Assembly (NCBI GenBank): GCA_009694965.1
Contig: SIBV01000003.1
Coordinates: 1-37,284, forward strand
DNA length: 37,284 nucleotides
Direction of reading: 5' to 3'
Source: Candidatus Zambryskiibacteriota bacterium
GTDB lineage: Bacteria; Patescibacteriota; Minisyncoccia; Phycocordibacterales; DATDWN01
Shown here: one piece after another, positions 1 to 37,284 of the stretch
Layout: the number at the start of each line of letters is the position of its first letter
Numbering within the stretch: position 1 is the stretch's first letter
Notes under the pieces: generated by a model
Database searches by the model: none
Told to the model about the DNA's origin: nothing
Seen by the model: the letters and a program-made list of their open reading frames with translations, nothing else
Position numbers and translations under genes: made by a program

Positions 1-116
1 ATTCGAAAGACGGAGCGACTCCTGTTTTAGTAAAAACAGGACGCGAGTCAGGGTCGCGGAAATTTCTGAGCGTCGGCGAAGAAATTATCTGTGACCGAGA
101 TACACTTCCTCCGCCA
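1..116 (+). repeat. Two-hairpin interspersed repeat unit, cut by the window start, ending in a tRNA-3'-end-like CTTCCTCCGCCA
   Basis: GACGGAG-[CCTGTTTT..AAAACAGG]-CGCGAGTCAGGGTCGCGGAAATTT-[hairpin]-AAATTATC aligns with the reverse complement of 5795-5985. Confidence 0.65.
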
Positions 117-151
117 AAACAAAAACGCTTGTTACAAGCGTTTTTGTTTTG
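115..151. terminator. Rho-independent terminator-like hairpin, probably bidirectional
   Basis: CAAAACAAAAACGCTTGT-T-ACAAGCGTTTTTGTTTTG, perfect 18-bp inverted repeat with A/T tracts. Confidence 0.7.
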
Positions 152-164
152 CTATAATAGCCTC

Positions 165-563
165 ATGATAACTAAAAACCCATCACTACTTTTAGCCAGA
201 CTCGCACTATTAGTAGTCTACTTTTGGTTTGGACTTCTCAAAGTTCTCGGTATGAGTCCTGGAAGCGAAATGGTTGAAAAAATACTGGGGATGACTATGC
301 CATTCTTCCTGTTCTCTACGTTTATTATTTTGTTTGGACTCTTTGAGATGCTAATCGGAATACTATTTCTAATCCCAAAATGGGAAAAATTTGCGGTAGG
401 ACTATTTGCTCTTCATATGTTTACCACGACACTCCCCCTCTTCTTTATGGGTGAGGTGTGGACCTCAATGTTTGTGCCAACTTTGGAGGGACAGTATATT
501 GTAAAAAACTTGGCGCTAATAGCCTGTGCTGCGTGTATTTATACTTCAACTAGAAACGACTAG
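165..563 (+). CDS. DoxX-family membrane protein
   Basis: RLAL..YFWFGLLK, GLFEMLIG and EGQYIVKN motifs, about 4 TM helices; start moved to ATG 165, which has TATAAT 6 nt upstream. Confidence 0.75.
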   Translation: MITKNPSLLLARLALLVVYFWFGLLKVLGMSPGSEMVEKILGMTMPFFLFSTFIILFGLFEMLIGILFLIPKWEKFAVGLFALHMFTTTLPLFFMGEVWTSMFVPTLEGQYIVKNLALIACAACIYTSTRND

Positions 564-584
564 TTGTTGTGATAGAATTAACCT

Positions 585-1040
585 ATGGAAAAACTCTCTT
601 GGGAAACTATCGAATACCTACATACAGAAAAAACTTCTGATTGGTATTGGATTGTGGGAATAATTACTATTTCTATTGCACTAATTTCAATAATACTAAA
701 TAACGTTATATTCGCACTGCTTATTATAGTCGCATCCTTTACCCTCTCACTTTTTGCCTCTCGTCGACCAGAAAAAATAAAAATCGAAATAAGTAACTCC
801 GGCGTTCAGGTAGGTAAAACAAAATATTCATATCATGAGTTAGAATCTTTTTGGGTTGAAACGCGTGAAGTTCACCACAGAGTACTGCTGAAATCCAAGG
901 CTATCTTGAAACCATATGTTGTGATTTTTATTGAAGACATCGATCCTGAGGAACTTCGAACCTTGCTCGCTCAGTATTTGCAGGAAGAAGAACATAGCGA
1001 ACCTCTACTCGAAAAACTTTTGTTGTATTTTGGTTTCTAG
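585..1040 (+). CDS. Conserved CPR-type membrane protein (2 TM plus PH-like C-terminal domain, DUF5673-like)
   Basis: W...EY...EK..DWYW start, two hydrophobic helices, Y.Y.EL.SFW motif; TAGAAT 6 nt upstream of ATG. Confidence 0.65.
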   Translation: MEKLSWETIEYLHTEKTSDWYWIVGIITISIALISIILNNVIFALLIIVASFTLSLFASRRPEKIKIEISNSGVQVGKTKYSYHELESFWVETREVHHRVLLKSKAILKPYVVIFIEDIDPEELRTLLAQYLQEEEHSEPLLEKLLLYFGF

Positions 1041-1045
1041 AATTG

Positions 1046-1117
1046 TGCTCCCGTGAGGAATCGAACCTCAATCACAAACTCCGCAAGTTCGCATTCTATC
1101 CGTTGAACTACGGGAGC
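1046..1117 (-). tRNA. tRNA-Arg(GCG), CCA not encoded
   Basis: Reverse complement folds as a cloverleaf: GCTCCCG/CGGGAGC acceptor, CGAAC-TTGCGGA-GTTTG anticodon arm, GGTTCGATTCC T arm. Confidence 0.92.
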
Positions 1118-1138
1118 GATATTTATTTTATTAAGATA

Positions 1139-1756
1139 TCATATAATGTCATGATTACCTATTTGCTTTTGAATAGCGTACCCTATGGCTAAAATCTCCT
1201 TTCTAATATCACTACTTAAATAGCACAAACTACATATACCCATAAAATTCTTCCTGAATCTTTTTTTTCGACTTCTTTTTTTTATTGTAGTTGCATTAAA
1301 TTGTGCCTCTGGAATATGTAATAAATTAGACCAAAATTGTTTTGTTTTTTTAACTGGATGATAATAATGTAACTGTAAATAAATACGAAATCTAGCCTCA
1401 TTTATTTCATAGCAATTTCTTAATAAAGATGCAAAAAGATCAATTAACTTTGGATCAGTGTTAGTAAATTTCAATCCACTTATTCTTTCGTGTTTTGAAC
1501 CTTCGGCCCAATATAGCATTGCTAAAAGAGATTTCTGAAAATCTTTAGACTTAAGTGGATAAGATGATACTTCCTCTTCAATACTAATTCTAATTTTTTC
1601 TAATCCATCAAGCCTTATTTTAGTTTTCATTCTTCCTGCTAAAGGTCGAATTTTTGCTAAATGTTCAGCCATCGCTTTTTTATCAAAAGGCATGCCCAAT
1701 TCCTTACCAAACCAATCAGAAAGAGTTCTCTTGGGTGCTTGGTTAATCTGGATGAG
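1139..1756 (-). pseudogene. tRNA-adjacent LAGLIDADG-like protein (LYWAEGxK / FTNTDP family), apparently 5'-truncated inside its HTH
   Basis: LYWAEGSK..LKFTNTDP..FWS motifs. The frame stays open upstream of the TTG at 1699 (..APKRTLSDWFGKE, resembling an HTH recognition helix) until TAA at 1757-1759, with no further start codon. A shorter protein from 1699/1693 remains possible. Confidence 0.6.
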
Positions 1757-1893
1757 TTATTAAAAATAAAAATGAATCACTCACGCCCTCACGGGACGAG
1801 GTATCCGGGAAAGATTTTGCTTTCGCAAAATCCTTGATTCGCTCGGACTCACTCTATCCCACGGGCTGACGCCACAGGGAATTGTTGTGGATT

Positions 1894-1929
1894 AAATCAA
1901 AAACCACTCCAGAGAGTGGTTTTTGATTT
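1894..1929 (-). terminator. Terminator of rpsT
   Basis: AAATCAAAAACCACTC-CAGA-GAGTGGTTTTTGATTT perfect 16-bp stem at the rpsT stop. Confidence 0.8.
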
Positions 1930-2189
1930 TAGGCTTTCTTGATCATCGCACTGATTCTAGATTTCTTTCTAGATGCTGTGTTTTGCTTTAGTAAACCAGT
2001 TTTTACTGACTTATCTAGAATTTTTTGTACTTCTGGCATGAAGTCACGAGCTTCCTTCATCTTCTTTTCAGAGATAAGTTTCTTCACTTTCTTCAGTGCT
2101 TTGTTTATAAGCTCCTTCTTATTTAGGTTGAAATTTCGCTTTCTTTGTGAACCTCTTAGGGCTTTTTTGGCTGATGTTGTAATAGGCAT
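1929..2189 (-). CDS. rpsT: 30S ribosomal protein S20
   Basis: MPITTSAKKALR..N..K; LDKSVKTGLLKQNTASRKKSR. Confidence 0.97.
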   Translation of the reverse strand: MPITTSAKKALRGSQRKRNFNLNKKELINKALKKVKKLISEKKMKEARDFMPEVQKILDKSVKTGLLKQNTASRKKSRISAMIKKA

Positions 2190-2256
2190 GTGTCGTATCC
2201 TATATTAAACCAAGAAATAAATCAAATACCGAAAAATATAGGTGGAATTTTGCCTG

Positions 2257-2291
2257 CCCCGTAGTGAAGCTTCTTGCTTCTACTACTGGGG
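2257..2291. repeat. Bulged REP-like palindrome upstream of ruvA
   Basis: CCCCGTAGT-GAAGC-TTCTT-GCTTC-T-ACTAC-T-GGGG; homologous to 14040-14074. Confidence 0.7.
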
Positions 2292-2312
2292 TAAATAGAG
2301 TATTATAGAACC

Positions 2313-2900
2313 ATGATTGGCTACCTAAAGGGCACGTTACTGCATCAAGACTTGAAGTCTGTGATTCTTGATGTAGGAGGTGTGGGCTACAAAATCTATA
2401 CAAATACAGCCTTTTTGTCTTTGCCGAAGCTTGGCCTCGGCGATAAATCATATAAGGCGCAAGCTTCGACAGCATTCTGGACGTATTTAGCTGTTAGAGA
2501 AACTGCACTCGACCTGTATGGTTTCAACACAAAAGACGAGCTACATTTCTTTGAACTACTTATTTCTGTTTCTGGTATTGGGCCAAAATCTGCAATGGGA
2601 ATACTCTCGATTGCATCCGTTCAAAACCTCAGGCATGCCATTGTATCAGGAGACACAAGTCACCTTACAAAAGTTTCTGGTATAGGAAAAAAGAACGCTG
2701 AAAAAATTGTGATTGAACTCAAAGATAAACTAGAAGGTCTGAGTACTGACATGACGGAATCCATGCATGGTGATGTTGACGCTATTGAAGCACTCAAAGC
2801 TCTAGGTTACGGTGAACGTGAAGCGAGAGAAGCTTTGAAAAAAGCTGAGGGAGAGACCACAGAAAAGAAAGTTCGGTCTGCATTAAAAAAATTATCATGA
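2313..2900 (+). CDS. ruvA: Holliday junction branch migration protein RuvA
   Basis: MIGYLKG, DVGGVGY, LYGF, LISVSGIGPK, GIGKKNAEKIVIELKDK, ALKALGY. Confidence 0.97.
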   Translation: MIGYLKGTLLHQDLKSVILDVGGVGYKIYTNTAFLSLPKLGLGDKSYKAQASTAFWTYLAVRETALDLYGFNTKDELHFFELLISVSGIGPKSAMGILSIASVQNLRHAIVSGDTSHLTKVSGIGKKNAEKIVIELKDKLEGLSTDMTESMHGDVDAIEALKALGYGEREAREALKKAEGETTEKKVRSALKKLS

Positions 2901-3007
2901 TACTAATATACGAATGTAACGAATGATACGAATGGTTACGAATAAGAAAAATCAAGAAGCATTCATTCGTAGACATTTGTAGATTAGTATTATTCGTATA
3001 TTCGTAT
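2901..3007. repeat. Inverted short-tandem-repeat hairpin, (TACGAAT)n...(ATTCGTA)n family, copy 1
   Basis: About five ACGAAT-like units followed by about five ATTCGT-like units. Confidence 0.8.
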
Positions 3008-3021
3008 GTTTAACTAAAACT

Positions 3022-3918
3022 ATGCCTGAATTACCTGAAGTTGAAAATCTAAGGCTAGGTCTGGAGCGCTATATTCTCGGACAAAAAATATTAAAAGTTA
3101 AAATTAATAAACCTAAACTTGTCTCAGGTAAGGGCAACGCTCGCGTTGCATCCTCCAAAAAAGTCAGCGAATTTATAAATGGTCTCACTAAAGAGAAATT
3201 TATAGCAGTAGAAAGGAGGGCGAAAAATTTAATTTTTAAACTAAGTAACGATAAGATGATTTTAGCTCACCTTAAGATGAGCGGGCAATTTGTATATAAA
3301 GGCAAAAACAAAAAAAGTGTAATAGGTGGTCATCCTATAGAAATTTCTGAAAAAGTTTTACCTAATAAGCACACTCATATTATCTTTGAATTAAATGATG
3401 GGGTTCTGTACTACAACGACACAAGAATGTTTGGCTATGCCCTTTATTACCCAAATGTCGAACAATTTGAAAAAGGAAATCATTTTGAAAACCTAGGCAA
3501 AGAACCGCTTGATAAAAGTTTTACGGCTAAGTATTTTTTTGAATCCCTTAAAAGCAAAAGGAGTAAAATTAAAAGCGTTCTAATGGGCCAAGAAGTGGTT
3601 GTTGGAGTTGGTAATATTTATACTGACGAAAGCCTCTTTGAGGCTGGCATCCTACCTACCCGTTCTGCCCAAAGTCTAAATTTGAATGAAGTCACCAAAC
3701 TTCATAAAGCTATTATTAGAATAATATCCAAAGCAATTAAAGTAGGTGGCTCCTCTGTGGCTACCTACCGTCTCTTGGATGAAAGCCAAGGCAATTATGC
3801 TCGGGAACACAAAGTTTACGGCAAGTCCGGCAAAAACTGCCCCCGCTGCGCTTCCTCTCTTCAAAAAATCCTTATCCAGACACGAACGACAATTTTTTGC
3901 CCAAATTGCCAAAGATAA
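3022..3918 (+). CDS. mutM: Formamidopyrimidine-DNA glycosylase
   Basis: MPELPEVE, RRAK, HLKMSG, GVGNIY.DE, C-terminal CPRC..CPNCQ zinc finger. Confidence 0.97.
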   Translation: MPELPEVENLRLGLERYILGQKILKVKINKPKLVSGKGNARVASSKKVSEFINGLTKEKFIAVERRAKNLIFKLSNDKMILAHLKMSGQFVYKGKNKKSVIGGHPIEISEKVLPNKHTHIIFELNDGVLYYNDTRMFGYALYYPNVEQFEKGNHFENLGKEPLDKSFTAKYFFESLKSKRSKIKSVLMGQEVVVGVGNIYTDESLFEAGILPTRSAQSLNLNEVTKLHKAIIRIISKAIKVGGSSVATYRLLDESQGNYAREHKVYGKSGKNCPRCASSLQKILIQTRTTIFCPNCQR

Positions 3919-3972
3919 GTTTTGTAACAGTAACACTACTGCAATATGCTCTAAAAGTGATAGAATATAGAC

Positions 3973-4845
3973 ATGCAAGGCATAGTCATTCTACTAGGAA
4001 TTATAGCTATTGGACTCTTTGGTGGGAGCAAGGGAGCTGGAAATAATGGCCTGTTCTCAACTGGTGCTCCAACCCCTGAACAAAAAAAAGCGAGTATAGA
4101 GTTCCAAATACGGGACGCCCAAGTAAAAGTCGACGAGCTTCAAAAACAAATCAAGACCGCAGAAGAGAATAAAAACGCCTCGATTTACAAAGGTGATGTC
4201 ACTTTGAACTATGGCAGTAGATCGACTGACCCTGGACAAGAATACCTAACTATAAAAGTCAGTAGCGGTGGCAACAAAAACATTCTAGTTACTGGATGGC
4301 AAGTAAAAAGCCTAGCTAGCGGAAACTCTGTGACGATTCCGAAAGGCACATATTTATTCTTCACGGAGACTATTAACTCGGAAGAAGATATCCGTCTTAC
4401 AGGGGGTGACACCTTATATCTTGTAACTGGCTCATCTCCGAACGGAGCTAGTTTCAAATCCAACAAATGTTCAGGATACCTAACTCAATTCCAAACTTTT
4501 ATACCTTATATAAATAACATCTGTCCTTCACCTAAAAACGAAAATCTGTCCTCAATACCCCGACGCGTTATAAACGATGCGTGTTTTGACTATATTGATT
4601 ACTTCCCTACTTGCAGAATACAGACTGAACCGCTTCCTCAAAATTGGAGTTCCGAGTGTTACAGTTTTATCTATGACAAAATTAACTATCCATCTTGTGT
4701 AAATGTGCACAAAAGCGATGCGGACTTCTACCAGCCAGAATGGAGAGTTTACCTCAAGCGCTCAGAAAGACTCTGGAAAAACTCCAAAGAAACTATAGTC
4801 TTGTATGACAGCACAGGCAAAGTAGTAGATACAATAAAAAATTAG
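3973..4845 (+). CDS. Secreted or anchored Cys-rich protein with lamin-tail-like motifs
   Basis: N-terminal hydrophobic segment and coiled coil; EYLTI..VTGW.VK and LWKNSKETIVLYDSTGKVVD motifs flank a 6-Cys region. Confidence 0.6.
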   Translation: MQGIVILLGIIAIGLFGGSKGAGNNGLFSTGAPTPEQKKASIEFQIRDAQVKVDELQKQIKTAEENKNASIYKGDVTLNYGSRSTDPGQEYLTIKVSSGGNKNILVTGWQVKSLASGNSVTIPKGTYLFFTETINSEEDIRLTGGDTLYLVTGSSPNGASFKSNKCSGYLTQFQTFIPYINNICPSPKNENLSSIPRRVINDACFDYIDYFPTCRIQTEPLPQNWSSECYSFIYDKINYPSCVNVHKSDADFYQPEWRVYLKRSERLWKNSKETIVLYDSTGKVVDTIKN

Positions 4846-5321
4846 ACTCCGAGAATTCGAAATAATGCTGTTCCAAAAGCAACAGAAACATTCAAGGATT
4901 CTTTATCGCCTTTCATAGGAATTTCTGCAACAATGTCACATAAAGATAAAATATCTTTATCTATTCCTTCTACCTCATTCCCAACTACAAACAAAACTCG
5001 CTTACCAGTTTTTACCTTTTTATAATCAACGGAATTTTTTGATTGTTCTATTCCTATTATTTCTATTTTTTTATTTTTCAATTTTTTAATTAGCTTTTTT
5101 GCGTCTTTCACATATTCCCAAGGTATGGTTTTTTCAGCCCCTAGTGAGACCTTGCTCACATCTTTTCTCGGCCTATTGAACTTATCAGTGGGAGTAGGTG
5201 TGTAGCCCGATAAGTAAATCTTTGTAACACCTAGGGCGTCACTCGTTCTGAAAATAGACCCAACATTATGGGTACTGCGAATATTATAGAGCAAGACGAC
5301 AACCTCTCTTTTCTTTTTCAT
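4842..5321 (-). CDS. SpoU/TrmH-family RNA 2'-O-methyltransferase
   Basis: NIRSTHNVGSIFRTSDA, VGNEVEG, EIPMKGDKESLNVSVAFG SPOUT motifs. Confidence 0.92.
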   Translation of the reverse strand: MKKKREVVVLLYNIRSTHNVGSIFRTSDALGVTKIYLSGYTPTPTDKFNRPRKDVSKVSLGAEKTIPWEYVKDAKKLIKKLKNKKIEIIGIEQSKNSVDYKKVKTGKRVLFVVGNEVEGIDKDILSLCDIVAEIPMKGDKESLNVSVAFGTALFRILGV

Positions 5322-5339
5322 TTCCTGAATATATCATAG

Positions 5340-5391
5340 ATTTCAAATCATCATATCTTACGATATATCGTAAGATATGATGATTTGAAAT
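5340..5391. repeat. Perfect 52-bp palindrome with no spacer, between divergent genes
   Basis: ATTTCAAATCATCATATCTTACGATA|TATCGTAAGATATGATGATTTGAAAT is its own reverse complement. Confidence 0.95.
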
Positions 5392-5419
5392 TTGAAATTA
5401 AAAATTGTACAATGTAGAC

Positions 5420-5773
5420 ATGAATACACTTTCAATATTTCCAGACCTTCTAACTTTCAACCTTTTGGCGCCAGCACTTCTCCGATTGGCCTGTGGTTTA
5501 TTTTTATTATATTTAGGTTGGGAAAGATACAAAAAACCGTACAAATGGTCACTCTTTGCATATGTAATTGTTGGAATATTACTAATTCTAGGACTATACA
5601 CTCAAATCGCAGTAATTGTCGCACTTATAATCTTAAAATTTGATTTTTGGGAAAGTAGAAAAACCACTTCCATTTCTAGAGAAAAATATATTCTCCAAGT
5701 AATGGTAAATGTCGTGCTTATTTCACTATTATTTACGGGACCGGGGTTCTTGGCTTTTGATTTACCGTTGTAG
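5420..5773 (+). CDS. DoxX-like small membrane protein
   Basis: LLRLACG, GILLILGLYTQIA, LLFTGPGFLAFD; ATG 5420 has TACAAT 6 nt upstream. Confidence 0.7.
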   Translation: MNTLSIFPDLLTFNLLAPALLRLACGLFLLYLGWERYKKPYKWSLFAYVIVGILLILGLYTQIAVIVALIILKFDFWESRKTTSISREKYILQVMVNVVLISLLFTGPGFLAFDLPL

Positions 5774-5794
5774 AGACTACGGCCGGCACATGTG

Positions 5795-5985
5795 TCCTGG
5801 ATAATTTTTTCGTCGTCACTCAAAAATTTCCTCGGACTCTGACCTCGCGACCAAGTCTTTTGACTTGGTACCCGCTCCGGTCCGCAGACCTGTGCACTTC
5901 GGATAATTTCAATTCCGTCGAATTGAAATTTCCTTCGGCCCACGACTCGGCCGTTTTTCGTACTCGAAAAACATGTCTCCGTCGC
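5795..5985 (-). repeat. Two tandem copies of the two-hairpin repeat unit downstream of tRNA-Lys
   Basis: Reverse complement gives GACGGAG-[hp]-CCGAGTCGTGGGCCGAAGGAAATTT-[hp]-AAATTATCC, then GACCGGAG-[hp]-CGCGAGGTCAGAGTCCGAGGAAATTT-[hp]-AAATTATCC. Confidence 0.7.
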
Positions 5986-6032
5986 GCACTAGTACGAAAA
6001 AATCCCATGCAGATGGGATTTGTTTCGACTAG

Positions 6033-6105
<73 letters not shown>

Positions 6106-6231
6106 AAAATATTATGATAACTATAAAAATATACCAGAAAAATGTACAATGTCCAACTAGACTTATATTCAATAGACTAGCATCATCTCAAATCCCTCTG
6201 ACAAATGCAATAATCTTTCTAAACTTATTAC

Positions 6232-6320
6232 AAAATTCAATTCGACGGAATTGAATTTACCCTAAGTACACAGGTATGCGGACCGGAGAAAAGTTTTTGA
6301 CGAAAAACTTTTACTCGCGG
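6232..6320 (+). repeat. Partial copy of the two-hairpin repeat, inverted relative to 5875-5931
   Basis: 6232-6288 is the reverse complement of 5875-5931 with about 6 mismatches over 57 nt. Confidence 0.8.
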
Positions 6321-6359
6321 AAGATTCCTTTATTCTATGAAACCTAATTTTGACGAAAA

Positions 6360-6385
6360 AATGCAGTCACCCATGTGACTGCATT
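6360..6385 (-). terminator. Terminator-like hairpin after the 6384-6641 ORF
   Basis: AATGCAGTCAC-CCAT-GTGACTGCATT followed by a T-run on the minus strand. Confidence 0.65.
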
Positions 6386-6641
6386 AGAGAAAACCTCCTT
6401 TCACATCCTCGTATCTCAGCTTAAAACGTTTGATGGGTTTTTTTGGTTTTGGCTCACTTCCATGTGAGAAAATACGAATTTCCATTTTCTTGTTTCTACC
6501 TTGGACAACTGACCGATTACAGTTCATCCGAAGTGCGATTACATCAAAACTGAGATCCGAATCACACCTTAAGAGTTGGTCCATTCTTTGCAACTCTTCG
6601 TTAGTCAGTGGTTTACGTTTTGCTTTGCCTTTTGTGCTCAA
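6384..6641 (-). CDS. Small basic hypothetical protein with possible HTH
   Basis: LSFDVIALRMNCNRSVV resembles an HTH; GGGGAG upstream of the TTG start; followed by a terminator. Confidence 0.5.
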   Translation of the reverse strand: MSTKGKAKRKPLTNEELQRMDQLLRCDSDLSFDVIALRMNCNRSVVQGRNKKMEIRIFSHGSEPKPKKPIKRFKLRYEDVKGGFL

Positions 6642-6689
6642 TTCAAGCTCCCCTGCCCAATATTACAATAAAACAGGTTTCCGTCCAAT

Positions 6690-6710
6690 CCCCGCAGCAA
6701 GCTGACGGGG
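6690..6710. repeat. Short GC-rich bulged palindrome (REP or IS200/IS605-end-like)
   Basis: CCCCG-CAGC-AA-GCTG-A-CGGGG; a similar decayed hairpin lies at 1858-1879. Confidence 0.5.
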
Positions 6711-6852
6711 TATTTGGCGGACAACATCAGGGCTGTTATTTTGGTATAGGAGGCGGCTCCGCCGCCACTACTACACGAATCTCATCCTCGTGGCAGAGCC
6801 AGCAGGTTTCTTGGCTTCCAATAAACATGAAATGTGTCAATTATATTATATT

Positions 6853-7566
6853 TTACAACCCTAAAACCCACTTCTCAAGGATTATGGACAGCTCTCCTTC
6901 ACCACTTCTAACCCTATGGGTCATATTCACAAGTTGACTAGATAATTTTTGTAATTCTTCGGTCTTGTATTTCCTAGATCCAGTTAAGGCGTTTTTATAA
7001 ACAAACGGCGAAAGTCCCGTTTCTGATTGACTCTCTGCCTTACTTGCAAGAATCATGCTTTTTATCTGCCAAAAAAATATACCGTGTATTTCCTCTGGCA
7101 CAGCCCCTTTTTCCAAGAATCCAATATAATCAATCCATAAATTCTTCTTGTCTTTTCCAAGTAGTCCGTCAGTTATGGCAAAGAGGTTGTAGCTAGGTTT
7201 TTTTGATTCACTTTTTGAAAACACTTGAACTTGCTTTGCCACCTTTTCAATCTTTTTCAAACTAGGAGCATCTACTGCCCCTTCAAGCATAATAAAAATC
7301 TGCTCAGATATAGCCAGATTTTCTAGTCTATCTATTATAAAATTTTTAGAGTCTTTTTTTTCAAAAAGATTATCGAGAACAATGGTGTAGCGCGGATCAA
7401 ATAACCCTTGGGAAACGAGTAGCTCATCAAACTGCTCCTCACTCCAGTTCTCGGTTGTTATTTTGAAAAGCTCAGCTCCTGGGCGCTTCTTCTCCGCAAT
7501 ATTCAAAAGCTCATGGAGTTTCGCTCTAGATTTATAAGTATCTGTTCCGTATATCAGATATAACAT
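6853..7566 (-). CDS. holA: DNA polymerase III delta subunit (short form)
   Basis: MLYLIYGTD, SQGLF, NLFAITD.L, LEKWVL; adjacent to polA. Confidence 0.8.
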   Translation of the reverse strand: MLYLIYGTDTYKSRAKLHELLNIAEKKRPGAELFKITTENWSEEQFDELLVSQGLFDPRYTIVLDNLFEKKDSKNFIIDRLENLAISEQIFIMLEGAVDAPSLKKIEKVAKQVQVFSKSESKKPSYNLFAITDGLLGKDKKNLWIDYIGFLEKGAVPEEIHGIFFWQIKSMILASKAESQSETGLSPFVYKNALTGSRKYKTEELQKLSSQLVNMTHRVRSGEGELSIILEKWVLGL

Positions 7567-7624
7567 TGTAATTGGTTAACTAACCCTCATCTAGTTGTTG
7601 TAGTTCAATTCTACCATCTTCATC

Positions 7625-7758
7625 TAGATTAAAAAACTTCGTTGAAATCATTTATTTTTTGGAGACTTCGGACCACTGGTGCGAGACTGAGCGAAAATTC
7701 AGTGGAATTTATCGCGTGCTCCAAAAAATAAATGTTGAGAAAGAAGTTTTTTAATCTA
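7625..7758. repeat. Long nested hairpin overlapping the polA stop
   Basis: Outer 16-bp stem TAGATTAAAAAACTTC/GAAGTTTTTTAATCTA and inner 16-bp stem CATTTATTTTTTGGAG/CTCCAAAAAATAAATG; related to 17033-17152. Confidence 0.75.
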
Positions 7759-10105
7759 TTTCTTCCATCTCTCCCCAATTATTACCTACTGAAGCATTTG
7801 TCTCACACACAATTCCACTAGCCTTTTTAGGATCAACTATTGACTCCATTATTTTTTTTATCTCTGGAACTACTGACTCCACGATGTTGTCTTTGATCTC
7901 ATAAACTAATTCATCGTGAACCTGAAGAAGGAGTCTAACATCCTTTTCTAAATTCTTTCTGGTAACAAACTTATCAACTTCAATCATAGCTAACTTCACA
8001 ATATCTGCTCCAGTCCCTTGGACAGGCGCATTGATTGCCATTCTCTCAGCTGACGCTTTCATAAAAGGTAGTTTCGAATGTATATCAGGAAAGTATCTTC
8101 TTCTTCCGAAAAAAGTTTCGGTATAACCTTTTTGCGTTGTTTCTCTTTTTACATTTTCAAGATACTCCGCGAGCCCAGAAAACTTGTTGAAATAACCGTC
8201 CAGAAACTGCTGTGCCTCTTCACGGCTTGTTCCAATATTTTTCTGTAGGGCTGTGACTCCCATTCCGTACATAACTCCGAAGTTTATAACCTTGGCTTTT
8301 ATTCTCATGGTCTTGGTCACCTCCCTCATAGGGACTCCAAAGACCTCACTTGCAACTGCCGTGTGGACATCTAGACCCTCCTTAAAAATCTCAATCAGCT
8401 TTTTGTCGCCAGAGAGAAAGGCAGCAATTCGGAGCTCCATCTGTGAGTAATCAAATGAAACCAGCTTGTAACCCTTTTCGGCGACAAATGACTTTCGAAT
8501 TTCTCTGCCTAAATCAGTCTTGTTCGGAATGTTTTGTAAGTTCGGATTTTGACTCGCCATTCTACCTGTGGCAGAACCTGCTTGTAGAAAATCGGAGTGT
8601 AAGCGATTTTCCTTATCCACTTGTGTTGGAATAGTATCAATATAGGTTCCCAGTAATTTCGACAATTCTCTATATTCCAAAACAAATGAAGCGATAGGAT
8701 GTTCCTCACGAAGCTTTTCTAATTCTGACTCTTTGGTGGAAAATCCCCCACTCGCTGTTTTCTTCTGATTCTTTGGTTTCAATCCCATCTTCACAAAAAG
8801 CATTTCACCTAGTTGTTTTGGTGAACTAATATTAAATTCCCCCCCGACAATCTTCCATATTTTTTTCTCAAGAGACGTTAGTTCCTTGTGGTACTCTTTG
8901 GACAACACTTTTAGTCGCTCAACATCTACTTTTATGCCAACCTCATTCATTTTCTTTGTGATTGGCAAAAGGGGCTTTTCTATTTCTTCATACACAAAGG
9001 AAATGCCTTGGTCTTTTATTGTTTTCTCTAAATTGATCCGGGCTTCCGCCAATGTGTTTGTTCGAGTATATGACAAAATATCATTCAAATCTGGAGTGGT
9101 TTTGTTCGAATCAACTACCCAAAGCATAAGTCCCACCTCTCTTATCTCTTCTGGGTCCTCCTCTTTCAATATAGATTCCGGAACTTCTAGCGAAAGAACT
9201 TCAGCGATTTTCGCACCAAGTTGTCTGAATTCAAACTCAATGAACAGCTCCTGAACCTTCTTCATGTCTATATCATCTCTCCACACCTTTTCGGGAATAG
9301 TGAAATGTATTGGAGCATCTCTCCTAATAGTTGCGAGCATTTTGGAGAAACTTGCTTCCTCCTCACCAGCTTTAAGAAGTTCCACTATTCTTTTTTTGAT
9401 ACCCGCTTTTTCAAAAGCCTTTTCGTCCTTTTTCAGTTTCTTATATATGTCTTCAATCGAACCGAAGTTAACGATGAGGTCTGTTGCGGTTTTCTCTCCA
9501 ATTCCTGCAATGCCTATTATGTTATCCGACGGATCTCCTCGTAGTCCTTTGTAATCCGGTAATAGTTCAGGACCAAAACCAAATCTCTCCTTTACAGCAT
9601 CCTCATTATAAATAATCGTATCTTTTATGCCTTTTTTCAGAGTATAAACCTGAACCTTATCACCCACAATTAGCTGCATCGTATCCATGTCGCCTGACGC
9701 AATAAAAATATTGAGATCCTTCTCGTCCTTCATTTTTTCAACGATAGTTCCCAACATATCGTCTGCCTCAAATCCTCTGGACGAATACATAGGAATATCC
9801 ATCGCCTTGAAAACATCTTTGGATCTCTCTAGTTGCAAAACTAATGCATCATCTGTTTTCTTTCTTCCGTCTTTGTATCCATCATAGACATCATGTCGAA
9901 ATGTTCCTCCTTCCAAGTCGTAACAAGCGACGATATAATCTGGCTTCAAATCTTTTACGAGTTTTATAAGTAGTGTGCAAAGTCCATACAAAGCTCCTGT
10001 TGGTTCACCCTTGCTTGATTCGAACTCCGGCAACGCATGATAAGCCCTATGCAAAATAGCATGTACATCAAGTAATGCGAGGATTTTATGTTTTGATTTA
10101 GGCAT
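7751..10105 (-). CDS. polA: DNA polymerase I (5'-3' exonuclease plus polymerase; 3'-5' exonuclease domain largely absent)
   Basis: FEADD, GDPSDNI.G..GIGEKTA, TGRMASQNPNLQNIP, DYSQMELR, KVINFGVMYG, LQVHDEL. Confidence 0.97.
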   Translation of the reverse strand: MPKSKHKILALLDVHAILHRAYHALPEFESSKGEPTGALYGLCTLLIKLVKDLKPDYIVACYDLEGGTFRHDVYDGYKDGRKKTDDALVLQLERSKDVFKAMDIPMYSSRGFEADDMLGTIVEKMKDEKDLNIFIASGDMDTMQLIVGDKVQVYTLKKGIKDTIIYNEDAVKERFGFGPELLPDYKGLRGDPSDNIIGIAGIGEKTATDLIVNFGSIEDIYKKLKKDEKAFEKAGIKKRIVELLKAGEEEASFSKMLATIRRDAPIHFTIPEKVWRDDIDMKKVQELFIEFEFRQLGAKIAEVLSLEVPESILKEEDPEEIREVGLMLWVVDSNKTTPDLNDILSYTRTNTLAEARINLEKTIKDQGISFVYEEIEKPLLPITKKMNEVGIKVDVERLKVLSKEYHKELTSLEKKIWKIVGGEFNISSPKQLGEMLFVKMGLKPKNQKKTASGGFSTKESELEKLREEHPIASFVLEYRELSKLLGTYIDTIPTQVDKENRLHSDFLQAGSATGRMASQNPNLQNIPNKTDLGREIRKSFVAEKGYKLVSFDYSQMELRIAAFLSGDKKLIEIFKEGLDVHTAVASEVFGVPMREVTKTMRIKAKVINFGVMYGMGVTALQKNIGTSREEAQQFLDGYFNKFSGLAEYLENVKRETTQKGYTETFFGRRRYFPDIHSKLPFMKASAERMAINAPVQGTGADIVKLAMIEVDKFVTRKNLEKDVRLLLQVHDELVYEIKDNIVESVVPEIKKIMESIVDPKKASGIVCETNASVGNNWGEMEEID

Positions 10106-10112
10106 GTGAAAA

Positions 10113-10220
10113 AATTTTCAGTTTTCAATTCTCAATTTTCATTGAATTTTCAATGAATTAATTTTCAAAATTGGAAATTGCAACATTGATTGAAAATTGC
10201 AAAATTGATAATTGAAAATT
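10113..10220. repeat. Heptamer inverted-array element (AATTTTC)n...(GAAAATT)n in the polA leader
   Basis: Left arm AATTTTCAGTTTTCAATTCTCAATTTTCATTGAATTTTCAATG, right arm GAAAATTGCAAAATTGATAATTGAAAATT. Confidence 0.85.
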
Positions 10221-10239
10221 ACCTCCATTATACCACCCC

Positions 10240-10677
10240 TTAATTAAGTATCTCTATCTCTCGAGAATTAGGGTTTTCTAGGGGGTTTAGACTAATTTTG
10301 ATATGTTCTGGCATGATATCTGCCACATTTTCTGGCCATTCAATCAATATTAGATTTTTTGGATCAGAGATGATTTCTTTCCAACCTAAATGCAATAATT
10401 CCTCGGCTTTTTCCAACCGGTATGCATCTATATGTATAAGATGTGTAAATTTCTGATTTTTAAGTACGTATATTTTTTCTATCACAAATGTCGGACTGGT
10501 GATCGAATCCGGAACTCCCAAACTACTCGCGACGCATTTCGTAAAAGCAGTTTTGCCAGCTCCCAAGTTTCCATACAAACCTACCACCACTGCACTATCG
10601 TTTTTTGGAGAAAGATTTACAACAAAACCATCTGCAATTTTTTGAGTATCTTCAAGTGAACTAGACGTGTGTTTCAT
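10240..10677 (-). CDS. tsaE: tRNA threonylcarbamoyladenosine biosynthesis ATPase
   Basis: GNLGAGKT, ITSPTF, HIDAYRL, LIEWPE. Confidence 0.96.
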   Translation of the reverse strand: MKHTSSSLEDTQKIADGFVVNLSPKNDSAVVVGLYGNLGAGKTAFTKCVASSLGVPDSITSPTFVIEKIYVLKNQKFTHLIHIDAYRLEKAEELLHLGWKEIISDPKNLILIEWPENVADIMPEHIKISLNPLENPNSREIEILN

Positions 10678-10701
10678 TTTGAAAATATAACATATTTTCT
10701 A

Positions 10702-10806
10702 ACCCCCACACCAATTTTAACTTAATTTAAATAATTATTATATTTTAAACTTGATTTGAATAACTTTTACATGCAGTACATGTGATAGTGAAATTGGTGT
10801 GGGGGT
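10702..10806. mobile_element. MITE-like element with 16-bp terminal inverted repeats, copy 1
   Basis: ACCCCCACACCAATTT ... AAATTGGTGTGGGGGT around an AT-rich non-coding interior; similar TIRs at 36501-36582. Confidence 0.7.
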
Positions 10807-10884
10807 AAATTAAAAAACCGCCGGGTGGAAGTGGGACGAATCCCACCTCCTTCCGACAGTGTGCATGGAGGCGTCGAGAATCGA

Positions 10885-11553
10885 CTACCTCCGGTAAAGT
10901 TGGATGAACCAGTTGCGTTCCTGCTGTCCACCACCGCTACTCCAGTCGTACTTCGAAAGACTGAAGGTTTCCGACTGGGCTATGCCGATACCCCCGTCAG
11001 GCAGACGTCCAGTCGCAGTGTAGTTGAACTGGAGGAAGTCCGGCGAGTCCAGCGACCGATTCCGGAAGAGCGTCATACTCCCACCCGGGCAAAGTCCTTC
11101 AACAATCGGACCAAACTTGGCATCCGAAATATTGACAGGAAACCTGTCCATGTTGGTCACCCTAACCTTGACGAAGGAGTTGATCGTCGGGTGACTGACA
11201 GCATCTGGGTGAATCGACATCGTTGCCGGGTCACACCCTGTGATGCGTGCTCGCCCGAGAGTCCTTGCCCTTAAGGCCTCAGACTTGCGAGTTCGCTTCT
11301 TACCATCAGCCAGGCTTTTGCGAACCTCACGCTCCTCCGGCGTGTCGAGTTTCGCGACCGCCTTGTGGTCGGCCTCTTCCTGCTTGGCCTCGGCTAGCAA
11401 GGCCGCAGTTTCTCGGATTCGCTGTTCTCCAGGCGAATCACGAAGGGCCTGCTGACTCGGTGTCAGGTGGACGATCTCGGGCTTTCTCTTCCCTGCACAG
11501 GCCACCACGAAAATCGCGAAGGCCACCACAACTATCAGTTTCAGTGCGCTCAT
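10885..11553 (-). CDS. GC-rich putative lipoprotein of unknown function
   Basis: MSALK-hydrophobic-VVAC lipobox; GGAGGT SD 6 nt before ATG 11553; a sampled 60-nt line is 38/60 GC versus 24/60 in polA. Confidence 0.65.
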   Translation of the reverse strand: MSALKLIVVVAFAIFVVACAGKRKPEIVHLTPSQQALRDSPGEQRIRETAALLAEAKQEEADHKAVAKLDTPEEREVRKSLADGKKRTRKSEALRARTLGRARITGCDPATMSIHPDAVSHPTINSFVKVRVTNMDRFPVNISDAKFGPIVEGLCPGGSMTLFRNRSLDSPDFLQFNYTATGRLPDGGIGIAQSETFSLSKYDWSSGGGQQERNWFIQLYRR

Positions 11554-11636
11554 GGCGACACCTCCAGTATCAATCATACACCATCTTAACTCTTTTGTCA
11601 ATGATATAATAATGGCTATAAGTAAGAGTTTTCTAG

Positions 11637-11819
11637 AACTTTTGTAACTTATACTTTTTAGAGACTTGCGAGGTAGGGCGGAGGGAGCACGAGGTGAGAA
11701 GTGATATTATCACTTCGTAAAACCTTGAGCATCCTTAAATGCGAAAGGTGTACTGCTCCTGTAAGGAGGTTTCTAGCAAAAAAATATCCGTACTCTTAAA
11801 AGCATAAGTTATAAAAGTT
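11637..11819. repeat. 183-bp element with 27-bp imperfect inverted ends and a conserved structured core
   Basis: 11637-11663 versus 11793-11819 has 3 mismatches; core 11722-11770 recurs inverted at 16918-16972. Confidence 0.7.
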
Positions 11820-11838
11820 TATGTTATTATTTGTAGAT

Positions 11839-13515
11839 ATGATTCTCTTTGACGAAGACAAACAAAATAAAAAAATTGACTACCTCCGTAAACAAGAGGA
11901 GGAGGATTTAGCACAAACTCTTTCATTGAAATACGGAGTACCCTATCTCGATCTCACAGTAACTCCAATCAATATTGATGCACTTCGTGTAATACCTGAA
12001 CTAGAGGCTCGTGAGGCACAAGTTGCAGTATTTAATGATGTGAACAAAATATTAAGCATAGGTGCTCTCGCACCACAAAGTCCGAAGACTGATGAGGTTG
12101 TGAAGCGACTGAAAGAAAAAGGCTACGCTATAGAACTATACATGGTTTCTCATGCGAGTTTAAACAAGGTGTGGAACAGATATAAGGACTTGTCGTATTC
12201 CTTAGAAACAAAATCGGGAGCCATCGATATTTCAAATGATCAAATAACAGAGTTTCTTTCAAAGGTTCACACTATTCCTGATGTTCAAGGCCTTATCGGA
12301 GAAACTCTACAGCTCAAAAAAAGCTATAGAATCTCCAGAATCTTGGAAATTATTCTGGCAGGAGCAATCGCTACAAATGCGTCCGACGTGCACCTTGAAC
12401 CGGAAGAGACTTTTGTGAGACTTCGTTATAGGCTAGATGGAATGCTAACAGAAATTATTGAATTTGATTTGGAAACTTACAAACTGTTATTACCTCGTAT
12501 AAAACTAATTTCAAACTTGAAGTTAAACATGTATGGAGCACAAGATGGACGTTTCAGTATAAAGATAAATGAAAGTGAAATTCAAATCAGAACTTCCCTA
12601 TTGCCAGGAGCATACAGTGAATCGATAGTACTTCGACTTCTAAATCCTAAATCGATTGCAGTTCCCCTCGAAGATTTGGGAATTCACCCGAGACTTCTAA
12701 AAATTATCTTGCATGAAATGACCAAGCCAAACGGTATGATTCTAAACACAGGTCCCACCGGCTCTGGTAAAACTACTGCTCTTTACGCATTTATGCGCAA
12801 AATTCATACTCCGGATATCAAAATAATTACCATTGAAAACCCGATTGAATACCACCTGCCTGGAATAGTTCAGACCCAAACTGACGACAAGAAGAACTAT
12901 GGTTTTGCCGAAGGTTTACGTGCTGCGCTCCGGCAAGATCCGGACGTTATTATGATTGGAGAAATCCGCGATTCGGAAACTGCGGAAATCGCTATTAACT
13001 CAGCCCTCACAGGTCACCTAGTATTCTCAACCCTTCACACCAACACAGCGGCCGGCACTTTCCCTAGACTAATTGATTTGGGAGTAAACTCAAAAATCAT
13101 ATCTTCTGCATTAAATATGGCCATGGCACAAAGACTAGTGAGAAAACTTTGTGTTGATTGCAAAAAGCAAGTAACTCTCGAGGGCGAAAGCAAGATAACT
13201 ATAGATAAAATTTTGAATACGATCGTAGATAAAACTTACCTAGATGGAATTGACCTAACACATATTTGGGAAGCAATGGGATGTAGCAAATGCAACAATA
13301 TAGGATACAAAGGTAGACTAGGAATTTATGAAGCTATCAAAATGGATAAGGCTATTGAAGAAATAGTAAAGAACAATGCCAGCGAAAGAGAGATAGAAAT
13401 AGCAGCTGTCCCACAAAATATTTTAAACTTGAAGCAGGATGGCATTTTGAAAGTGTTACAAGGAATAACCACTCTCGAGGAGTTGCAAAGGGTTGTTGAT
13501 ATTGAAATTGACTAG
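11839..13515 (+). CDS. Type IV pilus assembly / T2SS ATPase (PilB/GspE family)
   Basis: ASDVHLEP, QDGRF, GPTGSGKTT, LRQDPDVIMIGEIRD, TGHLVFSTLHTN, CxxC..CxxC; start may be 11821 or 11839. Confidence 0.93.
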   Translation: MILFDEDKQNKKIDYLRKQEEEDLAQTLSLKYGVPYLDLTVTPINIDALRVIPELEAREAQVAVFNDVNKILSIGALAPQSPKTDEVVKRLKEKGYAIELYMVSHASLNKVWNRYKDLSYSLETKSGAIDISNDQITEFLSKVHTIPDVQGLIGETLQLKKSYRISRILEIILAGAIATNASDVHLEPEETFVRLRYRLDGMLTEIIEFDLETYKLLLPRIKLISNLKLNMYGAQDGRFSIKINESEIQIRTSLLPGAYSESIVLRLLNPKSIAVPLEDLGIHPRLLKIILHEMTKPNGMILNTGPTGSGKTTALYAFMRKIHTPDIKIITIENPIEYHLPGIVQTQTDDKKNYGFAEGLRAALRQDPDVIMIGEIRDSETAEIAINSALTGHLVFSTLHTNTAAGTFPRLIDLGVNSKIISSALNMAMAQRLVRKLCVDCKKQVTLEGESKITIDKILNTIVDKTYLDGIDLTHIWEAMGCSKCNNIGYKGRLGIYEAIKMDKAIEEIVKNNASEREIEIAAVPQNILNLKQDGILKVLQGITTLEELQRVVDIEID

Positions 13516-13627
13516 AAGAAGCTATATTAATGTCAATTCTAGACATTGCATAACCTTTGAGTTCTATTGTAAAACTTGCTTGCCGAATGCGATTCTATGC
13601 CTATAATTGAAAGTAGAAAACAGTTTG

Positions 13628-13750
13628 CAAACTTTCAGATTTGAGCCAAGTTCAAGGCGAAAGACTTGAAAAAGTACGAGTCGTATTAGATATACGATGA
13701 GGATTTTTGAGAGTCTTTCAACGAAGAAATTGGCCAAATATGGAAGTTTG
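13628..13750. repeat. Long multi-bulge hairpin element (CAAGGCG...CAACG.AG family), copy 1
   Basis: Aligns end to end with 19089-19209 with compensatory stem changes. Confidence 0.8.
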
Positions 13751-13918
13751 GCTCCAAAGCATAAATCTCTAAGCAACACTTTTAATAGTAGATACCAAAA
13801 GCTAAGTATTTTACAAAGGATAATTCCAGTGTATTACACAAGGTAATAACCAGAACGTCCTCGCAGAAAGACTCGTAAACGTAAACGCTTAGTTGCTTAG
13901 AGATTTATATTTTGGAGC
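13751..13918. repeat. 168-bp element bounded by 27-bp inverted repeats
   Basis: GCTCCAAAGCATAAATCTCTAAGCAAC / GTTGCTTAGAGATTTATATTTTGGAGC, 2 mismatches. Confidence 0.7.
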
Positions 13919-14006
13919 AGAAAGATAAGGAAAAATCTGTCGTTTACCCCGTTGAAAATTGCATTAACCTTAGGTGGAAAGTTTAGCATAAAATATTTTT
14001 CTTGTC

Positions 14007-14074
14007 AAGGTGTAGTAGAGCATAGCTCACTACACCTTAGACCCCGTAGTGAGCTATGCTCTACTACTAGGGTC
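14007..14074. repeat. Inverted doublet of bulged REP-like palindromes upstream of ruvB
   Basis: GTAGTAGAGCATAGCTCACTAC (14012-14033) and its exact reverse complement (14046-14067); each also folds on its own. Confidence 0.85.
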
Positions 14075-14101
14075 AACCCTATTTGTAGTATAATTGAATA
14101 T

Positions 14102-15115
14102 ATGAAGAAAATTGAGAATAAAAGAGAGCTGGAAAGTACGGAAAAGGATGCCCTCTTTCTCGACACCACACTGCGTCCTTCGAGATGGGAAGACTATATT
14201 GGGCAAAGTGGTATAAAAAAGAACCTCCAAATACTCCTGACTGCTGCAAAAGAAAGAAGCCACCCCCCTGAACACATTCTTTTCTATGGACCACCCGGAC
14301 TCGGAAAGACAACGCTCGCTCATCTAGTTTCAAAAGAAATGAATGCTCAAATGAAAGTAACGAGTGGTCCTGCTATTGAAAAAATTGGGGACCTAGCATC
14401 AATTCTCACAAACCTCACTCCAGGAGACATTCTTTTTATTGACGAAATTCATAGACTAAACAAAACCATTGAAGAAGTTCTCTACCCCGCTATGGAATCG
14501 GGTTCTCTCGATATTATTATTGGCAAGGGCCCCTCTGCTAGAACTATCCAGTTAGAACTTCCACCCTTTACGCTCATTGGCGCTACTACTCGAATAGCGA
14601 TGATCTCCTCACCTCTTCGCAGTAGGTTTTCAGGAGGAATTTTCAAGTTGGAATTTTACACAAACGATGAAATACAGAAAATAATATCGAGGTCAGCCAA
14701 AATACTAAGTATTGATTTGGAAGACAGTGCTGGAAAAGAAATCGCCAAGAGAAGTAGATACACCCCAAGAACTGCAAACTACTTTTTGAAGAGATGTCGT
14801 GACTTTGCTCAAGTCAACAAAACAAATCTAACAAAAGATTCTGTTGATGAAGCCTTGAAGCTCCTTGGAATAGATGCTGTTGGCCTCTCACCTTCTGACA
14901 GAGATATTCTTCACACTATTATCAATAAATTCTCAGGAGGCCCAGTAGGTCTAAATACCTTAGCTGCAGCACTATCGGAGGAACAAGCGACTATTGAAGA
15001 ATTCAATGAGCCTTACCTTATCCAGCTTGGCTTCCTCGACAGAACTCCACGTGGCAGAACTGTCACGACCTCTGGATATGAGCATCTCGGATTAAATTCC
15101 CCTACCCTGCTTTAG
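14102..15115 (+). CDS. ruvB: Holliday junction branch migration helicase RuvB
   Basis: LRP..W.DYIGQ, GPPGLGKTT, FIDEIHRL, GATTR, RTPRGR; start moved to ATG 14102 (TATAAT 7 nt upstream). Confidence 0.97.
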   Translation: MKKIENKRELESTEKDALFLDTTLRPSRWEDYIGQSGIKKNLQILLTAAKERSHPPEHILFYGPPGLGKTTLAHLVSKEMNAQMKVTSGPAIEKIGDLASILTNLTPGDILFIDEIHRLNKTIEEVLYPAMESGSLDIIIGKGPSARTIQLELPPFTLIGATTRIAMISSPLRSRFSGGIFKLEFYTNDEIQKIISRSAKILSIDLEDSAGKEIAKRSRYTPRTANYFLKRCRDFAQVNKTNLTKDSVDEALKLLGIDAVGLSPSDRDILHTIINKFSGGPVGLNTLAAALSEEQATIEEFNEPYLIQLGFLDRTPRGRTVTTSGYEHLGLNSPTLL

Positions 15116-15199
15116 TTTTTTACTGGTCATACGACCACTGCTCGGCTGCGCACGGTTGTTTACAAACTTTATAGACTTTTAACTTTATAACTACTCAAT

Positions 15200-15730
15200 A
15201 TGTCCGGTCACAATAAATGGTCAAAAATCAAGAGGCAAAAAGAAAAAACTGACGGTCAGAAGTCGAAGATTTTTGGTAAGATGGTTCGTCTTATTACTGT
15301 CGAAGCAAAGAAGTGTGGTGGTGACATAACTTCTCCTGGTCTCAAAGCTGTAATAGACCGAGCGAGAGCGGCAAATGTTCCTAACGACAATATTGAAAGA
15401 GCAATTAAAAAATTCTCAGAAGGTGGAGTAGCGATAGAATCCATAGTCTATGAAGCATACGGACCAGGAGGTTGCGCTATGGTTATAGATGTCTTGACCG
15501 ATAACCACAATAGAGCAGCGCAGGAGATAAAAGCTATACTCGGAAAACATAACCATGTTTTAGCAGGAATTGGTTCCGCCACTTGGGCATTCATGCATAC
15601 ACCTGGAGCAGGTTGGGTAGCTCAAACAACAATCCCCCTATCCGACGAAGATGGAGAGAAACTTGGAGAACTTGTAGATGAACTGGAGGAGAATGATGAT
15701 GTACAGAACATTTACACGAATGCGGAATAA
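15200..15730 (+). CDS. yebC: YebC/PmpR/TACO1-family protein, short form
   Basis: MSGHNKWSKIKRQK, NIERAI, YEAYGPGG, TDNHNR, LEENDDVQNIYTN. Confidence 0.93.
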   Translation: MSGHNKWSKIKRQKEKTDGQKSKIFGKMVRLITVEAKKCGGDITSPGLKAVIDRARAANVPNDNIERAIKKFSEGGVAIESIVYEAYGPGGCAMVIDVLTDNHNRAAQEIKAILGKHNHVLAGIGSATWAFMHTPGAGWVAQTTIPLSDEDGEKLGELVDELEENDDVQNIYTNAE

Positions 15731-15732
15731 AT

Positions 15733-16383
15733 ATGAATGAAAAAATTAAAAAACAACTTTACAAAATAGCAGAAGAAAGACAAACGAAAAATGATCCTTT
15801 GCATGATTTTCAGCATATTTTAAGAGTTACAAACCTTGCTGTTAAAATCGGTAAAAGCGCAAAAGCTGATTTAGAAATTATTATCCCAGCTGCACTTTTT
15901 CACGACACTGTTGTTTATCGAAAGGATGACACGAAAAGTAAGTATGAGACTGATGAAAGTGCGGAAATGGCTGAACAAATTTTAAAAAAAATAAAAGGTT
16001 ATCCAAGGGGAAAAATTGATAAAGTAAAAACATGCATATTAGAGTGCTCCTTCACAAAAGGAATAATGCCTAAGTTATTAGAGTCTAAGGTGCTACAGGA
16101 CGCAGATAGACTTGAATCTACTGGAACGATTGCCATTATGAGAGGATGCTCTTCGAGTGGACTAATGAATCGTCAGCTGTATGATCCTAAAGATCCATTT
16201 TGTAAAAATGGCTTAGAGGGAGACCATTCGAGTGTGTGGCTTTTTTATAAGCGTTATTTAATGATAGAAAAAACTATCCATACAGCATTTGCTAAAAAAA
16301 TTGCCAAAAGAAGAACTAAATTTCTGCGAGATTTTCTAAGGGAATTAAAATTGGAGTTAGTAGAATCAGATATCAAAGTATGA
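15733..16383 (+). CDS. HD-domain phosphohydrolase (YedJ-like)
   Basis: HDFQHILRV, AALFHD, LQDADRLE. Confidence 0.88.
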   Translation: MNEKIKKQLYKIAEERQTKNDPLHDFQHILRVTNLAVKIGKSAKADLEIIIPAALFHDTVVYRKDDTKSKYETDESAEMAEQILKKIKGYPRGKIDKVKTCILECSFTKGIMPKLLESKVLQDADRLESTGTIAIMRGCSSSGLMNRQLYDPKDPFCKNGLEGDHSSVWLFYKRYLMIEKTIHTAFAKKIAKRRTKFLRDFLRELKLELVESDIKV

Positions 16384-16889
16384 AAATAATCTCAATTGAT
16401 CCCGGCTATGAAAGACTTGGTATCGCCATAATAGAAAAACTTCCCAAAGGAAAGACCTTTGGGAAGGAGGTCTTAGTTTTTTCTGAGTGTTTTAAAACGT
16501 CCAGTAAACTTCCTCACCACGAGCGTCTGGCCCTTATCGGTAACAGAATAAAAGAAGTGATTAAAAAATTTAGACCAGAGCAATTAGCAACAGAAAAACT
16601 TTTCTTTAGTGGAAACCAAAAGACCGCGATGCTCGTAGCGGAGGCTAGAGGTGTAATTCTTTACACTGGAAGTTCTCTAGGACTTGAAGTTTTTGAATAC
16701 ACCCCAAACCAAGTGAAAATCGCTATCACTGGTTACGGCAGAAGTGAAAAGAAACAAATGATAGATATGACTAAAAAATTAATCGTGGTTAATTCTCCCT
16801 CGAACAGGCTCGGGACAAGCAAAACAAATAGTGATGATGAGTTTGATGCTATAGCCATCGGCCTCACCCATTTTGCGATAAACAGATAA
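16380..16889 (+). CDS. ruvC: Holliday junction resolvase RuvC
   Basis: ISIDPG, EKLFF, EARGV, EYTP.QVK.AITGYG, DDEFDAIAI. Confidence 0.96.
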   Translation: MKIISIDPGYERLGIAIIEKLPKGKTFGKEVLVFSECFKTSSKLPHHERLALIGNRIKEVIKKFRPEQLATEKLFFSGNQKTAMLVAEARGVILYTGSSLGLEVFEYTPNQVKIAITGYGRSEKKQMIDMTKKLIVVNSPSNRLGTSKTNSDDEFDAIAIGLTHFAINR

Positions 16890-16917
16890 ATCGGGTGAAT
16901 TCTTGATTAAAAATCTC

Positions 16918-17012
16918 ACCTCCTTACAGGAGCAGTACACCTTTCTCATCCTGGTTACAGGATGCTCAAGGTCTTGCAGTTAGGCCCCACCCCCCAACCT
17001 CACCTCTCACTT
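16918..17012 (-). repeat. Second copy of the structured core found at 11670-11770
   Basis: 28-nt exact inverted match GAAAGGTGTACTGCTCCTGTAAGGAGGT plus 14-nt match ACCTTGAGCATCCT. Confidence 0.8.
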
Positions 17013-17032
17013 CATACAGATTTCTCAGTTTA

Positions 17033-17152
17033 TAAAATCTCGTTGAGTCATAATGTTTTTGGATTGTTCGCAGGTCGACGGACCGAGATTACAGAAATCG
17101 CACCAGCGATTTACGGGCTGTCCAAAAACATTATGAGGAGAAAGGGATTTTA
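17033..17152. repeat. Long nested hairpin at the lepA stop
   Basis: TCATAATGTTTTTGGA/TCCAAAAACATTATGA 16-bp stem; same CGTTGA/GAGAAAG internal loop as 7625-7758. Confidence 0.75.
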
Positions 17153-19027
17153 ATTTCTCAGCATTTTCAAAAACACGTCCTGTGGAATGTCGACAGTCCC
17201 TCGGCCTCTTGCCTTCATCCTCTTCTTTCCCTTCTTTTGCTTTTCACGAAGTTTCATTTTTCGAGTGATGTCCCCTCCATACATATGCTGAGTCACATCT
17301 TTACTGAAAGCTGAAACTGTGCGACTGGAAATAATTCTACCCAACGCTTTTGCCTGAACCTTCATCACAAACATTTGGCGAGGAAGGAGCGCATGAAGTT
17401 TCTCAACCATCATTTCCGCTTCTGTTTCGACAATCCTTCTAGATACAACTCTAGAGAACGCGGGCAATACCTCATCAGCAACTAGAATATCCATTCTCAC
17501 AACATTAGCATCTCGCATTCCTTCTATCTCATAAGAAATAGAAGCGAAACCACTCGATGCACTTTTCAATTTATCAAAAAAGTTTCGCATAAGTTCACGA
17601 AGTGGCATTTTCAAAAATAGTCTCGTTCTATCATCTCCAAAGTTTTCTGAGTCCCCTAGTTCTGCCTCATGTTCATAAAGAAGTGGCATTAAATTAACTA
17701 GAAACTTTACTGGCGTAATAATAATACAGTTTACCCACGGCTCTCGTATTTCCGAAAGTAATCCTTCATCAGGAAAATGTGCAGGCGAATATATAGTCTC
17801 CATTTGTCCCGCCTTTGGTCCGCTTTTATAAACTACTTCATAAGTAATAGTCGGCATAGTCACCACTAGATCTAGATTGAATTCTCGATGAAGTCTTTCT
17901 GAAATAATTTCTAAGTGAAGCATCCCTAGGAACCCGCAACGAAACCCTCTTCCCAAAACTCCTGATGATTCTTCTTCATATGTATAAGAAGAATCAGACA
18001 ATTTCAGCTTTCCTAAGGCCTGCTTAAGACTCACAAAATCATCCTGACTCTCTGGGTAGATTGACGCCCACACGACAGGACGAGGAAGCATATAACCCTC
18101 AAGCGGCACACTGTTGTCACCAACAGTACCAACAGTGTCTCCAACAGAGGCGATGCCTGGCTCCTTTATTCCTGTTACAATATAACCAATTTCTCCCGCA
18201 CTGAGAGTTTCCACTGGAACTTCGCCTGGCGAGAATATGCCTACTTCGATTGAGTTAAATGTTTCTTTTGCAATTTTGAAAACAAGCGGAGTATTTCGAG
18301 AAACTTTTCCTTCCATCACGCGCACGAAAACAATAACTCCTCTGTGAGTAGAATATTTGAAATCAAAAATTAGAGACTTGAAGCTGTTGCCTTCTACCAT
18401 CCTTGGAGCGGGAACTTTCTTGATAACTTCACGAAGTAAATCATCAACACCTTCACCAGTTTTTCCTGATGTGTATAAAATATCTTCTGGACTACATTCA
18501 AGTAATTTAATCACTTCCATTTTTACCTCCTCTACTCGAGCTAAAGGAGAATCCACTTTCGATAAAACTGGAATGATGGTGAGTCCTGCTTCCCTCGCCA
18601 TTCCAAGGGTAGTCAACGTTTGAGCCTGAACACCTTGGGTTGAATCAACCAAAAGAATCGAGCCTTCTACCGCTTTTAAGGCTCGAGAAACTTCATATGA
18701 AAAATCTATATGCCCCGGTGTATCTATCAAATTCAGAATGTATTCTGAATTTGAATTTTCAATTTTTAATTTAGAATTTTCATTGGAAACTGAATCATTG
18801 ATTGGAAATTGAGAATTGGAAATTGGAAATTTTGGTCGATAGACCATCCTCACAGGTTGCATCTTGATAGTAATCCCTCTCTCTCGTTCAAGTTCCATTG
18901 AGTCAAGGACCTGTTCCTGCATTTTCCGTTTTTCTATAGTGCCGGTTAGCTCAAGCATTCTGTCAGCTAAAGTAGATTTACCATGGTCTATGTGGGCGAT
19001 GATACTAAAGTTTCGAATGTTTTCCAT
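17150..19027 (-). CDS. lepA: Elongation factor 4 with a repeat-derived in-frame insertion
   Basis: IRNFSIIAHIDHGKSTLADR, ERERGITIK, DTPGH, GFRCGFLGMLH, YGGDITRK. Confidence 0.98.
   Translation of the reverse strand: MENIRNFSIIAHIDHGKSTLADRMLELTGTIEKRKMQEQVLDSMELERERGITIKMQPVRMVYRPKFPISNSQFPINDSVSNENSKLKIENSNSEYILNLIDTPGHIDFSYEVSRALKAVEGSILLVDSTQGVQAQTLTTLGMAREAGLTIIPVLSKVDSPLARVEEVKMEVIKLLECSPEDILYTSGKTGEGVDDLLREVIKKVPAPRMVEGNSFKSLIFDFKYSTHRGVIVFVRVMEGKVSRNTPLVFKIAKETFNSIEVGIFSPGEVPVETLSAGEIGYIVTGIKEPGIASVGDTVGTVGDNSVPLEGYMLPRPVVWASIYPESQDDFVSLKQALGKLKLSDSSYTYEEESSGVLGRGFRCGFLGMLHLEIISERLHREFNLDLVVTMPTITYEVVYKSGPKAGQMETIYSPAHFPDEGLLSEIREPWVNCIIITPVKFLVNLMPLLYEHEAELGDSENFGDDRTRLFLKMPLRELMRNFFDKLKSASSGFASISYEIEGMRDANVVRMDILVADEVLPAFSRVVSRRIVETEAEMMVEKLHALLPRQMFVMKVQAKALGRIISSRTVSAFSKDVTQHMYGGDITRKMKLREKQKKGKKRMKARGRGTVDIPQDVFLKMLRN
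18747..18833. repeat. Heptamer inverted-array element in frame within lepA
   Basis: Coding strand about four AATTTCC units, then about four GAAAATT units; encodes KFPISNSQFPINDSVSNENSKLKIENSNS between GTPase motifs G2 and G3. Confidence 0.88.
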
Positions 19028-19088
19028 GAGCCTTATTAAAGCACAAAAAGGGTTAATTCCAAATAAAAATTAATCGGTGTCACCTTAG

Positions 19089-19209
19089 AAACTTTCACAA
19101 TCTGGATGAAGTTCAAGGCGGAATGAAAAAATGTGAGGAGTCTTACTCGTTGTAAGATGACGAGAATTTTTTATATTCCAACGCAGAAATTCGCCAGATT
19201 TGGAAGTTT
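19089..19209. repeat. Long multi-bulge hairpin element (CAAGGCG...CAACG.AG family), copy 2
   Basis: AAACTTTCA..AAGTTCAAGGCG..GAGTCTTAC/GTAAGATGA..CAACGCAGAAATT..TGGAAGTTT. Confidence 0.8.
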
Positions 19210-20888
19210 TATGTTAACTCGGCGTCTGGGACGACTATTTTGGCCCGCCATATCTTCTTCCTGAAAGTATCAACTGCTTCAGATAACTCCTTACTTCCCA
19301 ATGTATACAGAACAACAATTCCCACTATAATTCCTGCTATACCAGCCAAAAATCCTTGGAGGAATATACCGTACAAAGTGTTTATATCGAAAACTTTATC
19401 TAGAACTGCTAAGCCTTGGTAGGTTACAAAACCCATTATGATAGAAGCTGAAAAAACTTCAAAGAGGGTTCTCCAAACTGCTGGCGAGAATGCTTTGTAT
19501 TCCCTACTGAAACCTATCCAATGAATGATAAGGTTTACAACAACTCCTATTGAGAATCCAAAAGGAAGCATCAAAATTGTTGTGCCGGGCAAGTCAGATA
19601 CTTTCAAGATTGACTCCATAAAATGACGGAAAAATATATTGTCATCAAAGAGTCTGGCCAGTCCAAAACTTCCTACAACAATAAGAACGGCTGACAATAC
19701 GTTTATAACAAGTGGCGTCCAAGTCTTTCCTTGGGAATAGTAAGCTCTGACAAAAAGTGCTACGAGGTTTTGTGCGACTAGCGAAACCACAAACAAGGCG
19801 AGTGCCGCCGCCGTGAGTCTCGTATCTTCCCAATTAAACTTTCCAGCTCCAAGGATTGTTCTCACTATCTGCGCGCGCAATACTATGAAAAGTATAGTGA
19901 CAGGCACGGACCAAAATATTATATGTCGAGCAGAGATTATCATTTGCTCTAAAAACTTATCTTTCTCCCCTGCTGAAAAAAGACGAGTAAGGGATGGAAA
20001 AGCAGCTAGAGAATAACTCACACCAATAATACTGAAAGGGACTGATTGAAGATTCAAAGCAAAACTAAATACGGAAATTGACCCTGGCACAAGAAAAGAA
20101 GCAAAAGAAATCAAAAACAGTTTTGCAATTTCATTAGCAGAAACTGTTATGGTGCGAGGAAGAGATATGAGGATTATGGTTTTTATTGAACCCCATTTTA
20201 TTGGAAACGTAAATCTTGGTAGCATTCTTTGAGAAGCAATAAACGGAACTTGTATCCCAAGATGCAAAAGCGCTCCTAACGCTACTCCAAACCCAAGTCC
20301 CGGCAAACCCATCTTTGGATATAAAAATACAATACCTGTAATGATTCCTATGTTATAAACAACTGGAGAAATCGCGTAGACCAGAAATCTTCTGTGTATT
20401 TGAGTTATACTCGCCAGCAAATTAGAGAGACCTAAGAATATTGGTGAGAGAAGCAGTATTCTGGAAAGGATTACAAGTTCAGGAAATCTTGAAGAATCAG
20501 CAAAGGCAGGAAACAAAACTTTCATTAGATATGGAGTAGCAAAAAATGCAACTAACCCCACAAAGATCATCAAGCAAAAGAAAAAAGTGAAAACTGTATT
20601 TATGAAATCCTTAGCCGCCTCTTCACTCTTCTCAAACCTTTCGATGAGAAACGGAATCAGAACTGAAATCGAAATAATAGACGCGACCGACACAAAAAGA
20701 ATGTCAGGTATTCTGAAAGCTGAATAATATAAATCTAGTGTGCTACCTGCCCCGAACTGTCCAGCCAGGATTCTGTCTCTAAACAGTGCCAAGATCTGTG
20801 AACATATAGCAAAGAAGCCTAAAAGATAAGCGGCCTGATGAAGGCCGGATATCTCAATGTTTAGTATGTTCAGAAATCTTTTTACCAT
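19209..20888 (-). CDS. murJ: Lipid II flippase MurJ (MviN)
   Basis: RDRILA..FGAG..LD.YYSAFRIPD, P.VYNIGII, AAFP.L, RAYYS. Confidence 0.92.
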   Translation of the reverse strand: MVKRFLNILNIEISGLHQAAYLLGFFAICSQILALFRDRILAGQFGAGSTLDLYYSAFRIPDILFVSVASIISISVLIPFLIERFEKSEEAAKDFINTVFTFFFCLMIFVGLVAFFATPYLMKVLFPAFADSSRFPELVILSRILLLSPIFLGLSNLLASITQIHRRFLVYAISPVVYNIGIITGIVFLYPKMGLPGLGFGVALGALLHLGIQVPFIASQRMLPRFTFPIKWGSIKTIILISLPRTITVSANEIAKLFLISFASFLVPGSISVFSFALNLQSVPFSIIGVSYSLAAFPSLTRLFSAGEKDKFLEQMIISARHIIFWSVPVTILFIVLRAQIVRTILGAGKFNWEDTRLTAAALALFVVSLVAQNLVALFVRAYYSQGKTWTPLVINVLSAVLIVVGSFGLARLFDDNIFFRHFMESILKVSDLPGTTILMLPFGFSIGVVVNLIIHWIGFSREYKAFSPAVWRTLFEVFSASIIMGFVTYQGLAVLDKVFDINTLYGIFLQGFLAGIAGIIVGIVVLYTLGSKELSEAVDTFRKKIWRAKIVVPDAELT

Positions 20889-20894
20889 TGTTTA

Positions 20895-23282
20895 TTATCT
20901 TGTTTCTTTAACGGGAAGCCTCTTGCCCTTCTCTGGCTTTGTCTCCTCAGCATTCACAAGTGCTGACTTGCCTGCTCTTAAATTTTCTAGAATCTGTTTT
21001 ACTTCTGCGCTATCAGGGTTCGTTACTAAGAGTCTTTCGAACTCGGTAATAGCTTGGGTTTTTTTACCTACTGCGTCGTATGACAATCCTAGAAAATACT
21101 TTGCGTTGGCATAGTCAGGAGTCATACCTGTTGCCTTTTCAAGCGCCACAATCGCTCCATTGTAGTCTTTTATGTTGTATTTCAAAAGTCCTAGCTGGAA
21201 AAATATGCCCGGATCAGTAGGGTCAATAACAGATGCTGCAGTTACAGAATCAATTGCGCCCTTTATATTATTATCAGCTACTTCTATTTGTGACAAGAGG
21301 AAATATGCGTCAAGATAATTCTTTTTTAGTTGGATAGCTTGAAAAGCATAATTGCGAGCCGCCTTTAGATCCTTTCTAGCAACTGCAAGTCTTGAGAACA
21401 GAATGTATATTGCAGGATTTTTTGGATTTCTTTTCAAAGCTTCTGCATAGGCAAACTGTGCACTTTCATAAGCGCCCTCCACTTTCAGTTCAGTTGCTGA
21501 AACTGATTCGTAAACTCGCCCCAATGCAATCCAATTTAAATAGTTTGAATCATCTGCATCTTTAGCAGCAATCCCCGCCTTTATTGCAGTAGTTAGGGTG
21601 TCACTAAATTGTTTTTGAATTTCCTCTTGCTTAACCGTTTTCGGGTCGGTAGCCAGCAATTGGTTTAATTTAATAACTTCGATTTCTGATAACGCTCTAT
21701 AATAAATATCAGCAGGAACTGTGTCAATTGCTTTTATAATTTGCTCTTCAGACTTAGCTATATCTTTCAAACTATTTATTGCGTAAGCACTTTTCTGAAA
21801 ATAAAAGAGGGATTTTGAATTCTTAAACAAGCCGTAGCCTAAGGATAAACTGACTCCAAACAAAGCCACGAGAACAAATGAAAACACAAAGCCCTTGCGT
21901 GGATTATTTGCGAAAACTCTAGTTTCAAGAGGAACAAGTCCCGATAGGTAAATGGATGCAAAAAATAAACCAGTAAAAAACAGAGTGATTATAAACACCA
22001 CCGTACTTGGAATATACACAAAAGTCATTATCCATAAATACAATGACGCAAAGAATGAAGATGTTAGTAGATACTTCATAAACTTATCATCAGTTCTGGC
22101 AAAAATAGACTTAACTCCAAGATACAGATAAAAACCTAGAAACAAGAGCCAAGAAAGAATCCCAAGAAGCCCCGTCGTAACTGCAAAAGTTGGTATGAGA
22201 CCTATTCCGTTTGTGAAGTCAGTATTCCAAAAAATAGTGGAAACTACATCATCAGGCTTCCATGTCAACCATTGAGCAGTGAAAGTATTCGGACCTGATC
22301 CAAATAGCGGACGATCGTTTATGGTGTTTTTTGCGATATCGAGAGTAACTGCCAAGGTCGGACGAACCTCTACATTTGAAATATTGAAGTATTGCGATAG
22401 TGATGCTCCCAAGGTGCTTCCCCAAACCACAAAAGATGCAGAGATAATCAACACAATAAGTGCGTAAATTGGTGTATTTACCAATCTATTTTTCAACGTC
22501 ACAACTCCCTTATGGTCTGGCTCCGTGCTATATATACTGTAGAGAATGAAAAGGAAAGAACAAATAGCCAGTATCATCCAAATCAAACTGAAATTCACAA
22601 GCACTAGGAAGAAAAGTGAAAGAACCAGCGCAGTAGACAATATTAATTTCATAAACTTACTAACTCTTATCATTTCGTAAGTAAGTAGTGAAAGGATGAC
22701 TCCTACCCCAAAGAAAATGCCGACATTGTTCCAACTGCCCACCATAGTGTTTGTTACATTTGTAAACAATCCAAAAGATAACAGGTCACTTCCCCAGATA
22801 ATACGAATGAGTAAGAAAACTGAAAGTATTATTGATGATATAACAAAGGCAAAATAAGAATAAAACACGTGTTGTTTATTGCTAAACAGCACAGAAACAA
22901 GAAATAAATAAGCAAATCCAAGAACCATAAATCCAACGGTGGATATATCAAAAGTGTAACCAAAGAAAGATAGTCTAGAAAATCCATTGGCTACGCCCGC
23001 CAATGTATAAACTACGGGAACTAGAATCAAGGATCCCAAAATATACTTATTTTGGTGCGGAATCTCTATTGAACCCGAGAAAAGTGATGAAACAATATAG
23101 AGAAGCAAAGCCAGGATTACTCCAAATGCAAAAAGGAGACTTGTCCCAAACTGAGTAGAAATAAACTCCACTGGAACAAAAAATATTGGGGTAAGGAAAG
23201 TAACTACTAGTAGTAACCAGAAGGAAATGTTCTTTAGTAACCCTGAGTGAGTCACGTCTTTTATTGTATTATTTTCGTGCAT
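20895..23282 (-). CDS. Multi-TM O-antigen ligase/polymerase-like protein with C-terminal TPR repeats
   Basis: More than 12 hydrophobic helices, RPLFGSGPNTF periplasmic-loop motif, TPR motifs (A..NP, YANAKYFLG). Confidence 0.75.
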   Translation of the reverse strand: MHENNTIKDVTHSGLLKNISFWLLLVVTFLTPIFFVPVEFISTQFGTSLLFAFGVILALLLYIVSSLFSGSIEIPHQNKYILGSLILVPVVYTLAGVANGFSRLSFFGYTFDISTVGFMVLGFAYLFLVSVLFSNKQHVFYSYFAFVISSIILSVFLLIRIIWGSDLLSFGLFTNVTNTMVGSWNNVGIFFGVGVILSLLTYEMIRVSKFMKLILSTALVLSLFFLVLVNFSLIWMILAICSFLFILYSIYSTEPDHKGVVTLKNRLVNTPIYALIVLIISASFVVWGSTLGASLSQYFNISNVEVRPTLAVTLDIAKNTINDRPLFGSGPNTFTAQWLTWKPDDVVSTIFWNTDFTNGIGLIPTFAVTTGLLGILSWLLFLGFYLYLGVKSIFARTDDKFMKYLLTSSFFASLYLWIMTFVYIPSTVVFIITLFFTGLFFASIYLSGLVPLETRVFANNPRKGFVFSFVLVALFGVSLSLGYGLFKNSKSLFYFQKSAYAINSLKDIAKSEEQIIKAIDTVPADIYYRALSEIEVIKLNQLLATDPKTVKQEEIQKQFSDTLTTAIKAGIAAKDADDSNYLNWIALGRVYESVSATELKVEGAYESAQFAYAEALKRNPKNPAIYILFSRLAVARKDLKAARNYAFQAIQLKKNYLDAYFLLSQIEVADNNIKGAIDSVTAASVIDPTDPGIFFQLGLLKYNIKDYNGAIVALEKATGMTPDYANAKYFLGLSYDAVGKKTQAITEFERLLVTNPDSAEVKQILENLRAGKSALVNAEETKPEKGKRLPVKETR

Positions 23283-23369
23283 TGTTTTTAAATTATTTAG
23301 TTTTATATCCTTATATTATATAGTTATTATCTTACTGATTCAATGTTGACCCCGTTAGAGTTTTACAAT

Positions 23370-23397
23370 TTGAAATAATTTATTTTTATGGTATAAT
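23370..23397 (+). promoter_or_regulatory. Sigma70-like promoter of rnpB
   Basis: TTGAAA-16 nt-TATAAT with extended TG, immediately before helix P1. Confidence 0.6.
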
Positions 23398-23401
23398 AGA
23401 A

Positions 23402-23897
23402 TTGTTATGTTGGATAAGTGCTCTTTAGCTATTTATAGCTAAAGGGAGGAAAGTCCGAACATCAAGTTTAGATTTATCTAAACAAGAGTAGCGGGTAACG
23501 CCCGTCGGGAGTAATCCTAGAGGTGCGAGCAGTGACGTCCGAGGCGAAAGCCAGAGAATTCCGCTGCGTTAAAGCAGATGGAATAATTTTATGGAAACAT
23601 AAAAGTGAAACGGCAAAATCCTTACTTTGATGCAAGGCCGTACCCGACTGCACCTCACTGGGTTCAGTGCAGAATTTTCAATTTTCAATTTCTAATTTTC
23701 AAACAATTCTCAATGTATCAAAGGGGAATTAATTCATTGAAAACTGAAAATTAGAAATTAGAAATTCTGTCCGAGCAAAGCGAGGTGCAGTTGGGGGTGC
23801 CGCTTGATCACCGTGGTAACACGAGCGACAGATAAATACTTATCGTCGAGCACCAGTTCTGGTGCTCGATACAGAATTCGGCTTATAGACACAACAA
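23402..23897 (+). ncRNA. rnpB: RNase P RNA with an expanded helix distal to P15
   Basis: GAGGAAAGTCCG and ACAGAATTCGGCTTA P4 halves, GTGAAACGGC and GCAAG conserved regions, complementary ends forming P1. Confidence 0.93.
23669..23770. repeat. Heptamer inverted-array element inside RNase P RNA
   Basis: GCAGAATTTTCAATTTTCAATTTCTAATTTTCAA ... TTGAAAACTGAAAATTAGAAATTAGAAATTCTGT nested in the CCCGACTGCACCTC/GAGGTGCAGTTGGG stem. Confidence 0.88.
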
Positions 23898-23901
23898 AAA
23901 T

Positions 23902-23937
23902 GAAAAATCACATCCTAACCGATGTGATTTTTCTTTT
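23902..23937 (+). terminator. Terminator of rnpB
   Basis: GAAAAATCACATC-CTAACC-GATGTGATTTTTC followed by TTTT. Confidence 0.8.
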
Positions 23938-23988
23938 ATACATCCACATTCACACATCCACATTCACGGCCCTCGTTACATACCCAAG

Positions 23989-24011
23989 TTTACGAGGGGC
24001 ACCTTCGTAAA
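23989..24011. repeat. REP-like hairpin downstream of the half-RAYT gene
   Basis: TTTACGAGGG-GCA-CCTTCGTAAA, 13 nt after the stop of the 24025 ORF. Confidence 0.55.
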
Positions 24012-24024
24012 TGTCCTACCTAAG

Positions 24025-24657
24025 TTAATCAAAAACTAGGTCCTTTAACTCAGCCTTGTCTTTCAAAATCTCATAACTTGATTTGGTGAAATCTTTAAAC
24101 TCAGCAATGTCTTTAAATTGACTGAGTATGATTTCATTATCACATATATTATTAGAATTAATCCCAATGAATTCCGGGTAACTACTCCATTTGTAATTTT
24201 CTATATTTTTCACAATTCCTCCTATTTTAGGATTTTGGTGAAGATAACAAGTTAACCAATTTAAATACTCATTATCCCCTATCGTTATCTGCTTGAATTG
24301 ATCTTGAAATATATGACCGACCTTATCATACTTTCTATTAAAATATTTTGAATGTATTGAAAACAAAGGATTTCTCGGTTGATGGGAATCCTTTGTTTTC
24401 AATACATTCAAAATCTCGGCTGGACGAGATGTTGTTGTTTCATAATGATTTTGAGTTTCCTGTGCTTTTTCATCTGGAGTAGTTCTGTATGACAAAACTG
24501 ATTCCTCTAAAACAAACCAGGAACGATCAATCCTTCTTGATGTAATTTTATCTTGTCTGCAAAGCTGTCCAATGTAGTCTCTAGAGTAGCCGGTAATTCT
24601 ACTGGCCTCTTTTATTGAAATATATTTCTTCCCTTCAAAGTAAGCGTCAGAATTCAT
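24025..24657 (-). CDS. Chimeric protein: excisionase/MerR-like HTH fused to the C-terminal half of a RAYT/Y1 transposase
   Basis: YISIKEASRITGYSRDYIGQLCR..SWFV then KYFNRKY..VGHIFQDQFK..YLHQNP..YKWSSY; no HUH motif; ATG 24657 has TATAAT 7 nt upstream. Confidence 0.7.
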   Translation of the reverse strand: MNSDAYFEGKKYISIKEASRITGYSRDYIGQLCRQDKITSRRIDRSWFVLEESVLSYRTTPDEKAQETQNHYETTTSRPAEILNVLKTKDSHQPRNPLFSIHSKYFNRKYDKVGHIFQDQFKQITIGDNEYLNWLTCYLHQNPKIGGIVKNIENYKWSSYPEFIGINSNNICDNEIILSQFKDIAEFKDFTKSSYEILKDKAELKDLVFD

Positions 24658-24679
24658 TAGTAAAATTATAGCGTTCAAA

Positions 24680-24710
24680 TGTGGATAAATTGTGAATAAT
24701 ATGGGGATAA
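24680..24710. promoter_or_regulatory. Three co-oriented DnaA-box-like 9-mers at 11-bp period
   Basis: TGTGGATAA 24680, TGTGAATAA 24691, TGGGGATAA 24702; also TTATCAACA at 24878. Confidence 0.65.
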
Positions 24711-24960
24711 CAAAAGATATTTCAGAAGAGTTCACCCTTCTGAAATATCAATTTAGAATTTTTAAATTGGATACAAATTATATATAGGATTTGATACAGA
24801 GCCTATAAATTTTCTCTTTACTAATAGTATGTCTTGTCTATAACTTTTTCTAAATTTTAAAGTTTAAATTCTGAAAGTTATCAACAGGTAACATTGTTAA
24901 TCTAATATAAACTTTGTATTATTAAGTCATAGCTTTATCAATCTTTATTAATGTACTACT

Positions 24961-25203
24961 ATTGCAAATCAATATATAACAATAAAACAAGCTTCCAAGA
25001 TTCTTGGTGTAGCTCCACTAACTCTTCGTAATTGGGACAATAGCGGAAAGCTAAAGGCTCATAGGCATCCTATGAACAACTACAGAGTTTACAAAATTGA
25101 AGATCTAGAAAAGGTAATTATGGAAATTGAGACCAACACTGGACTAAGAAAAAGTAGTAAAAAAGATGTTAGGAAGCTCATCGTGAAGCATCTAGAAGAG
25201 TAA
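24961..25203 (+). CDS. MerR-family/excisionase-like HTH protein, missing from the ORF track (ATT at the start position)
   Basis: (I/M)ANQYITIKQASKILGVAPLTLRNWDNSGKLKAHRHPMNNYRVYKIEDL..., 80 codons; in-frame TAA at 24949; TAATGT 6 nt before ATT. Confidence 0.75.
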   Translation: MANQYITIKQASKILGVAPLTLRNWDNSGKLKAHRHPMNNYRVYKIEDLEKVIMEIETNTGLRKSSKKDVRKLIVKHLEE

Positions 25204-25210
25204 CAACATA

Positions 25211-25248
25211 AAACAGCTCTGACAAATGTCAAGGGCTGTTTATTTTAT
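25211..25248 (+). terminator. Terminator after the MerR-like gene
   Basis: AAACAGCTCT-GACA-AA-TGTC-A-AGGGCTGTTT followed by T-rich sequence. Confidence 0.6.
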
Positions 25249-25281
25249 TAACCAACCCTCATCTCTCTACCCTTCTTACAT

Positions 25282-25306
25282 TATGGCAAGGTTAAACCTT
25301 GCCATA
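25282..25306. repeat. REP-like palindrome, left of RAYT
   Basis: TATGGCAAGGTT-A-AACCTTGCCATA. Confidence 0.85.
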
Positions 25307-25333
25307 TGAAGAAAGAAAAACTATAATATACAG

Positions 25334-26011
25334 ATGACACGTTCAACCACAATCTCAATTGATGAATTTTATCACGTTTATAATAGGGGTACTGAGAAAA
25401 GAAAAATATTTAACACACGGTATGATTACGAACGTTTTATAGCTCTTCTCTATCTGTGCAACTCTACTGAACCAATACGCATAAGAAGTAAGTACTTAAA
25501 TGAAATGCTTGATACTAAGCGCGGTAAAAAACTAGTAGACATTGGTGCGTACTGTCTCATGCCAAATCACTTTCATCTTTTGTTATACGAATGTGTTGAG
25601 GATGGCACCAGTCTGTTTATGCAGAAACTAACAACAGCCTACACGATGTATTTCAATAAGAAAAACGATAGGGTTGGAAGTTTGTTTCAAGGTACATTCA
25701 AAGCTGAGCATCTAGACGATGATGAATATTTAAAATATATTTTTGCATACATTCACTTGAATCCTGTTAAACTTATTGAACCTAAATGGAGGGAGGATGG
25801 GATCAAAAACCGCACTGGAGCAAAAAACTTTTTGAAAAATTATTCATATTCAAGTTACTCAGAATTTACCGGAGTCGACAGAAAAGAAAAAGTCATCCTC
25901 TCCCCTACTGCCTTTCCAAAGTATTTTGAAAAGGTGGATGACTTTCAAAAAATGATTAACTTCTGGATCGAGTTCAAGAATGAATACCTTCTGCCAGAGA
26001 AAGAAATCTAA
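25334..26011 (+). CDS. REP-associated tyrosine transposase-like HUH endonuclease (Y1/IS200 superfamily)
   Basis: YHVYNRG, AYCLMPNHFHLL (HUH), YTMYFNKK..RVGSLFQG.FK, YIHLNP (catalytic Tyr), YSYSSY. Confidence 0.9.
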   Translation: MTRSTTISIDEFYHVYNRGTEKRKIFNTRYDYERFIALLYLCNSTEPIRIRSKYLNEMLDTKRGKKLVDIGAYCLMPNHFHLLLYECVEDGTSLFMQKLTTAYTMYFNKKNDRVGSLFQGTFKAEHLDDDEYLKYIFAYIHLNPVKLIEPKWREDGIKNRTGAKNFLKNYSYSSYSEFTGVDRKEKVILSPTAFPKYFEKVDDFQKMINFWIEFKNEYLLPEKEI

Positions 26012-26019
26012 AAACTAGA

Positions 26020-26048
26020 AGTATGGCGAGGTTTAACCTCGCCATACT
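26020..26048. repeat. REP-like palindrome, right of RAYT, inverted relative to the left copy
   Basis: AGTATGGCGAGGTT-T-AACCTCGCCATACT; A-T to G-C compensatory change versus the left copy. Confidence 0.85.
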
Positions 26049-26114
26049 ATGAGGGAGAAGGTGTTTTGGTAGACCAATTATTTGGACCAATTATTTTTTT
26101 ATTTTACAGACCGA

Positions 26115-27665
26115 CTATTTTAATAACTCAAGAGTAATTTTTCGGATCAGTTCTGGATTGCCAGCGCCTTTCATCGCCTTCATACCATGGCCTACAAAAA
26201 AATGAAGGAGTGATTCTTTGCCGGCTTTGTAGCCCGCAACACTCTCGGGGTTAGTGGTGATTATTTCTTGCATAACTGCTCTAAGCTCTTCTGAATCATT
26301 TTTCTGAATCAATCCTTTCTCTTTTGCAATCACTTCTGGACTTCCGCCGACTACATACATTATTTTTAAAACATCCTTTGCTCCACGTGATGACAAGTCG
26401 CCACTTTTAATCATAATTATTAAACTTACAAAATTTTCAACTTCAATAAGTCCCAAAGAAAACTCATTTCCAGCAACTTTCGAAAGTCCGATAATATCTG
26501 ATGTAATGTAATTTGATGCAGACTGAACAATTTCTGAGCCTTGAGCTATTAATTGTTTGGAAACTGTTTCAAAGAAATTACACGCTTCCCTATTGTTTAT
26601 GTATGTCTCGATATCCGAACTCTTTAGACCAAAATCTTTTGAGAACCTTTCTCTCTTTTGTTGAGGTAGTTCTGGTATTGATTTTTTTATTGTTTCATAA
26701 TCAAATTCTGGAATTTCTGAAATAAATATCTTTGGTAAATCAGGTTCAGGGAAATATCTGTAGTCATGAGCGGACTCTTTTGCTCTTTGACTGAAAGTCA
26801 CACTTTTGTTTTCATCCCACCCGCGGGTTTCCTGGATCACCTTTTCTCCCTTTTCCAAAATTGATTTTTGTCTTTCGAATTCAAAATCAATAGCCTTTCC
26901 AGCAGCTCGGAAGGAGTTTATATTTTTTACCTCCACTTTCGTCCCTAATTGGTCATTGGACATTGGAACTTGGGATTTATTGACGCTTATATTCACCTCA
27001 ACTCTCATTTCCCCTTTTTCCATGTTGGCATCAGATACTCCTAAATATTGAAGAAGTAGTTGAAACTCTCTGGCAAAATTCATAGCATCAACACTTGAGT
27101 GAATTACAGGTTCTGTAACTAATTCCATCAAAGGCACCCCTGCTCTGTTATAGTCAACTAAAGAATTTTCAGTTCTCAATTTTGCAATTTTCATTGAATT
27201 TTCAATGTTTGAATTTTCATTGGAAATTGACTCATTGAGATTTGATTGGAAATTGGAAATTGGAAATTGTGAATTAGCCCCACTGTCATGTATCGATCTT
27301 GCAGTATCTTCTTCAAGATGGATGCGAGTTAAATCCACTCCGTCAATAGAGCCCCCAGAAACTAGAGGGTATTTATACTGACTTATCTGATACCCTTTTG
27401 GGATATCAGGATAGAAATAGTTCTTTCTATCGAACTCAGTAAAGTTGGCGAGCTTGCTCCCTACAGCCACCCCCACAGACAAAACCTTTTTAATGGCCTC
27501 CTTGTTTATAACAGGGAGCGTCCCAGGGTGACCCATACATATTGGACAGATATTTGCGTTTGGAGACTTTTCTTCTGGATCGTTTTTACATCCACAAAAC
27601 ATTTTACTCTTTGTTTTGAGTTCAGCGTGAATCTCGAGACCAACTGTTATCTTATAATCTGACAT
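26115..27665 (-). CDS. gatB: Asp/Glu-tRNA amidotransferase subunit B with two repeat-derived insertions
   Basis: VGLEIHAEL, FDRKNYFYPD, RIHLEED, DYNRAGVPLMELVTEP, VEVKN, DYRYFPEPDL. Confidence 0.97.
   Translation of the reverse strand: MSDYKITVGLEIHAELKTKSKMFCGCKNDPEEKSPNANICPICMGHPGTLPVINKEAIKKVLSVGVAVGSKLANFTEFDRKNYFYPDIPKGYQISQYKYPLVSGGSIDGVDLTRIHLEEDTARSIHDSGANSQFPISNFQSNLNESISNENSNIENSMKIAKLRTENSLVDYNRAGVPLMELVTEPVIHSSVDAMNFAREFQLLLQYLGVSDANMEKGEMRVEVNISVNKSQVPMSNDQLGTKVEVKNINSFRAAGKAIDFEFERQKSILEKGEKVIQETRGWDENKSVTFSQRAKESAHDYRYFPEPDLPKIFISEIPEFDYETIKKSIPELPQQKRERFSKDFGLKSSDIETYINNREACNFFETVSKQLIAQGSEIVQSASNYITSDIIGLSKVAGNEFSLGLIEVENFVSLIIMIKSGDLSSRGAKDVLKIMYVVGGSPEVIAKEKGLIQKNDSEELRAVMQEIITTNPESVAGYKAGKESLLHFFVGHGMKAMKGAGNPELIRKITLELLK
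26947..26978. repeat. Single arm of a related heptamer array in frame in gatB
   Basis: ATTGGTC ATTGGAC ATTGGAA CTTGGGA; encodes KSQVPMSNDQ between NISV and GTKVEVKN. Confidence 0.6.
27163..27275. repeat. Heptamer inverted-array element in frame within gatB
   Basis: Encodes NSQFPISNFQSNLNESISNENSNIENSMKIAKLRTENS between HLEED..H and LVDYNR; centre nearly identical to the lepA copy. Confidence 0.88.
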
Positions 27666-27677
27666 ATGTAGATAATT

Positions 27678-28643
27678 TTACAGTTTTTCTAAAATCTTTA
27701 CCAATGAATCGCTTAAATTCTTTACTGATGCATCATCGATAATAGATAGGGACAAAACGTTTTCGTGGGTTTTTTGGAATAGTTTAATGTGTGATTTTAG
27801 AGTCTTTTCGTCAATCAGATCAATTTTTGTTAGCAAGACAACTTCGGGTTTTTTCAAAAGTTCTTTATCATAAAGTGAAAGTTCCTTTCGGATAGTTTTG
27901 TAAACAGCCAAAGGTTTTTCATTTTCACTAGAAATACAGTGAAGAAGCATTTTGGTTCTAGCAATGTGTCGAAGAAACTTGTGCCCCAACCCCTTTCCCT
28001 CGTGAGCCCCTTCTATAAGTCCTGGTATATCTGCAATAACGAAACCATACAAATCTCCTAGGTTTGGTGAAAGTGTAGTGAATTGATAACTTCCAACTTT
28101 TGCTTTGGCCCGAGTCAAGGAATTCAGTAAACTTGATTTTCCGGCATTTGGTAGACCGACAAGTCCCAAGTCAACGACTAGTTTTAATTCAACAAAAAAC
28201 TCTCCGCCCTGTCCAAGCTTTCCTCTGGTAGACTCTTGAGGCTTAACGTTTGTTGGTCCTTTGAAGTGGTCGTTTCCATACCCTCCCCATCCACCCTTCA
28301 AAAAGAATATCGTCTCTTCATTCAAGATCTCAACTTCTTCAAGAGTTTCTGTATTTTTTACAACTGTGCCAATAGGCAACTCAATGGTTATATCTTTACC
28401 AGATCTTCCGTGCATACATTTACCTCTCCCTTTTTGACCATCTTCAGCTTTAAAATCTTTTATGAACTTATACTCGGCCAGTCTTCCAATATCGTGAACG
28501 CCTTTGAGATAGACACTTCCGCCCTTACCACCGTCTCCTCCCCCAGGACCTGCATGGTCAATACCCTTCTCATGCTTCCATGAAACTATGCCGTCCCCTC
28601 CGTTTCCAGCCCATATATTGAGTGTTAATTCATCTATAAACAT
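27678..28643 (-). CDS. obg: GTPase Obg/CgtA (no C-terminal domain)
   Basis: MFIDE..AGNGGDG Gly-rich Obg fold, GLPNAGKSS, FTTL.PNLG, DIPGLIEGA, TKID. Confidence 0.96.
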   Translation of the reverse strand: MFIDELTLNIWAGNGGDGIVSWKHEKGIDHAGPGGGDGGKGGSVYLKGVHDIGRLAEYKFIKDFKAEDGQKGRGKCMHGRSGKDITIELPIGTVVKNTETLEEVEILNEETIFFLKGGWGGYGNDHFKGPTNVKPQESTRGKLGQGGEFFVELKLVVDLGLVGLPNAGKSSLLNSLTRAKAKVGSYQFTTLSPNLGDLYGFVIADIPGLIEGAHEGKGLGHKFLRHIARTKMLLHCISSENEKPLAVYKTIRKELSLYDKELLKKPEVVLLTKIDLIDEKTLKSHIKLFQKTHENVLSLSIIDDASVKNLSDSLVKILEKL

Positions 28644-28661
28644 GAGCTCATGTTATCACAT

Positions 28662-28749
28662 AATTTTCAATTTACAATTCTCAATTTTCAATGAATTTTC
28701 AATGAATTAAAGGGTTTTTTGGAAATTGTAAAATTGAAAATTGAAAATT
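28662..28749. repeat. Heptamer inverted-array element upstream of obg
   Basis: AATTTTCAATTTACAATTCTCAATTTTCAATG ... GGAAATTGTAAAATTGAAAATTGAAAATT. Confidence 0.85.
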
Positions 28750-28836
28750 TTTTTTTCAATTTTAGTGAAAAAATAGTTATCCCCAACATAGAAATTTGCA
28801 AAAAAATTACAATCTGGTACAAATATGGAAATTCCA

Positions 28837-28946
28837 ATACGAATATGCGAATGAAACGAATAATGCGAATGTATACGAATAAATACAATCCGTTTTCTAT
28901 CATTCGTAGCCATTCGTAGCTTGGTATTATTCGTTAATTCGTATAT
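28837..28946. repeat. (TACGAAT)n...(ATTCGTA)n hairpin, copy 2
   Basis: Five CGAAT units then about five ATTCGT units. Confidence 0.8.
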
Positions 28947-28960
28947 TTAATTAAAAAATT

Positions 28961-29152
28961 ATGGATGACACATTAGACCCAGAAAAAGAGATTGATGAAA
29001 CAGAAGACGAAGTGGATGACGATGCCATCCTAGGTTTGGTGCCTAAAAAAGGGAAGGTGGCAAAAGAAGAAGACGATTCTGTGGATGCCCTGGCTGAGGA
29101 GGAAGAGGAGATATTGCCGGAAGATTCGTTTGACGATGTTGACTTGTTGTAA
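28961..29152 (+). CDS. Small, very acidic hypothetical protein
   Basis: 28 of 63 residues are Asp/Glu; fills the gap between obg and tyrS. Confidence 0.6.
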   Translation: MDDTLDPEKEIDETEDEVDDDAILGLVPKKGKVAKEEDDSVDALAEEEEEILPEDSFDDVDLL

Positions 29153-29178
29153 TTAACTTTTTGTGTTTATTCTCAAAA

Positions 29179-30393
29179 CTACAAAACTTTTATTTTTATA
29201 AATCTCCTCTTGCCTATCTTATAGACCCCGTCTTGTACCTTAAATTCTGTATCAGTTATTTTTTCTTCTGTTTCCATATTGCTAACAGCTCCTTCAGAAA
29301 CCAACCTTCTCCATTCTGATTTAGATATAACGATTTGCTCCACCATAAGGATGTCTACAAACAAAGTGCCTTTTGCAACCGTTACTTCTAGCACATCCTC
29401 CGGTGTCCCCCCTTTGGAAAAAATCTTTTCAAAGTTTTCTTGTGCAGTCTCAGCAGATTTTTCAGAATGTAATTGAGAAATTATAATTCTAGCCACATGC
29501 TTTTTGAGTTCCATTGGATTTTTTTGTATTTCAAAAGATTGAATGTCTTCGTTTGGAATATCTGTTAAGAGAGTAAACATTGGAATTATAGAATCATCAC
29601 CAAGTGACATAATTTTCCCAAATAGATCGTTTGGCTCGTCTGTTAGCCCAATAACATTTCCTTCACTCTTGCCAATTTTTACTCCCTTAGAATCTGCTAG
29701 TATGGGCATAGTCATAACAAATTTTTCCTTACCCTTCATTGCTTTCATAAGCATCCGTCCTGCAAGCATATTAAATGTTTGATCCGACCCACCCAATTCT
29801 AAATCCACATCCATTGCCACAGAATCGTATCCTTGTAAAAGAGGATACAAAAACTCTCTAAGGTTTATAGACTCTCCTGCTTTTAAACGATCCTGGAACA
29901 TATCTCTCTCAATCAATTGTTGAACTGAAAAATGTTGGGCTATATTCAAAATATCAGTTTTGGTTAGTTTGTTTAACCAATCCCCGTTATATAAAATCTT
30001 AATTGGATTTTGTCCGTGAAAACGAACTATTTTTGAAGCTTGATTGATGTAATTTTTTGCATTGGCGCGTAATTCTTCGCTAGTAAAGAATTTTTCTCTT
30101 GTTTTTTTCTTCCCTGAAGGATCTCCTGCTTCTCCAGTACCATCACCTATAAGAAAAATCACTTCATGTCCTAAATCCTGCCACTGTCTGTGTTTTCGGA
30201 GCCCCACCATGTGTCCCAAGTGAAGTTTGTCTCCAGTCGGATCAAAACCTTGATATAGCTTTAACTTTTTTCCAGACAAAAGGACACTTTCCAGCATTTC
30301 TTTTGTAGGGTAAATTTTATCCACTCCTCGAGTCAGTAATTCCTCAATTTTCTCTTTATCTACTATAATTTTTGGCTTTCGAAAGTTAAACAT
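29179..30393 (-). CDS. tyrS: Tyrosyl-tRNA synthetase
   Basis: GFDPTG..LHLGH, EFLYPLLQGYDS, GGSDQ.FN, KIGKS, C-terminal S4 domain. Confidence 0.97.
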   Translation of the reverse strand: MFNFRKPKIIVDKEKIEELLTRGVDKIYPTKEMLESVLLSGKKLKLYQGFDPTGDKLHLGHMVGLRKHRQWQDLGHEVIFLIGDGTGEAGDPSGKKKTREKFFTSEELRANAKNYINQASKIVRFHGQNPIKILYNGDWLNKLTKTDILNIAQHFSVQQLIERDMFQDRLKAGESINLREFLYPLLQGYDSVAMDVDLELGGSDQTFNMLAGRMLMKAMKGKEKFVMTMPILADSKGVKIGKSEGNVIGLTDEPNDLFGKIMSLGDDSIIPMFTLLTDIPNEDIQSFEIQKNPMELKKHVARIIISQLHSEKSAETAQENFEKIFSKGGTPEDVLEVTVAKGTLFVDILMVEQIVISKSEWRRLVSEGAVSNMETEEKITDTEFKVQDGVYKIGKRRFIKIKVL

Positions 30394-30445
30394 TTTATTA
30401 GCTTTAGTCCTATTACATTATCATAAATGTGGTAGAATACGAAGG

Positions 30446-32626
30446 ATGAAAAGAGCTCTTTTATTTTTTAAAAAGAAATTAGGCAAGCACGGTATTAGAA
30501 ATATAGCTGTCTTTTTACTAGCGTGTTTTATGGTCTTGGCTAGTATAATGCTTATTTGGGTATCCACCTTCAAAATCCCCTCACTAGACGCGGTAAGGGA
30601 CCGAAAAATCAGCCAATCCACAAAAATTTACGACAATACGGGTAAAATCCTCTTATATGATGTTTTCCAAAAAACAAAAAGGACTGTCGTCCCTTTTGAA
30701 GAAATTTCTCTTTATATAAAAGATGCTACCTTATCTATTGAGGATAAGGAATTCTATACACATAGAGGTTTCAAACCACTTTCTGTTTTGAGAGCGGTTA
30801 TTGTGAACATTTTGTCTTTAAGCTACAGCCAAGGGGGGTCAACTATAACTCAACAGGTTGTAAAAAACTCTATTCTTACAGGTGACAAAACTCCAACTAG
30901 AAAACTGAAGGAGTTGGTGATTTCCTTAAAACTAGAAACGGCAATTTCTAAACAGGAAATATTTAGCATGTATTTAAACGAGATACCTTATGGTGGAAGC
31001 ATTTATGGAGTAGAGGAAGCTAGCCAAACTTTTTTTGGCAAAAAGGCAAGCGAAGTTACAATATCTGAGGCGGCATACCTTGCCTCTCTTCCTCAAGCTC
31101 CTACCTATTTTTCCCCATACGGAAAAAACAAAGTAAAACTAGATGAAAGAAAAAATGTGGTGCTAAGAGAAATGCGAAGGGATGGAAAAATAACTGAAGA
31201 AGAATATACGAAAGCTCTAGCTGAAAAAGTTGAATTTATTCAAAAATCTATTTTTGGAATCAAAGCTCCACACTTTGTGATGTTTGTGAAAGATTATTTG
31301 GAAAAGAAATACGGGAAAGATGTTTTGGAACAAGGTGGTCTCAAAATAATAACAACCTTAAATTATGAACTGCAATCAAAAGCCGAGGCTACTGCAAAGA
31401 AATTTGCCGATATAAATCAAAAGAGTTTTAACGGGTCAAACGACGCTTTTATCGCCATAGATCCGAAGACTGGAGGGATACTAACTATGGTGGGATCTAG
31501 GGACTATTTTGATAAGGAAATTGATGGAAACTTCAATGTTACGACCGCACACAGACAACCTGGGTCGACTTTCAAACCTTTTGCTTACGCTCAAGCTTTC
31601 GTAAAAGGCTACACACCTGAAACTATTGTGTTTGATCTTCCTACCCAGTTCTCAACAAACTGCCCTATAGACGACTTTACAACAACGACAGATGGAAAAT
31701 GTTATGGCCCTGGAAACTATGACGACAAGTTTAGAGGCCCTATGACGCTGCGTGAGGCACTAGCTCAATCTATAAACGTTCCTTCAGTAAAAGTTCTATA
31801 TCTAGCCGGCATTTCTGATTCAATAGACCTTGCGAAGAATATGGGAATAGGTAACCTTCAGAACTCCAACACTTATGGACTTACTCTAGTTTTGGGAGGT
31901 GGTGAAGTTTCACTTCTAGATATGGTTTCGGCTTATGGGGTTTTTGCTACGGAAGGCGTTAGAAATCCATATGTGAGCATACTCAAGGTGGAGGACAAGA
32001 ACGGGAATGTTTTAGAAGAGATTAAACTTCGACCAACACAAGTCTTGGACGCTGAAGTATCTCGAAAAATATCTGATATTCTAAACGATAACATTGCCAG
32101 AACACCACTTTATGGAGCAAACTCTAGAATTTATTTCCCTGGACGAGATGTTGCTGTGAAAACGGGAACTACCAACAACTATAGGGATGCTTGGATTGTG
32201 GGCTACACCCCTAGTGTGGTTGTTGGTACTTGGGCCGGAAACAACGACAACACTCCGATGGCAAAAAAGGTTTCTGGCCTGATAGTTGCTCCTATGTGGA
32301 GAGAGTTTATGGATGAAGTACTAAAAACTGTTCCAGATGAGTCCTTCAATGAACCAGTCTTGGATGATGCTTATGAATTAAAGCCTGTGCTTCGAGGAAA
32401 ATGGCAAGGAGGTGTATCAAACCTAAACCAAAACATTTTAAATGAAAGCGGAGTGCCTTATAGCTCTCTACAAGAGGTATTGTCTGGAGGTGTCCATAGT
32501 ATTCTATATTGGTTAGACAAAGACAATCCGCGTGGAGCACCGCCAACAAACCCTTCTTCAGATCCTCAGTTTGAAAGGTGGGAATACTCCATTCGTAAGT
32601 GGGCAACAACCCAGGGTTACGAATAA
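30446..32626 (+). CDS. Class A penicillin-binding protein (transglycosylase plus transpeptidase)
   Basis: EDKEFY.H.G, QGGSTITQQ, RKLKE, STFK (SxxK), SIN (SxN), KTGT. Confidence 0.95.
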   Translation: MKRALLFFKKKLGKHGIRNIAVFLLACFMVLASIMLIWVSTFKIPSLDAVRDRKISQSTKIYDNTGKILLYDVFQKTKRTVVPFEEISLYIKDATLSIEDKEFYTHRGFKPLSVLRAVIVNILSLSYSQGGSTITQQVVKNSILTGDKTPTRKLKELVISLKLETAISKQEIFSMYLNEIPYGGSIYGVEEASQTFFGKKASEVTISEAAYLASLPQAPTYFSPYGKNKVKLDERKNVVLREMRRDGKITEEEYTKALAEKVEFIQKSIFGIKAPHFVMFVKDYLEKKYGKDVLEQGGLKIITTLNYELQSKAEATAKKFADINQKSFNGSNDAFIAIDPKTGGILTMVGSRDYFDKEIDGNFNVTTAHRQPGSTFKPFAYAQAFVKGYTPETIVFDLPTQFSTNCPIDDFTTTTDGKCYGPGNYDDKFRGPMTLREALAQSINVPSVKVLYLAGISDSIDLAKNMGIGNLQNSNTYGLTLVLGGGEVSLLDMVSAYGVFATEGVRNPYVSILKVEDKNGNVLEEIKLRPTQVLDAEVSRKISDILNDNIARTPLYGANSRIYFPGRDVAVKTGTTNNYRDAWIVGYTPSVVVGTWAGNNDNTPMAKKVSGLIVAPMWREFMDEVLKTVPDESFNEPVLDDAYELKPVLRGKWQGGVSNLNQNILNESGVPYSSLQEVLSGGVHSILYWLDKDNPRGAPPTNPSSDPQFERWEYSIRKWATTQGYE

Positions 32627-32690
32627 TTTTCAATTTTTAAACAGATTCAAATGCTTTAGTTTAGAAATTAGAAATTGAAAATTAGAAATT
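32625..32690. repeat. Short heptamer inverted-array element between convergent stops
   Basis: AATTTTCAATTTTTAA ... TTAGAAATTAGAAATTGAAAATTAGAAATT. Confidence 0.7.
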
Positions 32691-32692
32691 GT

Positions 32693-32947
32693 TTATCTAA
32701 TATCTACTATCTTAAGTCCTGTTAACTGTGTTATTTCCTCTATAATTCTTGTTTTAAATATAAATAGCTTATTTTTTACTCCAGATGAAGCCTTCACCAA
32801 CAAAACACAATCCTTTAACTCAACATCCTCCGGACTTATTTTGATTCCTGTATTTTTATCTATGATTTCTAAAATCTGTCTTCGGTGTAAATCTATAGAA
32901 TTGAGTTTTTTAGTAAACCTTTCTAGATATTTTTGAATATTAAACAT
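32693..32947 (-). CDS. Putative DciA (DUF721)-like replicative helicase loader
   Basis: Downstream of dnaN; LKDCVLLVKASS..KNKL..K.RIIEEI...G.KIVDIR resembles the DciA KH-like fold pattern. Confidence 0.5.
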   Translation of the reverse strand: MFNIQKYLERFTKKLNSIDLHRRQILEIIDKNTGIKISPEDVELKDCVLLVKASSGVKNKLFIFKTRIIEEITQLTGLKIVDIR

Positions 32948-32958
32948 AGTAGATAAAC

Positions 32959-33063
32959 ATACTAATTAACGAATAGAGAAATAATATGAATGACTACGAA
33001 TTAGAGAATTAAAAATTTTATTCGTTGCCATTCGTATATTTGTATTGTTCGCATATTCGTATA
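32959..33063. repeat. (TACGAAT)n...(ATTCGTA)n hairpin, copy 3
   Basis: Degenerate ACGAAT units then ATTCGT units, between dnaN and the DciA-like gene. Confidence 0.75.
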
Positions 33064-33069
33064 TTTATT

Positions 33070-34170
33070 TTATTTGTTCATTGGCATAACAAGGTATAGA
33101 AACGACTTATCATTAACCCCTCTTATCACCATCGGTTTATTGTTGTCAGAAAAACTTAAAGATATACTATCTGCATCAATCGCTTGAAAACAGTCTATAA
33201 TGTACTTATGATTAAAGCTTATTATTATTTCCTCTCCCTTCACTACAGCTTCTAGGTTGTTTACATTTTCCCCCACATCCATATTTTTGGTTGTAATTTT
33301 GAAGTTCTTGTCTTTTGGCGAAACATGGAAAATAACCTGACTAAACTTATCTGCAAAAATATTGGAAATACGGAGTCCGCTTATTAAATCTTGTTTCAAA
33401 ACTACAACCTCTGTTTTTATATCCTTAGGAATAATTTGCTTATAATCAGGAAAAACACCATCAATAACCCTGGATGTTATATATAAATCATTGTGAGAAA
33501 ATGCTATTTGGTTGTCATTTAGAAAAACCTCAACATCGTCTTTTATATCATCAATCGTTCTAATTATTTCTCCAACATTTTTAAAAGGTATTAATATTTG
33601 ATTGAATTCTTTGTGTTTTTTGGCTCCTATTCTTTTTTCAGCAAGTCTAAATGAGTCAGTGGCAGCAAAAACCACATCATCTTCATCTGAAGCAACTAAA
33701 ATACTAGCTAAAACTGGACGGATAGTAGAAACAGAGGAACTATATAAAACCGCTTTAAAGCCTTTTATTAAACCAGCAACATTAAATGTAAAAGGTTTAT
33801 TACTCACTACTTTTGGGATATTTGGAAAATCATCGACTGGAAAAGCTTTAATGAGTGATTGTGAGTGTTTTGTAGAAACTTTTAGGTTTCCTTCAACTAC
33901 TTCTAAATTTATATTTTTATCATTGGTTATGTTTGAAATAAAATTATATAAAACAGACCCAGAAACAGCGATGCTTCCAGGTTTAATAACTTTTACTGGA
34001 ATACTTATTTCTATTCCTAAATCTAAATTTGTAGCTTTTATAATAAGAGTTGAATTTTTTGCCTCAAGTAAAATACAATTTAATATTGGCAGTGTTATGT
34101 TTTTACCTGTAATTCTTTCTGCTTTACCTATCGCATAAGCCAACTTATCTTTGATACATTCTATATTCAT
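33070..34170 (-). CDS. dnaN: DNA polymerase III beta clamp
   Basis: LPILNCILL, ATNLD, AATDSFRLAE, SRVIDGVFPDYKQIIP, YLVMPM. Confidence 0.97.
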   Translation of the reverse strand: MNIECIKDKLAYAIGKAERITGKNITLPILNCILLEAKNSTLIIKATNLDLGIEISIPVKVIKPGSIAVSGSVLYNFISNITNDKNINLEVVEGNLKVSTKHSQSLIKAFPVDDFPNIPKVVSNKPFTFNVAGLIKGFKAVLYSSSVSTIRPVLASILVASDEDDVVFAATDSFRLAEKRIGAKKHKEFNQILIPFKNVGEIIRTIDDIKDDVEVFLNDNQIAFSHNDLYITSRVIDGVFPDYKQIIPKDIKTEVVVLKQDLISGLRISNIFADKFSQVIFHVSPKDKNFKITTKNMDVGENVNNLEAVVKGEEIIISFNHKYIIDCFQAIDADSISLSFSDNNKPMVIRGVNDKSFLYLVMPMNK

Positions 34171-34384
34171 AGTAGTAGTCTAATTTTATTTTTTTAAAGG
34201 ATTTATTACTATTATAGGGTTTTTTATGTGGATAATCCTCATATCCTTATATTATAAGCCTTATAATAAGTATTTTGTCTGTGGATAAGTGTGCTTTATA
34301 TGTGTATAACCAGGTCTTTTATATTACAATCCACATACTGTTTATTGTTTTTACCTAACTTATCTACATACTATACACAAAGTT
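34171..34384. other. Probable replication origin (oriC) between dnaA and dnaN
   Basis: DnaA boxes TGTGGATAA (34227, 34280), TGTGTATAA (34301), near-matches TTATCTACA (34360) and CTATACACA (34371); AT-rich stretch toward dnaN. Confidence 0.8.
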
Positions 34385-35722
34385 TTACACAAAGATAGAC
34401 CTTAATTGATTTATTTCTTGTATAAGTAAATCATCCATTTTCATATCATTTTTTATTTTTTCACAGGAGTGCATAACAGTTGTATGATCTCTTCCCCCAA
34501 GCTTCTCCCCTATTGCTGGGTATGAGATGTTGAAATCCTCTCTCAAGATGTACATTATTATTTGTCTCGGTTTTATGATTTCTTTTTTTCTGGTTTTATC
34601 GTAAATCAACTGCTCTTCTATGTTATAAAATTCTGCAACAGTTTTAACGACCTCTTTTGCAGAAACCAATTTTTTAGGTTTTGTGTTGTTTTTTACAAAA
34701 TTTTTCACTTCAGAAAGAGACAGTTCTCTATTTTTAAGTTCGGACTGACATGTGATGGAGTTTATAATACCCTCAAGCTCTCGTATATTACCGGTTACTG
34801 AGTAAGCTAGGTATTCCACAATATCTTTTGATAGAGGATACTGGCTTGAGCTTGATTTTGTTCTAGTGATTGCTGCACGAGACTCGTTATCTGGTGTTGG
34901 TATGTCTACTGTCATCCCAGCGCTAAATCTAGACTTCAGCCTATCCTCCAAGTCTTGGATAAGTCCAGGGTGCTTATCGGATGAAAATATAATTTGTTTA
35001 TTGTTTTCGTATAGGTGGTTGAACAAGTGGAACAACTGTTCTTGTAACTGCATTTTCCCAGAGAAAAACTGGATATCATCCATAATCAGAACATCATACT
35101 TTCGGTACTTTTCTTTGAAAAAGTTAGGTTTGTTTAGTTGTAGAGCATTAACATACTCCTGAGAAAACTTTTCTGAAGTCGTATAAAAAACCTTTTTGTT
35201 ACTAGTGTTCTTCATATGGTTGCCCACTGCTTGTATGAGGTGTGTTTTTCCGTGTCCTGTTCCCCCATAGATAAACAGAGGGTTATAAACTATTCCAGGC
35301 TTTTTTATGATTGCCTGACTTGCGGCATGAGCGAACTCGTTAAATGGTCCAACAATAAAAGATTCAAAGGTATAGCGTGGATTCAAGTTATCCTCTTTGT
35401 TTATGTAAACATCAGCGATAGGAAGTTCTTTTGTTGTTTGGGTGATTTTTTCTACAACAGGCTTATCTTTTGAGCCGACTTTGGAAATTACATAATGAAG
35501 TGATTGTATGTTGGTTGAGATATTTCGGAGGCCCTTTAGAATTGCATTGTGAAACTTACTACCCAACCAATCTTGAACGAAAGTGTTTGGAACTCCGAGA
35601 TATACAGCCCCATCCTCTTGTTTTACAATGGATGTGTCTTTGAACCAAGTGTTGAAGTTCGGTTTAGAGAGTGTTAACTCCATTTCGATGAGGACGCTAT
35701 CCCAGAGTTTTTTGTTATCCAT
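34385..35722 (-). CDS. dnaA: Chromosomal replication initiator
   Basis: LNPRYTFESF, YNPLFIYGGTGHGKTHL, DDIQF, NIRELEG, GGRDHTTVMHS. Confidence 0.98.
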   Translation of the reverse strand: MDNKKLWDSVLIEMELTLSKPNFNTWFKDTSIVKQEDGAVYLGVPNTFVQDWLGSKFHNAILKGLRNISTNIQSLHYVISKVGSKDKPVVEKITQTTKELPIADVYINKEDNLNPRYTFESFIVGPFNEFAHAASQAIIKKPGIVYNPLFIYGGTGHGKTHLIQAVGNHMKNTSNKKVFYTTSEKFSQEYVNALQLNKPNFFKEKYRKYDVLIMDDIQFFSGKMQLQEQLFHLFNHLYENNKQIIFSSDKHPGLIQDLEDRLKSRFSAGMTVDIPTPDNESRAAITRTKSSSSQYPLSKDIVEYLAYSVTGNIRELEGIINSITCQSELKNRELSLSEVKNFVKNNTKPKKLVSAKEVVKTVAEFYNIEEQLIYDKTRKKEIIKPRQIIMYILREDFNISYPAIGEKLGGRDHTTVMHSCEKIKNDMKMDDLLIQEINQLRSIFV

Positions 35723-35792
35723 ATTGAATTACATTATATAGTGAATGAAAAAATATAATACTTGTTAAAAACCTCAAGATATGTTAGTAATA

Positions 35793-35812
35793 TGTGTATA
35801 TGGTGTGGATAG
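35793..35812. promoter_or_regulatory. Two DnaA-box-like sites upstream of dnaA
   Basis: TGTGTATAT 35793 and TGTGGATAG 35804, 11 bp apart. Confidence 0.5.
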
Positions 35813-35818
35813 GTAAAC

Positions 35819-35911
35819 ATACGAATGATGCGAATGTATGCGAATAATACAACCAAATCATAATTCTATTCGTAGTCATTCGTAGATTCGCATTATTCGT
35901 TAATTCGTATA
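35819..35911. repeat. (TACGAAT)n...(ATTCGTA)n hairpin, copy 4
   Basis: Right end ATTATTCGTTAATTCGTATATT is identical to that of copy 2. Confidence 0.8.
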
Positions 35912-35920
35912 TTAAATTCA

Positions 35921-36058
35921 ATGTCTCAAACATACCAACCAAAAAAGAGAAAGAGAGCGAAGTCACACGGTTTTCTAGCTAGAAGTAAGTCAAAAACAGG
36001 CAGAAACACTATTTTAAGAAGAAGAAGAAAGGGTCGGGCTAAACTGAGTACAGTCTAA
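35921..36058 (+). CDS. rpmH: 50S ribosomal protein L34 (below the ORF-track cutoff)
   Basis: [45 protein letters not shown]. Confidence 0.96.
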
Positions 36059-36060
36059 AC

Positions 36061-36147
36061 AGTTTGTAAAGTCCATAAAGTTTGTAAAGTCCATAAAGTA
36101 GACTAGTTTCAACTTTATAACTTTACAAACTTTTAACTTTATAAACT
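36061..36147. repeat. Inverted short-tandem-repeat hairpin with ~9-nt units (TAAAGT.../...ACTTTA)
   Basis: AGTTTGTAAAGTCCATAA x2, then ACTTTATAACTTTACAAACTTTTAACTTTATAAACT; a lone right arm lies at 15159-15192. Confidence 0.75.
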
Positions 36148-36155
36148 AATATCTC

Positions 36156-36518
36156 ATGTTACCTAAAAAAAATAGGATATCTAGAAGAGAAATCGAGGTA
36201 ATTTTGAAAAACGGATCAAGGTACAACTCCCCTAATCTTTTGATGTATTTGTACAAAAACGGAAAAGAGAAAAAACTGCAAAACAGTCAGTTTTCATTCT
36301 CTATTTCAAAGAAAATTTCTAAAAATGCTGTTGATAGGAATAAACAGAGAAGGAGGGGTTACTCTGTAATAAACAAGCATATAGATAAAATAAAAGATGG
36401 GTATTATTGCATGTTTGTTTTTAAAAAGGGGTCAGGGTCAATAAAATACGAAAACCTAGAAAAGGAAATATTGGAGTTACTTTCTGAATCAAATGTGTTT
36501 TACCCCCACACCAAATAA
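36156..36518 (+). CDS. rnpA: RNase P protein subunit
   Basis: MLPKKNRI, FSISKKISKNAVDRNKQRRR (RNR motif); position between rpmH and yidC. Confidence 0.93.
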   Translation: MLPKKNRISRREIEVILKNGSRYNSPNLLMYLYKNGKEKKLQNSQFSFSISKKISKNAVDRNKQRRRGYSVINKHIDKIKDGYYCMFVFKKGSGSIKYENLEKEILELLSESNVFYPHTK

Positions 36519-36582
36519 GACAATATGCCTAGTATAAAAACTATTTTTGTTTAAAATTTGGTTTAAATTTGGTGTGGGGGTA
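36501..36582. mobile_element. MITE-like element, copy 2, overlapping the rnpA 3' end
   Basis: TACCCCCACACCAAAT ... ATTTGGTGTGGGGGTA perfect 16-bp TIR. Confidence 0.7.
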
Positions 36583-36592
36583 TAATAACCCA

Positions 36593-37284
36593 ATGATAGC
36601 CTTATTTCACACACTAATATCTGAACCATTATATAACGGATTCATCTTTCTTATGGGTGCTTTACCGTTTTTTGACGCTGGAGTGATTATTTTTATTTTT
36701 ACGATAATAGTTAAGCTTCTCCTCCTTCCCCTATCCATAAAAGCTTCAAAAGCTCAGATCCAGATGAAGGGTACAGAAAAAGACCTACAATTAATTAAAG
36801 ATAAGTACAAAGATAACAAAGAGGAACAGTCACGAAAGACCCTTGATTACTATAAAGAAAAAGGCATAAACCCATTTGCTAGTATTTTCATTCTTTTGAT
36901 TCAACTGCCGATTCTTATCGGTTTGTACCAGGTTTTCATTAAATCAGGACTTCCTCAAATCAACACAGCGCTACTATACTCGTTTGTTCCCTCCCCAGCA
37001 TCAATAGATATGGTTTTTCTAGGATTAATAAATATTTCTGACAAGAGTTTTGTGTTGGCAATAATTGCTGGTGTGACGACTTATTTCCAAATAAAGCTAT
37101 CAAGTGCCGCAGTAGAAGGAAGTGCTCCTCAAAGTGAAATTGCTAAGATGATGACGATGCAAATGAAGTATTTTTTCCCAATACTAATGACAATAATCGC
37201 CTATACAATCTCCTCAGCAATCGCACTTTATCTTATTACTAGTAACTTATTTGCTATAGGACAGGAAATATATATAAAGAAGAA
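36593..37284 (+). CDS. yidC: Membrane protein insertase YidC/Oxa1, runs off the window end
   Basis: FTIIVKLLLLPLS, YYKEKGINPF, LIQLPILIGLY, MKYFFP, ALYLITSNLF..GQ. Confidence 0.93.
   Translation, partial: MIALFHTLISEPLYNGFIFLMGALPFFDAGVIIFIFTIIVKLLLLPLSIKASKAQIQMKGTEKDLQLIKDKYKDNKEEQSRKTLDYYKEKGINPFASIFILLIQLPILIGLYQVFIKSGLPQINTALLYSFVPSPASIDMVFLGLINISDKSFVLAIIAGVTTYFQIKLSSAAVEGSAPQSEIAKMMTMQMKYFFPILMTIIAYTISSAIALYLITSNLFAIGQEIYIKK

What the first reader, a model, noticed from the sequence alone, without database searches (positions are those of the whole stretch)
18747..27275. One heptamer-array palindromic element family sits inside essential proteins (LepA, GatB) and RNase P RNA
Seen: an element of roughly 65-115 nt, (AATTTTC/AATTTCC)n-spacer-(GAAAATT)n, occurs six times. 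Three copies are intergenic (10113, 28662, 32625), two are in frame in lepA (18747-18833) and gatB (27163-27275), and one is inside rnpB (23669-23770). The lepA and gatB copies share a less repetitive centre (GAATTTTCATTGGAAA(C/T)TGA(A/C)TCATTGA), and one gatB arm nearly matches the polA-leader copy. This argues for copying rather than independent slippage. Known: Rickettsia palindromic elements insert in frame in genes and in structural RNAs, but they are not built from heptamer arrays. Inference: a non-autonomous element that adds FPISN(F/S)Q...KLKIENS peptides to surface loops. Its mobilising enzyme is not identified here.
Basis: partly seen in the sequence, partly recalled or inferred. Interest (0 to 1): 0.85.

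Follow-up and report, generated by a model that had tools for sequence, protein, structure and literature searches.

The report
Palindromic heptamer elements inside essential genes
A tiny-genome bacterium carries about 110-base hairpin-forming DNA elements built from 7-base repeats, and copies sit in frame inside essential proteins and inside RNase P RNA; longer relatives in sister genomes carry a small gene, which suggests a little-known class of selfish DNA.

Summary
All six copies are at the stated places.

- **Homology:** a profile built only from five intergenic copies of the genome finds the gatB, rnpB and lepA copies over nearly their whole length. It finds nothing in a randomised genome.
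- **Empty alleles:** most relatives lack the inserts. For LepA, 14 of 20 extracted alleles have the short loop. For GatB, 27 of 27 relatives lack it. For rnpB, 8 of 14 congeners have a minimal hairpin.
- **Same sites, other inserts:** other species hold different palindromic arrays at the same sites.
- **Distribution:** the family is patchy, occurring in 26 of 63 family genomes.
- **Gene-bearing copies:** in two congeners, copies with the same arms carry a four-helix-bundle gene (PF05635, the 23S-rRNA intervening-sequence protein family) at the hairpin tip. So the window's copies are gene-less forms of an intervening-sequence-like element.
- **Sister class:** arms of other short repeats flank a GxxExxY PD-(D/E)XK nuclease. 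In 47 of 80 loci this nuclease sits in frame in LepA, RecG, LeuRS, SecA or GatB across Patescibacteria.
- **Junction signature:** many junctions carry a perfect inverted copy of the host flank.

Mobility is inferred and the insertion mechanism is unknown. Retention in RNA or protein is untested. I found no prior description in the held literature.

The parts
10112..10223 (+). Full-length intergenic copy between tsaE (10240-10677, -) and polA (7751-10105, -). It has asymmetric arms with an 11-base AATTTTCAATG sub-repeat.
   Evidence: E 9.6e-24; used as a profile seed. All six frames are closed.
18752..18835 (-). In-frame copy in lepA, giving residues 65-92 (KFPISNSQFPINDSVSNENSKLKIENSN).
   Evidence: E 1.7e-7, profile 7-113. 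Open only in the gene's frame, 1 of 6.
18727..18754 (-). Junction palindrome at the gene-sense 3' end of the lepA insert: a 13-bp perfect stem with a 2-base loop. One half is the host ILNLI codons and the other is their inverted copy.
   Evidence: Stems of 12 bp or more occur in 0.4% of 3000 random 68-base windows of the genome.
18833..18846 (-). Small junction hairpin (5-bp stem, 4-base loop) at the gene-sense 5' end of the lepA insert.
   Evidence: It is too short to be significant alone; longer ones occupy the same place in G005, G018, G021 and G036.
23402..23901 (+). rnpB, bacterial type A RNase P RNA.
   Evidence: RF00010, 105.4 bits against a gathering score of 100.
23669..23770 (+). Copy at the tip of the P15-P17 arm of rnpB. 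The Rfam alignment leaves 23662-23782 unaligned.
   Evidence: E 2.6e-13. All six frames are closed.
27162..27281 (-). In-frame copy in gatB. The insert is about residues 130-163 (27177-27278).
   Evidence: E 3.4e-19, profile 1-115. 2 of 6 frames are open, one of them the gene's.
28662..28752 (+). Intergenic copy upstream of obg (27678-28643, -) and gatB. G005 holds a like array about 1 kb upstream of its gatB.
   Evidence: All six frames are closed.
32625..32693 (+). Short, degenerate copy starting at the stop codon of a PBP1A-family gene (30446-32626, +).
   Evidence: It is not above the block-shuffle control and the profile does not find it. It is the weakest member.

Best explanation
The six copies belong to one dispersed family of about 65-130-bp hairpin-forming elements in a Patescibacteria genome. 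A congener's record is titled Candidatus Zambryskiibacteriota. Each arm is an array of AATTTYC heptamers plus an 11-base sub-repeat.

They are the gene-less form of an intervening-sequence-like element. Its full form carries a four-helix-bundle gene (PF05635/TIGR02436, the 23S-rRNA intervening-sequence protein family, Avd-like) in the apical loop. A sister class has arms made of other short repeats around a GxxExxY PD-(D/E)XK nuclease.

SHOWN:
- The copies are homologous.
- Relatives have empty alleles.
- The same sites hold other array palindromes in other species.
- Gene-bearing copies with the same arms exist in congeners.
- Copies inside genes are stop-free only in the host frame.
- Junctions often carry an inverted copy of the host flank.

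INFERRED:
- The elements are copied into new sites.
- They survive only where a long hairpin or a floppy loop is tolerated: tips of RNA helices, turns of protein hairpins and intergenic spacers.
- In genes they are translated as low-complexity loops.
- Insertion goes through a DNA break whose two 3' ends fold back and copy their own flank before the element is joined in.
- A nuclease such as GxxExxY makes the break in trans.

I hold the last two steps at about 0.3.
For: **Homology.**; the profile came from intergenic seeds only, and the randomised genome gave 0 hits.

**Empty alleles.**
- LepA: 14 of 20 extracted alleles have the short loop. In one search the matches of most of the 30 other genomes split at residues ~64 and ~93.
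- GatB: 27 of 27 aligned relatives lack the insert.
- rnpB: 8 of 14 congeners have a minimal hairpin.

**Same sites, other inserts.**
- LepA in G005, G008, G018 and G021.
- rnpB tip in G005.
- The nusG-rplK spacer holds this element in G000 but a GxxExxY gene in G005 and G018.

**Patchy spread.** The pattern occurs in 26 of 63 family genomes: 122 matches in G036, 65 in G035, 40 in G000 and 0 in many congeners. The reversed control gives 0-3, except 38 per strand in G015.

**Cargo.** Profile halves 5-62 and 59-115 flank a 120-aa ORF in G036, scoring 60.5 bits on PF05635 and 79.8 bits on TIGR02436. The same holds in G035. 10 of 11 PF05635 genes in four congeners have inverted arrays above all 200 shuffles.

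**GxxExxY class.** 53 of 79 testable loci have inverted arms at z>=4, against 4 of 144 shifted placements. 47 of 80 loci are in frame in host genes.

**Junction stems of 10 bp or more.** Found on 10 of 47 5' sides and 17 of 47 3' sides, against 2.8% of 2760 control windows. In G000, lepA has 13 bp and tsaD 14 bp.

**Frames.** 24 of 24 frames are closed in the four non-coding window copies.
Against: - No transposition event, polymorphic site or excised form was seen. Contigs of other runs only show the insert in place.
- G000 itself has no PF05635 match (the genome is 87% complete). Its only GxxExxY gene has ACGAAT arms, not AATTTYC arms.
- PF05635 is not a known enzyme, and no GxxExxY locus has AATTTYC arms.
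- Some copies are at the same place in G000 and G005 (the obg/gatB leader), and the TsaD insert is shared by three genomes. So part of the pattern is vertical descent.
- Hairpin energies barely beat shuffles, and the gatB copy has z -0.7.
- gatB and trmD junctions have no palindrome.
- 9 of 47 in-frame and 3 of 32 free-standing GxxExxY loci show no arms (z<2).
- Canonical intergenic copies in G036 show no clear direct target duplication.
Confidence: 0.65

Rival explanations
1. Each locus grew on the spot. Polymerase slippage makes heptamer arrays, and strand-switching during replication makes them palindromic. Variable loops and helix tips simply tolerate such growth, and nothing moves between loci.
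For: - Junction palindromes are made from local flank sequence, as template switching would give.
- Arrays vary in unit number.
- Heptamer repeats are reported as over-represented in bacteria, with slippage proposed as the cause (passages of PMC4692102).
- The same loops hold unrelated inserts in different species.
Against: - The copies share ordered, non-periodic sequence over about 110 bases, including asymmetric arms and the 11-base sub-repeat.
- The same order recurs in G036 and G005.
- The profile gives 0 hits in a randomised genome.
- Gene-bearing copies have the two halves of the same profile.
Confidence: 0.1
2. These are host-serving modules, such as terminators, RNA-stabilising hairpins or arrays of protein-binding sites. 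They would be inherited vertically and lost in some lineages, and the copies in genes would be rare accidents.
For: - 22 of 29 AATT-array loci in G000 are intergenic. Many lie in short spacers of operons: nusG-rplK, ribosomal protein genes, and both sides of frr in G036.
- Positions are conserved between G000 and G005.
- Xanthomonas heptamer arrays sit at conserved places (passages of PMC4692102).
Against: - The distribution among congeners is patchy, from 0 to 122 matches.
- Copies occur inside six protein genes and rnpB.
- Different element types occupy one spacer.
- The cargo genes are typical of selfish intervening sequences.
Confidence: 0.15
3. The inserts are removed from the RNA, as 23S rRNA intervening sequences are cut out. 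LepA and GatB would then lack the extra peptides and RNase P RNA would be fragmented or trimmed.
For: - The long copies carry the 23S-rRNA intervening-sequence protein family.
- Such sequences are described as lying within 23S rRNA genes (passage of PMC10053308).
- The hairpin would bring the two ends together.
Against: - lepA and gatB copies are open in the host frame, while the four non-coding window copies are closed in all 24 frames.
- All 47 in-frame GxxExxY inserts run open through both arms into the host frame.
- Removal from the RNA would not require either of these.
- Cutting without rejoining would destroy an mRNA.
Confidence: 0.1

Closest known systems
Rickettsia palindromic elements (RPE)
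   Same: Both are small palindromic repeats that invade coding and non-coding regions. R. felis has 728 copies, 85 within ORFs and 3 in RNA genes (passages of PMC1166351). Both are in frame and tolerated in essential genes.
   Different: The lineage is different. The arms here are arrays of 7-base and 11-base units. Here gene-bearing copies and inverted copies of the host flank at junctions are seen. No RPE sequence was compared here.
23S rRNA intervening sequences encoding the PF05635 (S23p / four-helix-bundle, Avd-like) protein
   Same: Both are stem-loop inserts at the tip of a structural-RNA helix. Long copies carry a PF05635/TIGR02436 gene (family description in passages of PMC10053308).
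   Different: This family was found in rnpB, in protein genes and in spacers, not in the 23S contig of G000 (one search gave no hit on C5). Arms made of short tandem repeats and in-frame protein copies are not part of what I recall of those sequences. Removal by RNase III is recalled, not tested.
STRR heptamer repeats in RNase P RNA genes of heterocyst-forming cyanobacteria (Vioque 1997)
   Same: Tandem heptamers lie inside rnpB (title only, seen in a reference list; the paper is not held).
   Different: The phylum and units are different. By recall those lie in helix P12, whereas here the insert is at the P15-P17 tip. Here the arrays are parts of a defined element that also enters proteins.
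Xanthomonas GGGAATC heptamer arrays in convergent pairs
   Same: Heptamer arrays often come as inverted pairs able to form stem-loops, and 89-93% are intergenic (passages of PMC4692102).
   Different: Those are G-rich and studied as quadruplex formers. No cargo gene and no in-frame protein or RNA-gene copies are reported in the passages read.
Homing endonuclease genes and inteins
   Same: This applies to the sister GxxExxY class. A nuclease gene recurs at one conserved site of essential genes in distant hosts: LepA in 23 loci and RecG in 16.
   Different: Pfam finds no splicing domain in the insert, only PDDEXK_3. There is no intron, and the insert is read through in frame. Cleavage activity is untested. 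That PD-(D/E)XK homing enzymes exist (I-Ssp6803I) is recalled.
Bacterial MITEs
   Same: Both are short, non-coding and dispersed, with inverted ends. Some MITEs add peptides to proteins (search listings only: PMC3184786, PMC5896051, PMC10969869).
   Different: The long form carries no transposase, and no clear direct target duplication was seen.

Membership tests
Rickettsia palindromic elements | Dispersed palindromic repeat of about 100-150 bp found in ORFs (in frame), RNA genes and spacers | tested here: met
   15 profile places were found; copies lie in lepA, gatB, leuS, tsaD, trmD, recJ and rnpB.
Rickettsia palindromic elements | Sequence likeness to the RPE consensus families | not tested
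   No RPE sequence was at hand. The lineage and the repeat-unit build differ, so I treat this as an analogue, not a member.
PF05635-bearing intervening sequences (IVS) | Insert forms a stem-loop at the tip of a helix of a structural RNA | tested here: met
   The rnpB insert lies between Rfam model positions 251 and 252, the apical hairpin of the P15-P17 arm. It folds as a hairpin. Congeners have a short hairpin there.
PF05635-bearing intervening sequences (IVS) | Long copies encode a PF05635 / TIGR02436 protein | tested here: met
   Met in G036:C3 and G035:C30. Not found in G000 itself.
PF05635-bearing intervening sequences (IVS) | Located in 23S rRNA | tested here: not met
   The profile gave no hit on contig C5, which holds the truncated 23S gene. 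That gene has a different insert of about 310 bases.
PF05635-bearing intervening sequences (IVS) | Cut out of the RNA by RNase III | not testable with these tools
   No RNA data were available.
MITE | Terminal inverted repeats | tested here: met
   Inverted arms are present.
MITE | Direct target-site duplication | tested here: inconclusive
   The flanks of 13 G036 copies are A/T-rich, often ending in TAA, with no clear duplication. Junctions inside genes show inverted, not direct, flank copies.
MITE | Parent element with a transposase | tested here: not met
   The long copies hold a PF05635 gene only.
Homing endonuclease / intein (for the sister GxxExxY class) | Nuclease gene recurring at one conserved site of a conserved gene | tested here: met
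   The hosts are LepA 23, RecG 16, LeuRS 3, and SecA, GatB, another GTPase and YdjC 1 each, plus 1 unplaced. That is 47 of 80 loci.
Homing endonuclease / intein (for the sister GxxExxY class) | Protein-splicing (Hint) domain or self-splicing intron | tested here: not met
   Pfam finds only PDDEXK_3 in the insert. No Rfam intron was found in 20 free-standing loci.
Homing endonuclease / intein (for the sister GxxExxY class) | Cleaves the empty allele | not testable with these tools
   The active-site pattern D...(E/D)xK is kept in all 14 aligned copies. That shows only that activity is possible.

The most novel reading that the evidence does not exclude
One undescribed superfamily of selfish hairpin elements exists. 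Its arms are inverted arrays of 7-12-base repeats. Its cargo is an Avd-like four-helix-bundle protein, a GxxExxY nuclease, or nothing. It colonises helix tips of structural RNAs and, in frame, loops of essential proteins (LepA, RecG, LeuRS, SecA, GatB, TsaD) across Patescibacteria, with free-standing relatives in other phyla. It inserts by a route that copies each host flank in inverted orientation, through fold-back of both ends of a break. That would be an insertion signature unlike the direct target duplications of known transposons.
Probability: 0.35. Interest if true: 0.9.

Novelty: new variant of a known kind. Interest (0 to 1): 0.8.

Why it matters
- **Tolerance of selfish DNA:** even 0.5-0.9-Mb genomes tolerate, and perhaps cannot purge, selfish DNA inside their most conserved genes.
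- **Handles on two gene families:** PF05635 and GxxExxY are widespread and of unknown function. Both sit at the tip of array-armed hairpins.
- **Link between separate observations:** heptamer arrays in cyanobacterial rnpB and in Xanthomonas, rRNA intervening sequences, and in-frame palindromic elements of Rickettsia may be connected.
- **Repair and insertion chemistry:** the inverted flank copies at junctions are a testable footprint of an unusual repair or insertion route.
- **Practical consequence:** such inserts break assemblies. G010 lepA is split at this site, and contigs end in the elements. They also lower family scores: rnpB barely passes, and RecG falls below its cut-offs.

Tried and rejected
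- **Hairpin energy as a test:** it proved weak, because A/T-rich shuffles fold almost as well.
- **Longest exact shared word:** it could not separate most pairs from block shuffles. Local alignment did.
- **Junction mapping in LepA by global protein alignment:** it misplaced gaps and the script stopped at an N. I replaced it with a scan of fixed windows beside the nuclease domain, with N pairing with nothing.
- **A direct target duplication hidden in the palindromes:** G005 lepA allows that reading, but L102 and others do not. In rnpB the target is itself a hairpin, so the two readings cannot be told apart.
- **Apparent long copies in G036:** C10:94925-95718 is two separate elements on either side of frr.
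- **GxxExxY inside rRNA genes:** none found in 20 free-standing loci, only a tRNA and a Flavo-1 RNA nearby.
- **Expression:** no RNA holder was listed.
- **Contigs of four DNA runs:**
  - lepA insert bridged unchanged: X3 with 0, X4 with 0 and X5 with 1 other letters.
  - gatB insert bridged by X3, X4 and X5.
  - No listed contig bridges the rnpB element, because contigs end inside it.
  - X3 and X4 may be the source of the window and X5 is of the same study as X4, so this is weak independent support.
  - No empty allele was seen.
- **Species tree:** built with FastTree from four proteins and 23 genomes. Genomes with fewer than three of the four proteins were dropped, among them G006, G016, G017 and G018, and no support values were printed. 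It puts G000 with G004+G010 and G005 with G007, so filled lepA/tsaD alleles are not one clade. I treat this as a hint only.
- **Literature:** searches for GxxExxY, palindromic element / in-frame / CPR (34), PDDEXK_3 (38), Patescibacteria with homing endonuclease terms (73), Parcubacteria/CPR with repeat terms (77), PF05635/TIGR02436 terms (88) and STRR/heptameric (104) gave no description of these elements. A paper on CPR rRNA insertions has no mention of inverted repeat, palindrom-, tandem repeat or RNase P. Supplements are closed and may hold more.

Full report
**What the window is.** The window is contig C21 of a 527-kb, 29-contig assembly that is 87% complete, with G+C about 38%. Relatives have 0.4-0.9-Mb genomes. 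The record of congener G005 is titled Candidatus Zambryskiibacteriota, so the lineage is Patescibacteria (the candidate phyla radiation, CPR). Genes named here rest on Pfam or NCBIfam:
- LepA and GatB.
- PolA, TsaE, Obg and a PBP1A-family protein in the window, and TsaD, RecJ, LeuRS and TrmD elsewhere in the genome.
- rnpB rests on Rfam.

The claim that they are copies of one another holds. Against shuffles that keep the 7-base blocks, 8 of 15 pairs score higher than all or all but one of 500 shuffles. These include lepA/gatB (32; 1 of 500) and gatB/polA-leader (39; 0 of 500). Pairs with the short 32625 copy do not.

A profile built from five intergenic copies from C21, C6, C15 and C13 finds the gatB, rnpB and lepA copies nearly end to end. 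It also finds further full-length copies on C8 and C1, giving 15 places at E<0.01. It finds none in an order-3 Markov genome, and it misses 32625.

A looser scan for AATT at period 7 lists 29 loci in the genome. Six lie in long ORFs (lepA, gatB, leuS, tsaD, trmD, recJ) and one in rnpB.

**Empty alleles.**
- *LepA:* 14 of 20 extracted alleles have a 7-8-residue turn (for example KYLHEGKSY) where G000 has 28 extra residues. Thermus EF4 has one residue there.
- *GatB:* none of 27 aligned relatives has the 34-36-residue insert. Thermotoga GatB has three residues there.
- *rnpB:* among 14 congeners, 8 have a minimal hairpin at the P15-P17 arm, 4 have a somewhat longer one, and G011 and G005 have about 95-135 bases of other sequence.

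**The sites are hot spots.** The LepA turn holds unrelated inserts in G008, G021 and G026, and a 12-residue remnant in G018. In G005 it holds a 170-residue insert that contains a complete GxxExxY / PDDEXK_3 domain (profile 1-117 of 117), flanked by inverted arrays of CGCAGAC-like units. G036 has an AATTTCC element at this site with the same left arm as G000. G005 has another array palindrome (AAGTT units) at the same rnpB tip. The nusG-rplK spacer holds an AATTTTC element in G000 and a GxxExxY gene with ACGAAT arms in G005 and G018.

**Distribution.** Three heptamers with up to two mismatches occur in 26 of 63 genomes of the family. Counts are 122 in G036, 65 in G035, 57 in G053, 40 in G000, 39 in G005, 30 in G010 and 0 in many congeners. 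The reversed pattern gives 0-3, except in G015, where it gives 38 on each strand. G036 holds a canonical 110-130-bp element with the same asymmetric arms as window 10112-10223.

**Genes between the arms.**
- In G036:C3 the left half of the profile (5-62) and the right half (59-115) flank a 120-residue ORF. It scores 60.5 bits on PF05635 (cut-off 33.8) and 79.8 bits on TIGR02436, the four helix bundle protein.
- G035:C30 is built the same way.
- In four congeners, 10 of 11 PF05635 genes have flanking inverted arrays above all 200 shuffles, and the eleventh is borderline. The units differ from locus to locus: GAATAAT, AAGTTAT, AAGGTNA, AATTTYC and others.
- PF05635 is described as the 23S rRNA intervening-sequence protein and resembles Avd of diversity-generating retroelements (passages of PMC10053308).
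- G000 has no PF05635 match.

**The sister class.**
- PF13366 occurs in 13 of 63 family genomes. 9 of 15 testable loci have inverted arms above all shuffles, and the free-standing ones have ACGAAT-type arms.
- A scan of one genome per species with the in-frame clade gave 80 loci. Of these, 47 lie in ORFs longer than 250 residues: LepA 23, RecG 16, LeuRS 3, one each of SecA, GatB, a GTPase with EF-Tu-type domains and YdjC, plus one unplaced.
- The other 33 are free-standing. They include Bacteroidota, Omnitrophota, Planctomycetales, Verrucomicrobiota and Bosea records.
- Inverted arms at z>=4 occur in 53 of 79 testable loci against 4 of 144 shifted placements.
- The D...(E/D)xK pattern is kept in 14 aligned copies.
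- G005 GatB holds arms without the nuclease at the loop where G039 GatB holds the nuclease. So gene-less derivatives exist in this class too.

**Junction palindromes.**
- Beside the in-frame nuclease inserts, perfect hairpins of 10 bp or more occur on 10 of 47 5' sides and 17 of 47 3' sides. The control rate is 2.8% of 2760 windows in the same ORFs.
- One half of each stem is host coding sequence, for example the ILNLID codons of LepA. The other half is its inverted copy. Loops are mostly 2-5 bases.
- The stems differ between lineages at synonymous sites yet stay perfect.
- The AATTTYC copies of G000 show the same thing at lepA (13 bp) and tsaD (14 bp), more weakly at leuS (8 bp) and recJ (imperfect), and not at gatB or trmD. 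In 3000 random 68-base windows, stems of 12 bp or more have a frequency of 0.4%.
- The TsaD insert is present in G000, G005 and G010 only, of 23 aligned.

**Selection on frames.** The four non-coding window copies are closed in all 24 frames. The lepA copy is open in one frame, the gene's. The gatB copy is open in two, one of them the gene's. A pure GAAAATT array reads TGA in every frame; this can be seen directly from the sequence. The copies in genes use GGAAATT or broken arrays instead. This fits a filter for translatable variants. It does not show that the peptides have a function.

**Reading.** The elements work like Rickettsia palindromic elements and like rRNA intervening sequences: a hairpin that survives where the host molecule tolerates an added stem or loop. 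I do not file them as members of either family (see the membership table).

How they move is open. The footprint of inverted flank copies on both sides, with small loops, is what fold-back self-priming of the two 3' ends of a break would give. It is not what staggered-cut transposition would give. This is inference from the sequences only. GxxExxY is the only nuclease linked to this architecture, but not to AATTTYC arms.

**Limits.**
- No RNA or protein data were available.
- Only one genome per species was searched.
- The arm scores use simple shuffles.
- The tree has no support values.
- Several literature points are recalled and marked as such.

Noticed in passing
window 2911-3007, 28840-28942, 32997-33060, 35822-35908; G000:C28:17870-18300: A second and more abundant palindromic family has arms that are arrays of ACGAATN / NATTCGT units. 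There are 50 arm clusters in the genome. The same arms flank the only GxxExxY (PF13366) gene of G000 and those of several congeners.
   Followed up: partly
window 36061-36147 and 15165-15192: A third family has AAAGTTN / AACTTTN arms. Like units form the rnpB insert of G005 and the arms of a PF05635 gene in G005:C14.
   Followed up: partly
L094-L156 (named genome contigs records); G005:C13, G039:C1, G015:C21: A complete GxxExxY PD-(D/E)XK domain lies in frame inside LepA (23 loci), RecG (16), LeuRS (3), SecA, GatB, a GTPase with EF-Tu-type domains and YdjC across Patescibacteria. No splicing domain is present.
   Followed up: partly
L097, L098, L101-L105, L111, L156 and others; window 18727-18754; G000:C2 about 16330-16365: Perfect 10-18-bp hairpins made of a host flank and its inverted copy bracket the in-frame inserts. 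The two halves stay complementary while the host codons differ between lineages.
   Followed up: partly
G000:C15:4627-4743 versus L081 and L078: The nusG-rplK spacer holds an AATTTTC element in G000 but a GxxExxY gene with ACGAAT arms in G005 and G018.
   Followed up: partly
G000:C5:1-2663 (L283), about 1725-2033: The truncated 23S rRNA gene has an insert of about 310 bases at Rfam model position 583, bounded by a 13-bp inverted repeat. It is not array-built and the element profile does not match it.
   Followed up: no
window 19089-19190: This spacer stretch between lepA and the next gene drew many divergent contigs and high summed depth in four metagenome runs. That suggests a repeated or widely conserved sequence. 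No Rfam family matched at the gathering score.
   Followed up: no
G010:C9:7809-8003 and G010:C20:20878-22056: LepA of G010 is split over two contigs exactly at the insertion site, as a repeat there would cause.
   Followed up: no
L073 (G018), L075 (G011): rnpB of G018 and G011 carries other large inserts in other helices. rnpB lengths in the order range from 311 to 509 bases.
   Followed up: no
L213 (G015:C11): TsaD of G015 has a different insert of about 35 residues at the same loop, and the match contains one TAA.
   Followed up: no
G000:C4:5031-8063 (L188); L099: LeuRS of G000 matched its NCBIfam model in three stretches and has a long extra segment that looks Nudix-like by eye; this was not tested. 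LeuRS of L099 carries a serine-hydrolase domain as well as the nuclease.
   Followed up: no
G000:C9:7214, 10123, 11430: Single arms of AATTTYC heptamers lie directly upstream of start codons in a ribosomal-protein gene cluster. Their role, if any, is unknown.
   Followed up: no
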